Positions 1-64,000 of a stretch of DNA of 64,000 nucleotides are shown piece after piece (the stretch's first letter is position 1; each line of letters begins with the position of its first letter). The notes below the pieces were generated by a model that had not been told where the DNA came from, did no database searches, and saw only the letters and a list, made by a program, of their open reading frames with translations. The DNA comes from Candidatus Aenigmatarchaeota archaeon (GTDB taxonomy: Archaea; Aenigmatarchaeota; Aenigmatarchaeia; QMZP01; QMZT01): positions 1,817 to 65,816 of the forward strand of contig JAFGDH010000019.1 in the NCBI GenBank assembly GCA_016932215.1. Direction: 5' to 3'. Position numbers and translations under genes: made by a program.

Positions 1-41
1 GGGGGCTTCTTTTGCTTTCCCGTATAGCATTATTGTACGTA

Positions 42-218
42 TTACAAAGAACCTGTCCTGTGAGGATTCACTTCTTTCCAGTATTTCTTGAAAACGGTCT
101 TGAAAGCGTCTCCGGTGATAGCGATTCCGTTCGCGTGCCTGAAACAGCAGGAGGTGCCGAGATAAACATATTCATTCCCGCTTCCGAGATCAACATAACC
201 TTCCCATTCCAATGCCAT
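42..218 (-). CDS. small hypothetical protein (58 aa), below ORF-track cutoff
   Basis: Hand translation of the minus strand runs from ATG (rc) at 218 to TAA at 42-44. It reads MALEWEGYVDLGSGNEYVYLGTSCCFRHANG... The ORF is divergent from the Cas4-like gene. No family recognised. Confidence 0.3.
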   Translation of the reverse strand: MALEWEGYVDLGSGNEYVYLGTSCCFRHANGIAITGDAFKTVFKKYWKEVNPHRTGSL

Positions 219-300
219 GTTTAAACCATTAGATGCAAATTTTTTATACCTTTCTTTGGACAGGATTCTCTTTAAAACATTTTCTTACCAACTATAACCC

Positions 301-969
301 ATGATAGGTTTTGGGGACATGATCACTCGTCATCTCGCGAGGGAAAAACGGACGAAAGACGTTGGACGTTATTATCCCTCTGAAATAGGCGGATGCCTGC
401 GAAAGGTCTGGTTCTCTTACAGGTTTCCCAAGGATGTTGATCCTGAAGTGATCAAGATATTCCACCTTGGTAACATGATCCACGACTTCGTGGCGGAAGT
501 GATGAAGAGCGAGAAGAACCCGGAAGTCACACTCGTCGGGGAGGAGGTACCGTTTACCATAGAGGACGGCGATTTCACGATCTCCGGCAGGATCGACGAC
601 ATAGTCATGCTGGAAGGCGAAGATGAGAAGATACTCGTGGAAGTAAAATCCACGAAGATGACCGACATTCTCGACGGACCCAAGGACGAGCACGTCATGC
701 AGCTCCAGCTGTACATGTACGCCATGAAGATATTCCGGGGTATTGTCCTGTACATAGAGAAAAACACGCTCAAAACGAAGGAATTCGAGGTCAAATATGA
801 CCAGAATTCGGTCAACGAGGTGATGAAACGCTTCCGCGCGCTCCACGCCAACCTCAAGGCAGAGACCGTCCCTCCCGCCGAGGCGAAGGAGAACCCGGAC
901 AAGAGATGGATGTGCAAGTACTGCGACTATCTGGAAGAATGCCAGAGAGCCGAGATAGATGGAAATTAG
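301..969 (+). CDS. Cas4-like PD-(D/E)XK nuclease with 4-Cys Fe-S motif (stand-alone)
   Basis: N-terminal Cys (EIGGCLRK). RecB-type motif GRIDDI...LVEVKS. QxxxY (QLQLYMY). C-terminal CX2CX5C (CKYCDYLEEC). Size of 222 aa is typical of Cas4. Confidence 0.8.
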   Translation: MIGFGDMITRHLAREKRTKDVGRYYPSEIGGCLRKVWFSYRFPKDVDPEVIKIFHLGNMIHDFVAEVMKSEKNPEVTLVGEEVPFTIEDGDFTISGRIDDIVMLEGEDEKILVEVKSTKMTDILDGPKDEHVMQLQLYMYAMKIFRGIVLYIEKNTLKTKEFEVKYDQNSVNEVMKRFRALHANLKAETVPPAEAKENPDKRWMCKYCDYLEECQRAEIDGN

Positions 970-1011
970 GCTATTTTTATCATTTATAAATAGTAAAATA
1001 CTATATATTAT

Positions 1012-1794
1012 ATGGGTGTTAAGTTCACATCTTGCATCAGCGAAGGCTTCGGCAATTCAGTCGCCGGAATGGATGAAGCATTTAAGTACAAAGAAGTTGA
1101 CAGAATGAGCACTGCTTACTTCCACCCGGAAGGCGCAAGCTTTGTTTTCTCACTCACTTTTCCCGAAATGAACGTTTTCAGGGTGTTTCTCATCCCGAAA
1201 GGAAAGGACCCGGTGGATTACAGTTACGAGTGGCCCGTTATCACCGGAAGAGGAATGACACAGCATGATAATTTTTTCAGGGAGTCATCCGAAAAAATGA
1301 ATAATGGTTACGAAAACCTGGGTTCCCTTGTAGAAGAAGGATGGGATAGGGTATGGATGATGATAGGTCCGGGAATGGAAAAACTTACTCCCCATATCCT
1401 GACTGTAAAAAACGAAAGGGGTAGCTCAGCACCCGTTTTGGTTTCGGAACCCGTTGATTACGGTATTTTAGGGTCATCACTGATTGAAATGAGCCAAATT
1501 GTAAATGATATGGGATACAGTGAAATGAAACTGAACGGGGTTTATCCGGATAATTCTGTTAAAACCGCAATGGAAAGAATACAGATAATGACAGATAATC
1601 CGAGAATGATACACAGCAAATTCAGATTGGGTGAGGATCCAACACCGCCTGAGTTTTCCGGGTATTCCAAGAATGTTTTCGCTGCCGTGGACTGCCAGGC
1701 AGCCGGCCTGTACACTGAAGACGATAAGAACATCAGGAAAATACTTTCCGGTTTCATGCATCCTGACCATAAAAATAATATTTTCGTGATCTGA
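1012..1794 (+). CDS. hypothetical protein, tandem paralog A
   Basis: 260-aa ORF that aligns end to end with the next ORF. Shared blocks: HPEGAxF, WPxITGR, GPGMxxLTPH, PVLxSEPxxYG and a C-terminal FxHPD...F tail. Confidence 0.7.
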   Translation: MGVKFTSCISEGFGNSVAGMDEAFKYKEVDRMSTAYFHPEGASFVFSLTFPEMNVFRVFLIPKGKDPVDYSYEWPVITGRGMTQHDNFFRESSEKMNNGYENLGSLVEEGWDRVWMMIGPGMEKLTPHILTVKNERGSSAPVLVSEPVDYGILGSSLIEMSQIVNDMGYSEMKLNGVYPDNSVKTAMERIQIMTDNPRMIHSKFRLGEDPTPPEFSGYSKNVFAAVDCQAAGLYTEDDKNIRKILSGFMHPDHKNNIFVI

Positions 1795-1795
1795 T

Positions 1796-2569
1796 ATGAC
1801 CGTAAAACTCAATGCTTATCTTTTCGGAGAGCAAGTTCCTGATCTAAAGGAGGCGCTCCGGTACAAGAAATTAAATTACGATAGTCATCTCCTCATCCAT
1901 CCGGAAGGCGCTGATTTCATGTTCGTGAGCAGGAACGTCGGAAGGTACAGCAATTTCCTCATATACAGCATCCCTGAAGGGATGAGTATAAAGGATTTTG
2001 ATAACCTGACGTGGCCGATAATAACCGGCAGGGATATCAATGCATACGGGAAGCATTTCGTTTGCGCTCCCCGTTTCGGGCATAAAAAGTTCCTGAAGAA
2101 TATTCTTAAAAAAGGTGGCGACAAAACATGGTTCATTGTAGGCCCTGGGATGGATCAGCTGACTCCGCATCTGGCTGAAATCAAGGAAAGCAGCGGAAAC
2201 TATGGTCCTGTTCTGATATCAGAACCCCTGAATTACGGTCTTATGGATGATTCTCTCGTCACCCTGCGGGATTACATGGTTTCCAATGAATTCACGGAGC
2301 CTTATCTCATAGACGTCGATCCGGAGGGTACGGTGGACGAGGCCAGGAGAAGGATAAGGATCATAACCGAATCCCCGAAAATCGTCCGGTGGAAAGGCAG
2401 GTTCGGGATAAGCAGGCCTCCGGAAAGGATAAGAGAACATAAAGGCCATGTCTACGCCGTGGTCGATTTCCAGGCCGCGAAAGAGCATTCAATTGACCCC
2501 CGCGGGACCGAGGAGAAGCTTAAGAAGTTCCTCCACCCCGATTACAGCGACAATTTCTTCATCTTTTAG
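1796..2569 (+). CDS. hypothetical protein, tandem paralog B
   Basis: 257 aa. The ATG lies 1 nt after the upstream TGA (ctgatATG). Shares the same conserved blocks as paralog A. Confidence 0.7.
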   Translation: MTVKLNAYLFGEQVPDLKEALRYKKLNYDSHLLIHPEGADFMFVSRNVGRYSNFLIYSIPEGMSIKDFDNLTWPIITGRDINAYGKHFVCAPRFGHKKFLKNILKKGGDKTWFIVGPGMDQLTPHLAEIKESSGNYGPVLISEPLNYGLMDDSLVTLRDYMVSNEFTEPYLIDVDPEGTVDEARRRIRIITESPKIVRWKGRFGISRPPERIREHKGHVYAVVDFQAAKEHSIDPRGTEEKLKKFLHPDYSDNFFIF

Positions 2570-2610
2570 CCGTCTTTGAACTTATAAAAGTTGCTTTTAA
2601 TTGTAATCCT

Positions 2611-2859
2611 ATGAGCAGAGGAAGACTGAAATTGTACCTGGAACCTGGCTGCGATCCGGGAGACGTTCTGGGATTCTTAGGGCTGCCAAAGACCTATCCG
2701 GTCGATTTCAAGAGCGGAATCAGCGGGGACGAGCCGAGGAGCATGACCGTTCCAAGCCAGTGGAGTCCGGGCGCTTTTGACGACGCAGAAGCAATGAGGG
2801 AAAGGGCCAATAAGTTCGGAATGGTTTATTCTGATAAGACGGAAATTCTCAGGTGTTAA
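2611..2859 (+). CDS. hypothetical protein (82 aa)
   Basis: ORF only. The competing antisense ORF 2677..3216 overlaps the MFS gene and looks spurious. Confidence 0.35.
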   Translation: MSRGRLKLYLEPGCDPGDVLGFLGLPKTYPVDFKSGISGDEPRSMTVPSQWSPGAFDDAEAMRERANKFGMVYSDKTEILRC

Positions 2860-2892
2860 AATTATATACCGGTTCTTTACGAATAATAAAGC

Positions 2893-4038
2893 ATGGAAAG
2901 GGACAGAAAGGGACTGATGGCTCCCGACATGATAGTATTTTTTAGCTCTGCTCTGTTCTTCATGGTGATGTGGTTCCTTCCGCTGCTGTTCGTCGACATA
3001 GGGCTGAGCGGCGTCCAGATAGGAATCCTTCTTTCGGTTTACATGTTCGTCTCCCTCTTCAGCTCCTTCCCGATAGGGGTGATAAACGACCGTTTCTCCA
3101 TCCGGGAGGTCATATTCGCCGGCCTGATACTCTCCTCCCTTTTCATGTTCGGGTTTTCCGTCCTGAAAGGGTTCTGGTTTTTTATGCTCTATTACGCCAT
3201 GGGCGGCCTGGGGCACAACATGGTCAACACATCCCTGAGAAGCCTTATATACAAGCTGTCCAGGAGAAGGAGCGAGGACATGAATCTTGGGGTTTTCCAG
3301 TTTTTCATGTCTTTTGGCGCCAGCATAGGGTATATTGTCGGGGGTTTCCTTATCTTCATTCTCGACTTTGACCTGACCCTTATAATCGGATCCCTTCTCA
3401 TATTTATCCTCTCATTTTTATCCTTTCTCGTGCCGAAGGTGGACATCAGGAAGTTTTCTTTCTGGGAATACAAGCACAGCCTCCTGAAGAAATCGGTCTT
3501 CCTTCTCCTGTTTCCGGTGTTCCTTTTCGGAACCCACTGGGGTGCTGAGCAGACGTCTTACAGCCTTTTCCTGAGGAATTTCCTCGGTCTTGACATCTTC
3601 TATTCCGGTCTTTACATGGGCTTCAGCCTGATGGCAATGGCGATAGGCGGGATTTACGCAGGGAAGCACATAAACAAGACCCGATACCCGAAAAAGCTAT
3701 TCCTTCTTGGCATCCTGATGTCCGGGGTTTTCAGCATCCTTATGGCAAACCCTAACCTTTATCTCTCTTTCCTTTCGAGGTTCCTTCACGAGATCGGCGA
3801 CGGCCTGATGATGGTCAGCTATTACATAATACTTGCTGACATATTCGACAAGAAGATAATAGCCGGGGAATCCAGCATCGCCTACATGGCCCTGGTTCTC
3901 GGTGCCATTGTGGGGGCACCGATATACGGTCACATAGGATTCGTTTATGGCTACCATTTCCCCTTCATAATTTCCGGTTTCGTGAGCCTTTTCTCCCTCA
4001 TGATCATCATGGCCAGGCAGAAACTTATCAAATTCTGA
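2893..4038 (+). CDS. MFS-type transporter
   Basis: 381 aa with about 10-12 hydrophobic segments, a central basic loop (KLSRRRSED) and an overall MFS-like layout. Confidence 0.75.
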   Translation: MERDRKGLMAPDMIVFFSSALFFMVMWFLPLLFVDIGLSGVQIGILLSVYMFVSLFSSFPIGVINDRFSIREVIFAGLILSSLFMFGFSVLKGFWFFMLYYAMGGLGHNMVNTSLRSLIYKLSRRRSEDMNLGVFQFFMSFGASIGYIVGGFLIFILDFDLTLIIGSLLIFILSFLSFLVPKVDIRKFSFWEYKHSLLKKSVFLLLFPVFLFGTHWGAEQTSYSLFLRNFLGLDIFYSGLYMGFSLMAMAIGGIYAGKHINKTRYPKKLFLLGILMSGVFSILMANPNLYLSFLSRFLHEIGDGLMMVSYYIILADIFDKKIIAGESSIAYMALVLGAIVGAPIYGHIGFVYGYHFPFIISGFVSLFSLMIIMARQKLIKF

Positions 4039-4109
4039 TCTTGGCTCACTCTGGAAAACCCTGTCTTTTTAAATATAATTTTGAAACTAAGATTCAAGGC
4101 GGGATTTGG

Positions 4110-4901
4110 ATGAATTTTAGACTATTTTCCATAATATTTGTTTTTCTTTTCGTGCTGCCTGTTCTTGCTCAGTCGCTGGAGCTTGCAGGTTTCGAGAGCT
4201 TTCCCGTCTTCCTTGAGGCAGGCAAGCCGAAGGTTCTGGACGCGACCGGACCCGCTTCCGTCATGCTGGAGGTTTCCGTGAAGGAGAACGTCATCGACGG
4301 CGTCGTTTCCGTCGCTTCTTACACTGAGAACCCCGTGGAATACGGCGTCGAAGGCAAGAAATCTGCGAAATTCATAGGTGTCCACGTAAGCGACGACATA
4401 TACGGCAGTCTTGAATACATCGACCTCGAGATACATTACAATGAGGATGATGTGGCCGGCGAGGGGATAGACGAGAACACGCTCAGGATATACGAGTGGA
4501 ACGTGATGGAAAAGGAATGGAGGATGGTTTCGACGGAACTGGACCTCCACAACAACATCCTCAGGACGAGGATAAAGGAACCCGGCATGCTTTCCGTTTA
4601 CGGGAAGGAATTCCGGATGATTGACGAAAAATGTTTGGAAAGATGGATCTGCTCCGACTGGGGGGAATGCATGAACGGAGTCAGGGACAGGATATGCGAG
4701 GACATAAGCGGCTGCGGTACGCAGGATGATAAGCCCGAAGAATTCGAGGACTGCGTGGTGGAGATTGTTTCGGATGACAATCAGCCCACCGGTATGATAA
4801 TTACCGAGAGAACAAACTTGTTGGTTGTTGGGGTGGTGATCTTTCTCGTCATCGTGCTCGCTGTTCTGATCTATCTTTTCATGGTGACAGTAAAAACCTG
4901 A
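4110..4901 (+). CDS. secreted, C-terminally anchored surface protein (PGF-pre-PGF-like domain plus Cys-rich module)
   Basis: An internal ATG at 4110 gives signal peptide MNFRLFSIIFVFLFVLPVLAQS. PGF-pre-PGF-like segment (LRIYEWN..WRMVSTELD...LSVYG). Cys-rich WICSDWGECMNGVRDRICEDISGCG. C-terminal TM helix. Confidence 0.65.
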   Translation: MNFRLFSIIFVFLFVLPVLAQSLELAGFESFPVFLEAGKPKVLDATGPASVMLEVSVKENVIDGVVSVASYTENPVEYGVEGKKSAKFIGVHVSDDIYGSLEYIDLEIHYNEDDVAGEGIDENTLRIYEWNVMEKEWRMVSTELDLHNNILRTRIKEPGMLSVYGKEFRMIDEKCLERWICSDWGECMNGVRDRICEDISGCGTQDDKPEEFEDCVVEIVSDDNQPTGMIITERTNLLVVGVVIFLVIVLAVLIYLFMVTVKT

Positions 4902-4920
4902 TCATCCGGGTTCTCCCGTA

Positions 4921-5247
4921 TCATTTCTTCTTCTTGCTACGGCCTTTCTGCCTCTTCCCGGCCTCTTTTGTCTTCGTTATCGTGTATCCCTTGTCGACCC
5001 CCGAAACCTCCATGGGATGCTTAACCACGTAATAGACGGCTACCAGAATAAGAACTATCACGTATATCGCCACGAACAGGAACACCGTTATGATTATGAA
5101 CGCAAGGACACCCATCCCGGCGATCGCGATGAACGGCAGAGAAGGCGCCAGGAATTCTATTATCGCGGATCCGTAGAAAAGCGTGATCATTGCTGAAATA
5201 ATAAGTATTATCATGGCCAGGATTGTCGCCCCGCCGAGTGTCAGCAA
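4921..5247 (-). CDS. small membrane protein with Lys-rich tail
   Basis: 108 aa with three hydrophobic helices and a C-terminal KRQKGRSKKKK. Confidence 0.55.
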   Translation of the reverse strand: MLTLGGATILAMIILIISAMITLFYGSAIIEFLAPSLPFIAIAGMGVLAFIIITVFLFVAIYVIVLILVAVYYVVKHPMEVSGVDKGYTITKTKEAGKRQKGRSKKKK

Positions 5248-5269
5248 ATATCTTTTTTCAGGAATATCA

Positions 5270-6004
5270 TCACCTCTTGCCCATCGATCCGAGTATCGCT
5301 CCCGCGGCGAAACCTCCGGCCGCCCCGTGCCCCTGGGGCATGTACTCGGAAAGCTTCCCGGCGAGTTCGGATACCGGCATGCTCTGCACCCAGACCCTTC
5401 CCGGTCCCGTGCACGTCGCCAGGAACAGCCCTTCTCCGCCCCATATTATGTTCTTCACTCCCTTCACCCTTTCGACCGAATAGTCAACGGAAGCGTCGAA
5501 CATCGCAAGGTTTCCCGTGTCCACACGTATTTTTTGTCCGGGCTTGAGGTCTATAACGCTGACCTCCCCGCCCACGTTGAAGAATGACAGGCCCTGTCCA
5601 GTCAGCTTGATGAGTATCAGCCCTTCCCCTCCAAGGAATCCCGCCCCCATCTTCCTCGTCCACGTCGCGTCGAATGTGACGGACGTTTCCGAACAGAGGA
5701 ACGCGTCCTTCTGGGCTATTATCGCTTCTCCCCGCCTTATGTTGAGCGGTATTATCTTGCCGGGGAATTCGGAACCGAATGCCACTATCCCAGGCCCGGC
5801 GACCGGCGTGAATTCCACCAGGAAAAATGACTCACCGGCGAACTTCCTTTTTATCGCGGTCCAGAATCCTCCCTTCATCTTGGTGTCCATCTTGACGTTG
5901 TCGCTCATGAAAACAAGCCGGCCGCTCTCCGAAACGATCCTTTCTCCTTCGGCGAGCTCGGTGTTGAGAATCTGCATCGTTGTTCCCTGGAGATCGTACT
6001 TCAT
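5270..6004 (-). CDS. AIM24/TIGR00266 family protein
   Basis: From the internal Met (MKYDLQGTTMQILNTEL..) the sequence follows the family pattern: GESFFLVEF, GAGFLGGEGLILIKLTG, GGEGLFLATCTGPGRVWVQSMP. Confidence 0.8.
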   Translation of the reverse strand: MKYDLQGTTMQILNTELAEGERIVSESGRLVFMSDNVKMDTKMKGGFWTAIKRKFAGESFFLVEFTPVAGPGIVAFGSEFPGKIIPLNIRRGEAIIAQKDAFLCSETSVTFDATWTRKMGAGFLGGEGLILIKLTGQGLSFFNVGGEVSVIDLKPGQKIRVDTGNLAMFDASVDYSVERVKGVKNIIWGGEGLFLATCTGPGRVWVQSMPVSELAGKLSEYMPQGHGAAGGFAAGAILGSMGKR

Positions 6005-6137
6005 GTGTAATCTTTGTTTTGTTTTATAATAAATTTTCAGGAAACAAAAAACCATTTAAAACTGAAATACCATTATAATTGACTGACAGCTTTTTTTATT
6101 CAGATTAAGCTGTCCTTCGAAACACTGGGTTGATTTT

Positions 6138-6338
6138 ATGGTGAGCTGGCTGAAGAACCTGCGGGTGATGTACCATCAGAGAAGGATACAGGACCTTTCC
6201 CACGTAATAAGGGTGCTGAGGGACATGAAGCACGTGGACAACATAAAGCACATACACGACGAGGACATCCTCTTCTTCACGGGAAAGATGATGGCCCACC
6301 TGGAAAAGATACGGGAGATCCGCGGGACGAAACTATAG
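6138..6338 (+). CDS. hypothetical small protein (66 aa)
   Basis: ORF only. Basic, His-rich helical sequence. Confidence 0.35.
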   Translation: MVSWLKNLRVMYHQRRIQDLSHVIRVLRDMKHVDNIKHIHDEDILFFTGKMMAHLEKIREIRGTKL

Positions 6339-6458
6339 GGAAAGAAGCATGCTTCGCATGTTTCGTGTACTCCGGGTCGACTTTAACTGTGCCTGTGTCA
6401 AGTACCCCGGTCCGGCCTTTCCCGATCTTATTTATTAATGAGAAGCTCATAATTAACC

Positions 6459-6992
6459 ATGGTCTGGAAAAGGATAATCATCCACACACTGATGCTGTTC
6501 GTGACTACGTGGGTGATCGGTGCGGTATTCTTCCCGGTTCATTCCGATCCATGGATCAGGTCATTTCCTCTGATAGGGGAGACGTCGGCTTATTTCGTGA
6601 TCCTCATAGTGCAGCTGGCGCTGGTTTGCGTGATAATACCGATATTCTACTCGTATTTCTTCGTGAAGACGTACGAAAAGAAGATGCTCCTGATACCGCT
6701 TGTTTACGTGATCCTTTCCTTCATGGTTTTCCTGTCTTTTTCGTACACCCAGGGAGCCAGCTTCGGCGAAGTAATGAAATTCGGGACCAACGAGACCATC
6801 GATTTCGGAACAGGCATCACGGCCAGCGTTCTCGCGTCGAACCCCATATCCACGTTCTCCTCGGCGGCCGAATACTCCTTCATGGAACGGAGCGAGGTCC
6901 TCCCGTGGTATTTCAGCATAATGGCGGCGGTGATGGGGCTGATAGCCTTTTTCCTCTCGTTCTATCTTGGATTCATAAGAACCGGGGAATGA
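6459..6992 (+). CDS. integral membrane protein
   Basis: 177 aa with 5-6 hydrophobic helices. Preferred over the overlapping Arg/Gly-rich frame 6365..7039. Confidence 0.6.
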   Translation: MVWKRIIIHTLMLFVTTWVIGAVFFPVHSDPWIRSFPLIGETSAYFVILIVQLALVCVIIPIFYSYFFVKTYEKKMLLIPLVYVILSFMVFLSFSYTQGASFGEVMKFGTNETIDFGTGITASVLASNPISTFSSAAEYSFMERSEVLPWYFSIMAAVMGLIAFFLSFYLGFIRTGE

Positions 6993-7583
6993 TTAAACCC
7001 TTTTTAGCGTTTCAATCAGAGGTTCCATTTCAGGTATGAACAGGTCAGGGGCGTCTTCTATTCTTCCTTTGTACAAGTTTTCCCCTGAAAGAGAAACGGA
7101 CATCTCGTTTTCATTCGTTCCGGCATTAAAACTAAAATTGGTGAGTGACCCGGGCGGACTCCACCTGATGTGCATATTTTCTTCAGGTATCCCGCTGTTT
7201 CTGACAATGTTCATGAACCTTTGTATCGATTTGAAATGTGTTTTTGCCATGGTCAGGTAGTCTGGTGCAATCTCTCTTTCCCCTAGTGACAGCCCTTCTA
7301 CAAAATTAAAGTAAAATTCCGGTGTTATTATACCGCCTATCGGAGCGTACAATATGAGATTTTCCGGGTTCCCCAGTCTGTTCAGTGCCCTGTCCAGAAA
7401 GACCAATGACCTTTTAGTTTTTGAGTACATGAAATGGCCGCCGTAAGCACCGTCTCCGTTTGCATTTTCCGGCGCTATTACCGCCCCTATGCAGGTATGA
7501 ATGGGCGTGAATCTTGCGGTGCTTCCGCTGGGAATGTATACTGCACAATCATCCTCAGTGATTTTGTATTCCGGCATGATCAC
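6993..7583 (-). CDS. hypothetical protein (196 aa)
   Basis: Clean ORF with balanced composition. A TATA-like box lies upstream in the 7584-7676 spacer. Confidence 0.55.
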   Translation of the reverse strand: MIMPEYKITEDDCAVYIPSGSTARFTPIHTCIGAVIAPENANGDGAYGGHFMYSKTKRSLVFLDRALNRLGNPENLILYAPIGGIITPEFYFNFVEGLSLGEREIAPDYLTMAKTHFKSIQRFMNIVRNSGIPEENMHIRWSPPGSLTNFSFNAGTNENEMSVSLSGENLYKGRIEDAPDLFIPEMEPLIETLKRV

Positions 7584-7604
7584 CTCACCCTCAACTTTCT
7601 AAAT

Positions 7605-7624
7605 ATTAACTACTTAATAGTTAA
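7605..7624. promoter_or_regulatory. palindromic operator-like site TTAACTA-CTTAA-TAGTTAA
   Basis: 7-bp perfect inverted arms in the divergent spacer between 6993..7583(-) and 7677..8009(+). The 17-mer ATTAACTACTTAATAGT is identical at 36040-36056. Confidence 0.4.
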
Positions 7625-7676
7625 AATTATCCTTTATAAAGCTTATTTTTATGCTTTTTGAGACAATATAGATAGT

Positions 7677-8009
7677 ATGGTTGACAAATACCTGAATTCC
7701 GGCGAGAGAGTGATCTTCGTGACAAAGAACGAGGTCAGGGTAGGCGAGGACAAGGGCTTCCAGGCTTTCGTGACCAACCAGCGCCTGATCTTCCTCAATC
7801 GCAGAGGTTTCGTGTTCAAGAAGGACAAGATGAAAGACGCCCTTCTCAAGAACGTCAACGGCGTCAATCTGGAGGAGAAGGGGTTCCTCCGGAAACGAAA
7901 AGAAATGGAGATCCGCTCCCATGGCGAGAACTTCAGGCTGTTCGGAGACCATTCCGACCTGACCGGCCTTCACCGGGTCATAAACGAGCGGCTTGCGGCA
8001 ATTGTCTAA
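7677..8009 (+). CDS. PH/GRAM-like small domain protein
   Basis: 110 aa. The pattern GERVIFVTK...FVTNQRLIF is typical of bacterial/archaeal PH-like (bPH) domains. Confidence 0.5.
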   Translation: MVDKYLNSGERVIFVTKNEVRVGEDKGFQAFVTNQRLIFLNRRGFVFKKDKMKDALLKNVNGVNLEEKGFLRKRKEMEIRSHGENFRLFGDHSDLTGLHRVINERLAAIV

Positions 8010-8413
8010 TGTCCCTGAACGCATTTTTCGGAGACATACAGTTCCACGCTGTCCTTTATTCTTCCGCTGTTCCTTTCTTCGACGCTTGCTGTCAAAATTA
8101 CATTCTTTCCCGCGAAGCTTTTCAGGTTAATCTCCTGATCGCACTTCATATAAGTAAGACCTGTTCCGGTGTTGTGCATGTATGAACAGTCCAGAGCGGA
8201 GCCCGTGGCAACGTTCGAACCCCTTTCCGTAATGCTGAAGTCCGCGTTTCTGAGATCGTAACCGGTTGCTGTAACCACGAGATTGGTGCTTGTTCCAGTT
8301 CTTTCCCCGTCTGCGGGTTCCAGTATTTCGATGGTTGGAACGTTGTCCTGTCCGAGTGCGTTCAGGGGCATGATAGCGAGCAAAAGGATAATTAACACGA
8401 AAGCGAATTTCAT
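8006..8413 (-). CDS. secreted protein (135 aa)
   Basis: Strong SD (GGAGGTGGGAGG) before the ATG. Signal peptide MKFAFVLIILLLAIMPLNALG. Confidence 0.65.
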   Translation of the reverse strand: MKFAFVLIILLLAIMPLNALGQDNVPTIEILEPADGERTGTSTNLVVTATGYDLRNADFSITERGSNVATGSALDCSYMHNTGTGLTYMKCDQEINLKSFAGKNVILTASVEERNSGRIKDSVELYVSEKCVQGH

Positions 8414-8541
8414 CCTCCCACCTCCTGCTTGATGGTTGGAGGAAAGTCTTACCCGTGTTTCGGTTTTCTTCGGTTTTTACCGAAAAGAAATCTTCACCTG
8501 GTAATAAACGAACAGCTGCTTGTGAAGTGATAATCATTTCT

Positions 8542-8724
8542 TTACTGAGGCTCCGTTTTCCATGGGATTTCCGTGTAATTGGAGAAAACCCTGCAATAAA
8601 CGGAAGGAACCTCAATCTCGGCGCCTATTAACGTGGGTTTTCCGATGAACATGTAAAACAGCCTGGGTTCATCAGGAAAGTCTCCTATTAAATCCTTTAT
8701 TATTGCGCTTTTTGACATTTTCAT
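8542..8724 (-). CDS. hypothetical small protein (60 aa)
   Basis: ORF only. Confidence 0.3.
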   Translation of the reverse strand: MKMSKSAIIKDLIGDFPDEPRLFYMFIGKPTLIGAEIEVPSVYCRVFSNYTEIPWKTEPQ

Positions 8725-8748
8725 TTCAATACCTTGAATAAATAGAAC

Positions 8749-9780
8749 TCAGCTATTTAACTGCTTCCCGTAGCACCCACCCGAGAAGTACTGGTCGTCC
8801 GTGCAGACCGATCCGTCCGGGAGGACACATACACCGTTAGAGTATTCACCATACCTGTCCATGCAATCGCCTTTCGCCGGCGGGAGCGTTCCGGGGTATA
8901 TCCTGGAATGGCACTCCCTCTCCCTGCAGATGTATTCCGGGTTCAGGTAGTCGCACTGCTCGTCCGTCTGGCAGCATGAGGCGCAGTAGCATTCCCCGAA
9001 TTCGCTGCATTTGGCGTTCGGGTAAAGATGCGTGCACCCCATCCCCCTGCAGTCCACGTTGAACTCGCATCCCCTCGTGAGCTGGTTTATCTTGATCGAT
9101 TCCACTTTACCGTTCTCCACGACCACTATCGCCTCGTACGTGTCCACCACGTCTTTCGTGCTTGAATCGGTCACGAAGCTGTATACGTATTCCCAGCAGA
9201 ACCTGCAATCCAGCTGCCTTACGTTCTGGAAGGTGATGTCCCTCCCGTTCTTCGTCAGGTACGTCTCGCTCTTCCTGATCTCCTTTTCAGCCGTGATCTT
9301 GGACAGTTCTGCTGTGTAGGTCTTGACGAATTCGCCCCCGGAGTATTCGCATCCGAGTATTCCGTACTGCAGGTCGCAGTCCATGGTGCACTCGTTCGTT
9401 TCCTTCGGCTCCTCGCCGCTCCTGTAGCATTCGCAGTCGCACCTCGAAAGCACCGGTTCCCTGAAAGATGTGCAAAGGTCAGCCTCGTCGCAGAATCCCG
9501 GCTGCATTGCCATTTTGCACGCATCGCTTTCCTGTCCCGGAGCGACGAGAGGGCAAGAAATGACGGAATCGTCGATCGCAATCAGCTCGAAACCCTTTCC
9601 GGGGGTCTCGTAAACGACCTTCAGATAATTATCAACGCACGCGTGCACGCTTGACACTTCAGCGTTCCCGCACAGCGGTTCCGCCCTCTGGATGAAATAT
9701 CCTGTGATACATCCGGAGTTGGCTATAATGAAGATCATGCCCAGAAGCACGAATATCCACAGGAATTTATGCGTTGCCAT
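8749..9780 (-). CDS. secreted Cys-rich protein
   Basis: 343 aa. N-terminal signal/anchor (FLWIFVLLGMIFIIANSGC). More than 30 Cys. DUF333-like C-terminal end (CVLPDGSVCTDDQYFSGGC). Confidence 0.7.
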   Translation of the reverse strand: MATHKFLWIFVLLGMIFIIANSGCITGYFIQRAEPLCGNAEVSSVHACVDNYLKVVYETPGKGFELIAIDDSVISCPLVAPGQESDACKMAMQPGFCDEADLCTSFREPVLSRCDCECYRSGEEPKETNECTMDCDLQYGILGCEYSGGEFVKTYTAELSKITAEKEIRKSETYLTKNGRDITFQNVRQLDCRFCWEYVYSFVTDSSTKDVVDTYEAIVVVENGKVESIKINQLTRGCEFNVDCRGMGCTHLYPNAKCSEFGECYCASCCQTDEQCDYLNPEYICRERECHSRIYPGTLPPAKGDCMDRYGEYSNGVCVLPDGSVCTDDQYFSGGCYGKQLNS

Positions 9781-9882
9781 ATCCTTTCTATGTGGGTAAA
9801 TTTTATATACTTTTCACCATATGATAGTAAATAAAAATATTATTTTTTATGGTTCAACCATGGTTTTTATTTGTTCGGTCCA

Positions 9883-10110
9883 ATGAAGGGTATGGGAAGA
9901 GGATGGGTACCAGCCAGAGAAATATATGCTTTTCTTGAACAGGGCAACGCAGTGAAATTAACATATAAGATCCGTCTCTGCCTAAATACTTCAGGGTCAG
10001 GAAATTATACCAGATTCACGATGTAACCGAAGATTGTATTGTTCTCAGAGATGGTAATGGAAAAAAATATCATGTTAATTCTGCTTATCTCCAGGCCAAA
10101 CGACCTTCAT
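9883..10110 (+). pseudogene. possible frameshifted small gene
   Basis: A 47-aa ORF (MKGMGRGWVPAREIYAFLEQGNAVKLTYK..) is followed in the -1 frame by a start-less protein-like run (DPSLPKYFRVRKLYQIHDVTEDCIVLRDGNGKKYHVNSAYLQAKRPS). Confidence 0.25.
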
Positions 10111-10339
10111 GGATGCGTGGATGAATATGGCCGAAAATGAGCGTACTTCTGCGAAATATTTTATCGGCGGAATGCCGTATATATTCGCTGCAGTCCTTAT
10201 GGCAGGCGTAACGACGAATCTGAGCGAATTTTATGATCAAAAATCGGAAATCATCGGCAAGGCGATTAACGGGGTGCCTCTTTCTGTGGAAACTGATCAG
10301 AAATTATACAAAATGATCGGTGAACAAAATTTATATTAA
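10109..10339 (+). CDS. hypothetical small membrane protein (76 aa)
   Basis: ORF with one hydrophobic helix (GGMPYIFAAVLMAGV). Confidence 0.35.
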   Translation: MDAWMNMAENERTSAKYFIGGMPYIFAAVLMAGVTTNLSEFYDQKSEIIGKAINGVPLSVETDQKLYKMIGEQNLY

Positions 10340-10359
10340 GCCGGCATCAACATAATAAT

Positions 10360-10881
10360 ATGGCATATCGCATCAAAGCACTTATTATCTTCGTCATAGG
10401 CGTGATAATAGCAGCATCCGGGATAGTGATTTTGATCCAGTTCCCGGACCTTTTCCAGGAGAACACCAAGACATATTCCTTCGCGATAATGCTGGTGGGT
10501 CTCGTTTTTGTGGCCTTCGGCGCGGTGTGGGGGAAGAAGAGGATAGTAAAGGAAAAGAAGAAGGGCGACTTCTTTTCCCAGGCCATGAAGAAGTTCGACG
10601 ACAAGGGAAAGGGAAAGAAGGAAGAAAAACCCAAGGAAAAGAGGAAGGGCAGGGGATTTTTCGGCAGGATGAAGGACAAGAAGGAAAAGCCGGAAGAGCC
10701 CGCAAAGGAGGAGCTCTCCGGGAAAAAGCTGGATTCCTTCCTCAACACGGCGGAAAAAAACGTCGTCAAGATATACATATGCCCGGGATGCGGGTCGGAG
10801 AACCCGGAAGGGCACAAGTTCTGCTCCGAGTGCGGGAAGAAGCTGAAGTTTCTGAAACCCCCGAAAAAGGGAAAGAAATAG
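10360..10881 (+). CDS. membrane-anchored zinc-ribbon protein with Lys/Glu-rich linker
   Basis: Two N-terminal TM helices, a K/E-rich low-complexity stretch, and a C-terminal CPGCGSENPEGHKFCSECG zinc ribbon. Confidence 0.7.
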   Translation: MAYRIKALIIFVIGVIIAASGIVILIQFPDLFQENTKTYSFAIMLVGLVFVAFGAVWGKKRIVKEKKKGDFFSQAMKKFDDKGKGKKEEKPKEKRKGRGFFGRMKDKKEKPEEPAKEELSGKKLDSFLNTAEKNVVKIYICPGCGSENPEGHKFCSECGKKLKFLKPPKKGKK

Positions 10882-10917
10882 GTCCGTTTTTATATTGTTT
10901 CGTTCCAACTATATTCT

Positions 10918-13623
10918 ATGCGTGGTGTCGGGCGGGTCATTTTAGCCGTTCTGGTGATATTTTTCGTGATACTTTCCATAGTCATGAGCATATACGCCGA
11001 CCTTTTCTGGTTCCTCATGCTGGGATACGAGAACGTTTTCCTCACGATCCTGTTCACCCGTCTGGAGCTGTGGTTCCTGTTCTTCTCGCTGTTCTTCATT
11101 TTTGCGCTGGTTAACATAGGCGTTGCCAAGAGAACGTGCATGGGGAAGGGGAAGAAGAAGAGGAAGACGAAGACCGAGGACAGGATAACGATAATGGTTT
11201 CGTTCTTCATTTCCGTCATAATAGGCTCGGTCTTCTCGAACTGGGAGGTCGTCCTCAGGTACCTCAACCAGGTCCCCTTCCAGGGGAACGATCCGGTATT
11301 CGGCCTGAACATAGGGTTTTACGTTTTCGATCTTCCGTTGTACTCGTTCCTTATAGGATTCGCGGCAGCGACCGTCGTCCTCACGCTCGTCATAACCTTC
11401 ATTTCCTACGCAGTCTATTCCCAGTCCTTCAGGAAGCAGGAGCCGGGCGAGAATGCCGTGCTCCAGATGCCTAATGTCCCTTCCTATACCATAGACATGA
11501 AGGCGATGGAGAAGAAGGTCGTCCCCCATGCCAGCTTCCTTATAGGGTTGCTATTTATTGTGATTTCCGTTGCCCTCTTCTTCGGGAGGTACGGTCTTCT
11601 GTTTTCCCCGGCCGGTGTCGTGTTCGGGGCGGGGTACACCGACATACACATAATGCTACCTCTGATCACGTTGCTTTCGGTCGTTGCCTTCATAGTCGGC
11701 ATACTGTTCATTCTCAACTTCAGGATGAACAGGACCGGCCTGATACTCAAGCTGATAGGAGGCTTCATAGCCATAGCGGTTCTCGGGATGATCGTCTCCG
11801 GAGTGACACAGGCGTTCATCGTGACACCGAACGAGTACAACCTCGAGAGCGAGTACATAGGGAGGAACATCAATTTCACGCTTGCCGCATACGGTCTCGA
11901 CAGCATGAACGAGAGGATATTCCCGATCTCCTACAACCTTTCCGGTTCTGACATAGAGAAGAATTCCGGGACAATAGACAACATCCGCCTGTGGGACTGG
12001 AGGCCGCTGATGATCACATACAACCAGCTCCAGCTTTTCCGTACATACTACAGCTTCTGGGACGTGGACATAGACAGGTACAAGATAAACGGCGGCTACA
12101 AGGAGGTCATGCTTTCCGCGAGGGGGCTGGACACGGGGAACCTCCCGGAAAAGGCAAAGACGTGGATAAACGAGCACATGGTTTACACGCATGGTTACGG
12201 GCTTGTCATGAACCCGGTGGATAAAGTCACCGCTGACGGCCAGCCCGAGTTCTACATGCAGGACATACCCCCCAAATCAGATTATTTCACGGTCGACAGG
12301 CCGGAGATATATTACGGCGAAGGGATGAATGAATACGCCCTGGTGAAAACGACGACAGAGGAATTCGATTACCCCAGCGGCGAGCAGAACATTTACACCA
12401 GCTACGAGGGGACCGGCGGCGTTCCGCTTTCCGACGGTTTCAGGCGGCTGGTCTATGCAGTCAATTTCGGTTCAATCGAGCTCCTGCTTTCGGGTTCGCT
12501 TACAGAAGAAAGCCGTGTCCTGATGTACAGGGACATAGGCGAGAGGGTATCGTCCATCGCTCCCTTCCTGTCGTACGACCGTGACCCTTACATAGTCCTT
12601 TCGAACGGGAGGCTGTACTGGATGCTTGACGCTTACACGACGACTGACATGTATCCATACTCCGAGCCGATGTACGTCGGCAAGAGGAGCTATTTCAACT
12701 ATATCAGGAACTCCGTTAAGGTGGTCGTGGACGCATACAACGGTGACGTCACATTTTACGTGATCGACAGCGACGACCCCGTGATCAAAGCATACGGGAA
12801 GATGTTCCCCGGGCTTTTCGAGAGCTTCGAGAGCATGGATCCGGACCTGAAGGACCACATTCGCTATCCTGAGGACCTTTTCAGCATACAGGCGGCCCTT
12901 TACTCCGAATATCACATGAACGATCCGAGGGTGTTCTACAACAAGGAAGACACCTGGGTTATTCCTAACGAGATATACAGGGGTTCCAGGCAGGAGATGC
13001 AGCCCTACTACGTTATAGTCAGGCTTCCCGGGTACGAGAAGGAGAAGTTCATATTGATGATACCGTTCATACCGAGGGGGAAGGAGAATCTCATCGGCTG
13101 GATGGCGGCTGTGTCGGACTTCCCGGACTACGGCAACCTGGTGGTCTACAAGTTTTCCAAACAGGAACTCACTTACGGTCCGATGCAGATAGAGGCCAGA
13201 ATCGATCAGGACACCGAGATATCCCAGCTCATCACACTCTGGTCCCAGGCCGGGTCCGACGTGATCAGGGGAAACACGCTGGTCATACCTATCGAAGACT
13301 CGATCGTCTACATAGAACCGTTGTATTTGGAAGCGACAGAAAAGGGAACCCTTCCCGAGCTGAAGAGGGTCATAGTGGTATACGGGAACGACCTGGTGAT
13401 GAAGGATACACTCGCTGACGCTCTGGCGGATGTGTTCGGAAGCGTGACCAGCGTCCCGCAGAAGCCTCCGGCAGGCCTTCCAACGACTTCAGACGAGACA
13501 CTGTCGCAGATATCCGATCTTTACGGCAGGGCCCAGTCATCCCTCAGGACGGGCGACCTGAAGACTTATGCAGAATACATGGAACAGATAGAGCAGCTTC
13601 TCGAGAACTGGAAATCCTCTTAA
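10918..13623 (+). CDS. UPF0182 family membrane protein
   Basis: 901 aa with a multi-TM N-terminus and family blocks NIRLWDWRP, FRTYYSFWDVDIDRY, HTHGYG, YYGE, EFDYP, YPEDLF, DPRVFYNKED. Confidence 0.9.
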   Translation: MRGVGRVILAVLVIFFVILSIVMSIYADLFWFLMLGYENVFLTILFTRLELWFLFFSLFFIFALVNIGVAKRTCMGKGKKKRKTKTEDRITIMVSFFISVIIGSVFSNWEVVLRYLNQVPFQGNDPVFGLNIGFYVFDLPLYSFLIGFAAATVVLTLVITFISYAVYSQSFRKQEPGENAVLQMPNVPSYTIDMKAMEKKVVPHASFLIGLLFIVISVALFFGRYGLLFSPAGVVFGAGYTDIHIMLPLITLLSVVAFIVGILFILNFRMNRTGLILKLIGGFIAIAVLGMIVSGVTQAFIVTPNEYNLESEYIGRNINFTLAAYGLDSMNERIFPISYNLSGSDIEKNSGTIDNIRLWDWRPLMITYNQLQLFRTYYSFWDVDIDRYKINGGYKEVMLSARGLDTGNLPEKAKTWINEHMVYTHGYGLVMNPVDKVTADGQPEFYMQDIPPKSDYFTVDRPEIYYGEGMNEYALVKTTTEEFDYPSGEQNIYTSYEGTGGVPLSDGFRRLVYAVNFGSIELLLSGSLTEESRVLMYRDIGERVSSIAPFLSYDRDPYIVLSNGRLYWMLDAYTTTDMYPYSEPMYVGKRSYFNYIRNSVKVVVDAYNGDVTFYVIDSDDPVIKAYGKMFPGLFESFESMDPDLKDHIRYPEDLFSIQAALYSEYHMNDPRVFYNKEDTWVIPNEIYRGSRQEMQPYYVIVRLPGYEKEKFILMIPFIPRGKENLIGWMAAVSDFPDYGNLVVYKFSKQELTYGPMQIEARIDQDTEISQLITLWSQAGSDVIRGNTLVIPIEDSIVYIEPLYLEATEKGTLPELKRVIVVYGNDLVMKDTLADALADVFGSVTSVPQKPPAGLPTTSDETLSQISDLYGRAQSSLRTGDLKTYAEYMEQIEQLLENWKSS

Positions 13624-13635
13624 ACAGTCAAAAAA

Positions 13636-14427
13636 TCAGGCCATGTGTTTCTTCACTATCTCTACCATCTTCTCATGATGGATGCCGTTGCTGGAGACGG
13701 CTGCAGGCCGTTCCTGCCCCCTCACCGGGACGTATGTGAACTTCCCGCCGGCTTCCCTTACTATCACGTCTCCCGCCGCTATGTCCCACGGCTTCGGGTC
13801 GTTGTGGAACCCGTAATCCATCCCGCCTTCCGCTATCATGCACAGTTCGATGGAACAGCAGTGGAGCATCTTCCTCCCGAGATGAGGGACTGTTTTGAAG
13901 AACTCCCTGATTATTTTCTGGCATTTTTCCACCCGCTTCTTGTCTGTATGCGAGTCAACCACGAGGCAGGGCAATCTCATACTTTCGTCTGAAACCCGGA
14001 GCCTTTTCGTTTTCCCTTCATGCTCGACGTATGCCCCGCTCCCCTCGGAGGCGAAATACAGTTTTTTGAAGAAAGGGGCGTAGACCACTCCTATTATCCC
14101 CTTCCCGTTGTGGCGAACGCCCATCGAAACGGCGAACACGGGATCCCCGCGAACGAAGTTGTTCGTCCCGTCCAGGGGATCGATCACCCATTCGTATTCG
14201 TTCCCCTTCTTGTCCGGGTTCTCCTCGCTCACTATCCCGTGGTCCGGGTACTTCTCATGTATCGCATTCCTTATGAAGCTGTCGCTTTCCATGTCCGCTT
14301 CCGAGACGAAGGAGTAATCTGCCTTCACTTCAGAATTCAGTTCCTCAGCCTCGAAATACTTCAGAAGTATTTCCCCCGCCTTCAGGGCTATCCCCTTCGC
14401 AAATTCGAGAAGCTCGGAATTGTCCAT
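13636..14427 (-). CDS. suhB: inositol monophosphatase / FBPase family protein
   Basis: Motifs SEE, WVIDPLDGTNNF and WDIAAG. 263 aa. Confidence 0.9.
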   Translation of the reverse strand: MDNSELLEFAKGIALKAGEILLKYFEAEELNSEVKADYSFVSEADMESDSFIRNAIHEKYPDHGIVSEENPDKKGNEYEWVIDPLDGTNNFVRGDPVFAVSMGVRHNGKGIIGVVYAPFFKKLYFASEGSGAYVEHEGKTKRLRVSDESMRLPCLVVDSHTDKKRVEKCQKIIREFFKTVPHLGRKMLHCCSIELCMIAEGGMDYGFHNDPKPWDIAAGDVIVREAGGKFTYVPVRGQERPAAVSSNGIHHEKMVEIVKKHMA

Positions 14428-14538
14428 ATCATCACAATTAGAATAAATTCGGATTCAGATATAAAAATCCCGTTTTTAAAATAATAAATGGTTTTCGCGG
14501 GTCAACCTTTATGATCCCGCCTGGACCGGGGTGATTTT

Positions 14539-15210
14539 ATGGAAACAGAAAGAGTGGGTATTCCTCTTCTCGGAGAGAAATTTCCCGATATGACGGTCAA
14601 GACTACGCACGGTATTCTTGAGCTGCCGAAACATTTTGCGGGAAAATGGTTTGTGCTTTTCAGCCACCCGGGTGATTTTACGCCCGTTTGCACCACGGAA
14701 TTCGTCAGCTTCGCGAAGAAGAACAACGAATTCAGAAAACTCGGGAGCGAGCTAATCGGTCTTTCGATAGACCAGGTTTTTTCCCATATAAAGTGGGTGG
14801 AGTGGATAAAGGAGAACCTCAAGACCGAGATACCTTTTCCCGTTATAGCCGACGACATGGGAAACGTTTCAAAGAAGCTGGGTATGATACACCCGGGCAA
14901 GGGTACGAACACGGTGAGGGCGGTTTTCATAGTCGATCCGAATGGGTTCCTGAGGCTGATGGTTTATTACCCGCAGGAGATCGGGAGGAACATGGACGAG
15001 ATACTCAGGGCGCTTAAGGCTCTTCAGGTGTCCGACGCCAACAAGGTTGCCATGCCTGCGAACTGGCCGAAAAACGAGCTGATCGGTGATCAGGTCATAG
15101 TTCCCCCGGCGAGCGACGTGAAAACGGCCGAGATGAGAAAAAATCAGAAGGAATACAAATGTTATGACTGGTGGCTGTGCTACAAGAAGCTGCCGGAAAA
15201 TAGGAGGTGA
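14539..15210 (+). CDS. peroxiredoxin (archaeal Prx6-like)
   Basis: [14 protein letters not shown] peroxidatic Cys motif. C-terminal [21 protein letters not shown] upstream. Confidence 0.9.
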
Positions 15211-15503
15211 TTTGTGTGTTGTCTAAAATACCTATTGATTTGTCAAAAGTGAGAAAAGAGGATATTGATACCGAGATAATGCGTGCGGGCGTCATTGCCG
15301 AGCTGGATGCCATAAACCTTTACGAGCAGATGGCCGCGCTCGCCGGCGACGAGAACCTCAGGAAGGTGCTCCTTGCCATAGCCAAGGAAGAGAAGGAGCA
15401 CGTCGGCGAGTTCCAGACCCTTCTTCTAAGGGCGGACAAGGAGCAGGTAAAGGAGATGGAAGAGGGGAAGAAAGAGGTCGAGGAGATGACGGGGGTGTCC
15501 TGA
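15207..15503 (+). CDS. EncFtn-type ferritin-like di-iron protein
   Basis: [10 protein letters not shown] ... [11 protein letters not shown] matches the encapsulated-ferritin motif pair (ExxH). The GTG overlaps the Prx stop. The true start may be GTG/TTG at 15216-15219, after the GGAGGTGA SD. Confidence 0.8.
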
Positions 15504-15877
15504 TGACCGAATTCAGGCAAATATACAAGTGCGAGATATGCGGGAACATAGTTGAAGTCCTTCACACCGGCGTTGGAGAACTCGTATGCTGCGGGCAGCC
15601 CATGAAGCTTATGAAGGAGCAGACAGCTGACGAGGGAAAGGAGAAGCACGTCCCGGTCGTGGAAAGAAGGGAAAAAGTCCTGGACGTCAAGGTAGGTTCT
15701 GTTCCCCATCCCATGGAGGAGAAGCATTACATAGAGTGGGTCGAGATCTTTTCCGACGGGACGCTCTGCAGGAGGTTCCTGAAGCCGGGCAACAGGCCGG
15801 AGAGCGAATTCTGCCTGGTCTCCGAGAAGTTGGAATCGAGGGAATACTGCAACGTTCACGGCCTCTGGAAGTCGTAA
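15503..15877 (+). CDS. dfx: desulfoferrodoxin (2Fe superoxide reductase)
   Basis: N-terminal desulforedoxin CEICGNIVEV..VCCGQPM plus an SOR domain (KHVPV..., HPMEEKHYIEW). The ATG overlaps the upstream TGA (TGATG). Confidence 0.9.
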   Translation: MTEFRQIYKCEICGNIVEVLHTGVGELVCCGQPMKLMKEQTADEGKEKHVPVVERREKVLDVKVGSVPHPMEEKHYIEWVEIFSDGTLCRRFLKPGNRPESEFCLVSEKLESREYCNVHGLWKS

Positions 15878-15926
15878 ATGACTATGAACTGCCTGATTGA
15901 GTGAAGTCAGGCAGCCGGAATTTTTT

Positions 15927-16568
15927 TTATTCAAACAATTCCAGCACCTTTTTTGATATTTCTCCGGGTTTCAGTATGAAATCGTAATGCCCCGTTTCAA
16001 TCGCGTTTTCCGGTATTTTCGGATTGCTTGCGGTTTCCGGGTCCTGTATTATTACCTTCGCGCCCCTTTCCTTTGCCATTCCCAGCGCGAAAGATCCGTC
16101 ATCCCCGTTGCCGCTGAGAATAATCAGGACCATGTCCTCTCCGTAACCGCAATCCAGAAGGCTTCTTATCGAATAATTGAATTCCTGGCGCATATCCGCT
16201 GGTTCGGTGTTTACGTATTTTCTTGAAAAAACAATATTTCCGTTACTTTTCAACGGAACATATATGTTGGTTTCCCCCCTTGACAGTTCATGAACCGTAA
16301 CGTCATGACAATTATAAAACAGTTTTTTGCCCTCCAAAACCGTACCCTCTCTTGCATGATTTTTAGTCAGATTTTTTGCGAATCTCCTGCCAAGGGCGCT
16401 GCTGTCGTGACTGTGAGGTATGTGCTCAAGAAAATACACGGACCCCTTACTTTTCAGCCTTTTAAGATATCCGTCCACTGATTCGTAAAATGCCCTGTGG
16501 CCTCCTCTTGAACCCATGAAGAATGCCAGTCTGGGTCTTTCGTATTCCATAAAAATAAATGCCGGCAA
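15927..16568 (-). CDS. CheB-type methylesterase domain protein (no receiver domain)
   Basis: Aligns by eye to the CheB catalytic domain: GSRGG (GASTGG), EHIPHS (QHMPPG), ILSGNGDDG (LTGMGNDG), VIIQDPETA (IAQNEAS). Confidence 0.65.
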   Translation of the reverse strand: MPAFIFMEYERPRLAFFMGSRGGHRAFYESVDGYLKRLKSKGSVYFLEHIPHSHDSSALGRRFAKNLTKNHAREGTVLEGKKLFYNCHDVTVHELSRGETNIYVPLKSNGNIVFSRKYVNTEPADMRQEFNYSIRSLLDCGYGEDMVLIILSGNGDDGSFALGMAKERGAKVIIQDPETASNPKIPENAIETGHYDFILKPGEISKKVLELFE

Positions 16569-16648
16569 AAATTTTTATTTTGATCTTTCGGCGTTTGCCG
16601 AAGAAATCGGGATGGTTTATAAGGGGCCTAATGGAATAATATATTGAG

Positions 16649-17116
16649 GTGGTCTTCATGAAATTGCATTATCTGTGCGCTGTTTCTGTGATTTTGATGG
16701 TGGTCTTAATTTCCGGATGCGTGACCGAGCAGCCCATAGGCGGAGATACGGACGAGCACGGATGCCTGATAGCTGCCGGCTATAGCTGGTGCCAGAACAA
16801 GGAGAAGTGCCTGAGGGTATGGGAGGAGCCGTGCGTGACCAGCTTCGAAGAATGCGTGACGGAGGGGAATCCGGTGATGGAGAGCTACCCGAGGCAGTGC
16901 TCGACGCCTGAAGGCGAAACTTTCACCGAAGACACAGGCGGGGAGGCTGGTCTTGCAAACCCGGCTTCGGTGTACTGCCTGGAACAGGGAGGGACGACAG
17001 TCTTCCATGAAACTGCCGAAGGAACGGCAGGATACTGCGAGATAGCGGTGGGCGTTTTGTGCGAGGAATGGGAATACTTCAGGTCGAACGGGACCGTCTG
17101 CAACGGGATCGAATAG
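16649..17116 (+). CDS. DUF333-domain lipoprotein
   Basis: Lipobox LISGC. NPASVYCLEQGG...GYCEI..CEEWEYFRS matches DUF333. The start may instead be ATG at 16658. Confidence 0.75.
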   Translation: MVFMKLHYLCAVSVILMVVLISGCVTEQPIGGDTDEHGCLIAAGYSWCQNKEKCLRVWEEPCVTSFEECVTEGNPVMESYPRQCSTPEGETFTEDTGGEAGLANPASVYCLEQGGTTVFHETAEGTAGYCEIAVGVLCEEWEYFRSNGTVCNGIE

Positions 17117-17359
17117 GTCCCTTCCCCTTCTTTCCCGTAAAACGGAAAGTATTTATTCTGCCGGCAAAATATTATATTATAAAAGAGGTGTCTGCATGGG
17201 ATGCTGTTGCGGGAGCAGTAAGAAAAAGAAGTGATAATAGGCCATAAGGGGTGTTTTAATGGGATTTGTTCAGAAAATCAGGGGTTTGTTCAAGAAAAAT
17301 AAAAAAGTTGCGGCAGAGCCTGCATAGGGTAATCCAATTGCTGACTTGGCGGGATCGGT

Positions 17360-17488
17360 ATGCCTGTAAAGTTCATGGGGGAAAGGTACAGATGTGAAAT
17401 CTGCGGTAACGAGGTTAGTGTTACCAAGGTCGGCGGGGGAATTCTTTCCTGCTGCGATCAGCCGATGACCCTCCTCGAAGAGGAATGA
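17360..17488 (+). CDS. desulforedoxin-like rubredoxin-type protein (42 aa), missed by ORF track
   Basis: Reads [42 protein letters not shown]. The CxxC...CC motif is nearly identical to the N-terminus of the dfx product at 15503. The track shows only an antisense ORF here. Confidence 0.75.
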
Positions 17489-17717
17489 AAAGACCATTGA
17501 CACTTGTTCATTTTTCATTATTCACTACTCCGGGTTAACATAAACGGCGTTATAATCAGGAAACAAAAACCGACATACAGCAATGATACAATCTCTGCAA
17601 AACCTATGTTCAAAAATATATTTTTTGACTTATTTTTTTGATCATGGATATGTATATAAACCCCTCTCCACATAACATTAAGTATTATTTGGTAGGTCGG
17701 GGTTGGGGTGTTTTTTC

Positions 17718-17760
17718 GATCTGGATTTGTATTGTTCCAGATCAGTTTTCTTTTCTTTCT
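17718..17760 (+). terminator. hairpin plus T-rich tract
   Basis: GATCTGGA-N10-TCCAGATC (8-bp stem) followed by AGTTTTCTTTTCTTTCT. Confidence 0.3.
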
Positions 17761-17801
17761 GGGTAAGGATGCTGATTTAAAATTTATTTCTAAATACAGC
17801 T

Positions 17802-18044
17802 ATGTCTAAAATCCCGAGTTATTGCGTGACCGTGACCAAGGAGAGCGGAAATTTCGGTCCATCGGACGGATACCACATGAGGGACGTATCGACTGATCTT
17901 GGAATGACCATGGTTTTAATGGCAGAGCCCGTCTTTAAAGGCAAGGTAATGGTGGTTAACGTCATTGGGCAGATCGGAGAGAGCGAGCTCAAAGGTTATT
18001 TCTCAAGATTCGGGAAAGTCTACTGCGAATCTTTGGACGAATGA
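17802..18044 (+). CDS. hypothetical protein (80 aa)
   Basis: ORF only. Confidence 0.4.
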   Translation: MSKIPSYCVTVTKESGNFGPSDGYHMRDVSTDLGMTMVLMAEPVFKGKVMVVNVIGQIGESELKGYFSRFGKVYCESLDE

Positions 18045-18087
18045 ATGCACTGTTCAAACTTATATTTTTTGCTCCCAATTTCTATGT

Positions 18088-18498
18088 ATGGCCGGTCATA
18101 AGATACACGTCACGCTGGATTCCAAGCTTTCCTGGAACATCAATTCGCCCCATCCCGTGATAACTGCGCTCAAGGAGATGGAGAACGGGGGGATGGTGAA
18201 GATACATACAGCGGATTCCCTGATGGAAAGGCTGGAGAAGGTGGACCAGAGGACCTACGGGATGATACGGGACGTTACCCACTGGGGGCGCGGAGCGAAA
18301 ACGCTGGACGACCATACGGACATATGCCTGATGGCAGACCACCACGATTCGAAGAGGGACTATTTCCTGACGCTCAGCGAGGACAAGATCCTCCGGAGGA
18401 AGGATAAGCTCGCCAAGCTCGGGATCAACGCGAGGCTGCCTGACACCGAATTCCTTAAAGAGATAAGGGAACACGCCGAGAGGGAGTTCCCGGTTTAG
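18088..18498 (+). CDS. hypothetical protein (136 aa)
   Basis: Internal ATG at 18088 (MAGHKIHVTLD..). The upstream extension overlaps the previous ORF. Confidence 0.5.
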   Translation: MAGHKIHVTLDSKLSWNINSPHPVITALKEMENGGMVKIHTADSLMERLEKVDQRTYGMIRDVTHWGRGAKTLDDHTDICLMADHHDSKRDYFLTLSEDKILRRKDKLAKLGINARLPDTEFLKEIREHAEREFPV

Positions 18499-18558
18499 TT
18501 TATTTTCGGCCAAGACCGAAACATTCCGAATGGTTTATAAACGGTCTTCTTTTAATAA

Positions 18559-19155
18559 TTGATTATGGCAGATGACAAGATCACCCTGGACAGGGATACT
18601 TTCAAGACGCTGGCTTCAGGGACCAGGGTCGATATCCTGAAGTCCCTGGACAGCCGGAGGAAGACGCTTTCGGAGCTTTCCAATCAGTTTTCGATGTCCG
18701 TCTCCACGATCAAGGAACACCTGGACAATCTGGTAAAGGCCGGCCTGATAGAACAGGAGGACGACGGCCACAAGTGGAAGTATTACGACCTGACGAAGAA
18801 GGGCAAGCGTATTTTACATCCAGAGGACGCCAGGATATGGATAATGCTCGCCGTATCGGCGTTCGCCCTTTTGGGGATAGGGTACGACATGATCTCGAGA
18901 TACATGTTCTCTCCGTTCTATTCCGCCGCAGCGAACGCTCCCGACGCGCTGATCAGGAGCACCGAAGCCGGGAAGGAGATCGCACAGGCGCCCATGGCCG
19001 GGGGAACGGCAGAAACCTTTGGCCAGGCCGCAGTCCAGACAATCCCCTGGCTGCACATAGCCGGAATAGTCGTCTTTGGCATACTTCTTGGCTTATGCGT
19101 GGGATACGTCATAATGGCCAGAAAAAGGACTTCCGGGATGTTCGAACAGGCGTGA
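18559..19155 (+). CDS. ArsR-like winged-helix regulator with C-terminal membrane segments
   Basis: LASGTRVDILKSLDSRRKTLSELSNQFSMSVSTIKEHLDNLVKAGLI is an ArsR/SmtB-type wHTH. Two hydrophobic helices follow. Confidence 0.75.
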   Translation: MIMADDKITLDRDTFKTLASGTRVDILKSLDSRRKTLSELSNQFSMSVSTIKEHLDNLVKAGLIEQEDDGHKWKYYDLTKKGKRILHPEDARIWIMLAVSAFALLGIGYDMISRYMFSPFYSAAANAPDALIRSTEAGKEIAQAPMAGGTAETFGQAAVQTIPWLHIAGIVVFGILLGLCVGYVIMARKRTSGMFEQA

Positions 19156-19210
19156 TCTTTACAAAAATTTTATGTAAGAGTCGCTTAAATTATTAACCGG
19201 TTCATGATTA

Positions 19211-19603
19211 ATGATGAGTGACGGACAATGCCCCGGGAGCTATTTCATCGGACAGGGTCCGGTTTTTGATGAAGCCATGTACAGAAACGGCCTTAAATCC
19301 AAACTGGGTCATAATCCATTTTCCTTAGGAACAATCCAGCTTTTAGACTATTCTTTCGGGTGCTGCGCTGAGACAGAAACCCAGCTCATGGATGTTCTTA
19401 CGGGAAGAATGGCAGGCGTTCGTAAACTACTCGATCAGGAAACCCTGAGATTAGAAAACGACCAGTCCATCCAGGATTATAGCGAAAAGAAGAGACTCAG
19501 CAGAGAACTCCAGACGCTCAACGAGGCCGCGATGAATTTGAACATCGCCGGTTTCGATGGTTTTCTCGATTATGCCCAGAGAAACGGGCTTTTGACTGTA
19601 TGA
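19211..19603 (+). CDS. hypothetical protein (130 aa)
   Basis: ORF only. Confidence 0.5.
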   Translation: MMSDGQCPGSYFIGQGPVFDEAMYRNGLKSKLGHNPFSLGTIQLLDYSFGCCAETETQLMDVLTGRMAGVRKLLDQETLRLENDQSIQDYSEKKRLSRELQTLNEAAMNLNIAGFDGFLDYAQRNGLLTV

Positions 19604-19607
19604 TACC

Positions 19608-19979
19608 ATGCCAGGAAAATACCCTTCGTCCGGGACAAAGGACTACTTTTCAGGAGGCATGACAACGATTCACCCGTCTTTCGAGTTAATAATGGAAAAC
19701 CCGTTCGAACCGAAACTATACATTGAGGCCAGGCAAAAAACAGTCGGCCTGAGCAGGGATACCATAGCCGCGCACGCGAGGAAATCGATATCGAACTTCA
19801 TTGATTTCTGGGGGACCGAGATAGAATTATCGAGTAAAGGACAAAGCTTGCTGACGGAAGATGATATACAGAGAGTAATTAAAAGATATGATGAGGCAGT
19901 CAGGCTTCAGGGCATATTAATCACGCAGGGATACGGTCCTTTCCTGAAAGAGCTCCAGGAAAGCGAGCTCTCCGGATGA
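19608..19979 (+). CDS. hypothetical protein (123 aa)
   Basis: ORF starting 4 nt after the previous stop. Confidence 0.5.
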   Translation: MPGKYPSSGTKDYFSGGMTTIHPSFELIMENPFEPKLYIEARQKTVGLSRDTIAAHARKSISNFIDFWGTEIELSSKGQSLLTEDDIQRVIKRYDEAVRLQGILITQGYGPFLKELQESELSG

Positions 19980-20008
19980 ATTTTTAATTCTTCTTTTCAA
20001 CTATTCTG

Positions 20009-21265
20009 ATGGAGGAATCCGGATTTTCTGATTTTACCATGGAGCTCGGCGAGTTCGAGGTCAAAAAAACAGGGAAGTTCGACCGGGTCTGGGAAATGAA
20101 ATACGGCGGGAGCTTCAGTTCCTCCCCGGTCATCTGTGACGGCATAATTTACGTCGGGAACCACGACAGCCACCTTTATGCCATAAAGACATCCGGCGAG
20201 CTTCTCTGGAAGACCAGGCTGAGCGGGAGGACCACGCTCTCAGAGCCCGTTATAGACGGGAAAAACATATTTATAGGGGACTGCGAGGGGAACCTTTACG
20301 TGATTGAAAAGGGAAGCGGTAAGGTCCTTAGAGAATACAAGGCGGGCGGTGCGATATTTTCTACCCCGTGCCTTTTCGAGAACCTGATAATTTTCGGATG
20401 CAAAGACGGTTTCGTTTATGCCATAGACAGAGGAAGTCTGTCCGAGGTCTGGAGGTTCGGGACGGGCGCGGAGATACTTTCCTCACCCACTCTTTACGGC
20501 GAAAGGATATACATAGGCTCGTTCGACGGCAATCTTTACTGCCTTGACCCGAAAACAGGGAACGAGCTTTGGAGGTTCCGCACGGGCGGGGAGGTTTTCG
20601 CGGCGTTCCCTTTCACGATCGAGGACGGCGTGATCTATTTCGGAAGCTTTGACAACTATCTTTATGCGCTGGATCTGGAAACGCGGAAGGTGGTATGGAA
20701 GTTCAGGACCGGGAAATACGGTAACGCCGGCGTCCCGGCCGTCCGCGATGGCGTGGTTTACCACGGGTGCAGGGACGGGATATTTTATGCCATAGACCAG
20801 AAAACGGGCCGGGAGATATGGAGGTTCCGGATAAGCGGCGAGGAGATCCTTACCATCAGGCCGGTAATAAACCAGGGCAGGATATACGTCGGGGCGGGTG
20901 ACGGGAACCTTTACGTGCTGGACATGGACGGAAAAGAGCTGTGGAGGTTCAAGACCGGGGACAGGATATACGAGTGCTTCGCTCTGCACGGAGATACCAT
21001 ATACCTGGGTTCGTACGACTGCAACATGTACGCAGTCGACATCAATACTCACGATACGAAGTGGATATTCCCGTCGAGCGTAAAAACCCCGACGCAGATC
21101 AAGCCGGCCTACCACTGTTGGGAGGTGGAGGTAAAGACCCCGACGAGAGAAGATGCGAAGGAAAACGAAGAGGAAAAATACAGCATCAACATGATGGATA
21201 CCGAGACAACAAGGGACGAATACTCCGTCAAGAGCGAATACGTCATAAAAAGCGAGTACGCCTGA
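20009..21265 (+). CDS. PQQ-like beta-propeller repeat protein
   Basis: About 8 repeats of G.(I/V)Y.GS.DG.LYA.D..TG...W.F.T. Confidence 0.85.
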   Translation: MEESGFSDFTMELGEFEVKKTGKFDRVWEMKYGGSFSSSPVICDGIIYVGNHDSHLYAIKTSGELLWKTRLSGRTTLSEPVIDGKNIFIGDCEGNLYVIEKGSGKVLREYKAGGAIFSTPCLFENLIIFGCKDGFVYAIDRGSLSEVWRFGTGAEILSSPTLYGERIYIGSFDGNLYCLDPKTGNELWRFRTGGEVFAAFPFTIEDGVIYFGSFDNYLYALDLETRKVVWKFRTGKYGNAGVPAVRDGVVYHGCRDGIFYAIDQKTGREIWRFRISGEEILTIRPVINQGRIYVGAGDGNLYVLDMDGKELWRFKTGDRIYECFALHGDTIYLGSYDCNMYAVDINTHDTKWIFPSSVKTPTQIKPAYHCWEVEVKTPTREDAKENEEEKYSINMMDTETTRDEYSVKSEYVIKSEYA

Positions 21266-21266
21266 A

Positions 21267-21641
21267 CTATTCCAGCATTTCTTTCGGGACGAAAACGTGC
21301 ATGCCTGTGTATTCCCCGGCAACTGTTTTCGGCTTCAGCTCACCCTGCATGGTTCCGCTGTTGCCGTCGAACAATGTGAATGATGCTTCTGAATTGACGC
21401 CGTTGGTGGACGGGTCCTGGAGCCATACGTAATGCTTAAAGCGGGGGACGTCACCGATGTTCATTATGTCTATACCCCTTCCCCTTATGTCATCCAGCTC
21501 AACTGGTTCTGAAAGCTCGGAAAAATAGCGAAACAGCTTGTTTCTCGCGTAAACTTCCCTGTCATCGTAATCCCTGCCTGTTTGCCGAACTCTACTCTCA
21601 CTGCTAACGGGGTATGTTCCGATCATAAAAACACCTGCCAT
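21267..21641 (-). CDS. hypothetical protein (124 aa)
   Basis: ORF only. Confidence 0.5.
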   Translation of the reverse strand: MAGVFMIGTYPVSSESRVRQTGRDYDDREVYARNKLFRYFSELSEPVELDDIRGRGIDIMNIGDVPRFKHYVWLQDPSTNGVNSEASFTLFDGNSGTMQGELKPKTVAGEYTGMHVFVPKEMLE

Positions 21642-21736
21642 TATATCAAAAAAAATTTATTTATATTAAATTCAGAAATAATTTGTCAAAACGTAAAAAT
21701 ATTTATTAAATGTTTACCTTTTTGAAAAAAATAAAA

Positions 21737-22075
21737 TTATTTATGATTGTCAATATTAGAAATTTTTTCAGAATATTTGCTGAACAACGAGTTCACCTTC
21801 TCAAGTTCCCTGGCCCCGCTTTCCGTTATGGAATAGTATCCCCTCTCGGGCCCCCTGTCCTTGGAGACCCCCTCCTTCCGGACGAATCCGCCCACATCCA
21901 GCTTCTTGAGAACGATGTATGCGGTCACGTTCCCGGGGGAGAACCCGAATTCCTTCCTTATCTCCTTCCTGAGCTCGTAGGGGTACATCTTCCTTTTCCT
22001 GAGAAGGGAGAGGATGTATATCCAGAGATTGTCGCTGGTCATGCTCTTCTCAAACCTTTCGGAGGGCGAACGCAT
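21737..22075 (-). CDS. PadR family transcriptional regulator
   Basis: LWIYILSLLRKRKMYPYELRKEI...GNVTAYIVLKKLDVGGFV...YYSITESG is the PadR wHTH signature. Confidence 0.85.
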   Translation of the reverse strand: MRSPSERFEKSMTSDNLWIYILSLLRKRKMYPYELRKEIRKEFGFSPGNVTAYIVLKKLDVGGFVRKEGVSKDRGPERGYYSITESGARELEKVNSLFSKYSEKISNIDNHK

Positions 22076-22107
22076 GATTTACTATTGGAAGGATCCAATA
22101 TATTATT

Positions 22108-22647
22108 ATGGACATCCCTTCCATGGTCAAACTTTTGTTAACTGATCCCAAGGCCGCGTTTGCAGGAGAAAAGAAGACTGAGCTGCCAGTGATCGTGAAA
22201 TACTTCGCCGTCCTGAGCGTTTTCTATGCCGTGATGACCAGCGTGTGGAACCTGCTTTTCCCCGGGATTGCGTTCTTTTTCATTTCACTCGTCAGCAATT
22301 ACGTGATATTCTTCGTCGTAACTTCCATAGAAGGTCTCATAATTCATTTCTTCGCCTACGTGTTCGGGGCGAAAGGGGGGTTGAAAGTGACGCTGAAGGT
22401 CGTGTTTTACTCCATGACCCCGGTCATACTGCTTGGGTGGCTGCCATGGATAGGGGCGCTGTTCAGCATATGGGCGATCATGCTCCAGATCATCGGTCTG
22501 AAATCCCTTCATGAGATGAGCACGGAGAAAGCCACGCTAGCCGTGATCATCCCCATGGCGATCATGTTCGTGTTCTATTCCATGTTCTTGTTTATGTCGA
22601 TGTTCTGGTTTTTGATGAATCCGCAGATAATGACGGGAATGGTGTGA
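22108..22647 (+). CDS. Yip1-domain membrane protein
   Basis: 179 aa with 5 TM helices in a Yip1-like layout. Divergent from padR. Confidence 0.7.
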   Translation: MDIPSMVKLLLTDPKAAFAGEKKTELPVIVKYFAVLSVFYAVMTSVWNLLFPGIAFFFISLVSNYVIFFVVTSIEGLIIHFFAYVFGAKGGLKVTLKVVFYSMTPVILLGWLPWIGALFSIWAIMLQIIGLKSLHEMSTEKATLAVIIPMAIMFVFYSMFLFMSMFWFLMNPQIMTGMV

Positions 22648-22769
22648 TTTCCTGCTATTTCACGCCGTAAATTATATATACTAACTATTTCATACTATAA
22701 AATAGATAAGTTCATTGGCAACTCGGAACAACATACATGGTTGTCTTTCGCTGTTAGGGGGTTGAGTTT

Positions 22770-24086
22770 ATGAGTAATGATGCTATCGAGATAAGGCCGG
22801 CTGAAGGGAAATTGGGGATACTGCTACCGGGAATGGGAGCAGTCAGCACCACGTTTATGGCAGGGGTCGAGATGATAAGGAAGGGGTTGTCGCCTCCGTT
22901 CGGTTCGCTCACCCAGATGCAAACCATACGATTGGGCAGGAGGGACGAGAACAGGACGCCGATGATCAGGGATTTCGTTCCCCTCGCCGACCTTAACGAC
23001 ATCGTTTTCGGGGCATGGGACATATTCCCGGAGAACGCGTACGAGGCCGCAAAAAAAGCAGGCGTGCTTTCAGAGAAGCATCTGGAAGGGGTGAAGGAAT
23101 TCCTGGAGAAGATCAAGCCCATGCCCGCGGTCTTCGATCATAATTTCGTCAAGAACATAAGCGGCTCGAACATAAAGAGAGCCCATACCAAATCCGAACT
23201 GGCCGAGCAGATCAGGGAGGACATCCGGAGGTTCAAAGAGGAGAACGGGTGTTCCCGCCTGGTGGTCGTCTGGTGCGCCTCCACCGAGGTATACGTGGAG
23301 AGTTCGCCTGTTTACGAATCCATCGAAGCGTTTGAAAAAGGAATGAAGGAGAATCACCCTGACATATCCCCGTCCATGATGTACGCCTACGCGGCCATAA
23401 TGGAGAAAGTCCCTTTCGCGCACGGGTCGCCGCAGATGGCGGTCGACATCCCCGCCATGGTGGAGCTGGCCAGACGGGAGAACGTTCCCATCAGCGGGAA
23501 GGACTTCAAGACCGGCCAGACACTCATGAAGACCATACTCGCACCAGGGATAAAGGCGAGGATGCTGGGGGTGAGGGGATGGTTCTCTACCAACATACTC
23601 GGCAACAGGGACGGACTCGTGCTGGACGATCCTGGTTCCTTCAGGAGCAAAGAGATCAGCAAGAAATCCGTCCTTGAGTACATACTCCAGCCGGACAAAT
23701 ACCCCGATCTCTACAAGGACATGTACCACAAGGTCAGGATCAACTACTACCCTCCCAAGGGGGACGACAAGGAGGGATGGGACCACCTGGACATATTCGG
23801 GTGGCTGGGGTACCAGATGCAGATCAAGATCGATTTCCTCTGCAAGGATTCGATTCTCGCCGCGCCGGTCGTTCTGGACCTCGCGCTGTTCATGGATCTT
23901 GCCCAGAGGGCCGGGATGAAGGGTATACAGGAATGGCTGTCCTTCTACTTCAAGAGCCCCATCCACGCGCCTTCCGTCTACCCGGAGCACGACCTCTTCA
24001 TCCAGCTGATGAAGCTCAAGAACACGCTCAGGTGGATGATGGGAGAAGACCTGATCACGCACCTGGGACTGGAGTATTACGACTAA
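22770..24086 (+). CDS. myo-inositol-1-phosphate synthase
   Basis: 438 aa. N-terminal Rossmann (GILLPGMGAVSTT), SPSMMYAYAA and GKDFKTGQT(L)MK blocks. SD GGGGGT upstream. Confidence 0.9.
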   Translation: MSNDAIEIRPAEGKLGILLPGMGAVSTTFMAGVEMIRKGLSPPFGSLTQMQTIRLGRRDENRTPMIRDFVPLADLNDIVFGAWDIFPENAYEAAKKAGVLSEKHLEGVKEFLEKIKPMPAVFDHNFVKNISGSNIKRAHTKSELAEQIREDIRRFKEENGCSRLVVVWCASTEVYVESSPVYESIEAFEKGMKENHPDISPSMMYAYAAIMEKVPFAHGSPQMAVDIPAMVELARRENVPISGKDFKTGQTLMKTILAPGIKARMLGVRGWFSTNILGNRDGLVLDDPGSFRSKEISKKSVLEYILQPDKYPDLYKDMYHKVRINYYPPKGDDKEGWDHLDIFGWLGYQMQIKIDFLCKDSILAAPVVLDLALFMDLAQRAGMKGIQEWLSFYFKSPIHAPSVYPEHDLFIQLMKLKNTLRWMMGEDLITHLGLEYYD

Positions 24087-24597
24087 AGGCAGTCGAGAAT
24101 CCTCGAGGAACCGCATCCGTTGTACCTGAAGCATTTCCCGCTTAAGAGATTTCCCTTCAAGTTATTTTATGCACATTTTTCCCAGCTTCGGAAACATTGA
24201 AGTGATCTACGTTCCGGATTTAAAGGAAAGCATCTTTATTTCTGCCCCGGAAAGGGATACGGGATACTCGTTACCGATGACATAGACGATAGTCCAGAGA
24301 GGTTCGATCCGGAGGGATTTTTTGACCCGCTCTCGCTCCCCGGAGCGGTCAGCGGTCTTGCAAGCGGATACAAGTTCGACGAATTCCTGGGCTCTGTCCG
24401 CACCTTCGGGAACAGGTACAGGAGAGAGATCGATTCCAGCCTGGGGGTAAGGCGGAACATGGGAAATCAGACCACCGGAGAAAACACCGGAATGAAATAC
24501 GGACGTAATAACAGGCAAAGAAAAAAACGTCTGATGAGATGATATCCCTCTCCAGAAATAACAGCAGAATCCGCTTAAAAGATTTACTCTCATTAAT

Positions 24598-25260
24598 TTG
24601 GATATTATGACCCAGGACAGGTGCTTCAGGAAGACGTACGGGAACGTTTCGGCGATGGAAATCGACGGGAACTACCACCTTAATTTTAGCGACAGGAACC
24701 CCATCGCACTGCCTTCGGAATTCGTCAACCCGGCTTTGCTCAGGGGCGCTTCGAAAAATCTCATCGTCCACTGGAACGGTGACGATTCGCCGGAAAGCCT
24801 CGTGGCGGTTTATCTCAACGACGAAAAGCTCACGAGGATATATCCTTTCGAAAAGGATCAGAGGACTGAAACATTTAACGTATTCTCCGCCAGCGGCCTG
24901 TCCAAGAAGGAGAGGGGGGACCCGGCGCCCGAGATAGCCGGTGTGATCCCTGTGGTGAACCAGGTGGTCCCCGCCACTGCGGCCAATATCGCTCTTTACA
25001 TGGACCAGGGAAACGGGCTGATTCACAACGTCTTTTCCGACGGCAGCATTGCTTTGGGCATGGTTGTGGGCGTGCAGGCGTCTTCGAAGGAGATGCCTTT
25101 CTGGAAGAACGGCCTGATCGAAATAGAGGACGGCTACGGGCTGAGATTCGACAAAAGGTTCTTCTTCACGCCGGGGGATCCCCGTTACGCCACGATTTTC
25201 ATGGCCGATGACCTGTCCCAGATAAGGAACAGGTCGGGCAAGCTGGTGCCCCTCGAGTGA
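24598..25260 (+). CDS. hypothetical protein (about 217 aa)
   Basis: ORF with a likely ATG at 24607 and a TATA-like TTAAAAGATTT about 30 nt upstream. Confidence 0.55.
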   Translation: MDIMTQDRCFRKTYGNVSAMEIDGNYHLNFSDRNPIALPSEFVNPALLRGASKNLIVHWNGDDSPESLVAVYLNDEKLTRIYPFEKDQRTETFNVFSASGLSKKERGDPAPEIAGVIPVVNQVVPATAANIALYMDQGNGLIHNVFSDGSIALGMVVGVQASSKEMPFWKNGLIEIEDGYGLRFDKRFFFTPGDPRYATIFMADDLSQIRNRSGKLVPLE

Positions 25261-25310
25261 GATTTCTGAGCACAATAGCACGATATAAATTTTACTGTTA
25301 ATTCTAGATA

Positions 25311-25802
25311 TTGGTTGGTGTTCACATGCCGAGAATTTTCATTGCGCATAAAGACGGTGAAGTAGGCTGGTACGCGACCAATTTTCGTCCTCCCAGAGAT
25401 GATGTCGTTTTCAGGACATATGATGTTCCTGAAAAAAAATACGGAAAAACCCTCGCAATCGCCGGGAGGTTTGCTTCTACTCTTAACAATGATAAAGAAT
25501 TGAACGTAAATGAAACGATTTCCCCTTCTTTGTCTGAACTGGCTTTCACGACCAGATTCAGGGAGAAGTACCTGGATTTGATGAATTCAATGAAAGAACC
25601 CCTGCCGGATCATAATTATGTTTCTTTGTGGACCGATGCAATCAGGATCAGGCATGCTTTATGGCCGTTCAACAATTACGCGGTCGAAGTTGCGGGGAGA
25701 GGTGACTTTCCTGTGGAGTGCTGCCAGTCGAGCGACGGGGACTCCATCCCCGGAGAGGAATTTTTTAATGGTCGGGTCGTCGTCAAAAGGAAGTTCTTTT
25801 GA
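25311..25802 (+). CDS. hypothetical protein
   Basis: ORF with an alternative ATG at 25326 (MPRIFIAHKDG..). Confidence 0.5.
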   Translation: MVGVHMPRIFIAHKDGEVGWYATNFRPPRDDVVFRTYDVPEKKYGKTLAIAGRFASTLNNDKELNVNETISPSLSELAFTTRFREKYLDLMNSMKEPLPDHNYVSLWTDAIRIRHALWPFNNYAVEVAGRGDFPVECCQSSDGDSIPGEEFFNGRVVVKRKFF

Positions 25803-25838
25803 ACTCAATAATTTTAATAGGGAGAACAATTCTTTATA

Positions 25839-27014
25839 ATGAGAAGGGAAACCATCATTTTATCTTTGTTTATTCTCGTCATCCTTTCAAGCGGCTGCGT
25901 CACCGAGACCCCCAGGAACGAGTCCTCTGTTCCCAGGATACAGGAGATGGGGATACTGGAGGAAAGCATACCGGAGAGGTACGACATAATCTTTTCTTCG
26001 GTAAGGCACGTACTGGACAAGGAAGAGTGCCTGCAGATGAACGGGAAACTGAAGGACAACTTCCTCCTTGACGCTTCCTGCAACCGTGCCATATACCAGT
26101 CCGGCGATCTCAGGGCAAGGAGGCAGCTTTACCTGATGGACATGGAAACCTCCGAAACAAAAAGAATCCTGGAAACCCAGTGCTTCCATCTGAGCGGCCA
26201 GGTTATAGACCCGCTGACCATAATGACGCCGGCTGCCTGCTCGGATACGGACAACGATCTCCTGATCAACGACAAGGATTTCGTTCATATTTACACGTAC
26301 AACGTGAGCTCGAAGACGATGGAATGCCTGACATGTGAAAAGGGAATGGAGGCGATAAACAACCCCGACTGGTCCCCTGCGCAGGGGAAGATCCTTTTCT
26401 CCGCGAGGAACGGCAGCTTCCCTAACAACAACCACCTCTTCACGATAGACCTGGAAAAGAACCTGGCCAGGATCACTAACGACCCGGAATACATGGACTT
26501 CGATTGCTCCTGGTCGGAGGACGGGACGAAGATCGTTTTCTCGAGGATGCCCGTCCCGGCGTTCGAGAAGCCTTCGGGGATATGGATAATGGATTCTGAC
26601 GGGACGAACCTCAGGCAGCTGACGAAGGGAGGGAATAATCCCGATAACGAGGAGAATTTCGGGCCCTTCCCGGTAGGGATAGACGTCGACCCTGACATCT
26701 CCCCGGACAACGGCAGGATCGTGTTCTCCCGGCTCATCACGGGTAAGAGGAACATCCCCTTCGGCGTGTGGCAGCTGGTCGTGATCAGCCTGGCTACCGG
26801 GACGGAAACGGTGTACGACTCCGAATACGCGAACATGGTGCCGGAATGGAAGGAGAATGGAATACTGTTCATCCGCCAGTCCTCCGGAGCGAAACCGATG
26901 GACATAAAGCAGTCCCTCTACTATTTCGACCCGTCCAGCGTGGAGTTCAGGGAGCTGGAGACCTACCCTTACAGCGTTTTCCCTGTAGGAGCAGCGGGAG
27001 CGAGCTGGGTTTAG
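25839..27014 (+). CDS. TolB-like (PD40 / WD40-like beta-propeller) lipoprotein
   Basis: Lipobox LSSGC. Repeated PD40 motifs: PDWSPAQGKILFS, CSWSEDGTKIVFSR, GIWIMDSDGTNLRQLT, PDISPDNGRIVFSR. Confidence 0.8.
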   Translation: MRRETIILSLFILVILSSGCVTETPRNESSVPRIQEMGILEESIPERYDIIFSSVRHVLDKEECLQMNGKLKDNFLLDASCNRAIYQSGDLRARRQLYLMDMETSETKRILETQCFHLSGQVIDPLTIMTPAACSDTDNDLLINDKDFVHIYTYNVSSKTMECLTCEKGMEAINNPDWSPAQGKILFSARNGSFPNNNHLFTIDLEKNLARITNDPEYMDFDCSWSEDGTKIVFSRMPVPAFEKPSGIWIMDSDGTNLRQLTKGGNNPDNEENFGPFPVGIDVDPDISPDNGRIVFSRLITGKRNIPFGVWQLVVISLATGTETVYDSEYANMVPEWKENGILFIRQSSGAKPMDIKQSLYYFDPSSVEFRELETYPYSVFPVGAAGASWV

Positions 27015-27029
27015 TTCTTTCCTCAGAAA

Positions 27030-27593
27030 TCACATAACAGATATCATGCCCCGGAGCATTCCCTGCAGAACGAGATACGCCACGAGGAACGTGGCGACGG
27101 GTATTACGTAATACAGCAGCTTCTTCCATTCCTTACCCCGGATGTACCCGAAGAAGAAGAATACCGAAAAGGAAAGGTAAGCCACGAAAAAGAGAAGAAC
27201 GGGATCCCCGACCTTCGGTATGCTGATCATCATAGCCTGCATGTACTGGGGGACTGCGACCGCTTCCATCTCCGCCCTGATCATGTTCTGGAATGCGATT
27301 ATCATCGAGTTTACGGCCATTATGAGGGATATGAAGAAACCCGCTATAAGGGAGAGAAGAAGGTTGTGCTCTTTCAGCACCCCCTTCCTTACCATAAGGA
27401 GCCATGCAACGAAACCGGAAACCAAGGAAAGAGCGAAGAAATACGCGTAAGAGAATATCTCGCCGTAACCCGCCGGCGAACAGAAAAGGAGCACGAGCGG
27501 CGAGACCATAAGGATCGAGATGTAAAATATTACGGTTATCACCCCGAACACGCTGGCGGCCATCTCCCCCGGACCCGCTTCCTTTTTCGCCAT
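27030..27593 (-). CDS. integral membrane protein
   Basis: 187 aa with about 6 TM helices. Confidence 0.65.
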   Translation of the reverse strand: MAKKEAGPGEMAASVFGVITVIFYISILMVSPLVLLFCSPAGYGEIFSYAYFFALSLVSGFVAWLLMVRKGVLKEHNLLLSLIAGFFISLIMAVNSMIIAFQNMIRAEMEAVAVPQYMQAMMISIPKVGDPVLLFFVAYLSFSVFFFFGYIRGKEWKKLLYYVIPVATFLVAYLVLQGMLRGMISVM

Positions 27594-27617
27594 GAATAAT
27601 ATTGGGCTTCCCTGCTT

Positions 27618-28205
27618 TTAAGACTGCTCAACCGGGACTATGTTCCCGTAGAATGCGTTCACGACCAAACCCCTTTTTCCGCTCATGCTTTCAAGCTGCG
27701 TGCCCATCAGATTAAATTCGGTGTCTATAATACCGTTCCCGATCAGCGGAAGACCATCGGATTCTTCCGGCGCCCTGTGAACGAAAAAGAAGGGATCCGG
27801 TCTCTTTATTTCATCGTAGGCGATGTTCCCTATGTCTGTTATTTTAGGGTTTTCCACAACCAGCGAACTGCCTTCCGGTATTCTTTCAGTGATTTCCCTA
27901 AGGGGCTTCAGATTCCAGAGTAGATAATTCTCGTCTCCCATCCCCCTGAGGTAGAACGATTCTTCAATGTCTTCAGAAAACTGGCGGCTGGGTGAATTTC
28001 TGTTGTTTATGTATTCCCTGTAAATCGTTCCGATATCTCTCAGTGCCTTTCTGGCACTTTCCGGGTCTTCGTCGAACATGAACATCAGGACATGGTTAAG
28101 GTTCGCCCTGTACAATGGGCTCATGTAGGGTATCTGGTTCGCTTCCCTTGCCAGAGCTCTCCTGTTCCTTGCGCCCTCGTTGAAATACGGGAGTTTAATT
28201 TTCAT
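27618..28205 (-). CDS. hypothetical protein (195 aa)
   Basis: ORF only. Confidence 0.55.
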   Translation of the reverse strand: MKIKLPYFNEGARNRRALAREANQIPYMSPLYRANLNHVLMFMFDEDPESARKALRDIGTIYREYINNRNSPSRQFSEDIEESFYLRGMGDENYLLWNLKPLREITERIPEGSSLVVENPKITDIGNIAYDEIKRPDPFFFVHRAPEESDGLPLIGNGIIDTEFNLMGTQLESMSGKRGLVVNAFYGNIVPVEQS

Positions 28206-28342
28206 AGTAAAAAGAAGGTGAGTAAATCTTTTAAGTACTGACCGGCCTTGCCACGGTGCCTTTCATCATCCCTTCCTGTTTCGGCGGATGGCCACTGCCG
28301 ATATTCCGGATTCGGCAGCGTCGCGCGAGAAAAGACCCCCAA

Positions 28343-28684
28343 TCATATCATGTACCATCCGGTTTCAACATGGCGTTCCTTCAGCTTTTCCGACTCCATG
28401 AGCCTTTCCGTTATCTTCCTGTTGAACTTTCCCCTGAAAAAATCCTTGACAGCCTTGCCGGACCCCGCGTCAAGGGTTTCCATCATGTCGTGGAAATATG
28501 ATCCCCCGTAACTGAAGAAGGGTATGCTGAAAAAAGGATCTCCGTTCTCGATTGCATTAACGTACGAATCGATTATCATGCTCTTCTGCCGGTTGTAGGA
28601 ATTTATGTTGAACATCGTCCATGTGGCTGCGGAAAATACGGCCGGAATGCCCACGTACAGCAAGGCCTTCTGGTATCCCTTCAT
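28343..28684 (-). CDS. hypothetical protein with N-terminal anchor
   Basis: 113 aa with an N-terminal hydrophobic helix (ALLYVGIPAVFSAATW). Confidence 0.5.
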   Translation of the reverse strand: MKGYQKALLYVGIPAVFSAATWTMFNINSYNRQKSMIIDSYVNAIENGDPFFSIPFFSYGGSYFHDMMETLDAGSGKAVKDFFRGKFNRKITERLMESEKLKERHVETGWYMI

Positions 28685-28757
28685 AATCTTTTACTTTGGG
28701 GGTAAATCTTTTATTGAAATACTCCGGAAAAAACTGTAAGCGCCCGGAAGTGTAAAA

Positions 28758-28937
28758 TTATCTCTTTCTTGTGTATTCCGTATCTACCTTTGTTTTGTAC
28801 AGCTTCAGTGCCTGCCTGACCTCGCTGTCCAGTCCTGAGAATAGCCTTATGTACTGGTTTTCCCCGAGATCGTTTTTAATGTCATTCAAAATGGTGTCAA
28901 TAGCACCAAATTTCCCCAATATCTTCAGCTTTCCCAT
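28758..28937 (-). CDS. small hypothetical protein (59 aa), missed by ORF track
   Basis: The rc reads MGKLKILGKFGAIDTILNDIKNDLGENQYIRLFSGLDSEVRQALKLYKTKVDTEYTRKR*. It is more protein-like than the antisense track ORF 28771..28992. Confidence 0.45.
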   Translation of the reverse strand: MGKLKILGKFGAIDTILNDIKNDLGENQYIRLFSGLDSEVRQALKLYKTKVDTEYTRKR

Positions 28938-29025
28938 AACCTTACTTCGAATGAAAGAATTTAAACCGTTCCTTATCCATGATATTCTGTAAATGTTATA
29001 AAGAAAAAGTCTCTATTTTTATTCT

Positions 29026-30198
29026 ATGTACGAATTCGAAAAGCCGGACTACAGGGGAAACAGCATCATTAATTTGATGAGTTCCATTTCCGGTAATTTT
29101 GGAAAGAAGCATGATTATCCTGAACTTGGCTGCCTGAAGTCCGGGGACCTTGGAAAATTCAGGAATATAGTTTTGATAGTTATTGACGGGCTCGGGTACA
29201 ATTATCTGAAAACCAAAAAAAGGTCGTTTTTGCTGGATAACCTCAAGTCAAAGATGACTTCAACGTTTTTATCCAGCACGGTTTGCGCGAACACGTCATT
29301 CTCAGTGGGATATCCGCCGCAGCAGCACGCGCTTACAGGGTGGGACATTAACCTTAAAGAAGTCGGTGCGATCACCGCAATTCTCCCGTTTGTCCCCAAA
29401 TACGGATTCGAGTCACTCTCGAAGGCAAATTTTGATATGAATGGCATCATGGATATAAAATCTTTTCATGAGGGCTTCAAAGGAAAATGCTTTACCCTGA
29501 TTGACAAAAAGATATCAAACAGCCCCTTTACGAACTATGTTTCAAAGGACACTGAGATAATCCCAACTGGAAATTACAAGAACACGTTCACCAAGCTAAA
29601 AAAACTAATAAAAAAGAGATCCAGAAAAAGAAGGCTGATTCACGCTTATATCCTCGAACTGGATTCCATGACGCATAGGGAAGGAGTTAAAAGCAGAAAG
29701 GTAAATGAAATTTTCTGGGATTTGGACAACAGGATTAAATCTTTATCCGAATCGGTTAAGGGGACAAATTCACTGATACTCGTAGTATCCGACCACGGCC
29801 TGACTGACACGTCCCCGAAGAATGAGATATGGATTGAAAATATTGCCGGGCTGAAGGAATGCCTGACGATTCCCCTGGCGGGTGAGCCAAGGGCGAGGGA
29901 CGTTTTCATAAGGCCCGGGAAGGTGAAAGAGTTTGAAAGGATAGTTAAGACAAAACTGTCAAAATTTTGCTGGTGTTTCAGGGGAGAGCAGCTGATAAAG
30001 GACAATTTCTATGGATTGGGAAAACCGAACAAAAAACTTCTTGAAAGGGTCGGGGATTATGTCTTAATCATGAAAGAGAATTATATCTTAAGAGATAAGC
30101 TGGCGAATTACGAAAAACCAGAGAAATTCGATAAAGGGCAGCATGGCGGCGTAAGCGATGATGAGATGTTCGTTCCTTTGATTTCCATTGAATGCTAA
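29026..30198 (+). CDS. alkaline-phosphatase superfamily (nucleotide pyrophosphatase/phosphodiesterase-like) protein
   Basis: VLIVIDGLGYNYL, SSTVCANTSFSVG..ALTGW (nucleophile region), LILVVSDHGL and GQHGG blocks. Confidence 0.8.
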   Translation: MYEFEKPDYRGNSIINLMSSISGNFGKKHDYPELGCLKSGDLGKFRNIVLIVIDGLGYNYLKTKKRSFLLDNLKSKMTSTFLSSTVCANTSFSVGYPPQQHALTGWDINLKEVGAITAILPFVPKYGFESLSKANFDMNGIMDIKSFHEGFKGKCFTLIDKKISNSPFTNYVSKDTEIIPTGNYKNTFTKLKKLIKKRSRKRRLIHAYILELDSMTHREGVKSRKVNEIFWDLDNRIKSLSESVKGTNSLILVVSDHGLTDTSPKNEIWIENIAGLKECLTIPLAGEPRARDVFIRPGKVKEFERIVKTKLSKFCWCFRGEQLIKDNFYGLGKPNKKLLERVGDYVLIMKENYILRDKLANYEKPEKFDKGQHGGVSDDEMFVPLISIEC

Positions 30199-30246
30199 AT
30201 ACCATTCCAGAAAGAAATATTCTATAAATTTGTCCAAATATATCAT

Positions 30247-31434
30247 ATGGATCCGGTAAAGAAGATGGAAACGATCTACAACATCCGGAAGTATTACGTG
30301 TACAACTTCCTGATAAACGCCATGTTCCACACCCCGGTGTTCGTCCTTTTGTTCCAGGGAATGGGCCTAAGCCTGACTTCCATCATGTTCTTGCAGTCGA
30401 TCGCCTTCGTTACTGTCTTCCTTTTCGAAGTGCCTTCAGGCGCTCTGGCCGACCTCTGGGGACGAAAGAAGACGATAATGCTGGGAGCGGGGCTGATGGC
30501 TCTCGCCTATCTCACCCTCTATACTGTGGGCAATTTCTGGCTCCTCCTTGCGGGATTCTTCCTCCTGGGAACGGGAAGGTCGTTCTGTTCAGGAGCGGAT
30601 ACGGCGTTCATATACGATTCCCTCAGCCAGGATGACATGGAGCCGGTCTTCAAGAAGGTGAAAGGGACCGGGTTCGCGATGTTCCTCTTCGGGTCAGTGG
30701 TCGCAGCCGTAATAGGAGGGTACGCCGGCTCCTTCGATCTCCGAATACCATATCTCTTCACCGCCGCAGCGATGGCCCTCGCTTTCGTGGTCATTATCAC
30801 CTTCAAAGAGCCCAAGAACCTCAAGAACCTCACGGTGAAGCACTACTTCCTCCAGATAAGGGACGGCGTCTCGTTCGCCTTCCACCACCCCAGGGTCATG
30901 TGGCTCACCCTGTTCTCGGGCTTCGTCCTTTCCTTTTACATCTCCCGCCTGCTCCTCCAGCAGCCCTTCATGGGGAACATGGGGATAGACATCGCCTGGT
31001 TCGGGTGGATTTACGCCGTCCTTTTCCTGGTCTCCGGCGTCGTCTCGCATTACGCCCAGGAGATAGAGCAAAGGATCGGGGAGGAGAGGTCGTTCGTCCT
31101 CATCGGCGGACTGATGGTGATATCGTTCATCGTCCTGGGACTCTTCCCCTCGTACCTGTGGGTCATCTCCTTTTTATTCCTCCAGCAGTTCGTGATCGGC
31201 TATTACGACCCGGTCTTCTCGGATTACATAAACAGGCTGGTCACCTTCGACAAAAGAGCCACTGTCCTCTCGGTCAGGAGCCTTGTGGGGACGGTGATAG
31301 GGTTCTTCGTGCTCGTGGGGACCGGCCTGCTTTCGGACGTCTACGGGATAGGAAACACCTTCGTCTTCTCCGGTCTCGTCCTTCTCGCGGTCTTCGCCGG
31401 ACTGATCTGGTCGCAGAAGAGGATGGAAGTGTAG
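30247..31434 (+). CDS. MFS transporter
   Basis: 395 aa with 12 predicted TM helices and the MFS loop motif GALADLWGRKK. Confidence 0.8.
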   Translation: MDPVKKMETIYNIRKYYVYNFLINAMFHTPVFVLLFQGMGLSLTSIMFLQSIAFVTVFLFEVPSGALADLWGRKKTIMLGAGLMALAYLTLYTVGNFWLLLAGFFLLGTGRSFCSGADTAFIYDSLSQDDMEPVFKKVKGTGFAMFLFGSVVAAVIGGYAGSFDLRIPYLFTAAAMALAFVVIITFKEPKNLKNLTVKHYFLQIRDGVSFAFHHPRVMWLTLFSGFVLSFYISRLLLQQPFMGNMGIDIAWFGWIYAVLFLVSGVVSHYAQEIEQRIGEERSFVLIGGLMVISFIVLGLFPSYLWVISFLFLQQFVIGYYDPVFSDYINRLVTFDKRATVLSVRSLVGTVIGFFVLVGTGLLSDVYGIGNTFVFSGLVLLAVFAGLIWSQKRMEV

Positions 31435-31499
31435 GATAACAAATAAATTGTACTATAGGGAAATCTTTATAAGGACAATTTCCCAAATATACAATAAAT

Positions 31500-33209
31500 A
31501 TGAGAAAAACAGAAATCAGGGTTTTCAGGGAACTGGGGAGTGGAGGGAAAATAATTAGCGATATCTCCAGGGTTCTGTCTCTCGGGAAACCGTCGATTTC
31601 CAAGGCGGTGAATCTCCTCGAGAAAAAAAACCTCGTGAAAAAGACAAGAAAAGGAAAAAACGTGTCCGCAGAGATGGAAAAGAACCCAAAATGTCTTCTT
31701 TTCAGGAAACTTGTGAAAGAATATGATCCTGATCTGATGTTTTCCGGGAACAGGGAACGACTGTTACCGGAGCTTCTTTCGCCCGTGAGGGTCTCGGAAA
31801 TAGCCGAAAGGCTGGGAATATCCGAAAAGGAAACGTACAAGATGCTTAACGGCCTGAAATCCCTTGGGCTTCTCGAAACGGAGGACAAAAAGTACTGCAT
31901 AAAGCCCGGATCCGGCCTGCTGGATTATGCCAAAATGCTGGCGGATGAATTCAGGCAGGAGGGTGTGGAAGCGTGCTCGGAGGTGGTGTGGAGGAAAGGG
32001 GGAGAAATCCTTAAAAAGGCTCCGAATGGGTGTGATGTCTCCGGAACGGAAACGGCTTTTTCCGCGTTTTCCGGGCATGGTATAGAAATAACCCCCAAAG
32101 AACGTCATATTTATCAACCGGGAAGGAATCTCTCTCCGGGGGAAATATTCGTCCACTCGCTCGTATTCGCAAAAACGATGCAGGACAGGACACTTAGTGT
32201 GATCTTTTACCTGAAAAACAAAGAAGGGATGGACATCGAAAAGATAAAGAACCTCTGCGAACATTTTGATGTGAAAGACGTTTTTTTTGACATTCTGGCC
32301 TTTCTGGACGGACATGAAACCAAGAACAGGGATATGTTCCTTCCCACGGACGAGTTCAATGAAAAGGCAAGATTATACGATGTCAGGCTAAGGAAAAAAT
32401 TCGGCATGGAAAAGATAGGGGAGGTTCTCTCTGAGTTGGGAAGGAACCTGAAAGACCCCTTTGACATCTACCTGATAGGTGGAGGAAACATGATGATGAG
32501 GGGACTCAAAAACGCCACTAAAGATCTGGATGTGATAGTGGAAAAAAAGGAGGATTTCAGGAAACTGGCGGGGGTTTTGCGCAGTCTTGGCTTCCGTGAA
32601 AAAAGCATGACCGGGGAGTATGAAAAGATGAACCCCTCCGGGATAATGGAGAGGGGCGCGTTCAGGATAGATATATTTACCGGTCTGGTGTGCAATGCCC
32701 TCCACCTCAGCGAGGATATGAAGAAAAGATCGGAATCCAGAAAAACGGGGAATTTCAGCATGCATCTGGTCTCCCTGGGGGATATTTTCCTTTTCAAAAG
32801 CATTACGGGCAGAGAAGGAGACCTGGAAGACTGCAGCATAATATCGCGCCAGCCCGGAATAAAATGGGAGAAAGTGATGGAGGAAATAGAAACGCAGGGG
32901 AGGCTTACGAAGAGATTCTTCTCTTTCTCGGTTCTGGATACCCTTGAAATCCTGAAAGAAAGACATGGCATCGAAATACCCATATTCAGGAGGCTGGATT
33001 CCCATTGCATGGGGATCGCCCTGCTGATGTCCCTCAGAAAACCGAAAACCATGAAGGAGCTAAAAGAAGAGATAGACGTCCCGGAATACAAGATATACAA
33101 CACGCTCAAAAGGCTGGAAAAGGACGGCAAGATAAAGGTTGACCGTAATGGAAAGCTCAACGTCTATTCCTCCGGGGCCCGTGTAAAAGAATCCAAGTCT
33201 TTCGATTGA
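31500..33209 (+). CDS. multi-wHTH protein fused to a minimal nucleotidyltransferase fold
   Basis: wHTH 1 (ISRVLSLGKPSISKAVNLLEKKNLV). wHTH 2 (VSEIAERLGISEKETYKMLNGLKSLGLLE). NTase-like IGGGNMMMRGLKNATKDLDVIV. C-terminal wHTH (MKELKEEIDVPEYKIYNTLKRLEKDGKI). Confidence 0.7.
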   Translation: MRKTEIRVFRELGSGGKIISDISRVLSLGKPSISKAVNLLEKKNLVKKTRKGKNVSAEMEKNPKCLLFRKLVKEYDPDLMFSGNRERLLPELLSPVRVSEIAERLGISEKETYKMLNGLKSLGLLETEDKKYCIKPGSGLLDYAKMLADEFRQEGVEACSEVVWRKGGEILKKAPNGCDVSGTETAFSAFSGHGIEITPKERHIYQPGRNLSPGEIFVHSLVFAKTMQDRTLSVIFYLKNKEGMDIEKIKNLCEHFDVKDVFFDILAFLDGHETKNRDMFLPTDEFNEKARLYDVRLRKKFGMEKIGEVLSELGRNLKDPFDIYLIGGGNMMMRGLKNATKDLDVIVEKKEDFRKLAGVLRSLGFREKSMTGEYEKMNPSGIMERGAFRIDIFTGLVCNALHLSEDMKKRSESRKTGNFSMHLVSLGDIFLFKSITGREGDLEDCSIISRQPGIKWEKVMEEIETQGRLTKRFFSFSVLDTLEILKERHGIEIPIFRRLDSHCMGIALLMSLRKPKTMKELKEEIDVPEYKIYNTLKRLEKDGKIKVDRNGKLNVYSSGARVKESKSFD

Positions 33210-33225
33210 TCCTTCAGTTTCTCTT

Positions 33226-33912
33226 TTATTTCCTCGCGAGGAAGACGTACCTGTTTTCATCGAACCTCGTTCTTCCTGTTATCACTTTATACCCGTTTGC
33301 TGCAAAATGCTCTTCTATGATAGGTTCAATCGGCTGATTTTTATCGAATCCCGTGCCGATGAACGTGAAATCATGCTTTTTTACGAGCTCTTTCCAGTAT
33401 TGGTTTACGGCCTGGTCCGGGTGCGTTACGATAATGATCGAATCTGATGATATCCCCGCCTTTCCGAAATAACCTTTGGCCTCCCTGCGGATGTGCGCGA
33501 CCGGCACGTTCAATTTATCCGAAAGAATTGATGCCCTGGTGATTTCTTCCCCGCTTTTGTCTATGTTTATGGCGGGATAACCTGTCAGCAGGGCGAATGT
33601 ATGTGAGGGAAACGCGAGAGCCCCGCCCATTTCGAACACCACTCCCTTCCCGTCGTGCACCTGCGCCGCCAGGCCGCCCACCTTGGCGAGAAGCTCCAGT
33701 TCCCTGTGGACGTAATCCCTGAAATCCTTTCTTTCGTCGTACAGAACCGGCACAAGGCCATCCACGTTCCTTCCGTGCGATTCGAACAGGCACCTGGAAA
33801 GGATGTGCGTATGTTCGCCGAACAGCGGTATCTCCCCTGTCTCGTCCCACGGGTCGAGCGTCAGACTTTCCGCGTATTCCGGTATCATCCCGTCCAGATC
33901 CACTGCTTTCAT
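33226..33912 (-). CDS. hypothetical protein (possible Rossmann-fold methyltransferase-like)
   Basis: 228 aa. Weak motif I-like VFEMGGALA followed by AINIDKS. The assignment is tentative. Confidence 0.5.
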   Translation of the reverse strand: MKAVDLDGMIPEYAESLTLDPWDETGEIPLFGEHTHILSRCLFESHGRNVDGLVPVLYDERKDFRDYVHRELELLAKVGGLAAQVHDGKGVVFEMGGALAFPSHTFALLTGYPAINIDKSGEEITRASILSDKLNVPVAHIRREAKGYFGKAGISSDSIIIVTHPDQAVNQYWKELVKKHDFTFIGTGFDKNQPIEPIIEEHFAANGYKVITGRTRFDENRYVFLARK

Positions 33913-34011
33913 ATTATCCGGTCGCGTTTTGATTTATATTTTTATCCTAAATACCGACTTTTCCGTGGTGAAAATGGTTATATTTATATGATTTCCGGCC
34001 ATGATTAACTC

Positions 34012-34338
34012 ATGAGAAGGATAAGTCCGAACGAATTACGAATGAGAGGTGTATTCGAGGACAGGACCGGCATGGGGGAATACCTGAAGAGATATCTGGG
34101 GGCGTTCACCAGGGTTTCCGGATACCCCGAAGGTGACGTGCTGGACGTTGAAATAAGCATGGAAAACGGCCACCCGGAGAACTCCATGAAGACCAGGATG
34201 CCTGTGCTGAACAGTGGTGACCAGCCGGCAATCGCCAGTTGCATACGTCAAAGCCTGGAAAGCGGAAGATATCAGCCAGCGGACGAGATAGGGATAACCG
34301 TGAAGATAAAGAACAGCTGGTGCCCGCTGTTTTCCTGA
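34012..34338 (+). CDS. hypothetical protein (108 aa)
   Basis: ORF only. Confidence 0.4.
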   Translation: MRRISPNELRMRGVFEDRTGMGEYLKRYLGAFTRVSGYPEGDVLDVEISMENGHPENSMKTRMPVLNSGDQPAIASCIRQSLESGRYQPADEIGITVKIKNSWCPLFS

Positions 34339-34380
34339 GAGGGATATTAAATTTTTTAAGCCCCGATCCAATCTTATAGC

Positions 34381-34890
34381 ATGTACCATCTGTTCTTCGT
34401 GATAGCGCTGGGGTGCTTCGGCTATCATACCATCATACACGTCCTGGAGTATTTCGGACTCTTCAAGGCAAACGAGCGGGTGCATTTCTCCATAGGGATA
34501 GCCATGTTCTTTGGCTGGCTTTCGTATTTCTACATGTCCTTCTTCGACCCGTTCATGACCGGGATAAGCGCCTACATAGTGTTCGGCGTCCCCATGCTGA
34601 TCGCAGGCTTCTGCCTCTTCTTCGAGTCCCACAGGAAGGTCCATAAAAGGATGCACCACGGGAAAGGCCCGTTAGTCAGGGACGGCGTCTACAAATACCT
34701 CCGCCACCCCATGTACCTGGGCGAGATACTCATGTTCCTGGGGGCTCCGATCCTCGGAGGGAGCATGCTGACCCTGATGATATCGTCGGTCTTCATAATG
34801 ATGGTCCTGATCTGGCGGTATTTCGAGGAGAGCGAGCTCATGGAAAGGTATCCGGAATACGAGGAATACAGGAAGAAGACGATATTCTAG
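34381..34890 (+). CDS. isoprenylcysteine carboxyl methyltransferase (ICMT/PEMT) family membrane protein
   Basis: LVRDGVYKYLRHPMYLGEILMFLG and EESELMERYPEYEEYRKKT are the family signature. Confidence 0.85.
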   Translation: MYHLFFVIALGCFGYHTIIHVLEYFGLFKANERVHFSIGIAMFFGWLSYFYMSFFDPFMTGISAYIVFGVPMLIAGFCLFFESHRKVHKRMHHGKGPLVRDGVYKYLRHPMYLGEILMFLGAPILGGSMLTLMISSVFIMMVLIWRYFEESELMERYPEYEEYRKKTIF

Positions 34891-34926
34891 TCACTTATTT
34901 ATTTCCGCATCCACAAATCTGAACAC

Positions 34927-35667
34927 ATGGACAAAGATCACGTCAAAAAAATAGTCAAAGAGAACTACGGAAGGATAGCTGAGAACAGGGGATGCTGCAG
35001 GTGCGGATGCTCCAAGGGAACGGAGCAGGTATCCAAAGAAATAGGATACTCCGACGACGACCTGGCGAAATTCCCCGAGGCGAACATGGGCCTGGGGTGC
35101 GGGAACCCGACGGCAATAGCAAACATAAGGCCGGGAGACACCGTTCTCGATCTGGGAAGCGGGGCAGGTTTCGACGCCTTCCTGGCCGCTGACAAGACGG
35201 GTAAAGCCGGTAAGGTCATAGGAGTGGACATGACCGAAAAGATGATCGAGAAGGCAAGGACGCTCGCACTGAAGCACGGCCATTCGAATGTTGAATTCAG
35301 GCTAGGTGACATAGAATCCCTTCCAGTCGAAAGCGGAACCATAGACGTGATAATCAGCAACTGCGTGATAAACCTCGCCCCGGACAAATCAGCCGTCTTC
35401 GGTGAGGCGCACATGGTCCTCAGGCCCTCCGGGAGGATGTTCGTCTCCGATATCGTGCTTTTGGAGGAGATCACGGGAGAGCAGAGGAACGACCATCGCC
35501 TTCTGACCGGTTGCGTGGCGGGCGCCCTGCTCAAGGACGATTACATACGCCTGATAGAAAAGGCCGGTTTCGAGGTCCGTGTAATCAGCGAGAACAAGGG
35601 CATAAGCAAGGAACAATATCAGGGCATTCCCCTGGAGAGTCTCGCGGTAGAGGCGACCAAAAAATAA
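34927..35667 (+). CDS. arsM: ArsM-like class I SAM-dependent methyltransferase
   Basis: N-terminal VKENYGRIAE..CCRCGCS. Motif I DTVLDLGSGAGFD. DVIISNCVINL. Confidence 0.8.
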   Translation: MDKDHVKKIVKENYGRIAENRGCCRCGCSKGTEQVSKEIGYSDDDLAKFPEANMGLGCGNPTAIANIRPGDTVLDLGSGAGFDAFLAADKTGKAGKVIGVDMTEKMIEKARTLALKHGHSNVEFRLGDIESLPVESGTIDVIISNCVINLAPDKSAVFGEAHMVLRPSGRMFVSDIVLLEEITGEQRNDHRLLTGCVAGALLKDDYIRLIEKAGFEVRVISENKGISKEQYQGIPLESLAVEATKK

Positions 35668-35668
35668 T

Positions 35669-35863
35669 TCATTCTTCGAACACGAACAGTTCTTCTATCT
35701 TGGCCCCGAGAGCCTTAGCTATGTCATGAGCCAGCCGAAGCGACGGGTTGTACTTACCCTTCTCCAAAAAGACGATGGTCTCCCTCCTGACCCCGACCTT
35801 ACGGGCGAGATCCTCCTGGGTCATCCCGTGCTTCGCCCGGAACTCCTTTATCCTGGTCTTCAC
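35669..35863 (-). CDS. XRE/Cro-C1 family HTH regulator (64 aa)
   Basis: [52 protein letters not shown] start preceded by AGGTGA. Confidence 0.9.
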
Positions 35864-35873
35864 TAATTCACCT

Positions 35874-36006
35874 TCATTCCCCTTTCCTCCCGAACCAGAA
35901 GTACATGATGAAGAAGAACAGCGAGGACCCGAGTATAACCCCGATCGTCATGTAGGTCCCGACAATGCTCCAGTCCCCAGTCCTCTCCGCTATCTCGTTG
36001 ACTTCC
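35874..36006 (-). pseudogene. displaced 3' gene end (radical-SAM-type C-terminus with TM tail), repeat copy A
   Basis: The rc reads ..[44 protein letters not shown]. There is no start except an internal ATG at 35951. It is homologous to the C-terminus of the 40893..42038 product. Confidence 0.5.
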
Positions 36007-36039
36007 CTTTGGCGGAAAATAACCTTTATATACCAATAA

Positions 36040-36056
36040 ATTAACTACTTAATAGT
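36040..36056. promoter_or_regulatory. operator-like motif ATTAACTACTTAATAGT
   Basis: Exact 17-mer match to 7605-7621. Sits between TATA-like boxes of the divergent XRE-side and 36103 genes. Confidence 0.4.
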
Positions 36057-36102
36057 GGTTTATATATAATAGGTCTATAGTGGGGTTTGGGAGTCAGTTG
36101 AA

Positions 36103-36975
36103 ATGAGAAGATATGGTACCGGGGACATGACCGAAGAGGTATACAGGAACGAAATAAGCAGATACGGGAACGTGGGTGAATTTATAAAAAACAGGCCCGA
36201 TCTTGCTCCCGCTTTCGTGAAGTGTTTCGAAGACTGGATTAATTCAGATGTTTCCCTCGTTATAGAAGAGAGGTCAGGGAAAAAGGCGGGTCCGGCTGAG
36301 ATATTTATTCATGTTGGAAACAGGGCTTATACTGACGGGAAAAAAGAAATTTACATACCGGTTTCATATACCTTTCCTTTGATGACGGGGGCTTCCGTCC
36401 ATGAAAGGTTGCATTTCTATCCGGAAGTAAATGAGAGCGCTTTATCGTATCATGAAGAGAAAATAAGGGAATCAAAAACTATTCTTGAAAATGGCGGAAA
36501 GATAGGAAGGGAGTATATTTTGCATTTTTTTAAAACCCTTACAGGAAAGCATTTCGATTCATTAGTTGGTCATATCATATCCGAACTGATAGCTTACACT
36601 GAAACAGGGCCCGTTTTGAATGAGGCAAAAGTTCCGTTCGGGATAGATCCGAAGCCCTATTTTGATATGTGGGAAAAAAATCTGAAAAATGAAAAAAATA
36701 CTTTTGAAAGATATGAGGAAAGGGAACTTTTAATCACACCTGAAAGCTTTTATAATGAACTGATAAAATGGTACCAGTATTATTCTTTTGCTCGTCGCCC
36801 GAACGACGTCATGAAAGGGAATATCATTCCTTTAGTCTCGACACAATTTTCCCATTACGCTAAAATCGTGAACGGTTTTGACGAGATGCCCCCGTCCGAA
36901 TTATGGTCGCTGGAACCCGAGAAATTCGTTGAAGAATACAACAGGAAGGTAAGGAAACTGAAGTCGGGGAAATAG
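36103..36975 (+). CDS. HExxH-motif protein (putative zinc metallopeptidase)
   Basis: 290 aa with GASVHERLHF. No other family features recognised. Confidence 0.6.
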   Translation: MRRYGTGDMTEEVYRNEISRYGNVGEFIKNRPDLAPAFVKCFEDWINSDVSLVIEERSGKKAGPAEIFIHVGNRAYTDGKKEIYIPVSYTFPLMTGASVHERLHFYPEVNESALSYHEEKIRESKTILENGGKIGREYILHFFKTLTGKHFDSLVGHIISELIAYTETGPVLNEAKVPFGIDPKPYFDMWEKNLKNEKNTFERYEERELLITPESFYNELIKWYQYYSFARRPNDVMKGNIIPLVSTQFSHYAKIVNGFDEMPPSELWSLEPEKFVEEYNRKVRKLKSGK

Positions 36976-37000
36976 ATTGTTTTTCCTATCCTTCCCCCGA

Positions 37001-37029
37001 CCTATAACCCCCAGTCCTCTCCGCTATCT
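37001..37029 (-). repeat. gene-end repeat copy B
   Basis: The 21-mer CCCCAGTCCTCTCCGCTATCT (37009-37029) is identical to 35975-35995. The preceding TATAACCCC also matches 35933-35941, implying a ~33-nt deletion relative to copy A. Confidence 0.7.
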
Positions 37030-38051
37030 TCGGATAAAAATTCCCGCCAGTGTCTTTTTTTGATGAAGTCGGACATCTCCTTCCTTCTCTCCGCTTCTTC
37101 CCGGTATTCCTTTATGCGGTCTCTTAAGGTGGGCATTATAAATTCTATCTCGCGCCCATAGTGATTGAACCTGTCAATGTCCGCGAAAGCCAGATTTTCA
37201 GGGTACTCGTTTGCATATCCGCGCATCATGGAAATCAGGTGATTTGCATGCCTGATTTCAGGTGCATATATTATTTTATCTGGCAGCTCCTGCTCTAAAA
37301 GAGAGATTTCCCTTTCTGCATTTTCAATACTCGTCTCGTATTTGCTTATGGTAATGAACATCCTGTTCATCATTACCGGGGTTTTCCACCACATTATGTC
37401 AAGGTATCTCTTCCAGTCGTCTATTTTTGAATCTTCCCCTGATAATCTGGGGCATGTCCTTATGTTGTATCCGGTTATGGGGCTTCCGTTTTCCCACCAG
37501 AACAGATCCGGATGCTCTTTTATCACCACTGAAAACACTTCTTCCATTTCCGGGATGAGTATCTCTTCCTTTGTCTTCAGGTTCAGGCCGGGGAAATCCT
37601 TCCTGTAATCGTAGGAATGGATAAGGACCAGATTTTTATCCGGGTATTGCTCTGTGAACATGGCAAGCTTCATGAGCGCAACAGTACTGATTGATTTGTT
37701 TCTCCATGAACCCTTGACTTCGATGTAATCTCCGGTACTTGGTATGAAAAAGTCAGGGGTATAATTCGTTATTCCCGAATTGGTTATCTCTTTTTTCATG
37801 GTCACCGTTAACGGGAAATACTCTTTCTCGTAAACATAATCGAACCCTGCGACTTTGAGACATCTCGCAATGTTTGCCTCCTGCATGGACCTTACGCTGT
37901 GACCCAGGTCATACCTGTATCCCGCCAGCGGGGTCCCCGTGTTTCCTGACAAAAAAGCACCGTCAACCTGGTTAGGAGCACTGCCTTCAGCCAGCTCAAT
38001 GTCTCCGAAACCGGGATGTCTCATATATCCCTCGATGAAAGGTTTGCTCAT
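37002..38051 (-). CDS. PD-(D/E)xK nuclease-fold protein (TnsA-N/Vsr-like) with orphan C-terminal domain
   Basis: SVRSMQEANIARCL...NYTPDFFIPSTGDYIEVKGSW gives the E...D...ExK catalytic pattern. 349 aa. Confidence 0.65.
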   Translation of the reverse strand: MSKPFIEGYMRHPGFGDIELAEGSAPNQVDGAFLSGNTGTPLAGYRYDLGHSVRSMQEANIARCLKVAGFDYVYEKEYFPLTVTMKKEITNSGITNYTPDFFIPSTGDYIEVKGSWRNKSISTVALMKLAMFTEQYPDKNLVLIHSYDYRKDFPGLNLKTKEEILIPEMEEVFSVVIKEHPDLFWWENGSPITGYNIRTCPRLSGEDSKIDDWKRYLDIMWWKTPVMMNRMFITISKYETSIENAEREISLLEQELPDKIIYAPEIRHANHLISMMRGYANEYPENLAFADIDRFNHYGREIEFIMPTLRDRIKEYREEAERRKEMSDFIKKRHWREFLSEDSGEDWGL

Positions 38052-38105
38052 GTTTTATAAATAGACATAAATTTTTTAACTGGAGAATTCATTCATTCCC
38101 GACAT

Positions 38106-38144
38106 ATAAGCCCCCACCTTCTTAGCTATCTCATTGACCTCTTT
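38106..38144 (-). repeat. gene-end repeat copy C (non-coding relic)
   Basis: The rc reads TAA-KEVNEIAKKVGAYMSGMNEFSS*. 30 of 39 nt are identical to copy D. Confidence 0.7.
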
Positions 38145-38155
38145 TTAGTGTAGAT

Positions 38156-39019
38156 TTACAATAAGAGCTTTTCAATATTTTCCTTAACGACATCGATTTT
38201 TGCGAAATCCTGGATAAAATTATTCCCAACCTGATAGTTAAATGTTATTCTATGACAATTTTTTATTTTCCTGGCTAATTCATGGATCGGGTATGAAAAA
38301 AACAATCTTCCCGCGGGATTTTTTTTCATTTCATTCATCACCGCATCTTTAGATGTATCATAACCAAGCCTGGAAAGAACGGTATCTTCAAGCCTGAGCG
38401 CAATTGCTTCGTCAAAAATACCCATTGTTCCGAGTAATGCTAACATATCCTCAGCAAAATCCCTCCTTTCACGGGTAGTTTTCTTAAATTTCAATTTCAG
38501 GTTTCCCCTCTTATTAACCAGTTTTGCAGGAAAATCATCTCCATTTATAATGTTGCTCAATATTCCCTCTGCGACAACTAATGGGTGATTCTGAAGGGCA
38601 AACCCGATAAAATGATTATATTCATGAATATATGGTGCAATAAAACTGGGGTAATTCGGGTTTCTTGATTTTTCCTTGACAAATCCCTTTTCCGGAAACG
38701 AGAATAACGGATATGATGTTATGGCATTTTGGTAATTTATTCTCCCGTCAGATGAAATTTCAAGGCTTCTGTCATAAGTGGTGGAAGCAGTGAACATGGC
38801 ATCATCAAAACCCCCAAAAAATATGCCGGTACCTATTTTATTTAGTTCCCTGACAGTTTTTTCATCCGTGAAGCTGGACGGCCCAAGTAATCTCTTAGAT
38901 TCGCTATCCAGAAGATGAATATCATCCATTAAAATATCAGAATAGATTTGCATCAATTGATTTCTATATTTTTCCAGTTCTTCTTTTAAGCCCGTGCTGT
39001 TTCCAAAGTATTCTAGCAT
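38156..39019 (-). CDS. HExxH-motif protein (putative zinc metallopeptidase)
   Basis: 287 aa with APYIHEYNHFIGF. Very AT-rich. Confidence 0.6.
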   Translation of the reverse strand: MLEYFGNSTGLKEELEKYRNQLMQIYSDILMDDIHLLDSESKRLLGPSSFTDEKTVRELNKIGTGIFFGGFDDAMFTASTTYDRSLEISSDGRINYQNAITSYPLFSFPEKGFVKEKSRNPNYPSFIAPYIHEYNHFIGFALQNHPLVVAEGILSNIINGDDFPAKLVNKRGNLKLKFKKTTRERRDFAEDMLALLGTMGIFDEAIALRLEDTVLSRLGYDTSKDAVMNEMKKNPAGRLFFSYPIHELARKIKNCHRITFNYQVGNNFIQDFAKIDVVKENIEKLLL

Positions 39020-39038
39020 AATGCATAACCTCTTTAGC

Positions 39039-40826
39039 CTAAACGTCTTCCCAGACGAAGTCCTGCCATCTTCTGTCGATTATCTTTTGAAGGTGGAATT
39101 CCTTGAGCATTTTATAAACGTCATTTCTTGTCAAATAAAATACGCCGGGGTTTTTCTCCATACTATTCAGTTCACTGATTGTTTTCTCATCGCCGAATTT
39201 TTCGATGTATTCCCTCCCTGAAATTAATTTATCCATTTTTCTATGTGTCACTGGATCGAAACCCATTTTCATGGACTGACTTATTTCGTCAGAAAAAAAC
39301 AAGCCACCCTCATAACTCATCCCTATCATATTCAGCCCAATCCCGTACCGATTTTCTATCAGCTCAGCTTCCTCTCTCAGACGCAATTGATTAATCACCT
39401 TATCTATCTTGGACGGGTCTTCTGCCCCGACAATCAGAACTCGGCGCCCGTCGGGAAATATGCGAGGCTCGGTCCCCGGTCTTTGGAAATTCGAGGTATC
39501 TTTTACGACTTTCGTATAAAACTCTCTTGCTTTTGCAAGATACCGGAAAACTCTTTCCGGAATGGCTTTGTGTATCCTGTAATATACTTCCAGAAGGTTG
39601 GCTGAGGTTCCGCTCGAATACCTGAACTGTGAATCCATTCCCCGGTCCAAAAAGCCCTTCCTCACGGCCTCCCTGAATTTCTGCACGTCTTCATTTTCAA
39701 AATTACGCCAGAAACCTATCCCCGTGCCCTTTTCAAGATATTTCATGAAATCGTCAATATCCTCGTCGAAACATCTTAGTATTGTGGGCAATATTCTTGT
39801 TGAAATGGCATGCCTCCAGAACCTGTTGGATGTTACATGACCGGACGGCAATACTATGTTATCGTCTTCTGAAATCCTGTAATCGAAATCCTCAACGAAC
39901 GAACATATCATGCTTTCTAACATTTCATCGTATTCCATGACATCCTTGTAGCTCTTTAGCAGTTCCAGCATGTTTTTCATTTCCCCCGACACGATACCTT
40001 CCCCCAAAAATTCGTTCGTCTTTTTAACGTGTTCCATCTGATGCCTTTTCAGTATCTTTTGTATTTCCGTGACTCTTGCGGTTGCATGGGTTTCGTTTCT
40101 GTCGCTCATGAAATGCTGAAACACTATCGCATATTCCGGGCTCAGTGATATGTGCGGTTCCTCTTTTGGCTGGTTTTCGAAGGTGCGGGTGGTTCCCCTG
40201 CAGTCATTAAGATAACGCATTATTCCGCGCCTGATATTCACATAGAGCTGGTAATTGAAATACATGCTTTTCGGGTCGTCTTCATATTCCCTGAAGTCAT
40301 TGAACTCCGGGTTTATTTCTCTTCCGAGAACATTGAATATTTCCCAGTCCCTGGGAGCGAGGGTTTCTCCTCTCAGCCAGTTTTCAACAGTGCTTACGTG
40401 CCTCTTTTTACCGTTCCTTTCAAGCGCATTAACTACCCATTCGGCCATCATCTCATAGTCTTCTTTAGCGAAATCATCAGTTTCATAGAGCGCCCTAGAA
40501 TCAATATCAGAATCGTCTATCACACCTTTTTCCGATAATCCCTTCAGAAGCAGGGTCCTTAATCTCGGAATGAAATCTCCCCTTGAATTCTGTTCGTGTA
40601 TCATCTCTTTTGAAAAGTGATATCTGGGGCTTTTGTCAAGATGTGGCTCAACATCCTCAAGATCCGTCTTTGCATAAGGCTTCTGGAATAAGACCATATC
40701 CCCGACATTGACATCGGCTACTTTCTTCTTAAGATAACTTGAAGGGGATACCTGAACATACACGTCTCCGGTTGGATCCAGAAATGAATCTCCCATTGTT
40801 GTTGATATCAAATATTTAGCTACCAT
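39039..40826 (-). CDS. large orphan protein (595 aa)
   Basis: Long clean ORF ending 19 nt upstream of the 38156..39019 gene's start. No motif recognised. Confidence 0.7.
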   Translation of the reverse strand: MVAKYLISTTMGDSFLDPTGDVYVQVSPSSYLKKKVADVNVGDMVLFQKPYAKTDLEDVEPHLDKSPRYHFSKEMIHEQNSRGDFIPRLRTLLLKGLSEKGVIDDSDIDSRALYETDDFAKEDYEMMAEWVVNALERNGKKRHVSTVENWLRGETLAPRDWEIFNVLGREINPEFNDFREYEDDPKSMYFNYQLYVNIRRGIMRYLNDCRGTTRTFENQPKEEPHISLSPEYAIVFQHFMSDRNETHATARVTEIQKILKRHQMEHVKKTNEFLGEGIVSGEMKNMLELLKSYKDVMEYDEMLESMICSFVEDFDYRISEDDNIVLPSGHVTSNRFWRHAISTRILPTILRCFDEDIDDFMKYLEKGTGIGFWRNFENEDVQKFREAVRKGFLDRGMDSQFRYSSGTSANLLEVYYRIHKAIPERVFRYLAKAREFYTKVVKDTSNFQRPGTEPRIFPDGRRVLIVGAEDPSKIDKVINQLRLREEAELIENRYGIGLNMIGMSYEGGLFFSDEISQSMKMGFDPVTHRKMDKLISGREYIEKFGDEKTISELNSMEKNPGVFYLTRNDVYKMLKEFHLQKIIDRRWQDFVWEDV

Positions 40827-40892
40827 AATATAGTAAAAACAGTTAATTTTTTATATTAATTTATTAATGTTTCAGGCATATCAACCAAAAGA

Positions 40893-42038
40893 TTACCCAT
40901 CTGCAGACTTGTAAGCTCCCGTCCTCTTGGCTATCTCATTAACTTCCTTAGGATGGGAGAACAATGCACATGGGGTCCCCTCGTTTTCCAGAAGATGTTC
41001 GCTTTCGCGGATTTCCCTGAAGAGCTTGCTGGAGAAGGCTTCCCTGATTGTTGATTTCAGGAGGTTGTGGGTGGCGATGTTGGAGACCGGGCAGGGTGTC
41101 AGATCGCCGGTCGGGGTGACGTGAGCGAAGCCCTTGCCTGCCGAGACGCATCCTCCAAAGTATTCTTCGTCCCCTGGCGAGTGAATGAGGTAGATCTTCT
41201 TGGTTTCCCTGATCCTGAGGACGAAATCCCTGAACTCTTTCCTTTCCTCACTGGTGAGCATGAGCCTGTGATCATTGCCCCTCTGGGTGACCGGGATGTA
41301 TTCGATGAGGGCAGCGATCTTTATTCCCTTCGCTATGAGGGAATCGATGAGCTTTTCGTCCATCCAGTGGCGGAAGTTGTTCTTGGTTATTGTTGCGGAT
41401 ATTCCTGTTGGAATGCCTGCCTTTATTAGGGCCTGGATGGTCTTTTGTGCCTTTTCGTGGACACCATCGCCTCGTCTCTGGTCGGTCATTTCCTTCGTTC
41501 CTTCCATGCTGACCAGTACACACGTGTTTTTGCAGGATTTGAGTGTATTGATCTCTTTTTCCTGGATTGCTGTGCCATTGGTTAGTATTATGAACAGTCG
41601 GTCGGAGAAGTCTTTGCATATATGGGAGAGGTTGTCTGTAAGGAATGGCTCCCCTCCTGCTATTACGAAGCCAAAAACCCCTGCTTCCGATGACTTTTTG
41701 ATTATTTCTTTCCACTTGCTGCGGGATAGTTGTTTTTTCTCCTTTTTGGAGACGGTTCCTGCCGCCGAGGCATAGCAGCCCGCGCAGGCTAGGTTGCACA
41801 TGGAGGTTATGCTAAGAATCAGGAACGGGGGTATCTTGATCCCTTCCTTCTTTAGCCTGTCCCTGGTTTCGCTGGCCTTTTTGCAGGACTTCATCAATCC
41901 GAGGAAGGAACGGAAGTGGCCTGGATGAGCGACTGCCCATTTGAAGAAGACTTTCGTGAGGTTAGGATCGAGAGTGTTAAGGTATTTTCGGAAGGAGATG
42001 ACCCTTTTCAGAAGGCAGAAGTCTGAGATTTTCGCCAT
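40893..42038 (-). CDS. radical SAM protein with C-terminal auxiliary Cys motif
   Basis: CNLACAGCYA (CX3CX2C). GGEPFL. C-terminal GGCVSAGKGF..TPCPVS..CALF (SPASM/twitch-like). Confidence 0.85.
   Translation of the reverse strand: MAKISDFCLLKRVISFRKYLNTLDPNLTKVFFKWAVAHPGHFRSFLGLMKSCKKASETRDRLKKEGIKIPPFLILSITSMCNLACAGCYASAAGTVSKKEKKQLSRSKWKEIIKKSSEAGVFGFVIAGGEPFLTDNLSHICKDFSDRLFIILTNGTAIQEKEINTLKSCKNTCVLVSMEGTKEMTDQRRGDGVHEKAQKTIQALIKAGIPTGISATITKNNFRHWMDEKLIDSLIAKGIKIAALIEYIPVTQRGNDHRLMLTSEERKEFRDFVLRIRETKKIYLIHSPGDEEYFGGCVSAGKGFAHVTPTGDLTPCPVSNIATHNLLKSTIREAFSSKLFREIRESEHLLENEGTPCALFSHPKEVNEIAKRTGAYKSADG
40912..40950 (-). repeat. gene-end repeat copy D (functional 3' end of the radical SAM gene)
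   Basis: Encodes KEVNEIAKRTGAY. It is the reference copy for repeats A-C. Confidence 0.7.
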
Positions 42039-42124
42039 TTGAATAATGTGGATGTGATAATTTAAACGGTTTCCTTCGTTTGGCTCAGTTATGTCTTAAA
42101 AATAATAAACGATAATAACTGGAT

Positions 42125-42298
42125 ATGGATAACCCTGAGATCAGCTTCAGGAGTAAACTGCTAAAATACGGGGAAATTGTGATTCTGGGGGCAGCCATAG
42201 GAACTGGTCTGTTCCTTACGTGCAGGCAGGGTTATAGTCTGGCAAAAGGATATCTGACAGAGATCGAACGGTCGGTAGAAAATATGTACAGACCATAG
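42125..42298 (+). CDS. small membrane protein (57 aa), below ORF-track cutoff
   Basis: Reads MDNPEISFRSKLLKYGEIVILGAAIGTGLFLTCRQGYSLAKGYLTEIERSVENMYRP*. One TM helix. Confidence 0.35.
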   Translation: MDNPEISFRSKLLKYGEIVILGAAIGTGLFLTCRQGYSLAKGYLTEIERSVENMYRP

Positions 42299-42322
42299 TC
42301 AAAATCACGTTTATAAAGAATA

Positions 42323-42339
42323 ATTAACTACTTTTAAGT
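42323..42339. promoter_or_regulatory. operator-like motif variant ATTAACTACTTTTAAGT
   Basis: 14 of 17 match to the 7605/36040 motif. Lies between a TTTATAAA box (42310-42317) and the ATG at 42348. Confidence 0.35.
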
Positions 42340-42347
42340 GGATATTT

Positions 42348-43493
42348 ATGTCTGATAATTCCGATCTCGTTCGCCTGCAGGGTTTCGACCGGCAGATAGG
42401 GGAAATAGAGATGTGCGTGGGCGATCTTTTTACCCATCTGGACAGCACGGTTTCCGGCGAAAAGAAGGGGAATCCGCAGTATTCTTACGACAGGCCCGGT
42501 TACATAAGCAACTACGTGCACAGGCTCGTCGACATGGAAGGGCAGTTCGAAAGCGAAAGTCCCCTCGGCAAGATACTGGAAGGCAGGAGAAAGGCATCCA
42601 TACAGAAGCTCGTTGCGATATCGAGGATAGGGACGTCCGATTTCACCGGAGCCGCGGAGAGATACTACCGGAACGCTGTCCCTAGCAAGGAAGACGTGAT
42701 GACCGCCGTCGAGGTCATCGGAAGGACGGAATCGTCGGTCGACTGTGATACATTATGCGTTAACGCGGAAGGCCTCGGGGAGAGGATGACGGAGTATCTG
42801 GCCAGGAAGGGCGTTTCCGGGAAAAGGCTGTGGAAGGTCACGGTAGAGTCCCCCGGCCCCATGGAAAGGATGCCCGCACTTTCCCTCAACAAAACAACGA
42901 AGACCGTTAGGATAAGGGACGATTACGTGAAGCCGGAAAGGAAGGCGGAGACGTCCGTCCTCCACGAGGGCTCCCACATAATGCAGTGGGAGAACGGCCT
43001 GAGGCAGCCGCTTCCCAACACCTTTTACCACGGGACGGACGGAAGGTCCGTCGCTACGCAGGAGGGCCTGGCGAGCATAATAACGGAAAAGGAGGGATTC
43101 CCCGGCAACATGAGGAAATACGCCGCCTACGTCATAGCGGTCGATTCCGCTCTCAAAGGAGCGACATACATGGACATATTCCAGTCCATGCAGAAGGATT
43201 ACAGGTTCTCCGAGAAGGACGCGAAGGAGATCGCCCACAGGGTGAAAAGGGGGCTTTCCGACACCTCCCAGCCAGGGGGCTTCGTCAAGGATGCGGTCTA
43301 CATGCTCGGAAGGTGGAGGATACATGATCACGTCGGAAGGCACGGCGAAAGCAACGAACAGGAAACTTTGAAGGATTTCTATATCGGAAATGTCGCCGTG
43401 GAGGACATGGATTCCGCCTATAAATGGCTCCTGAGGGACGGGATCATCAGGCCGGCCGGGTATCTGCCGGACTGCCTGGAAAAGAAGGACTGA
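42348..43493 (+). CDS. DUF1704 / QEGLA-motif metallopeptidase-like protein
   Basis: Contains VLHEGSHIMQWE (HExxH) and ATQEGLASII (QEGLA motif). 381 aa. Confidence 0.8.
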   Translation: MSDNSDLVRLQGFDRQIGEIEMCVGDLFTHLDSTVSGEKKGNPQYSYDRPGYISNYVHRLVDMEGQFESESPLGKILEGRRKASIQKLVAISRIGTSDFTGAAERYYRNAVPSKEDVMTAVEVIGRTESSVDCDTLCVNAEGLGERMTEYLARKGVSGKRLWKVTVESPGPMERMPALSLNKTTKTVRIRDDYVKPERKAETSVLHEGSHIMQWENGLRQPLPNTFYHGTDGRSVATQEGLASIITEKEGFPGNMRKYAAYVIAVDSALKGATYMDIFQSMQKDYRFSEKDAKEIAHRVKRGLSDTSQPGGFVKDAVYMLGRWRIHDHVGRHGESNEQETLKDFYIGNVAVEDMDSAYKWLLRDGIIRPAGYLPDCLEKKD

Positions 43494-43533
43494 CCGGAAA
43501 ACTATTTCTTAAGGGAAGCCCAATATTATTAAT

Positions 43534-44142
43534 ATGTTCTATGCGAACAGGAGCAGGTTCAAGAAACTGAGCATAAAGACCGGGATATTCTTCGCGAGGT
43601 TCCATCTCTCGCCGAACCAGTGGACCTTCGTCACCCTCATCCCCGTCGCGGTCACCATGCTCTGCATACTGTACCAGAGCTTCCTCCTGGCGGCCGTTTT
43701 CCTTATAATAACGGCATTCATTGACATGATAGACGGCGCCGTGGCCAGGATACTGGGAGAGGTGAGCAGGCTCGGGGCCTACCTGGACACGGTGATGGAC
43801 CGCTACGTGGAGTTCCTGATCATCGCCGCTCTCATTTTCGCCGGGCTTCCGGACTTCTACCTCCCGGTCACCTTATGGCTGTTCCTGTACCTCTTCGGGG
43901 CGATGATGACCACCTACGCCAAGGCAGCGGCCAAGGAGAAGGACATAGTCATGAACGAGGAGCTTAAGGGCGGGCTGATGGAGAGGGCGGAAAGGCTCAT
44001 AATACTCTTCGCGGGCCTCCTACTCGCGGGCCTGGACAGCGTCATGTTCCTGTCCTACGCCATAGTCATTCTCGCGGTCGGGAGCAATTTCACAGCCTTC
44101 CAGAGGATGTGGAAGGCGGTCAGGAAGGTCAGGGCGTTCTGA
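43534..44142 (+). CDS. CDP-alcohol phosphatidyltransferase family protein
   Basis: DMIDGAVARILGEVSRLGAYLDTVMDRYVE carries DGxxAR..G...D...D. Multi-TM. Confidence 0.85.
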   Translation: MFYANRSRFKKLSIKTGIFFARFHLSPNQWTFVTLIPVAVTMLCILYQSFLLAAVFLIITAFIDMIDGAVARILGEVSRLGAYLDTVMDRYVEFLIIAALIFAGLPDFYLPVTLWLFLYLFGAMMTTYAKAAAKEKDIVMNEELKGGLMERAERLIILFAGLLLAGLDSVMFLSYAIVILAVGSNFTAFQRMWKAVRKVRAF

Positions 44143-44187
44143 ACCTGGTACTGCTCGATTTTTTAAAATTTGTTGCCAATTCAATTA

Positions 44188-44805
44188 ATGGCGGATTACA
44201 GGAAGATAAACGGGTATTTCAAGAGGGCGGAGGACGTGCTTCTCGCCTCGGCTGGGCTCATTCTGGCCGTCCCGGCGTTCGTCATAGTGCCTATTCTTTC
44301 GAAAATCGAAAATCCCCGCGGGAAGGTCTATTTTAAGCACAAAAGGGTCGGTAACAGGGGGGAATTTTACGCGCTCAAGTTCAGGACAATGGACGAAGCA
44401 GAAGGCAACGACCAGTACTGGGAAAACGACAGCGACATGTACGTTTTCACGGACAGGACCAGGATAACGAAGCTGGGGAGATTCCTGAGGAAATACAGCA
44501 TAGATGAGCTTCCCCAGTTCATAAACATCATCAGGGGGGAAATGTCGTTCGTCGGGCCCAGGCCGGTCACCCCGAAGGAGAAGGAAAGGATGACCGGGGC
44601 CGGATACGGAAAACGCTTCGAATGCCCGCAGGGACTGACGGGGCTCGCCCAGACTGATCCCAGATGGAAAGTAAAGAGCGACCTCACCCTGTCGCTGGAT
44701 ATCGAATACGTCAACAGGTATGAGAACGGTTTCATCGGGCCGGCCGACGCGGGGATAGTTTTCGATACCCTGATGAGCCTGACGGAAGGCGTGGGCAAAA
44801 GCTGA
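44188..44805 (+). CDS. sugar phosphotransferase (bacterial sugar transferase / PglC-like)
   Basis: YFKHKRVGNRGEFYALKFRTM and DELPQFINIIRGEMSFVGPRP. ATG at 44188 preferred over the upstream TTG. Confidence 0.85.
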   Translation: MADYRKINGYFKRAEDVLLASAGLILAVPAFVIVPILSKIENPRGKVYFKHKRVGNRGEFYALKFRTMDEAEGNDQYWENDSDMYVFTDRTRITKLGRFLRKYSIDELPQFINIIRGEMSFVGPRPVTPKEKERMTGAGYGKRFECPQGLTGLAQTDPRWKVKSDLTLSLDIEYVNRYENGFIGPADAGIVFDTLMSLTEGVGKS

Positions 44806-44966
44806 AAACAGCTAAAAATCTTTTTTTAGGCACCCTTTAAATAGGTTCGCGGCCAATTAAAGGTTCAACGTGATCCTTCGGTGATTGTGTACGAAATGTG
44901 AAATAGCGATATATTGCCCGCAATGAATCAGCATATTGGAGGATCAAGAGGTAAAGGTGATTTGAT

Positions 44967-45215
44967 ATGTCAACAGAAATAACTGAAAGAGACAGAACGC
45001 ATGGAGTAAGCCTGAACAGGGGAATATATCTGTTCTGCAAGACCGTGGAAGGCGACGGCGCCCATAAAGAAGGATCAGAGACATATGCATGCCGGCCCGG
45101 CTGCAGCTTTTATCCTGACGTTTGCGGAGGAACGAGATTAAAGGATCTCAACGGCAGGACAGATGAAGTAAAAAGGCTGATAGAGAACTCCATCGGACTA
45201 ACCGTGAACATCTAG
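44967..45215 (+). CDS. hypothetical protein (82 aa)
   Basis: Strong SD (AAGGTGAT) 5 nt before the ATG. Cys-containing. Confidence 0.5.
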   Translation: MSTEITERDRTHGVSLNRGIYLFCKTVEGDGAHKEGSETYACRPGCSFYPDVCGGTRLKDLNGRTDEVKRLIENSIGLTVNI

Positions 45216-45958
45216 ATTTTTCTTATTTTCCCGGGCGTGGGCTCGTAACAGATTCCCTCGCTCAGGAGCTCGTTTATAACCGACTCTATCTCGGTTTCCT
45301 TGGCCTTGACCTTTCCCATCAGCGCGGAATAGACTATCCCGTCCTTTCCGGCCTCTATCACCTTGAGTATCTCCTTCCTCAGGCTGTTCTTGTCGGCCTC
45401 CGGCGTCCCTCCGGCGGAAGTCGCGGACTTGCTCTTGGTATTGAGGAAAATGTCTATCCAGCAGGCTTCTATTCCTTGGTCTGTCAGGAATTTCTTAAGC
45501 TCCTCTGAATTCGAATATTTGGAGCGGTTCTGCTCGACCATCTCCTTCGCCCTTTTGAGGCCCCTTATTTTTTTGATGATCTCCAGCCTCCTGAGGAGCT
45601 CCGCGTTCGGGTCGTCGACCTTCCTGATGGACTCGGGGATCATGTATATCTCCCCGGTGTATTCCCTCACCTTCCCGACAACGTCTATCATGTCTCCGGG
45701 CCGGAGCTTCTCCAGTATCTTTATCTCCTTGAAGGCCTTCACCCTGACCGTGTCAGAGCCGTCGTCTACCGTGACGGAAGAATAGTTGCCGTCCTCGGAA
45801 TCGAACCTCGCGACGACCGTCCCCAGGATCCGCGCCCGGGAGATGTTCTCGCCGAGAGCGGTGGTGACGAAGCTGGGCTCCATCCCTTCCTTCTTCACCC
45901 AGCTGCCTTTCATCAGATGGCTCAATGCCGTTTTCTTTGCCGTCTGTCTCGCGATCAT
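45212..45958 (-). CDS. RPA32-like OB-fold ssDNA-binding protein with C-terminal winged helix
   Basis: Internal ATG at 45958 with AGGTG upstream. OB-fold segment RILGTVVARFDSEDGNYSSVTVDDGSDTVRVKAF..GDMIDVVGKVREY. C-terminal wH. Confidence 0.65.
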   Translation of the reverse strand: MIARQTAKKTALSHLMKGSWVKKEGMEPSFVTTALGENISRARILGTVVARFDSEDGNYSSVTVDDGSDTVRVKAFKEIKILEKLRPGDMIDVVGKVREYTGEIYMIPESIRKVDDPNAELLRRLEIIKKIRGLKRAKEMVEQNRSKYSNSEELKKFLTDQGIEACWIDIFLNTKSKSATSAGGTPEADKNSLRKEILKVIEAGKDGIVYSALMGKVKAKETEIESVINELLSEGICYEPTPGKIRKI

Positions 45959-46066
45959 CCAAAAACACCTTTGAATAAAATTAATATCTAAATTATTTAA
46001 AAGCAGAGTGAAACCAGATTTCGAAAGACAACTTGAATCAATGCACATAAGTTGTCATACGCTGGT

Positions 46067-46675
46067 TCAGAGTGTCTGTGCGAGCGTCTCCATGCTGAAC
46101 TTCGTCCCTGAACACCCGTTCTTCACGAGAGGGACGGCCTGGGAAGGGTATCCGATCGGTTCGAGCATGCTGTTTGCCAGCTTGATCTCCTCGGTGCAGG
46201 CGACCCCCACCACGCCGTCATGCATGGTCAGGATATTCTTTACGCATGATCCCCCGGGAAGGACGTAGACCTTGTAGCCCTTCTTCTTGGCCAGCTTCGT
46301 TGCCTGGTTGACCAGGCAGTCAGGGGAGCAGTGCATGCACTCGTATGAAGATGTTTTGGTGTTGAACTTCGCCTTGCAACGGCTATCCATGTATTTTCTT
46401 GAACAATGGGGAAGGAGAAGGGCACGCTTCTTCGTCTTGAGGAACTTCTCCCTGTTCGTTATGTTCTTGACCGAGGAGTCTATGAAATCTTCTATGACCG
46501 TGAAGGCGTCCGATATGGGGAGGCCCGTTAGCTCGTGTATCTTGAACTTCTTAACTATCTCCCTCGCGCTCTGGCCTATCTTCCTGTGTATCCCCTTCCT
46601 TTCCGAGAACCTGGCGATGTCCCTGAAAAAGGTCTGTGAAATCTGCGAAAGGTCAAAGGTGAATTTGTACGCCAT
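46067..46675 (-). CDS. DUF116 family protein
   Basis: LLLPHCSRKYMDSRCKA....YECMHCSPDC...GYKVYVLPGGSC fits the DUF116 Cys pattern. Confidence 0.75.
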   Translation of the reverse strand: MAYKFTFDLSQISQTFFRDIARFSERKGIHRKIGQSAREIVKKFKIHELTGLPISDAFTVIEDFIDSSVKNITNREKFLKTKKRALLLPHCSRKYMDSRCKAKFNTKTSSYECMHCSPDCLVNQATKLAKKKGYKVYVLPGGSCVKNILTMHDGVVGVACTEEIKLANSMLEPIGYPSQAVPLVKNGCSGTKFSMETLAQTL

Positions 46676-46768
46676 ATCAATACTAATTTAGAATTGGGCG
46701 AAATCATATAAAAGCATGGGTTCGGAAAGGGCCTGTTTTTGTTATAAATTATAGGAAAAGACCATGAC

Positions 46769-47023
46769 TCATAAATTCTTCCATCTCTCTTCCCCGTCTA
46801 CTATTTCGACGTCTTTCTCGCTTAATCCGTATCGTTTTATCGCCTTCAGGACATTCCCCCTGGCCTGAGAGAAAGTCTCGCGTCTGGGTTTAAATAAACT
46901 TTCACTTACGTCACCAATGAAAGGAGGAAGAGCCTCGACACCTGATTCGTCGCCTTGGATAGAGCATTCAGTATAAAAATCAAGCCCGTCCTTGCTTAAC
47001 GTTATTTTCGGTTTGTAAGACAT
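46769..47023 (-). CDS. hypothetical protein (84 aa)
   Basis: ORF only. Confidence 0.5.
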   Translation of the reverse strand: MSYKPKITLSKDGLDFYTECSIQGDESGVEALPPFIGDVSESLFKPRRETFSQARGNVLKAIKRYGLSEKDVEIVDGEERWKNL

Positions 47024-47099
47024 ATGAATTGATTAAAAGTAAATCTTAAAAGCTCGTCCTGTCGCATGATTTATTATAAATTATAGGATAATATTCATT

Positions 47100-47627
47100 A
47101 TGGCGAAAAACCCGGGGGTTTTCGAGAGGTTCCCCGCCAGCACGGTCCTTATCTTCAACCTGGTCAATCTATCGGTGTTCGCCTGCGGTATATACCTCCT
47201 TTACCTGATATGGCCGGTTCTTGCGGTTCTTTTCGCGGTATACATAGCTGCAATGGAATCCATGGTCTACAGGGAAGGCTGCAGGAACTGCTGGTATTAC
47301 GGGAAGAGGTGCATGTCCGGACGAGGGTGTCTGGCAAAGATGTTCATGAAGAAGGGCGATCCGAAAAAGTTCAGCGAGAAGGATGTGAGCGCGAAAGCCT
47401 TCATCCCGAGCTCCCTCATAAGCGTGGTCCCCGTGATAGCCGGCATATACCTTTTCCTGCAGGGATTCGATTTCGTGCTCCTGGGGATAGGCGTATGGCC
47501 GATAATAGTGATGTTCCTGGGGAACCCGGTGATATACGGGGAATTATCCTGTCCCCACTGCAAGCAGTCGGAACTGGGCTGCCCCGTGAGCGAGTTCTTC
47601 ATGAAGAAGGCGAAAAAGAAGAAATGA
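47100..47627 (+). CDS. membrane protein with two Cys clusters
   Basis: 4 TM helices. CRNCWYYGKRCMSGRGC and CPHCKQSELGC clusters. Confidence 0.6.
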   Translation: MAKNPGVFERFPASTVLIFNLVNLSVFACGIYLLYLIWPVLAVLFAVYIAAMESMVYREGCRNCWYYGKRCMSGRGCLAKMFMKKGDPKKFSEKDVSAKAFIPSSLISVVPVIAGIYLFLQGFDFVLLGIGVWPIIVMFLGNPVIYGELSCPHCKQSELGCPVSEFFMKKAKKKK

Positions 47628-47633
47628 CCATTC

Positions 47634-48341
47634 TTATTTACCGAAGCGCCTTTGCCTCGATTCGAAGTCCCTTATCGCCTTCGAGAAGTCCCTTTTGTCC
47701 ATCTCCGGCCAGAACACGTCCATGAACACCAGTTCAGAGTACACCGACTGGTACGGGAGGAAGTTGCTTAACCTTCGCTCTCCCCCCGTCCTTATTATCA
47801 GGTCCGGGTCCCCGTAGCCGTTCGTGTACAGGTATGACCTTATCAGGGGATCATTTACCTCGGAAGGGGCGAACTTCCCTTTCTTAACGTCTTCCGCTAT
47901 CCTTTCCATGGCCTGGGTGATCTCCTGCCTGCCGCCATAGGCGATAGCCAGGTTCAGGATGTGGTCGTCGTACCCTTCGGTCATCTTCGCGACCTTTAAT
48001 ATGATGGCCTGAAGGTCCTCCGGGAGGACGTCCAGCTTTCCGATGAAATTGATCCTGGTACGGTTCTTGTGTGCTATGTGTTCCGGGTTGTTGAGGACAT
48101 CGTTCAGCTCCTTCTTCGCGAGGGAAAAGAGGTAGTTGAGCTCCCTTTTGGGGCGCTTCTCGAGGTTCTCGAGCGATAACACATAGAATGTGAGCGTGCG
48201 GATTTTAAGGTCCTTGCACCAGTCCATCACGTCCCTGATCTTCTCTATCCCCCACTCGTGGCCCTTCCATGGGGTCTTCATTAGCCTTTTGGCCAGCCTC
48301 CTGTTGCCGTCCGGTATTATTCCTACGTGTGCTGGGATCAT
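47634..48341 (-). CDS. uppS: cis-prenyltransferase (undecaprenyl-diphosphate synthase family, archaeal type)
   Basis: HVGIIPDGNRR, FYVLSLEN, IRTGGERRLSNFLPYQSVYSELVF. Confidence 0.9.
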   Translation of the reverse strand: MIPAHVGIIPDGNRRLAKRLMKTPWKGHEWGIEKIRDVMDWCKDLKIRTLTFYVLSLENLEKRPKRELNYLFSLAKKELNDVLNNPEHIAHKNRTRINFIGKLDVLPEDLQAIILKVAKMTEGYDDHILNLAIAYGGRQEITQAMERIAEDVKKGKFAPSEVNDPLIRSYLYTNGYGDPDLIIRTGGERRLSNFLPYQSVYSELVFMDVFWPEMDKRDFSKAIRDFESRQRRFGK

Positions 48342-48456
48342 CCAAAACCACCTGTCAAGATATAATAATATTCTTAAGTTATTTAAAATACTATTGTCCG
48401 GCCTTTTCCCCTGCGGAAACTGTCAGATATATATATTAATTCATGAAAATATAGGT

Positions 48457-49281
48457 ATGAAATTCGAATTGCACTGCCACTCTTTCCACTCGAGGGGAAG
48501 CAAGATAAAATGGGAATGCCTTTCCTCCCCCAAAGACGTTATCCGGACAGCCAGATGGAAGGGTCTCGACGCCATCGCCCTCACCGACCACAGGACGACG
48601 AAGGGCTGGAAGGAGGCCGAAATGGAGGCGAAGAAGGAAGGGATCATATTCATCCCGGGCCAGGAGGTCCACACGAGGGAAGGCCATCTCCTGGCGCTCG
48701 GAATAAAGAGGCAGATAACGAACGGAAGGCCGCTGAAGGAGACGGTAGACGAGATCCACGCCCAGGACGGCGTTGCGGTGGCTTCCCACCCCTTCGACAT
48801 AAGGGATGAAGGCGTAGGCGAGGGGATAAGGTACGCCGACGCCGTCGAGGTGTTCAATTCTCTCAACCTGGACCGCCTGAGCAACAAGCTCGCCTGGAAG
48901 AAGGCGAAGAGGCTCGGGAAGCCCATGGTAGCGGGCTCCGACGCCCATTCGATGGGAATGATAGGGACGTCTGTGAACCACGCGAAGGCGAAGGACCTGG
49001 AGGGCATACTGGATGCCATAAGAAAGGGCCAAATTTCGATGGAGAGGCGTTATATTTCTACACGGGTTCTTGTGGAGTGGGTCAGGGAAAGGTTCCTCAG
49101 ATCGTATTATGAGGTCATTGAATACATAAACAGGAACTATAACCCCGTGAAGGCAGCTTTCGCGAGGTTCATGCTCAACAAGTTCCTCAAGTACAGGAAG
49201 ATCCCGTGGGCCTTCCTGGCTAACATAAGCCTCCTGCTGACAGGGGCGTATTCTTTGATAAAATATATAGTGAGAAGCTAG
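48457..49281 (+). CDS. PHP-domain phosphoesterase
   Basis: ATG at 48457 (MKFELHCHS..). LTDH, GQEVHT, ASHPFD, AGSDAHS. C-terminal hydrophobic segment. Confidence 0.85.
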   Translation: MKFELHCHSFHSRGSKIKWECLSSPKDVIRTARWKGLDAIALTDHRTTKGWKEAEMEAKKEGIIFIPGQEVHTREGHLLALGIKRQITNGRPLKETVDEIHAQDGVAVASHPFDIRDEGVGEGIRYADAVEVFNSLNLDRLSNKLAWKKAKRLGKPMVAGSDAHSMGMIGTSVNHAKAKDLEGILDAIRKGQISMERRYISTRVLVEWVRERFLRSYYEVIEYINRNYNPVKAAFARFMLNKFLKYRKIPWAFLANISLLLTGAYSLIKYIVRS

Positions 49282-49301
49282 AAACGTCAGTTTCCCTGCG
49301 T

Positions 49302-49529
49302 TTAATCCACCAGATGGTTCTCGATCATGTATTCGTGGGCTTCAGGGGATTCCTTTTTGCACCCCCCGCACATAACGAATATGGAGGTCTGATGCAGATC
49401 GCTTCCTGTAGAGTCAATAAGTTCATTTCTGGCCTTCATCGCTTCGTCGTATTTCCCCATGCGGTATTTCTCGAAGCAGCTCCTGCACAATTCCGACTTT
49501 CTGATGTACCCGTCTTCGCTGACACCCAT
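49302..49529 (-). CDS. small 4-Cys protein (paralog 1)
   Basis: CRSC ... CGGC pattern. C-terminal EYMIEN similar to the neighbouring ORF. Confidence 0.55.
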   Translation of the reverse strand: MGVSEDGYIRKSELCRSCFEKYRMGKYDEAMKARNELIDSTGSDLHQTSIFVMCGGCKKESPEAHEYMIENHLVD

Positions 49530-49542
49530 ACATGATCACTAA

Positions 49543-49803
49543 TTATAAGAGTTTATTCTCTTCGATATATTTTTTCGCCCTTTTCCCTGTCCTTCCGTTC
49601 ACGCAGCAGCCCCCGCAGGCATCGATCAATCCCTCCCTGTGGGTCGTTTCACCGGGAGAGTTCCCAAACGCGTAAAGAACGGCATGGTTCACGTCGCCCC
49701 TGTATTTATCTGACTTTTCAGGATCGCCTAACATGGAATGGAAACTGCACCACCCGCACGAATCCGCTGCTTTCTTCAATATTGACTTGTCCATACCCAT
49801 CAC
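49543..49803 (-). CDS. small 4-Cys protein (paralog 2)
   Basis: CGWC ... CGGCC pattern. C-terminal KYIEEN. Confidence 0.55.
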   Translation of the reverse strand: MMGMDKSILKKAADSCGWCSFHSMLGDPEKSDKYRGDVNHAVLYAFGNSPGETTHREGLIDACGGCCVNGRTGKRAKKYIEENKLL

Positions 49804-49850
49804 TCAATATTGAATAAAAATAAAGAGAAAGGGATAAAAAATAATCCCTC

Positions 49851-51953
49851 TTATTTAACGAACATCACGAACTTGACCGCCAGTATGATTATTATCACCA
49901 GCACGATCAGCGCAAGCACGAGAACCTTCACGGAGTCCGCGCTCAGCTCCCCCGCGAATATCTGCGCGCTGGGAAGAGTTATGTTTATCGTCATCTCCGG
50001 CTCTCCCTGGCCCGTCACGTTCTCCGGCCATACAGACTCCACTGTTATGTAGAACGTGTAGCTGTCGCTCGCGTAGTTCGATGCTCCCTTAACGGTCACC
50101 GTGTACGTACCTGAAGTCACGAAGTAGTCCGGTGAGATGTACACGTAGAACTCCTTCATGTCCTCCGGGTCCATTACGGCATCGCTGGAGCTCAGGTAGG
50201 TCCATTCAGGCCCTTCCAGAGTCACCTCGTAGGCGTCCTTCCTCTCGCCCGTGTTCGTGAGCTTGAGGCGGACGGCCTTGCCGTAACCCACGTCGGAATC
50301 GACTTCCATGACCTCGCTGTCGCGAAGGTCGACCGCGAAACACTCCGCATTCGGCCTTACCGCAACCTTCATCACGTTTTCCTCGAAAACGTGCGCAGAA
50401 ACCAGCCTGAACGGTATCTCGTATGTCTGGTCCTGCGGGAAGAATGCGTTAAGCACCTTCTGGAACGTTATTTCCTCGCCAGGTTCGAGCGTGAATTCCT
50501 CCATGACCTCCTTCACTATCTGAAGCGAATAGGAGTCCCGGAACTCACCAGTGTTCCTGACGGTTATCTCGTAGAGGATCTCGTCCCCCACGCAGACGTT
50601 CCTTTCCATGGGATTTATCCGGAAATCCACCGAATAGCAGTTCTTTGCAAAAAGATCCACCGTGGTCCTGTCCTGCACCTCGCCGCTCTTTGCCTGGACC
50701 GTTAATTCCCTTTCCTCTCCCGGCTGCAGAGCGGACGTGTCGACCGTCAATTTCACCCTTTTTACCTCTCCCGGCGATACGGCCACTACGCCTTCCTCGA
50801 ATGTCCCGAGGTCGCTGGAGAGCTCATACATGTCGTCGACTGTGCCCGTGTTCTTCACGACCACCTCGTATTCTGCTTCCATTCCGTGGCAGAGAGCCTG
50901 GTCAGTCGGGTAAACCACGACTGCGACGTCCCTGCACTCTATTCCCTCGATGGAGGCTTGTACGTTCTTCTTTATTGCCGGAAGGCTCTGGGAACTTATC
51001 GTTACCTCGAAGTTCTTCCTTCCGAGCACGTTCGGCTTTACAAAAAGATCTATAATTCCCTCTTCGTTCGGCTCCAGGGATATGCTCTCTCTCTCCGGAG
51101 TGACGAAATCAGGGACGAAAATGTTGTATGTGTCTCCTTCCAGACCCACGTTGTCGATTATAAGCTTGTACTTGGTCGTCTTGCCCAAGCATACGACACC
51201 GTCAGAAGGCTTCACGTCGGCGTTGAAGTCGTAGCAGTTGATTATCCCCAGAGGAATGCTCTGGGAGTCCTTGGCGTACGAATCCTTCGATACGACATCA
51301 ACCAGTACCGCGAAATTCCCCGTGAGATCCGGCGGAAGTATGGAGAACTCCATCGCTTCGGTGTCCTGGGAGTCTATCCTCTTTTCGCCCTCGAAAAGAA
51401 CGTCCCCCCATGATGTCCGGATGGAAACGTCGAAATTCTCCTTTATTTTACCGTAGTTCGTGAGAGCCACGGTGAAATCAACATCGCTTCCCCTGCAGGA
51501 CTGTATCCTGTCCTCTGTCTCGATCTGCACGTAATGGCACGGCAGGACCTCGACGTCGAACGTCTTTATTGTGGACTGTCCCGTGGTGGAAACCTTTACC
51601 TTTATCTCATATATACCGGGCTTGGTATCACACGAAGGTGTGACATATATCTGCATGGGCTCGCTCGACTCGCCCGGGTCAAGCACCTTCTTGGCGTTAA
51701 CTGTGGTAACGTCAAGCGCAGAATGCATCTCAGGATGCCCTGTCCAGTCGGCAGGCATCTCGAGCTCGATGACATAACTGTGAGGAATGTCATCCAGATT
51801 CATTACATCCACCTGTACTTCTGTTACAGGCGTGCACGGACAAACAGAAACGAATTCCGTGGAAAGACTAACGTCCATATTGTAGGTCTGCGCGCTCACT
51901 ACCGGAGCCAGCATGACCGCCAATACAAGAGCAAACAATATTTTTTTGAACAT
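49851..51953 (-). CDS. CARDB/COG1470-like repeat surface protein (S-layer candidate)
   Basis: Signal peptide (..APVVSAQT). About 6 repeats of roughly 100 aa, each opening with C(H/Y/R/F)x(V/F) and a second Cys about 12 aa later. C-terminal TM anchor. Confidence 0.8.
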   Translation of the reverse strand: MFKKILFALVLAVMLAPVVSAQTYNMDVSLSTEFVSVCPCTPVTEVQVDVMNLDDIPHSYVIELEMPADWTGHPEMHSALDVTTVNAKKVLDPGESSEPMQIYVTPSCDTKPGIYEIKVKVSTTGQSTIKTFDVEVLPCHYVQIETEDRIQSCRGSDVDFTVALTNYGKIKENFDVSIRTSWGDVLFEGEKRIDSQDTEAMEFSILPPDLTGNFAVLVDVVSKDSYAKDSQSIPLGIINCYDFNADVKPSDGVVCLGKTTKYKLIIDNVGLEGDTYNIFVPDFVTPERESISLEPNEEGIIDLFVKPNVLGRKNFEVTISSQSLPAIKKNVQASIEGIECRDVAVVVYPTDQALCHGMEAEYEVVVKNTGTVDDMYELSSDLGTFEEGVVAVSPGEVKRVKLTVDTSALQPGEERELTVQAKSGEVQDRTTVDLFAKNCYSVDFRINPMERNVCVGDEILYEITVRNTGEFRDSYSLQIVKEVMEEFTLEPGEEITFQKVLNAFFPQDQTYEIPFRLVSAHVFEENVMKVAVRPNAECFAVDLRDSEVMEVDSDVGYGKAVRLKLTNTGERKDAYEVTLEGPEWTYLSSSDAVMDPEDMKEFYVYISPDYFVTSGTYTVTVKGASNYASDSYTFYITVESVWPENVTGQGEPEMTINITLPSAQIFAGELSADSVKVLVLALIVLVIIIILAVKFVMFVK

Positions 51954-52085
51954 ACGTACCCTCCATTAATGCTTTTAAATTGGGAATAAGTTTTTTATAT
52001 TTATCGCTTTTCAGTGGTGATTTTCCCATCATTTATTTATATTTGATTTTTTTCTCCTTTATTTTCTAGTAGTGACGCGTAGTCA

Positions 52086-55000
52086 CTATCTATATATCTC
52101 GTTTATTCCAGGCTCCCTTAGGTGCCTGAACCCGTAGTGCAAGACTACGAGGAATATGATTGTAACCACGAATGCCCCCACGAGTATCATGGATGCGGGC
52201 GATCCTATGAACATGCCCGACATGCCGCCGTATCCGTAGGTGTCCATCTCGCCCTCAGGCACGACGTACAAGTGAAGCATCTTGCTGTACCTGAAGCTGC
52301 CTGAGCTGACCGTGACGTTCATGGTGTACTTTCCGAGGTCTTTCGGGACCACGTAAGCGTAAACGACCTTCCTCCCCTTTACCGTGGTGTTGTCCGGGTA
52401 GTTTACCCAGTTGTCCGGCACACCTTCGATATGAAGGTCGAACACCCTCTCGTCTGGTGAATTTATCAGTATCGAAAATGACTTCCCCGTCTGCCATGGT
52501 ATGTCGAGGAATGTCTGGAGTATCTCGACGTACGTCCCATCCGTCGGGCCGGGTGTCGGTCCGGGGGGCTGGGGTGGCTGAGGCGGTTCTGTATAAGGAT
52601 AAACGGTTATCTGGCCGTACTTGTTGGCTGTCTTCCCGCATCGTATGAACGCTTCCGCCCTTATGTTATGGCTTCCGGCAGGAAGAGTGAAGTATATCCT
52701 TCCGGTCTTGGAATTGCCTGTCGAGATGAAGAAGCTTTCCCTCTTCTCGAAGGAGTTGCCGGAATATATGCTCAGGTCAACGGTTCCGGATACGCTTCCG
52801 CTGTTCCTTATAGTGTAGTCCACCCATGCGCTGCTGCCCACGTATACCGATGAGGGGTAGCTGAACTGGGTGAATTCTATGTTACAAGTGCTCGGAGGCG
52901 AGCCGTATCCTATGAAGACGCTGTCCGACGCGCTGTCGCTGTTGTCCTCGTGGTCGTATACCGTTACCTCGCACCTGACGTTGTCCCCGTCGTCCGTGTA
53001 CGAGGACGAAAGGTCGTCCGTCAGCGAAGCCGAGTATCCTGAAATGTACCTGGTCTCCGTTCGCTCGAGCATCCCTTCCACGAACCACCTGAACACGACC
53101 CTTCTGAGGTCTCCGTCATCGTCTTCAACCCTTACCCTGCATTCGAGGGTGTCGTATTCGTCCGGGTCGTCCGGGGTTATCCCGATGCTGTCTACAAAAG
53201 GATCATCATCGTGGCTTCCGGTCCCTACCTCTACCCTTACGGTATCGCTCCAGTCGCTGACCCTTCCGTCGTCGTCCCTTACTTTAAGCCTTGCGTAGTA
53301 GACGCCGTCGTCGTCATACGAGTGGCGGACGTAATCGTTGTCTATCCATCCGGAAGTTTCGCCATCGTCAAAATCAAAATAATATTCCTCCACAGTGCCG
53401 TCGGGATCCCACGAGGCGTCCCCGTCGAACCTGACGTTCTCGTCAACGTCCGGGTAGCTGTCGTCGACGTCCAGCTCTGCCCTGGGTGTCTGGTCGTCTT
53501 CCTCTTCCCCGACAGTGACCGATTCGGAGTACTTCATGTCGCTCTGCTGGTCCGTGTCGTACACTGTCACCCTGCACTGTACCCTGTCGCCGTCATACGT
53601 GTATCCGTCGTCGAGTATGTCCGTCGCCGTGTCGTATCCGCCGTTCACCTCCTTCGTGCTGGTCCTGGAAAGAAGGCCGTCTATGAACCAGTCGAAGATA
53701 ACATAATCAAGATTATCATCCATGTCCGAGAAAGAACCCGAACATGTCAAATCTTGTTGGGTGTTGGGGTGTCTTGGGGTGATCTCCACAGCTACAGAAA
53801 TAGGTGGAGCATTAGTTCCTGAGGAAACCATCACAGAATCGAAATCGCTGTGATGGTTCCCGTCGGAATCATAAACCGTTACCTGGCATCGTACGTTCTG
53901 CCCGTTGCTCGTGTAGGACGAGTCGAGCGTGTCGGCCGCGAAGTCCATGGTGTTCACCACGTTCTTGTCCACGGACTTCCTTATCACGCCGTTAACGTAC
54001 CATTCGAAGGTAACATAATCAAGATTACCGTCAACGTCCTGAACCTGCGCCGTGCAGGTAAGGGAATCTGTACTTCTCGGGCTTGCAGGTGTTATGCCGA
54101 CAGACAAGACCTGAGGCAATTCGCTTCCGTCAGGTCCTGCCGTGCCGACAGTCGTTGAAACATAATCAAACGCGTTTTCGTTGTCGATGTCATATACCCA
54201 TACTTCGCACTTCACCACGTCACCATCACTGGTGTACGCCTGGCCGAGGTCGTCGTACTGCGTCGAGGTCGAACCGGATATGTACCTCGTGGTCGAACGG
54301 ACCGAAACGTCGTTAACGAACCACTTGAAGGTTACCCTGTTCAGCCCGCCGTTCGGATCTCTCACGTCTGCGGTGCATCTTATCGTCTGGTTGTCGAGAG
54401 GATTGAACGGCGTGAGCGTGATGGAATCTATCCTCGGAAGCTCGTTGCTCGGATCGGAAATGTCAACTGCGATCATCCCCTGCGTGTTGCCGCCGTCGGA
54501 CGTTATGCTGACTATAGCCGAGCTGTGGCTTGTCAGGGACTGCGTGTCCACCGTAGCCGTAACGTAGCTTATACCTCCCTCTGCGGTCGTTCCGCCTGAA
54601 GGCAAAATTGTTAACCATCCCCTGTCGTCGGAGATGCTCCACGTAAGGCTTCCCGTCCCTGTATTTCGGATGCTGAAGGTCCACTGCCTCACCGCTCCCT
54701 GCGGCAACGCTCCGAAATCATGGTTGGGGTCGGCCTGGAGAACGGGCTCGTCTTCTGTGACCTCGCCCACGTTGATCTCCATGAAACCGGAATCCGTTCC
54801 GGCATTGTCCTGCGTGGCTATCGATATCGTTCCCGTGTACCTTCCGTTCATGTTTGATGTATCAACTACGGATACGGTCACGTAGTCGGGCTCGCCCGTG
54901 CTAGTCCCCGCGGACGGGGAGACCTGAAGCCAGTTCGGGCTCGAGCTGACATACCAGGAAAGCGTTCCCGCACCGGTGTTCTGGACGTAGAACTGGTACT

Positions 55001-56306
55001 GGAACGGAGAACTGCCCTGGTTAACGTTACCAAAATTATGATCGCCCAGGTTCGAAGTCATCAGGGGCATGTTCACCGAAGGCCCGGAGAACGTTCCGGA
55101 GCTCGGCAGACGGACGGAATTTCCCTGCCCGTCGTTGAATACAAAATAATAATTGTGGTTCCCGTTGGCGCTGAACGTCCTGCTGTAGGTGAACTGAACG
55201 CCTGAAACGTAACCTGTTCCCTGGTTCGTCATAGGATATGCGCCGCCGTTGTCAAGGTATACGAGAGCTTCCGTGGGAGCGTCTCCGTCAGCGTCCCTGT
55301 AATTCACGCTGTAAGTGAACGTGTCTCCCGGCTCCCCCGCGTTGGGGGTGACTATCCCGCCGGAAAGGACCGGCTTGGCGTTGGTCACAGCCTGCACGTT
55401 TACGAGGACGGTTACCCATGAGCTCCACTGGTTATCATTATCCTTTACCCTCAGCTGGGCGTTGTAGTAGCCTGCGCTTGTGTAGGCGTGCTGGACCGAG
55501 GACTGCGATGTAGGACCGGCGGTGACCCCGTCGCCGAAGTTGAATTCATACTGCGTTACGATCCCGTCAGGATCAGTGCTCCCGGCTCCGCTGAACGTTA
55601 TTATTGTACCAGGCTGGGGGTTAGGGTTGCTGACCGTAAGGCTGGCGGTCGGGTAATCCTGCTGCTGGCTTCCCTCGCTCTCGGTCGTGAACGACCATAC
55701 CGGTCCCTGGCTCTCCCCTCCGTTGTCGTCTTTTGCCGCGATCCTCCAGTAGTATGTCGTGTCGTAGGAAAGCGTCGGGAGGGTATAGGAGGTTGCCGAC
55801 TGGCCATTCGAATATAAAGTGGGACTCGCTGAAGTCCCGAAATAAACATCATACGTTACCGTATCCCCGTCCGGATCCGTTACGGAATTCCAGACAAGGG
55901 ATGAACCCGTCCTGGGAACGTTTGTTGCCCCGTTAGTCGGGCTTATGTACGACGGCACGTTCGGCGGGTTGTTCTGCGCCTCGTTGATATATATGCTGTC
56001 CGAACCGCTCTGCGCGCCCCCTCCGCCCGGGAGGTAAGTGATGCAGCTCCACGTGTCTCCTCCTGTCGTGTATGAGCTGGCCAGAACGTTCCTTCCAGCG
56101 CCCGCTACCGCGTCTGTCTGCGCGCCGGTCTTTCTCCACCTGAAGAACCAGTTGGTCGGGTTGGAAATTCCTGCGATGTTGCAAGTAAGAGCATCATTGT
56201 CGTACGCCGGATCGGGCGTTATGTAAACGTTAACCGTCTGAGCTTCCCCTATTACAGAAAGCATCAGAAACATCAAAACGAATCCTAAAATTATCAATTT
56301 TTTCAT
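52086..56306 (-). CDS. giant surface adhesin-like protein (FN3, 2x PKD, 5x Cys-pair repeat, CARDB-like, TM anchor)
   Basis: 1406 aa with a signal peptide. FN3 (aa ~113-208). PKD (aa ~218-305 and ~941-1027). Five ~95-aa ITPxxP..L.C...DG.L..V.F.W....YT..GD.V.C.V.V.D repeats. PQPP linker. C-terminal TM helix. Confidence 0.85.
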   Translation of the reverse strand: MKKLIILGFVLMFLMLSVIGEAQTVNVYITPDPAYDNDALTCNIAGISNPTNWFFRWRKTGAQTDAVAGAGRNVLASSYTTGGDTWSCITYLPGGGGAQSGSDSIYINEAQNNPPNVPSYISPTNGATNVPRTGSSLVWNSVTDPDGDTVTYDVYFGTSASPTLYSNGQSATSYTLPTLSYDTTYYWRIAAKDDNGGESQGPVWSFTTESEGSQQQDYPTASLTVSNPNPQPGTIITFSGAGSTDPDGIVTQYEFNFGDGVTAGPTSQSSVQHAYTSAGYYNAQLRVKDNDNQWSSWVTVLVNVQAVTNAKPVLSGGIVTPNAGEPGDTFTYSVNYRDADGDAPTEALVYLDNGGAYPMTNQGTGYVSGVQFTYSRTFSANGNHNYYFVFNDGQGNSVRLPSSGTFSGPSVNMPLMTSNLGDHNFGNVNQGSSPFQYQFYVQNTGAGTLSWYVSSSPNWLQVSPSAGTSTGEPDYVTVSVVDTSNMNGRYTGTISIATQDNAGTDSGFMEINVGEVTEDEPVLQADPNHDFGALPQGAVRQWTFSIRNTGTGSLTWSISDDRGWLTILPSGGTTAEGGISYVTATVDTQSLTSHSSAIVSITSDGGNTQGMIAVDISDPSNELPRIDSITLTPFNPLDNQTIRCTADVRDPNGGLNRVTFKWFVNDVSVRSTTRYISGSTSTQYDDLGQAYTSDGDVVKCEVWVYDIDNENAFDYVSTTVGTAGPDGSELPQVLSVGITPASPRSTDSLTCTAQVQDVDGNLDYVTFEWYVNGVIRKSVDKNVVNTMDFAADTLDSSYTSNGQNVRCQVTVYDSDGNHHSDFDSVMVSSGTNAPPISVAVEITPRHPNTQQDLTCSGSFSDMDDNLDYVIFDWFIDGLLSRTSTKEVNGGYDTATDILDDGYTYDGDRVQCRVTVYDTDQQSDMKYSESVTVGEEEDDQTPRAELDVDDSYPDVDENVRFDGDASWDPDGTVEEYYFDFDDGETSGWIDNDYVRHSYDDDGVYYARLKVRDDDGRVSDWSDTVRVEVGTGSHDDDPFVDSIGITPDDPDEYDTLECRVRVEDDDGDLRRVVFRWFVEGMLERTETRYISGYSASLTDDLSSSYTDDGDNVRCEVTVYDHEDNSDSASDSVFIGYGSPPSTCNIEFTQFSYPSSVYVGSSAWVDYTIRNSGSVSGTVDLSIYSGNSFEKRESFFISTGNSKTGRIYFTLPAGSHNIRAEAFIRCGKTANKYGQITVYPYTEPPQPPQPPGPTPGPTDGTYVEILQTFLDIPWQTGKSFSILINSPDERVFDLHIEGVPDNWVNYPDNTTVKGRKVVYAYVVPKDLGKYTMNVTVSSGSFRYSKMLHLYVVPEGEMDTYGYGGMSGMFIGSPASMILVGAFVVTIIFLVVLHYGFRHLREPGINEIYR

Positions 56307-56307
56307 A

Positions 56308-64000: not shown

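Follow-up and report, generated by a model that had tools for sequence, protein, structure and literature searches.

The 3ʹ coding end of a radical SAM/SPASM (rSAM) gene in a DPANN archaeon is present in four copies of the same orientation, which bracket three compositionally foreign, AT-rich cassettes; no recognisable recombinase is encoded in the window, the 64-kb stretch of DNA that was analysed. We give about an even chance to the reading that the cassettes, small and integrase-less, arrived by serial Campbell-type insertion and that each replaced the end of the rSAM gene.

The target gene and its surroundings

NCBI has a protein 100% identical to the rSAM protein, encoded on an 81.5-kb contig of a Candidatus Aenigmarchaeota MAG. 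Among 997 homologues of the rSAM protein the nearest is 60% identical, and no closer relative was present in the databases searched. The features of the locus are as follows.

35669..35863, minus strand: XRE-family HTH regulator, 64 aa (Pfam HTH_3, 7e-17)
35874..35974, minus strand: remnant of a 5ʹ-truncated DUF2178 membrane-protein gene, fused in frame to copy A
35975-36008, minus strand: copy A, relic with left arm and core only (REVNEIAERTG)
36009-36985: cassette 3, GC 0.40
36103..36975, plus strand (opposite to the others): cassette 3 gene, 290 aa, near-orphan, HERLH motif
36986-37030, minus strand: copy B, relic gene end, (K)IAERTGGYRSGEG and stop in the rSAM frame
37002..38051, minus strand: cassette 2 gene, 349 aa, predicted PD-(D/E)xK nuclease, its final codons running into copy B
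38076-38144, minus strand: copy C, relic gene end, (H, stop)KEVNEIAKKVGAYMSGMNEFSS and stop, with an in-frame TAA just before
38145..40892, minus strand: cassette 1, 2.75 kb, GC 0.40, with its own AT-rich upstream region
38156-39019, minus strand: cassette 1 gene, 287 aa, HEYNH motif
39039-40826, minus strand: cassette 1 gene, 595 aa, intein-like (Hint) fold
40893-40949, minus strand: copy D, functional rSAM gene end, KEVNEIAKRTGAYKSADG and stop
40893..42038, minus strand: intact radical SAM/SPASM gene, 381 aa, the target (Pfam Radical_SAM 5e-14, Fer4_12, SPASM)

At the locus of the closest rSAM homologue (L086), an XRE–DUF2178 operon directly follows the rSAM stop codon. The preliminary description had proposed a search of relatives for empty sites, and this junction, in the single 60%-identical homologue, looks like one. 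Because XRE–DUF2178 adjoins rSAM there, the approximately 5 kb that separate rSAM from XRE here would be inserted DNA. The XRE gene, which is host-like in GC3 (0.74) and shares 74% nucleotide identity with the XRE gene beside a nuclease homologue at locus L082, delimits the island on its distal side. The DUF2178 remnant matches the C-terminus of the DUF2178 protein that adjoins XRE in L082 (ending in FVILGLFAGFKLYFGRKGDA and stop), and what is fused to copy A is the last helix of the truncated gene; the distal copy is therefore not an intact original end. An open reading frame starting in copy A had been described as a relic of the rSAM end, which is correct for the copy itself but not for its tail, the DUF2178 remnant.

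Four copies of one coding end

A repeat search, alignment against shuffled sequences and a C-terminus profile HMM each recovered the four same-orientation copies that had been noticed in the sequence. The repeat search also gave the exact 21-mer common to A (35975-35995) and B (37009-37029). This 21-mer is matched at 81% by 40916-40936 in D and at 71% by 38111-38131 in C, and C and D pair over 44 nt (38101-38144 versus 40906-40949, 77% identity). Local alignment scores were 42 for B-A, 38 for D-C, 35 for D-A, 28 for C-B and 27 for D-B, against a shuffled null of approximately 16 ± 2, with pairwise identity among the copies of only 70-83% and a repeat length of 30-45 nt. Copy B is larger than had been described (36986-37030 rather than 37001-37029). 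Copies D, C and A all carry the core GAGATAGC unchanged, B carries AAGATAGC, and AGATAGC is present in all four. Copy B consists of the core and right arm without the left arm; copy A lacks the right arm and terminates exactly where the 21-mer does. The B/A-type rSAM end is GAGATAGCGGAGAGGACTGGGGGTTATAGG. In copy B the rSAM frame is +1 relative to the overlapping nuclease reading frame and translates as KIAERTGGYRSGEG and stop, with the stop codon at the same position as in D.

The motif HPKEV[DN]E[LI]AK.VGAY[RK]T is the strongly conserved C-terminus of the family (120 homologues). Against a profile HMM of this region D scored 35.6 bits, C 31.0 bits (E 4e-7), A 11.1 and B 7.8, and copy C was also detected by tblastn (E 3e-5). 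Differences at third and other codon positions were then compared for each pair of copies. The preliminary description had held that the changes in C and A relative to D are mostly synonymous. Third-position differences predominate in the pairs that include the functional end (D/C, 7 third versus 4 other, p=0.039; D/A, 5 versus 2, p=0.045; D/B, 9 versus 4, p=0.009); C/A and C/B were not significant. The profile matches, the third-position bias and the stop position of B together support the earlier proposal that the relics represent divergent alleles of a single coding 3ʹ end, and on this sequence evidence the four copies are true rSAM C-termini.

It is very improbable that the copies are no insertion footprints at all but an assembly artefact, a chance resemblance, a dispersed repeat of a generic kind or native DNA duplicated locally. 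The contig does come from a metagenome assembly, and A and B are weak at the protein level. However, shuffles predict 0 matches to a degenerate 24-mer consensus or to the 21-mer (up to 3 mismatches), and both match at these sites only within the 64 kb, which also counts against the dispersed repeat family that had been named as an alternative at the outset. The score of C speaks against this reading too, as do the bias towards third positions and the retained stop position, which argue for coding ancestry, and the foreign composition of the intervening DNA. An independent Logan assembly (contig L081, 1571 nt) is 100% identical through C, the nuclease gene and B, with the same junctions. Together these results refute the reading. 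The copies form no hairpin and have no Rfam match, so they are neither attC sites nor RNA elements.

Cassettes and their genes

The DNA between the copies is compositionally foreign, with a GC content of 0.40-0.44 versus 0.51-0.52 in the flanks and a GC3 of 0.35-0.55 versus 0.63-0.85 in the flanking host genes, as the AT-richness first noted had indicated. All three units are compact, with intact reading frames and an AT-rich upstream region each. Copy C begins 11 nt past the stop codon of the 287-aa gene of cassette 1. Homologues of the 595-aa protein are embedded in conserved operons, with rpl4 and rpl23 on either side, and those found elsewhere have no gene-end duplication alongside. The 290-aa protein of cassette 3 has no Pfam, PHROG, PADLOC or NCBIfam match, and a search of 1.84 billion representative proteins yielded just 2 remote homologues.

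The 349-aa protein of cassette 2 combines an N-terminal PD-(D/E)xK core (..YTPDFF..GDYIEVKG..) with a C-terminal coiled coil, and the stop codon of its gene falls within copy B. It matches Pfam Phage_endo_I at 3e-5, which is below Pfam's cut-off, and PHROG endonuclease and Holliday-junction-resolvase families down to 7e-10. Profile searches gave weak matches to T7 endonuclease I structures (PDB E 0.03-0.8), and AlphaFold modelled the N-terminal domain poorly. The family is rare, with only 3 homologue clusters among 5.8 billion proteins.

Both other loci with a nuclease homologue also show same-strand gene-end duplications. At L085, 2.8 kb that end with the nuclease gene are bracketed by a 148-nt repeat (99% identity) from a membrane-protein gene. 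At L082, three relics lie up to 4 kb upstream; here toxin–antitoxin cassettes of 689-807 nt sit between relics of a membrane-protein gene end, directly adjoining them, and the relics differ by 12 synonymous versus 1 non-synonymous codon changes (p=3e-4). The metagenomic contig holds two further arrays built like the rSAM array: this toxin–antitoxin array and one in which the end of an alcohol dehydrogenase (ADH) gene recurs past a 4.8-kb gene.

A proposed serial insertion with replacement of the gene end

In the reading that we favour, three cassettes would have entered in succession by reciprocal (Campbell-type) recombination within the terminal ~45 nt of the rSAM gene, with its last ~15 codons as the insertion target. 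The incoming DNA, probably a small circle in each case, would have carried its own allelic copy of the gene end, and the crossover would have fallen inside the short shared core. Each event would leave the rSAM reading frame intact, its end new or hybrid, and would displace the earlier end downstream as a non-coding relic; the portion of D that lies 3ʹ of the core would have arrived with cassette 1. The catalyst may have been trans-acting or host-supplied. We infer the circular intermediates, the crossover in the core, the order of events and a catalyst acting in trans from the arrangement of the copies.

Serial insertion is supported by the co-oriented copies unique to this site, their third-position bias, the retained stop position and the foreign GC3. 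Furthermore, a perfect 21-nt direct repeat, shared by A and B, flanks cassette 3, and left arm, core and right arm add up to a full gene end: excision of cassette 3 at the 21-mer would yield a circle with a complete gene end (REVNEIAERTGGYRSGEG and stop), as the model predicts. The precedent of icd/e14/icdC, documented tandem accretion and the two further arrays in the metagenomic contig also favour it. The suggestion in the preliminary description that foreign DNA repeatedly entered here, each time with a replacement end, is supported by the foreign composition, the diverged C-terminal copies and the confinement of the repeat to this site. Several findings count against the model. The copies are only 70-83% identical, and their common core of 7-11 nt, not a proven recombinase site, is shorter than homologous recombination would usually need; the missing left arm of B and right arm of A call for extra deletions or rearrangements; and a second gene-end copy is absent from 36 rSAM orthologue loci of other genomes. 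Two metagenome scans for the integration site found nothing.

The lack of a recombinase also counts against it. As had been noted from the sequence, no integrase or transposase is visible: Pfam families of tyrosine and serine recombinases, integrases and transposases matched none of about 56 reading frames scanned in the 64-kb window of the 81.5-kb contig, and no integrase fragment was detectable in the reading frames of the island. The Pfam annotations of L082 and L085 likewise include no recombinase or transposase. Since the cassettes carry no recognisable integrase, the recombination activity would have to come in trans or from the host.

Alternative explanations

The main rival, which we hold to be rather unlikely, is a homing-type displacement of the C-terminus driven by the nuclease of cassette 2. 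The enzyme would cut the gene end of cassette-free alleles, and repair would copy in a recoded, cut-resistant end together with the nuclease gene, leaving the native end downstream; the other cassettes would hitch-hike or use selfish genes of their own, such as that for the Hint-fold protein. The order of gene core, inserted C-terminus (C), nuclease reading frame and native C-terminus (B) is that of the gene hybrids made by free-standing endonuclease ORFs (mORFs), the nuclease family is very rare, gene-end duplications accompany it at both L085 and L082, and no integrase was found at any of the three nuclease loci. The 595-aa protein has an intein-like fold, and its homologues lie between rpl4 and rpl23, within operons, a setting in which selfish genes are often found. 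However, the sample is three loci only, the nuclease assignment is weak in Pfam, PDB and AlphaFold alike, and T7 endonuclease I-like enzymes are structure-selective rather than sequence-specific. Neither cassette 3 nor the toxin–antitoxin cassettes of L082 encode a nuclease, and the 595-aa homologues elsewhere occur without duplicated gene ends. The nuclease may be mere cargo, for example a defence gene of the kind that accumulates in variable regions, and the synonymous pattern arises without homing at icd/e14.

Distinctly unlikely, in our estimate, is that the units are decayed proviruses or plasmids that once carried their own integrases, each integrated at the rSAM gene end and later lost its integrase along with most other genes by deletion, with no cassette-type mobility. 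Archaeal and bacterial integrative elements do leave att-flanked remnants, and decayed tandem arrays are common (PMC5704250); the missing arms of A and B and the truncated DUF2178 gene show that deletions did happen here. Yet the three units are compact, with intact reading frames and AT-rich upstream regions, the relics closely adjoin reading frames (C past the 287-aa gene, B over the nuclease stop), and the toxin–antitoxin modules of L082 likewise adjoin their relics. Five such neat trimmings would not be expected from repeated deletion, nor was an integrase fragment detectable.

Comparison with known systems

At icd, as here, e14 or phage 21 leaves the gene intact by means of an insert-borne 3ʹ end, and the old end persists as a direct-repeat relic on the far side of the insert. 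In both cases most differences between the two ends are synonymous: in the E. coli K-12 icd/e14/icdC control, 153 of 165 nt are identical (92.7%), with 11 third-position differences versus 1 other. Since this control has the same signature, the synonymous pattern alone is no pointer to a new mechanism. Unlike e14, which spans 15 kb and encodes intE and xisE, the rSAM units measure 1.0-2.8 kb, stand three in tandem in a DPANN archaeon and come with no recombinase match among the reading frames scanned in 64 kb, and the repeats are shorter and more diverged than those at icd.

Tandem accretion of att-flanked elements without recombination genes (CIMEs) is documented (PMC5704250), and its occurrence at the 3ʹ end of a target gene, as in the streptococcal ICESt1 family at fda, parallels the rSAM array. 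CIMEs are decayed ICEs or IMEs that normally have a cognate element with an integrase at the site or close by, whereas none is seen here, and the rSAM units look like purpose-built cassettes of one or two genes rather than debris.

The layout of C, nuclease gene and B matches that of fungal mitochondrial mORFs (Allomyces atp6; Glomus atp6, atp9, cox2 and nad3). These mORFs encode LAGLIDADG or GIY-YIG enzymes, frequently in the reading frame of the host gene, whereas the candidate here is a predicted T7 endonuclease I-like protein of the PD-(D/E)xK type whose gene has an upstream region of its own, and two of the three rSAM cassettes have no recognisable nuclease. The duplicated ends of mORFs have diverged in nucleotides and are conserved in protein, inserted and native C-termini being 64-81% and ~100% identical, respectively, and the endonuclease has been reported, on biochemical evidence, as the cause of mobility (PMC3630166).

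Integrons, which have been reported in Archaea (PMC9668308), offer a further parallel. Their arrays likewise hold small, mostly one-gene, compositionally foreign cassettes between short recombination sites. The L082 array is additionally integron-like in its toxin–antitoxin cassettes, which are common integron cargo. Unlike integrons, the rSAM array has no IntI among the reading frames scanned in the 64-kb window and no attC-like hairpin in its repeats, its site is the coding end of a host gene, each cassette comes with an upstream region of its own, and one of the cassette genes lies in the opposite orientation. Formally, the rSAM array would be an element-borne end replacement as at icd, repeated as tandem accretion, and its PD-(D/E)xK nuclease and Hint-fold protein suggest selfish-element biology.

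Diverged copies of one gene end bracket foreign DNA

The 3ʹ end of the radical SAM/SPASM gene (rSAM) occurs four times, always on the minus strand: once as its functional end (copy D) and three times as downstream relics (C, B and A). The locus reads in the order rSAM, cassette 1 (595-aa and 287-aa genes), C, cassette 2, B, cassette 3, A and an XRE regulator, and the gene of cassette 3 lies on the opposite strand to rSAM and the other cassette genes:

42038-40893, minus strand: rSAM/SPASM gene
40893-40949, minus strand: copy D
38156-39019, minus strand: 287-aa gene, cassette 1
38076-38144, minus strand: copy C
37002-38051, minus strand: 349-aa nuclease gene, cassette 2
36986-37030, minus strand: copy B
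36103-36975, plus strand: 290-aa gene, cassette 3
35975-36008, minus strand: copy A
35863-35669, minus strand: XRE regulator, after copy A and a short membrane-helix ORF fused to it

A repeat search recovered this four-copy family: an exact 21-mer is common to A and B, C matches D at 77% over 44 nt, and the repeat sequence is GAGATAGCGGAGAGGACTGGGG. Local alignments of copy against copy score 27-42, compared with about 16 +/- 2 in shuffles. Neither the 24-nt consensus nor the 21-mer, with up to three mismatches, has further sites in the 64 kb, and the copies are therefore not, within the window, members of a dispersed repeat family. An independently assembled Logan contig is identical through C, the nuclease gene and B; together with the expectation of 0 matches in shuffled sequence, this led to rejection of chance and assembly artefact.

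The coding origin of the copies is evident from the protein family. Its C-terminus, HPKEV[DN]E[LI]AK.VGAY[RK]T, is among the best-conserved parts of rSAM homologues. A profile of this region was built from 46 homologues; in six-frame translations of the window, which were searched along with those of 80 loci, D scores 35.6 bits, C 31.0 (E 4e-7), A 11.1 and B 7.8. Copy D reads KEVNEIAKRTGAYKSADG followed by the stop. Copy B overlaps the nuclease ORF; read in the rSAM frame, at +1 to that ORF, it gives KIAERTGGYRSGEG and stops at exactly the position of D's stop codon. Third-position differences outnumber others between D and C (7 vs 4, p=0.039), D and A (5 vs 2, p=0.045) and D and B (9 vs 4, p=0.009); the bias is not significant for C/A and C/B. 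The heptamer AGATAGC is common to all four copies, GAGATAGC is present in D, C and A, and exact runs of 21 nt and 11 nt occur in A/B and D/C, respectively. Such sharing would suit a recombination core, but the stretch also encodes E-I-A.

The cassettes differ from their surroundings in composition, with a GC content of 0.40-0.44 vs 0.51-0.52 in the surrounding genes and a GC3 of 0.35-0.55 vs 0.63-0.85. The preliminary description had proposed that the relics descend from diverged alleles of one coding 3ʹ end and bracket foreign, AT-rich DNA. The third-position bias, the stop kept in B and the profile score of C bear out the first part and the GC3 values the second; the observation is thus confirmed and its interpretation supported.

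The copies differ in extent. D and C each comprise a left arm, a core and a right arm. Copy B has only core and right arm, its left side being the nuclease gene's own 3ʹ end, and copy A has only left arm and core. The left arm of A, the 21-mer and the right arm of B together make up a complete gene end, REVNEIAERTGGYRSGEG with its stop. Beyond the 21-mer, A continues directly into a 32-residue reading frame. This tail is the final helix of a DUF2178 membrane protein (at L082, a locus with a homologue of the cassette-2 nuclease, the DUF2178 protein encoded beside XRE ends in FVILGLFAGFKLYFGRKGDA), and copy A is therefore fused to a 5ʹ-truncated DUF2178 gene upstream of XRE. At the junction of A and the DUF2178 remnant (35963-35985, minus strand) lies a 7-nt tandem repeat, GGACTGG GGACTGG, which may be a mark of how the junction formed.

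The insertion site and its relatives

A Candidatus Aenigmarchaeota MAG encodes a protein with 100% identity to rSAM. Among 5.8 billion proteins, the best homologue after it reaches no more than 60% identity, so there is no close relative for comparison. At the locus of this closest homologue (L086), a convergent XRE gene overlaps the rSAM stop codon and is followed by DUF2178 genes. This arrangement looks like an empty site, which makes the approximately 5 kb that separates rSAM from XRE in the window an insertion. The XRE-DUF2178 pair in the window is inverted and truncated relative to L086, and neighbours differ beside other rSAM homologues. Derivation of copy A from an inversion of an ancestral rSAM/XRE/DUF2178 arrangement was rejected: it predicts an inverted right arm after XRE, which is absent because XRE abuts the stop of a methyltransferase gene.

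Among the 80 loci fetched, none of the 36 rSAM orthologue loci of representative genomes contains a second copy of the C-terminus, and the rSAM gene end is accordingly not a general hotspot. Copies of the site were likewise sought elsewhere; a viral scan gave 4 matches, which is chance level, and two metagenome scans gave 0. The window contains no tRNA gene and no Rfam family, and tRNA targets and RNA elements were rejected.

Cassette contents

The 349-aa protein of cassette 2 combines a PD-(D/E)xK core (YTPDFF...GDYIEVKG) with a C-terminal coiled coil. PD-(D/E)xK homing endonucleases exist, I-Ssp6803I being one example. The matches of the cassette protein to known nucleases are weak but consistent, and include Pfam Phage_endo_I (3e-5), PHROG endonucleases/resolvases (to 7e-10) and T7 endonuclease I structures (E 0.03-0.8); the AlphaFold model of its catalytic half is unusable (pLDDT 52, falling under 50 in the catalytic domain). 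It is a very rare family of three clusters, of which one is this protein, and none of its relatives was found in viral contigs. Just upstream of the nuclease gene, the window (38071-38084, minus strand) and L082 (~9965-9980) have a conserved sequence in common, tccagttaaaaa(a)ttt. Its window copy overlaps the stop of relic C's frame, and the sequence is probably the 5ʹ border or promoter of the nuclease unit.

The 595-aa protein of cassette 1, which has an intein-like (Hint) fold, gave a good model (pLDDT 84.5) with no significant match in BFVD. In an alignment with its seven homologues, no intein splicing residues are invariant. Two genomes have a homologue between rpl4 and rpl23, the partner gene differing between them, and other homologues adjoin DNA ligase or GatD; no gene-end duplication was found at other sites of this family (rpl4-rpl23 and an HD gene). 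The 287-aa protein encoded beside it shows no homology to the partner genes of the 595-aa homologues. Both this protein and the 290-aa protein of cassette 3 contain an HExxH motif (HEYNH and HERLH, respectively), neither has a family assignment in Pfam, PHROGs, PADLOC or NCBIfam, and the two have no detectable similarity to each other. On the basis of these motifs, they may be unrelated metalloproteases. A search of 1.84 billion representative proteins found only 2 remote homologues of the 290-aa protein.

Elsewhere in the window, two adjacent paralogous genes on the plus strand (1012-1794 and 1796-2569) encode proteins of 260 and 257 aa with similar C-termini and no family assignment. A Cas4-like PD-(D/E)xK nuclease is encoded just upstream of them (301-969, plus strand).

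The same design at two other nuclease loci

Both other loci with a nuclease homologue, L082 and L085, contain gene-end duplications on the same strand. At L085, a 148-nt direct repeat (1-148 and 2805-2952, 99% identical) brackets 2.8 kb, in which four small genes are followed by the nuclease gene. The repeat is the 3ʹ part of a gene for a 63-aa membrane protein and ends approximately 10 nt after its stop; the contig start cuts the first copy. Most genes of this contig have a conserved intergenic motif of ~20-40 nt, (G)CTTAAAAAGGATTTTT.., in front of them (122-169, 450-497, 821-860, 1560-1607, 2721-2768, 2926-2973, 3198-3245 and 5351-5398); it is probably a strongly conserved archaeal promoter.

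The L082 contig, recovered in three samples (also L083 and L084), came to light solely through its homologue of the cassette nuclease. Here, the end of a small membrane-protein gene, FAAVLMVVIDLCRGGLED and stop, recurs twice downstream (7078-8960) as SRGGLED and FAAVLMAVIDLCRGGLED, each with its stop, and each relic starts directly after the stop codon of the preceding gene. The bracketed units, of 807 and 689 nt, are a ParE-like module and a Fic/Doc-RHH toxin-antitoxin module. The longer relic is identical to the gene end at 42/57 nt, with 12 synonymous codon changes and 1 non-synonymous (p=3e-4). A third relic derives from the alcohol dehydrogenase (ADH) gene (286-1314), whose end, LVMGGKESVKVIIEPHK and stop, recurs 4.9 kb downstream (6211-6261), past a BNR-repeat gene of 4.8 kb (1590 aa); it reads LVLQAKNSVKVII, a stop, PHK and a final stop whose position is unchanged. 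The nuclease gene lies approximately 1 kb beyond the last relic and adjoins XRE-DUF2178.

This linkage of the nuclease to gene-end arrays at three independent loci is suggestive. Peptide and tblastn scans for relics across all loci were noisy from shadow ORFs and low-complexity matches and yield no formal enrichment statistic. Relic-like copies of a gene's last 17-25 codons were also seen downstream of the gene in Asgard, Bathyarchaeia and Clostridia contigs (L003:19010-19084, L010:1982-2035 and L078:7025-7075, all minus strand); the L010 genes between gene and copy include no integrase in Pfam.

Search for a recombinase and comparison with known elements

The array resembles the attachment sites of e14 and phage 21 in that direct repeats of a target 3ʹ end flank the inserts and an insert-borne end reconstitutes the gene; it differs in that no recognisable integrase lies inside the element. 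None of the ORFs of the island matches a tyrosine or serine recombinase family in Pfam, PHROGs, PADLOC or NCBIfam. The preliminary description had reported no integrase or transposase in the window, which held when approximately 56 ORFs (64 kb of the 81.5-kb contig) gave 0 matches to such families in Pfam. The Pfam annotations of L082 and L085 include no integrase, and no recognisable recombinase was found in the approximately 84 kb that the window and these two loci comprise.

Several classes of mobile element were rejected. The array has no IntI-attI pair beside it, and 81-nt windows at the four copies, on both strands, fold no better than shuffles (z -0.96 to +1.40) and share no attC-like hairpin, which argues against an integron. 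A transposon or casposon was discarded for lack of terminal inverted repeats, there being none at the cassette borders, and of a transposase and Cas1; the copies are diverged alleles, not the identical duplications of a transposon target site.

Two known arrangements are matched in layout. CIMEs are tandem arrays of att-flanked units without recombination genes of their own (PMC5704250), and the array likewise consists of flanked units in tandem, without recombination or transfer genes and with hybrid internal sites. In fungal mitochondria, free-standing endonuclease ORFs (mORFs) equip a gene with a foreign C-terminus, the native one remaining downstream, and the two C-termini have 64-81% nucleotide identity and ~100% protein conservation (PMC3630166). 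The units are unusual in being very small and tidy (1.0-2.8 kb, and 0.7-0.8 kb at L082), in standing three in a row, in coming without a recognisable recombinase at any of the three loci and in having target genes that differ between the window, L082 and L085.

Proposed serial insertion and its rivals

The most likely mechanism, to which we give about even weight, is Campbell-type insertion in tandem, in which the gene end is replaced and the recombination activity is not encoded by the cassettes. Incoming DNA would each time carry a copy of the gene end, and a crossover in the shared core would displace the older end downstream. Serial reciprocal insertion of this kind explains the footprint well, as it would leave an intact gene and then a ladder of allelic gene ends. 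The geometry of A and B is that expected for Campbell-type insertion at the 21-mer. Recombination between them would excise cassette 3 together with a whole gene end as a circle of 1,034 bp, with a predicted chromosomal junction ...TTTTTATCCGAAGATAGCGGAGAGGACTGGGGACTGGAGCATTGTC... and circle junction ...AGGGAAGTCAACGAGATAGCGGAGAGGACTGGGGGTTATAGGTCGGGGGAAGGATAG....

The main rival, which we regard as rather unlikely, is a homing-type process driven by the cassette nuclease. The succession of gene core, C, nuclease gene and B is exactly the mORF layout; however, the nuclease assignment is weak, and two of the cassettes contain no nuclease. Decay of complete integrative elements at the rSAM end, less probable still, would account for the e14-like repeats and reconstituted gene through an integrase since lost from the elements. 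Prophage e14 of E. coli K-12 served as a control: its left border falls 165 nt ahead of the icd stop, and beyond it lies icdC, the displaced end, 92.7% identical to the icd end with 11 third-position differences vs 1 other. A known integrase system thus gives the same pattern, and the synonymous changes therefore prove that the relics descend from coding sequence; they do not prove that the mechanism is new.

Implications for archaeal gene acquisition

Insertion at a 3ʹ end with supply of a replacement end is classic integrase biology. Here, three tiny cassettes took this course one after another in a DPANN archaeon, whose group has poorly known mobile elements, and no recombinase is in sight. 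Both of the only two other loci with the rare cassette nuclease have the same design, at different target genes, and this recurrence in DPANN-like contigs points to a possibly undescribed cassette system. A bolder proposal, which we hold to be unlikely, is that DPANN archaea possess an integrase-independent system of cassettes (toxin-antitoxin pairs, nucleases and Hint-fold proteins) that travel from genome to genome by breaking and replacing the 3ʹ ends of arbitrary host genes, driven by a novel PD-(D/E)xK homing family and with the displaced ends as portable recombination linkers. If true, it would be a prokaryotic counterpart of the 'C-terminal swapping' of fungal mitochondrial mORFs, building integron-like arrays.

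Should a distant integrase exist, the locus is an ordinary, if neat, case of tandem accretion at an att site within a protein gene. Confirmation of a trans-acting or nuclease-based mechanism would establish a new route for small-genome archaea to gain and shuffle accessory genes, and gene-end relics with synonymous divergence would provide a simple sequence signature for such hotspots.

Follow-up and report, generated by a model that had tools for sequence, protein, structure and literature searches.

Does a 7.4-kb segment in which a nuclease, HExxH proteins, a radical SAM enzyme and an XRE regulator lie close together encode one defence or conflict system, or has it gathered unrelated mobile DNA? 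An initial annotation of the window (the whole stretch of DNA from a DPANN archaeon analysed here, 64,000 nucleotides) had proposed an undescribed defence system, with decaying mobile-element cargo as its fallback. The ORFs and motifs that it described are all present, and profile comparison confirmed that the three HExxH proteins are unrelated to each other. Across the 62-ORF gene set of the window, HExxH is found exactly three times, in orfA, orfC and the MATCAP gene, as compared to 0.77 expected by residue shuffling (23 of 500 shuffles reach at least three). Our analysis supports mobile-element cargo over an undescribed defence system. The flagged genes are three unrelated foreign cassettes stacked behind a conserved radical SAM/SPASM (rSAM) gene, and not one defence system.

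Table 1 Features of the segment and its borders, in window coordinates.
Feature	Positions	Strand	Remarks
XRE-family HTH regulator, 64 aa	35669..35863	-	PF01381, E=6.7e-17
DUF2178-like membrane protein C-terminal remnant, 33 residues	35877..35975	-	ends 10 nt ahead of XRE start
Repeat copy A	35965..36012	-	motif 35969-35994; distal island boundary
orfA, 290 aa, VHERLH, cassette 1	36103..36975	+	orphan
orfB, 349 aa, YTPDFF...IEVKG, cassette 2	37002..38051	-	T7-endonuclease-I-like PD-(D/E)xK nuclease
Repeat copy B	37003..37040	-	motif 37003-37028
Repeat copy C	38101..38144	-	motif 38105-38130; 12 nt past orfC stop
orfC, 287 aa, IHEYNH, cassette 3	38156..39019	-	unannotated ~300-aa putative gluzincin metallopeptidase family
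orfD, 595 aa, cassette 3	39039..40826	-	N-terminal Hint/intein-like beta domain
Radical SAM/SPASM enzyme (rSAM), 381 aa	40893..42038	-	PF04055, PF13186
Repeat copy D	40906..40949	-	motif 40910-40935; functional rSAM 3' end; proximal island boundary
MATCAP/DUF1704 metallocarboxypeptidase-family protein, 381 aa, LHEGSH + QEGLA	42348..43493	+	PF08014, E=3.9e-33

Repeats of the rSAM 3' end divide a low-GC block

The AT-rich island of the initial annotation is real but covers only ~36.0-40.9 kb. Window composition places a block of GC 0.37-0.45 at ~35,995-40,909, against ~0.50 elsewhere, and within it orfA, orfB, orfC and orfD have GC3 values of 0.36-0.55, each under the window mean of 0.62. The rSAM, MATCAP and XRE genes, which had been counted as part of the island, have a host-like composition. 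The low-GC block is foreign and mobile-element-like. Four att-like repeats split this block into three cassettes of 1.0-2.8 kb, containing orfA, orfB, and orfC with orfD, respectively. Each unit thus holds one or two genes, and the ORFs are intact.

The repeats are 26-45 nt long and correspond to the last codons of the rSAM gene. Their motif, GATAGCNNAGARGRNNGGGRNYTAYA, has four same-strand copies in the 64-kb window where 0.02 are expected, and gave only two noise matches in 1.1 Mb of other loci. Each of the four copies falls exactly on a gene or cassette boundary. Copies A and B are 100% identical over 21 nt and copies C and D 77% over 44 nt; pairs other than A/B are 57-81% alike. Translated in the rSAM frame, the copies read EVNEIAERTG (copy A), KIAERTGGY, KEVNEIAKKVGAY and KEVNEIAKRTGAY, in agreement with the conserved C-terminus of 21 rSAM homologs (...HPKEVxELAKSVGAYRTD, followed by the stop). 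Copy D encodes the rSAM C-terminus itself, KEVNEIAKRTGAYKSADG and stop, while copy C corresponds to KEVNEIAKKVGAYMS, a foreign version of that C-terminus. orfB takes its stop and final ~8 codons from copy B, and this tail is missing from orfB homologs. Copy A is joined in frame to the DUF2178-like fragment and not to a native rSAM tail. The initial annotation did not mention these four direct repeats or the partition of the block.

The repeats fold no better than shuffled sequences (z from -0.2 to +1.1) and an Rfam search of them returned no match. No repeated rSAM 3' ends were seen at the rSAM loci of other lineages, and the att motif had no match, hence no attP-like site, among the viral contigs searched. 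In the same sample, two Logan contigs run colinear with the window.

Cassette genes and chromosomal neighbours

orfA is a singleton cluster with a GC3 of 0.43. It has no match in Pfam or NCBIfam (threshold E<0.1), nor in PADLOC, PHROGs, PDB, phages, plasmids or viral contigs. When the protein is shuffled, 2.3% of the shuffles contain the motif by chance.

orfB combines a nuclease domain (residues ~45-155) with a conserved central region and a tail of coiled-coil type. The initial annotation had called it a TnsA/Vsr-like nuclease of the PD-(D/E)xK class. The class is retained, but the sequence comparisons point to T7 endonuclease I rather than demonstrably to TnsA or Vsr. It scores 24.0 bits against PF05367, below the gathering cutoff of 29.1 (E=3.3e-5), and matches phrog_945 “endonuclease” (7.1e-10) and Endonuclease I of PDB 3cae (E=0.0028), with the PDF...E-x-K stretch aligned. 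The catalytic residues of orfB (YTPDFFIP...YIEVKG) align with those of 3cae (YTPDFLLP...FVETKG) and are invariant in the three homologs. Viral contigs contain 76 relatives of the nuclease domain, and there are two full-length homologs. Homologs adjoin XRE-DUF2178 or ABC transporter genes.

orfC appears to found an unannotated family of ~300-aa gluzincins, putative metallopeptidases. Across 36 sequences sharing ~25% identity, H132, E133 and H136 do not vary, and the predicted model has a zincin fold with HExxH in helix 127-142 (pLDDT 92.5). As in the thermolysin/M1-like core of gluzincins, also seen in the putative hydrolase of PDB 3cmn, HExxH lies on a helix preceded by a mixed beta-sheet, and an invariant Glu on a later helix is the predicted third zinc ligand (HExxH...E). 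Unlike these proteins, orfC is a stand-alone protein of ~300 aa that no Pfam or PDB family matches at the level of sequence. Only one relative is named, from an Aenigmarchaeota MAG, and the remainder are metagenomic proteins; relatives adjoin Cas4-like or toxin-antitoxin genes. HExxH motifs outside any metallopeptidase-like fold would have counted against the initial annotation; in orfC the motif does lie in such a fold.

orfD belongs to a rare family with seven homologs. Its N-terminal domain has a Hint-like fold. The rest of the protein, ~500 residues, is a large helical body that weakly resembles HTH domains and gave no match. We rejected the possibility that orfD is an intein. It is a free-standing ORF preceded by stops 8 codons upstream and is not embedded in a host protein. 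The invariant columns of the family include neither Cys/Ser1, nor the block B TxxH, nor a C-terminal His-Asn. Neither a LAGLIDADG or HNH domain nor any other nuclease fold or motif was detected, and orfD differs from inteins and other Hint domains, HO-type free-standing derivatives included, in lacking extein, splicing residues and endonuclease domain alike. Homologs are located between rpL4 and rpL23, beside a DNA ligase gene, or between an HD-domain gene and an SNase gene beside gatD. Two lineages share the rpL4-rpL23 location, but the partner genes downstream differ between them. No flanking repeats were seen at the homolog loci.

rSAM is a conserved chromosomal gene and the proposed integration target. 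It has ~97 relatives at ~45-60% identity in many archaeal phyla and in Atribacteria, and none of orfA-D occurs at any of these ~97 other loci. In the syntenic relative L012, whose rSAM is 80% identical, different genes are found on the other side of rSAM and MATCAP is missing; therefore, the neighbourhood is a variable hotspot. As a candidate prokaryotic viperin, rSAM was rejected: it reaches 55.9 bits against NF038283 (NCBIfam cutoff 180) and scores higher with SPASM maturases, all far under their cutoffs, and its 62-bit PADLOC match to pVip is a generic rSAM match.

MATCAP is a member of a real metallopeptidase family, with 115.4 bits against PF08014 over residues 41-379 (cutoff 27) and 112.7 against TIGR02421, under the equivalog cutoff of 338.65. 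Its gene (GC3 0.74) is located outside the low-GC block and varies between relatives. A ~38-nt promoter-proximal motif is common to its upstream region and that of orfA.

The XRE regulator had been paired with an HExxH peptidase as an ImmR/ImmA-type module. It does have a cI-type HTH repressor domain (PF01381), and its gene is ~240 bp from an HExxH-containing ORF, orfA. However, the adjacent co-oriented M78 peptidase (ImmA/IrrE, COG2856) of such modules is not provided by orfA, which has no M78/ImmA match and diverges from XRE, with repeat copy A and the DUF2178 remnant in between; the module was rejected. The protein is 78% identical to an XRE regulator encoded at L032 in a DUF2178-XRE operon, and the tail of the remnant (...YFWFGRKGE) resembles that of the L032 DUF2178 protein (...KLYFGRKGDA; PF09946), over a short stretch judged by eye. 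Hence, XRE is a chromosomal or older-element gene without peptidase pairing, and its natural partner is the DUF2178 membrane protein. Its PADLOC matches are generic HTH matches. Overall, rSAM, MATCAP and XRE with its truncated DUF2178 partner are bystander chromosomal neighbours, not components of a system.

Proposed serial integration and rival explanations

We propose, with a probability of roughly 60%, that the islet grew in three successive rounds of Campbell-type integration, each inserting circular DNA by a single crossover into the same attachment site, which is formed by the last ~15 codons of the conserved chromosomal rSAM gene. Each incoming DNA would have brought its own version of the rSAM 3' end, so the rSAM gene would have stayed intact (copy D), with a displaced copy left at each junction (C, B and A). 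The loads would have been orfD (Hint-like) with orfC (candidate gluzincin), orfB (T7-endonuclease-I-like), and the orphan orfA. As this model predicts, direct repeats flank the inserts and one of them, the rSAM 3' end, is inside the target gene. The repeats and their origin from the rSAM end, the cassette borders, the shift in composition, the absence of co-occurrence and the folds of orfC and orfD are observed, whereas the making of the repeats by integration, the order of the events and any role of the cargo genes for the host or the element are inferred. Because the repeats are only 57-81% alike apart from A/B, either the events are old or the donors were diverged, and the fusion of copy A to a DUF2178 fragment calls for one or more additional rearrangements. 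No integrase or other recombinase, transposase or Cas1 was found among the ~47 window proteins scanned, cargo included. Since the cassettes have no recognisable recombinase, they are either what decay has left of larger integrative elements or cis-mobilisable units moved by an integrase encoded elsewhere. Integrative elements are typically far larger than these units of 1.0-2.8 kb with intact ORFs. Neither an empty site nor an excised circle was found, and in L012, the sole close relative, the sequence breaks off within the rSAM gene.

It is highly improbable that the seven genes, or a core such as orfB, orfC and orfD, act together as a single undescribed defence or conflict system. The proximity of a nuclease, two metallopeptidases (orfC and MATCAP) and an XRE regulator, the confinement of HExxH to three proteins of the window, the upstream motif common to orfA and MATCAP, and a variable neighbourhood that in L012 holds a HEPN/nucleotidyltransferase pair would all fit such a system. 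However, PADLOC-DB v2 gave no match for orfA, orfC or orfD, and for orfB only PDC-S69 at an insignificant E=0.019; the pVip match is generic and the viperin score below cutoff. The neighbourhood comparison suggested by the initial annotation largely refutes the reading: relatives of orfB, orfC and orfD are found in unrelated contexts, never adjacent to each other. Moreover, the genes are parted by att-like junctions and differ in composition, rSAM occurs in ~97 loci without the others, and MATCAP is absent in the syntenic relative. The repeats, the low GC and the scattered homologs fit the fallback of decaying mobile-element cargo, which gains from these results.

Could the repeats instead have arisen by local duplication, gene conversion or illegitimate recombination in a decaying region, or represent a shared 3' regulatory or terminator element? 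The chimeric copy A indicates that rearrangement happened here, identities are low except for A/B, and no recombinase was found. Nevertheless, the copies keep the rSAM frame and the pattern EVNEIA..G.Y, have no structure or Rfam match, and coincide with cassette borders and the change in composition. In addition, copy C is a diverged allele, for which import from another strain is a better fit. We consider such an origin unlikely. Still less probable is that the cassettes are autonomous selfish homing genes, with orfB and/or orfD cutting the rSAM 3' end or other conserved sites such as the rpL4-rpL23 spacer and being copied in by repair together with adjoining target sequence. The catalytic motif of the endonuclease I type is intact in orfB, the N-terminal domain of orfD resembles inteins, which are classic homing elements, and orfD homologs lie inside the rpL4/rpL23 ribosomal-protein operon in two lineages with differing downstream genes; the one- or two-gene units with intact ORFs would also suit homing. 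On the other hand, T7 endonuclease I recognises DNA structure and not sequence, orfD shows neither a fold nor a motif of nucleases and lacks catalytic residues in its Hint-like domain, and the orfA cassette has no candidate nuclease. Direct repeats of the target on both sides of the insert are not a normal outcome of homing, and none were seen flanking the orfD homologs at their loci.

Comparison with known mobile systems

The proposed serial integration at the rSAM gene can be compared with several known arrays. As in integron arrays, small cassettes, most of them with a single gene, are stacked from promoter-proximal to distal, and a repeat resembling a recombination site borders each one. 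However, there is no IntI gene next to the array, the repeats are not imperfect palindromes or hairpins and derive from a coding 3' end, and one cassette is inverted; an integron was therefore rejected.

Archaeal integrated elements often target the 3'-distal part of protein genes and bring their own stop codon (PMC6563490, PMC4779613). In Crenarchaea, att sites are ~29-69 bp long, and re-use of a site gives tandem arrays, as also described for Thaumarchaeota iMGEs and for casposons in ef-2 or tRNA-Leu (PMC6563490, PMC4779613). The present block is similar in its target, the 3'-distal part of a conserved gene whose 3' end and stop codon would be supplied by the element, in the direct repeats of a few tens of nucleotides that flank each unit, and in the proposed re-use of the site. 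It differs in having neither a tyrosine or serine integrase nor Cas1, in unit size (1.0-2.8 kb), and in its diverged repeats without terminal inverted repeats.

In the accretion model of CIMEs and ICESt1/ICESt3, elements accumulate at the 3' end of fda in Streptococcus thermophilus, where the cognate ICE integrase is known. That system is bacterial, and neither a cognate integrase nor an intact parent element is known for the block. As in CIMEs, however, att-flanked segments without a recombination module of their own have piled up one behind another where a housekeeping gene ends, and they could be mobilised in trans.

Repeats of the 3' end of the radical SAM gene

Every ORF and motif described in the initial annotation is present at its position, whereas the AT-rich stretch that it had noted holds for about 36-41 kb only (GC 0.37-0.45, versus about 0.50) and not for the rest. 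GC3 is 0.43 in orfA, 0.55 in orfB, 0.36 in orfC and 0.49 in orfD (window mean 0.62, sd 0.12); it is host-like in the radical SAM/SPASM (rSAM) gene (0.64) and in the DUF1704 gene MATCAP (0.74). The key feature of the low-GC block was missed by that annotation: the block is partitioned by four direct repeats, all on the minus strand, that correspond to the 3' terminus of the rSAM coding sequence (copies A to D).

Coordinates of features in the window and in loci fetched for comparison (L handles)
Feature	Position	Strand	Length	Remarks
AATTAACTACTTWWWAGTGG site	7604-7623			divergent intergenic region near 7.6 kb
ArsM-like arsenite methyltransferase	34927-35667
XRE regulator	35669-35863	-	64 aa	PF01381 HTH
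Copy A	35975-35995	-	21 nt	GATAGCNNAGARGRNNGGGRNYTAYA at 35969; rSAM frame EVNEIAERTG
AATTAACTACTTWWWAGTGG site	36039-36058			upstream of orfA
orfA	36103-36975	+	290 aa	VHERLH
orfB	37002-38051	-	349 aa	YTPDFF...IEVKG
Copy B	37009-37029	-	21 nt	GATAGCNNAGARGRNNGGGRNYTAYA at 37003; rSAM frame KIAERTGGY
Copy C	38101-38144	-	44 nt	GATAGCNNAGARGRNNGGGRNYTAYA at 38105; rSAM frame KEVNEIAKKVGAY
orfC	38156-39019	-	287 aa	IHEYNH
orfD	39039-40826	-	595 aa	without sequence motif
rSAM	40893-42038	-	381 aa	Radical_SAM + SPASM
Copy D	40906-40949	-	44 nt	GATAGCNNAGARGRNNGGGRNYTAYA at 40910; rSAM frame KEVNEIAKRTGAYKSADG*
Predicted membrane protein	42125-42298		57 aa	between rSAM and MATCAP
AATTAACTACTTWWWAGTGG site	42322-42341			7 nt before MATCAP start
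MATCAP	42348-43493	+	381 aa	LHEGSH + QEGLA; PF08014, 115 bits vs cutoff 27
L003, orfD-homolog region	10001-13202			between rpL4 and rpL23
L005, orfD homolog	9758-12557			between rpL4 and rpL23
L012, syntenic relative	1-5157
L025, ArsM homolog	11336-12196			E=1e-72
L093, ArsM homolog	1088-1960			E=1e-75
L032, orfB homolog with XRE + DUF2178	10001-11730			also L033, L034
L102, SPASM-only ORF	3374-3667			also L029, L101, L103-L106
L110, orfC-relative contig	3759-5383			Sigma70_r2/r4
L112, orfC-relative contig	8185-9411, 11354-12891			Sigma70_r2/r4

A repeat search of the window returned an exact 21-nt repeat (copies A and B) and a 44-nt repeat of 77% identity (copies C and D), and alignment of all four copies revealed a common core. 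The motif GATAGCNNAGARGRNNGGGRNYTAYA has exactly four matches in 64 kb against an expectation of 0.02; four were reached in no shuffle, and 1.1 Mb of other fetched loci gave 2 noise matches. Copy D is the ordinary rSAM C-terminus, ...HPKEVxELAKSVGAYRTD* ending 21 homologs. The copies sit exactly on unit borders: along the minus strand come the rSAM gene with copy D, orfD and orfC, copy C, orfB with copy B, orfA (inverted), copy A, a putative DUF2178 remnant and the XRE gene. The last ~8 codons of orfB come from copy B, a tail that orfB homologs do not have. No attC-like hairpins formed when the repeats were folded, and scans of the window for a tRNA target or for structured RNA (Rfam) were empty. 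The array is lineage-specific, since about 70 other loci, searched for duplicated rSAM 3' ends downstream of their rSAM genes, yielded nothing above noise.

Surroundings of the array

Just upstream of the XRE gene, a stretch fused to copy A and devoid of a start codon encodes ...YFWFGRKGE*, which resembles the C-terminal helix of the L032 DUF2178 membrane protein; by this likeness it is a putative truncated DUF2178 gene. The window XRE regulator is 78% identical to its L032 counterpart, which forms an operon with the DUF2178 membrane protein. In L032, L033 and L034 this operon lies directly after an orfB homolog, in convergent orientation, and all three may have moved as a unit in the past.

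The syntenic relative L012, whose rSAM protein is 80% identical, lacks MATCAP. The space from its 57-aa gene to its rSAM gene is taken up by other genes over about 2.5 kb, among them a HEPN/nucleotidyltransferase-like pair, and the contig ends inside the rSAM gene. Hence, the rSAM neighbourhood is variable on both sides in this lineage. The 57-aa predicted membrane protein is kept in L012 (E=9e-13) and has no family match. Elsewhere, stand-alone ORFs of roughly 100 aa lie mid-contig and match the C-terminal SPASM part of rSAM (residues ~270-378) with 69-74% identity; they may be split or truncated genes. The ArsM-like gene of the window has close homologs within ~400 bp downstream of rSAM in L025 and L093. 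This hinted at a role of the rSAM gene in arsenic metabolism, but the link is not conserved, because just 2 of ~97 loci have an ArsM homolog next to the rSAM gene.

The motif AATTAACTACTTWWWAGTGG, an imperfect palindrome (ACTA-N5-TAGT) beside a TTTATA box, has three promoter-proximal matches in the window against 0.00 expected. The upstream regions of orfA and MATCAP can be aligned over about 38 nt, and the motif may be a shared operator.

Cargo genes and the defence question

In a set of 62 ORFs from the window, HExxH is restricted to orfA, orfC and MATCAP, with 0.77 occurrences expected by shuffling and three reached in 23 of 500 shuffles. As supposed at first reading, the three proteins are mutually unrelated. 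The motif of orfA arises by chance in 2.3% of shuffles, and orfA gave no match in any protein family, defence, phage, plasmid or viral-contig search made, including tblastn against phages and plasmids and a viral-contig scan for relatives. OrfB carries a T7-endonuclease-I-like PD-(D/E)xK domain (PF05367, E=3.3e-5, under the gathering score) that also matches phrog_945 'endonuclease' (7.1e-10) and PDB 3cae (E=0.0028, the alignment taking in the catalytic PDF...ExK stretch). Viral contigs hold 76 relatives of this domain; their scan with orfB as a single sequence returned none. The orfB nuclease is virus-type.

A word-based search with orfC found no homologs, and an exhaustive HMMER scan retrieved 74 representatives of about 300 aa with 25-34% identity. 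In 36 aligned sequences, one of them from another Aenigmarchaeota MAG, only G6, H132, E133, H136 and E204 are invariant. Pfam gave no hit for any of the 36, and the orfC profile matched no PDB sequence. In the AlphaFold model (pLDDT 92.5, pTM 0.91), HExxH and E204 lie on helices, a placement that agrees with the metallopeptidase-like reading of this motif. Together, the invariant residues, the absence of Pfam hits and the model make orfC a bona fide, unannotated gluzincin-type family of predicted peptidases. It is an uncharacterised stand-alone family of ~300 aa that comprises at least 74 representative clusters and lacks a Pfam model. Two contigs with orfC relatives, L110 and L112, show Sigma70_r2/r4 Pfam matches, unusual in archaea; one carries the archaeal markers Rpb7, Spt4, S24e and S27e and the other belongs to an NCBI Aenigmarchaeota MAG.

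OrfD has seven homologs (23-51% identity) and defines a rare uncharacterised family. Its members, about 590 aa long, have an intein-like (Hint-like) domain that is degenerate, no splicing residues being conserved. Beyond this domain, all matches are weak and HTH- or sigma-like; a viral fold search gave nothing significant and a profile scan of viral contigs no relatives. A likeness to DrmE was dropped, being under every threshold and shifting position between homologs. In L003-L005, orfD homologs interrupt a ribosomal-protein operon, with rpL4 on one side and rpL23 on the other; they are 53% identical to each other and are followed by different, mutually unrelated, unannotated genes (469 versus 344 aa). 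By eye, both partners show a SWIM-zinc-finger-like CxC...CxH pattern. In L002 the homolog is flanked by an HD-domain gene and by an SNase nuclease gene beside gatD, and in L006 it precedes a DNA ligase gene. No convincing repeats flank the orfD homologs.

The initial annotation had considered that these genes might form a new multi-gene defence system, on account of nuclease, protease and orphan genes lying together in an AT-rich hotspot. Against this, relatives of orfB, orfC and orfD each lie in unrelated neighbourhoods: orfB homologs adjoin the XRE-DUF2178 pair (L032-L034) or ABC transporter genes (L035), and orfC relatives adjoin a Cas4-like gene or toxin-antitoxin pairs. A phmmer comparison of all window proteins with every ORF of the cargo-homolog loci found no co-occurrence, and no PADLOC model was significant for orfA-D. 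The rSAM gene itself has 97 relatives (about 45-60% identity) in Thermoplasmata, Bathyarchaeia, Asgard archaea and Atribacteria, with orfA-D absent from all their loci; defence and protein-family model searches rejected it as a viperin. An ImmR/ImmA module, suggested by an XRE repressor near an HExxH protein, is ruled out by the arrangement of the XRE gene beside the putative truncated DUF2178 gene fused to copy A and by the lack of M78 similarity in orfA. Neither reading is supported, and a false lead is thereby removed: the locus does not hold a novel defence system made up of several genes. Single cargo genes, such as the virus-type nuclease and the predicted peptidase, may still have conflict-related roles. 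The fallback reading, mobile-element cargo, is the one that the data support, now with a defined anatomy.

Proposed repeated integration into the rSAM gene

The simplest account of the repeats and units is repeated Campbell-type integration. Small circular DNAs, each with its own version of the rSAM 3' end, would integrate into the rSAM gene, each event leaving this gene intact together with one displaced repeat copy. In this DPANN archaeon, the 3' end of a radical-SAM gene would then be a hotspot for integration, with a defined attachment sequence of ~26-45 nt. Copies A and B, 100% identical over 21 nt, suggest that the freshest junctions are those on either side of the orfA unit, and the divergence of copy C from copy D (77%) points to donors from other strains. 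The fusion of copy A to DUF2178 indicates that the locus was rearranged at least once more.

About 47 scanned window proteins include no integrase, transposase or Cas1, and the best term for the units is decayed or cis-mobilisable cassettes. A search of other rSAM loci, viral contigs and same-sample contigs revealed no empty site, no circle and no contig with attP; the att motif had no match in viral contigs, and the same-sample Logan contigs, colinear and 100% identical, gave no alternative junctions. We consider it improbable that these att-flanked one- and two-gene units belong to a functioning, integrase-less archaeal cassette system that shuttles between DPANN genomes by recombination where a conserved gene has its 3' end, with a recombinase of unrecognised type as the mobiliser. 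The Hint-like orfD family would be a possible candidate for this part; it also occurs between rpL4 and rpL23 elsewhere with swapped downstream partners.

Gene acquisition in DPANN archaea is little understood, and stacked cassettes without an integrase could help to study it, should population data bear out that they are mobile. The novelty is modest: the locus adds a variant of an already known phenomenon, from a phylum that has received little study, and two families of uncharacterised proteins. Archaeal integrated elements enter 3'-distal parts of protein genes and supply their own stop codon, their att sites are tens of bp long, and re-use of a site leads to tandem arrays (PMC6563490; PMC4779613). 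The units of the window match such elements in their 3'-distal target, stop codon, att size and arrays.

Follow-up and report, generated by a model that had tools for sequence, protein, structure and literature searches.

A T7-endonuclease-I-like nuclease gene among cassettes stacked between displaced tails of a radical-SAM gene in an archaeon of the Aenigmarchaeota

Three low-GC inserts are stacked directly behind the stop codon of a radical-SAM gene in the window (the whole 64-kb stretch of archaeal DNA that was analysed), and they are separated by three displaced copies of that gene's own 3' end. The shared repeat is thus the conserved coding tail (last ~19 codons) of the radical-SAM gene and not a free-standing site. 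The middle insert is a single gene encoding a PD-(D/E)xK nuclease related to T7 endonuclease I; the others are the two-gene unit c595+c287 and the single gene c290. GC content is 0.37-0.45 in the island and 0.50-0.56 in its flanks. Our best reading, a tentative one, is that the site is an insertion hot spot where gene tails are duplicated and that the nuclease cassette in it is selfish and of the homing type.

The host radical-SAM/SPASM gene (40893..42038, minus strand) encodes a 381-aa protein with the Pfam domains Radical_SAM, Fer4_12 and SPASM, which is 100% identical to an NCBI protein labelled 'Candidatus Aenigmarchaeota archaeon'. Its final 57 nt (40893-40949, minus strand; KEVNEIAKRTGAYKSADG*) are the functional repeat copy, and C-termini across the family are conserved with the consensus ..HPKEV.E[LI]AK.VGAY... 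The displaced copies are all on the minus strand. Relic B (38100..38150; H*KEVNEIAKKVGAYMS) is a displaced radical-SAM 3' end just past the c287 stop, relic C (36986..37030; KIAERTGGYRSGEG*) has the core and right arm of the tail including that tail's stop, and relic A (35976..36011; QREVNEIAERTG) has the left arm and core, fused downstream to a different frame. The C/A tail can be reconstructed as REVNEIAERTGGYRSGEG*. The heptamer AGATAGC is invariant in all four copies (resident, B, C and A), and the homology of relic C to the tail starts exactly there. C and A have an identical 21-nt core in common; this 21-mer, CCCCAGTCCTCTCCGCTATCT, occurs in exactly two copies (35975-35995 and 37009-37029), with none expected from 100 dinucleotide shuffles. 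No identity block between the resident tail and B is longer than 11 nt.

The tail copies differ mainly synonymously, with synonymous to nonsynonymous ratios of 7:3 (relic B against the resident tail), 7:5 and 5:2, and the differences are mostly at third codon positions and of all base types. Each displaced tail was therefore once a working gene end, and the conservation of the repeat comes from past protein-level selection followed by duplication. This corrects the proposal of an earlier sequence-only reading that the repeat is conserved at the DNA rather than the protein level. The four copies fold no better than shuffled DNA (folding z-scores 0.01 to 1.36). Copy A was also considered as native DUF2178 sequence and rejected: Pfam is silent on the fragment, and the DNA similarity to a DUF2178 gene at a related locus, L001, is convincing only from ..ATTGTCGGGACC onward. 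We therefore take A for a relic of the radical-SAM tail, joined to a membrane-protein gene that has been truncated.

The nuclease ORF (37002..38051, minus strand) is intact, with 349 aa and the C-terminus ..FLSEDSGEDWGL*, and it occupies the space that separates copy C (36986-37030) from copy B (38100-38150), with only ~48 nt of promoter-like sequence on its 5' side. That it forms a single-gene unit, as first proposed, is borne out. The upstream region (38052..38099, minus strand) reads TCCAGTTAAAAAATTTA..CTATTTATAAAAC followed by the ATG and is a putative promoter; ~45 nt 5' of the ATG are conserved in the window and at two loci that carry homologs, L001 and L004. In the alignment, the N-terminus MSKPFIEGY is kept in homologs as MSRPFSSGY and MSKIFSEGY, and the C-terminus is ~20 residues longer than the end points of the homologs. 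The last 10 codons, in the +1 frame, extend into relic C. There, on the minus strand, the 21-nt repeat is read as ..GAT AGC GGA GAG GAC TGG.. (DSGEDW), and the open frame of copy A, offset by one base, is GAG ATA GCG GAG AGG ACT GGG GAC TGG (EIAERTGDW). The sequence-only reading had this frame shift right and took it to argue for a recombination or recognition site, but the repeat is not a bare DNA site. The native stop of the nuclease gene was lost at the junction, and the gene runs ~10 wrong-frame codons into relic C before a TAG that is there by chance ends it. This read-through of tail C in the wrong frame is accidental, and the two-frame use is therefore without function.

The product of this ORF is a T7-endonuclease-I-like PD-(D/E)xK nuclease followed by a helical, coiled-coil-like C-terminal half. 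The N-terminal nuclease domain (37392..38051, minus strand; residues 1-220) has its PD-(D/E)xK core at ~36-150, and both sequence and fold place a catalytic E...PD...(D/E)xK set (E75, D100, E111 and K113) on a restriction-endonuclease-like core, which confirms the class first assigned to it. These residues are kept across 111-123 aligned relatives. The C-terminal region (37029..37418, minus strand; residues ~212-341) is variable among homologs and is predicted as long helices (H212-255, H264-286 and H292-341; pLDDT 70-92) by an AF2 run on an alignment of 4 sequences, which told nothing about the nuclease domain. In a second AF2 monomer model residues 40-200 have pLDDT >90. Pfam Phage_endo_I (PF05367) matches with 24.0 bits and E = 3.3e-5, below its gathering threshold of 29.1, and the PHROG 945 endonuclease matches at 7e-10. 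T7 endonuclease I is the top sequence match among PDB structures, with YTPDFLLPN-GIFVETKG aligned, and the best predicted-structure matches are phage 'Endonuclease I' proteins (BFVD score 8e-9). Foldseek of the model against the PDB gave no significant match, and TnsA was outscored by other PD-(D/E)xK folds.

The T7 endonuclease I family (PF05367; PDB 1M0D, 2PFJ and 3CAE) and the window nuclease agree in the YTPDF..(D/E)xKG motif and in how E, D, E and K are spaced. The window protein differs in an extra conserved segment (150-220) and a coiled-coil tail of ~130 residues, and its gene is chromosomal and archaeal. It is best regarded as belonging to a divergent sister subfamily. The specificity of T7 endonuclease I is for DNA structures and not for sites. 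Domain and PHROG profile searches of the window nuclease gave no match to NUMOD/NUMOD3, HTH or zinc-finger modules for sequence-specific DNA binding, and PADLOC had no match for it or its neighbours.

Close homologs of the nuclease are rare, only 3 among 5.8e9 (5.8 billion) proteins. Of 111 distant relatives, 76 match Phage_endo_I (E <1e-3), 21 have NUMOD3 motifs, and 13 lie inside DnaE inteins (Intein_splicing within DnaE); NUMOD3 and DnaE-intein contexts are homing-endonuclease settings. One relative, P0156, has an intein (626-999) enclosing NUMOD3 (816-834) and the nuclease domain (855-934). Viral contigs carry 79 relatives. The relatives P0125 and P0002 are near Fic, TA and type I R-M genes, those around P0125 being Fic, MNT-like and HsdR genes. 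The literature yielded no specific description of a T7-endonuclease-I-like intein endonuclease, and neither the nuclease nor the radical-SAM protein had a match when its exact product was looked up.

The other two of the three window cassettes encode no nuclease. Cassette 1 consists of c595 (39039..40826, minus strand; 595 aa, low GC) and c287 (38156..39019, minus strand; 287 aa). c595 has no family match except a weak DrmE_C-like stretch. Its seven homologs are at unrelated loci, one of them between the ribosomal protein genes L4 and L23; no gene-end relics were found around them, nor were viral relatives found. c287 has an HExxH motif (IHEYNH), no match in Pfam, NCBIfam, PHROGs or PADLOC, and no relationship to the 469-aa partner of a c595 homolog. 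Cassette 3 is c290 (36103..36975, plus strand; 290 aa), with the identical 21-nt core on both sides; it also has an HExxH motif (VHERLH), and despite this common motif no relationship between c287 and c290 is detectable. Fused to relic A is a remnant of a small membrane-protein gene (35874..35975, minus strand), 5'-truncated, with no start codon and 33 protein letters. Pfam does not detect it, and its tail resembles that of the DUF2178-annotated neighbour of the homologous HTH gene at L001 (..LYFGRKGDA*). The first gene beyond the array encodes a 64-aa XRE-family HTH protein (35669..35863, minus strand), 77% identical to the product of the HTH gene adjoining the nuclease homolog P0002. Neither tRNA genes nor Rfam families are present in the 64-kb window. 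The 4 cassette proteins (Pfam, NCBIfam, PHROGs, PADLOC) and the 32 other window ORFs (Pfam) gave no match to an integrase, Cas1 or transposase, 36 ORFs having been scanned in Pfam in all.

Duplicated gene ends around inserts of one or two genes recur at both of the other homolog loci. At L004 the segment with homolog P0003 is flanked by a gene-end duplication of 148 nt that is 99% identical. A single-copy version of the small gene of L004 is found on L113 (JABAOC010004084.1), and the 290 nt upstream of it, up to the contig end, have no detectable nuclease gene. At L001 the homolog P0002 lies beside a comparable array, 1 kb away, and not inside it. This array has the tail relics RGGLED* and FAAVLMAVIDLCRGGLED* (12 synonymous:1 nonsynonymous) downstream of TA-like cassettes, Fic+74 aa and 109+120 aa, and an alcohol-dehydrogenase (ADH) tail relic is downstream of a 1590-aa gene, so that two unrelated genes within 7 kb both have tail relics. 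No gene-end relics were found around the distant relatives P0124 and P0125. The duplicated host genes vary by locus (radical-SAM, two small membrane-protein genes, ADH). On a sister contig of 5 kb, L009, a HEPN+MNT cassette is flanked by a duplication of the same kind, ~60 nt from the 5' end of the radical-SAM gene, and there is no nuclease on the contig.

As controls, 719 kb of viral loci had no gene-end relics, and 324 kb of radical-SAM loci had tandem full-length paralogs only. A search of GTDB genomes with the radical-SAM protein gave 23 loci, none with the insert or any relics. The nearest complete ortholog in these genomes is ~57% identical, and the next-best match in the protein database is 60% identical; the L009 protein is 80% identical and ends before the tail. 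When six-frame translations of all radical-SAM loci were searched with a tail HMM, only resident tails came up, so the array is not something that the radical-SAM family has in general. The exact 21-mer had no match in JGI metagenome contigs, and GTDB genomes, the protein database and these contigs yielded no close sister genome whose site is empty.

The nuclease is most likely a selfish, homing-type endonuclease, and it may drive the insertions. Each incoming unit would bring one or two ORFs, with a promoter and a copy of the tail, and would join at the gene tail around the invariant AGATAGC. The incoming unit would supply the functional tail, and the previous tail would be displaced downstream. 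By cutting at or close to such gene ends, the nuclease may favour the insertion of its own cassette, and perhaps of neighbouring ones too, via break repair or recombination. A mobility or homing function, suggested for the gene from the start, is plausible at the family level, given the NUMOD3 and DnaE-intein relatives and the P0003 and P0002 loci, but the causal link is weakened by L009, which has the same kind of duplication with no nuclease, and by the two nuclease-free cassettes of the window. Other observations also speak against homing. The duplicated host genes differ among loci, so one fixed recognition sequence cannot explain all cases, and classical homing replaces sequence and does not duplicate it. 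The L001 nuclease is beside its array, the window nuclease has no recognisable sequence-specific DNA-binding module, and the Fic, TA and type I R-M genes near P0125 and P0002 fit a cargo or defence role equally well.

PD-(D/E)xK-type homing endonucleases (NUMOD3-linked, DnaE-intein-borne, or of the I-Bth0305I / I-Ssp6803I type) resemble the window case in that the same nuclease domain family occupies the DnaE-intein endonuclease slot and occurs beside NUMOD3, and in that the window gene is at the end of a conserved host gene. Unlike them, the window nuclease has no NUMOD3, HTH or intein/intron context, and its flanks are duplicated and diverged, not cleanly replaced. A similar layout is known from fungal mitochondria. 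In Allomyces, a homing-endonuclease-associated C-terminal gene duplication was reportedly described at atp6/ORF360 by Paquin et al. in 1994. In Endoconidiophora resinifera, cob and atp6 have C-terminal duplications with homing-endonuclease ORFs between the gene and the duplicated end (PMC6279837). As in the window, a partial C-terminal copy of the host gene is downstream of the intact gene with the endonuclease ORF between. The fungal enzymes are LAGLIDADG or GIY-YIG proteins in organelle genomes, whereas the window has several successive tails and most of its cassettes are without a nuclease.

Arrays of archaeal integrated elements offer a second parallel. In Thaumarchaeota, 14 of 68 integrated elements target the 3'-distal part of protein-coding genes, and archaeal elements can replace the stop codon and form tandem arrays by re-use of one site (PMC6563490). 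In such arrays (tyrosine-recombinase elements and casposons; PMC6563490) and in tycheposon-type islands with partial tRNA repeats, direct repeats of the target 3' end bound the inserts, the site is re-used, an insert can supply the stop codon, and integrase-less units occur in the cargo. The window agrees in that the resident tail together with B, C and A flanks each insert. It differs in that its units have one or two genes and no terminal inverted repeats, its repeats are unequal (~21-57 nt) and synonymously diverged, and no integrase or Cas1 was detected in or beside the array in the 64-kb window; a trans-acting enzyme may be encoded elsewhere. Integron cassette arrays are similar in the promoter-proximal stacking of one- or two-gene cassettes ending in recombination-site-like repeats. 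Unlike integrons, the window has no IntI, its repeats are host gene tail copies and not attC hairpins, and one cassette is inverted; an integron was rejected on the missing integrase and the repeat folding scores. A diversity-generating retroelement was set aside because the scanned ORFs have no RT family match and the differences are not adenine-specific, and a casposon because the scanned window ORFs have no Cas1 match.

The integrated-element parallel leads to a different explanation, in which integrase-less or decayed elements with a radical-SAM tail mimic as attachment site were repeatedly integrated by a trans-acting or lost site-specific recombinase, and the nuclease gene is either carried along as cargo or selfish and unconnected. 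We consider this rather unlikely, although much fits it: the frequent use of 3'-distal gene parts and the known tandem arrays in archaea, the AGATAGC in all four copies, the 21-nt C/A core and the start of relic C exactly at the heptamer. The mostly synonymous divergence likewise agrees with tail mimics that are carried by elements and have to leave the host gene working, and L009 shows the same pattern without a nuclease. Against a recombinase are the absence of integrase, Cas1 or transposase matches from the cassettes and the 36 window ORFs (Pfam), the small size of the cassettes, the resident-versus-B identity blocks of 11 nt or less, and the two unrelated L001 genes with relics, which would need several site specificities. 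It is improbable that the nuclease instead acts in defence, in abortive infection or like a toxin, as an effector encoded in a variable island, with tails duplicated by homology-driven, Campbell-type or illegitimate recombination with related-strain DNA and no dedicated mobility enzyme. TA or defence cargo is present at related loci (L001, L009 and P0125), unrelated duplicated genes among loci favour a sequence-independent mechanism, and the relics look like tails of other alleles; yet PADLOC is silent on the nuclease and its neighbours, tails that are 70-77% identical over ~50 nt are poor substrates for homologous recombination, and the family-level intein and NUMOD3 link points to homing.

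Recombinase-free gene capture in Aenigmarchaeota/DPANN is quite improbable. Here cassettes of one or two genes with gene-end mimics would insert precisely at a gene boundary, and the T7-endonuclease-I-like coiled-coil nuclease would be dedicated to cutting or resolving the intermediates. The logic would be integron-like, with host gene tails as attachment sites and the end duplicated on insertion. The idea that the protein is the TnsA-like subunit of a Tn7-type transposon, or serves some other cut-and-paste element as its nuclease, is effectively refuted: TnsB, TnsC, TniQ and other transposase genes are absent from the vicinity, as are terminal inverted repeats around the nuclease unit, the flanks have long, diverged duplications of unequal length where a 5-bp target-site duplication would be expected, and the affinity to T7 endonuclease I and the better scores of other PD-(D/E)xK folds point away from TnsA. 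Hardly more credible is an assembly artefact, in which strain variants were collapsed or chimerically joined. The source is a MAG, and Logan contigs of the same run (SRR13394437) break inside the island; but these independent contigs match window 36689-38259 and 35538-36452 at 100% identity, reproducing B-nuclease-C and c290-A-HTH, so these junctions are not a MAG chimera. The relic copies are also diverged, not identical, and so would not mislead an assembler.

If the nuclease is only cargo, the protein would be an ordinary, though rare, member of a known nuclease family, and the locus would still be a clean tail-duplicating insertion hot spot with no visible recombinase. The synonymous divergence of the displaced tails is a record of successive imports from related lineages, so the tails act as a local history of horizontal transfer. 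DPANN archaea seem to be without the usual integrases at such sites, where the accessory genes are toxin-antitoxin pairs, nucleases and uncharacterised proteins. If the nuclease does promote the insertions, a T7-endonuclease-I-type enzyme would join the known drivers of archaeal gene mobility, and this would explain how genome-reduced DPANN archaea gain and shuffle small accessory genes without damage to the host gene.

The ORF at 37002-38051 (-) encodes a 349-aa nuclease that begins MSKPFIEGY, an N-terminus kept in its homologs, and ends in FLSEDSGEDWGL before the stop codon. Residues 51-147 match the Pfam family Phage_endo_I (3.3e-5, 24 bits, below the 29.1 cutoff), and PHROG 945 'endonuclease' matches the protein at 7e-10; NCBIfam and PADLOC gave no match. 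Among solved structures, the closest in sequence is T7 endonuclease I, with YTPDFLLPN-GIFVETKGLW as the aligned segment. A profile built from three sequences over the N-terminal 225 residues retrieves 953 cluster representatives at E ≤ 1e-3. The family signature is GYRxDLGHxVRSxWEANxARxL..YxYEP..YTPDF..EVKG, and D48, R54, S55, E58, E75, D100, E111 and K113 are conserved to at least 90%. Residues 40-200 of the AlphaFold2 model (123-sequence alignment) have pLDDT >90, and phage 'Endonuclease I' proteins top the Foldseek matches to predicted viral structures (8e-9, TM ~0.5-0.6). The last 130 residues, predicted to be long helices, vary between homologs, and no recognisable DNA-binding module was found in the window nuclease. 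The PD-(D/E)xK class given by the sequence-only reading stands, and within this known nuclease kind the protein represents a subfamily that is new and rare.

That reading also described the last codons of the gene as lying off-frame in a shared repeat, which is confirmed. The 21-mer CCCCAGTCCTCTCCGCTATCT has exact copies at 35975 and 37009, where chance predicts none; on the minus strand it reads D-S-G-E-D-W in the nuclease frame, and the open frame of the second copy, offset by one base, gives E-I-A-E-R-T-G-D-W. A fourth member of the repeat family lies inside the radical-SAM/SPASM gene at 40893-42038 (-), which ends in HPKEVNEIAKRTGAYKSADG and a stop. This tail is conserved across the protein family in archaea and some bacteria (consensus ..PCALF[AS]HPKEV.E[LI]AK.VGAY[KR]T..), so the repeat is the native 3' end of the radical-SAM gene. 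The resident tail differs from the displaced copies, relics B, C and A, by 7, 7 and 5 synonymous and 3, 5 and 2 nonsynonymous changes, respectively. Since the differences are mostly synonymous, each relic evolved as a working gene end prior to displacement. All four copies share an unchanged heptamer, AGATAGC, the homology of relic C starts exactly at it, and none of the copies forms a hairpin. The earlier argument that reuse in two frames reflects conservation at the DNA level fails, as the repeat is a relic of coding sequence that is read in a second frame only incidentally. The off-frame use by the nuclease is accidental, because the copies are displaced coding tails; the nuclease tail overruns the ends of its homologs by ~20 residues and stops at a chance TAG within relic C.

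In gene orientation, the radical-SAM gene with its functional tail (tail positions 1-57) is followed by cassette 1 (38156-40826, -), which contains c595 and then c287, genes of 595 and 287 aa, and by relic B (38100-38150), reading H, stop, KEVNEIAKKVGAYMS. A conserved stretch of ~48 nt (38052-38099) precedes the nuclease, which alone forms cassette 2. Relic C (36986-37030) spans tail positions 14-57 and reads KIAERTGGYRSGEG and stop. Cassette 3 is the 290-aa gene c290 on the opposite strand (36103-36975, +), followed by relic A (QREVNEIAERTG, tail positions 1-34, 35976-36011), a start-less remnant of a membrane-protein gene (35874-35975) and a 64-aa XRE HTH gene (35669-35863). The units, of one or two genes, are inserted exactly behind a stop codon, and the 4.9-kb island has a GC content of 0.37-0.45 versus 0.50-0.56 on either flank. 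The radical-SAM tail and relic B are the sole non-domain gene-end direct repeat within the 64-kb window. An assembly artefact is essentially excluded, since two independent Logan contigs (run SRR13394437) match 36689-38259 and 35538-36452 at 100% and the junctions are therefore not chimeras.

Other features of the window concern the cassette genes and the radical-SAM gene. HExxH motifs occur in both c290 (VHERLH) and c287 (IHEYNH; 38156-39019, -), and similarity of the two to each other or to library families is undetectable. The c595 family (39039-40826, -) numbers just 7 homologs and lacks any known domain; one of these homologs sits with a 469-aa ORF between the L4 and L23 genes of an archaeal ribosomal operon, and another adjoins MazE-PIN and SNase genes (loci L116 7001-10202 and L114 7001-8764). 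The gene appears to be of sporadic occurrence and may be selfish. A 44-nt intergenic repeat (16586-16629 and 18504-18547, 70% identical), with a hairpin TTTCGGC..GCCGAA and then TTTATAA, encloses 1.9 kb containing two small ORFs and could be a common terminator/promoter or a further cassette boundary. Within the radical-SAM gene, an internal stretch (41214-41249) is 83% identical over 36 nt to 33703-33738, encoding ERKEFRDFVLR and ERKDFRDYVHR, respectively. The latter lies in an unannotated 228-aa ORF (33226-33912, -), which matches the radical-SAM protein by BLASTP at E 0.004. An ArsM-like SAM methyltransferase is encoded in the vicinity of the radical-SAM gene (34927-35667, +), and its 52% identical counterpart directly adjoins the radical-SAM gene in a Thermoplasmata genome (L022 10001-12064). 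This proximity hints that the host gene may act in an arsenic or other methylation pathway.

Close homologs of the nuclease number only three among 5.8 billion proteins, and one of these (P0001) is the window locus itself, leaving two independent settings. P0003 (contig L004) is 58% identical and lies in a 2.66-kb segment between 148-nt direct repeats that are 99% identical. This repeat corresponds to the 3' portion of a gene for a 63-aa membrane protein, with homology stopping ~10 nt past the stop codon; on a related contig (L113) this gene is single-copy and its neighbours differ. P0003 owes its extra length to a 69-nt tandem duplication (2334-2471, 83% identical) in the coiled-coil region, showing that this half is evolutionarily plastic. 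A promoter-like motif (CTTAAAAAGGATTTT) precedes nearly all small genes on L004 (455-497, 831-873, 1560-1607, 2714-2756, 2931-2973 and 3203-3245), and may mark cassette boundaries or merely be a local promoter consensus.

P0002 (contig L001) is 50% identical, and an array lies 1 kb away. There a membrane-protein gene ending in FAAVLMVVIDLCRGGLED (7408-7464) is followed by a 109+120-aa cassette, the relic RGGLED and stop (8251-8271), a Fic+74-aa cassette and the relic FAAVLMAVIDLCRGGLED (8904-8960), in which 12 of the changes from the gene tail are synonymous and 1 is nonsynonymous; both cassettes are toxin-antitoxin-like. The tail of an alcohol-dehydrogenase gene is also repeated directly behind a 1590-aa BNR/sortilin-like gene (1258-1314 and 6208-6264), so that two distinct tail-relic structures occur on a single contig. 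P0002 has an XRE HTH gene as its neighbour, with 77% identity to that beyond the window array. An XRE HTH and small membrane-protein gene pair adjoins the nuclease in both the window (35669-35975, -) and L001 (11049-11730, -), on differing sides and in differing orientations, with only the last ~33 codons of the membrane-protein gene remaining in the window. At all three loci ~45 nt ahead of the nuclease ATG are conserved, so the gene travels together with the region ahead of it.

The distant relatives examined number 111; Phage_endo_I is matched by 76 of them, NUMOD3 motifs are present in 21, and in 13 intein splicing domains are found inside DNA polymerase III alpha. In P0156 both NUMOD3 (816-834) and the nuclease domain (855-934) fall within the intein (residues 626-999), the place where an intein carries its homing endonuclease. 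Viral contigs carry 79 relatives. The domain is thus in wide use by selfish elements. A 210-aa relative, P0125 (L110 4387-7130), has a Fic gene on one side and an MNT-like gene on the other, with a type I restriction HsdR gene close by, and no gene-end relics were found around it in this defence/toxin-antitoxin island.

Each displaced tail was once a functional gene end. An incoming unit would bring a tail copy and join at the resident tail, and its tail would become the new functional end, with the older one shifted downstream. Such an architecture is known from integrative elements, tandem arrays among them, that occupy the 3'-distal portion of archaeal genes (PMC6563490), and from C-terminal duplications associated with endonucleases in the mitochondria of fungi (PMC6279837). 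The favoured reading, held tentatively at a little under an even chance, is that the nuclease is a selfish homing-type enzyme promoting such insertions. The earlier interpretation is partly supported, with the mobility role it suggested retained as a possibility.

The main rival, less probable, attributes the array to a recombinase that worked in trans or later disappeared, the nuclease being cargo. Neither the cassettes nor the 36 ORFs of the window that were run against Pfam matched an integrase, Cas1 or transposase family, and with no transposase match a TnsA/Tn7 reading is essentially excluded. A generic scan for displaced C-terminal tails in control sets gave none in 719 kb of viral loci, nothing but tandem full-length paralogs in 324 kb of radical-SAM loci, and one paralog pair in 49 kb of other loci. 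On a contig of the window organism's nearest relative (L009; radical-SAM protein 80% identical), ~60 nt of the radical-SAM promoter and the first 7 codons are duplicated (3180-3245 and 4320-4385) around a HEPN (162 aa) and MNT nucleotidyltransferase (186 aa) toxin-antitoxin cassette. The gene-end duplication pattern takes a 5'-end form here, and since no nuclease is present on the 5-kb contig, the habit may be a trait of the lineage rather than of the nuclease. A defence or toxin role with homology-driven exchange of islands ranks next and is improbable. The locus is a new form of a known insertion hot-spot type, and what sets it apart, besides the lack of a recognisable recombinase, is that the pattern recurs around the nuclease's few relatives.
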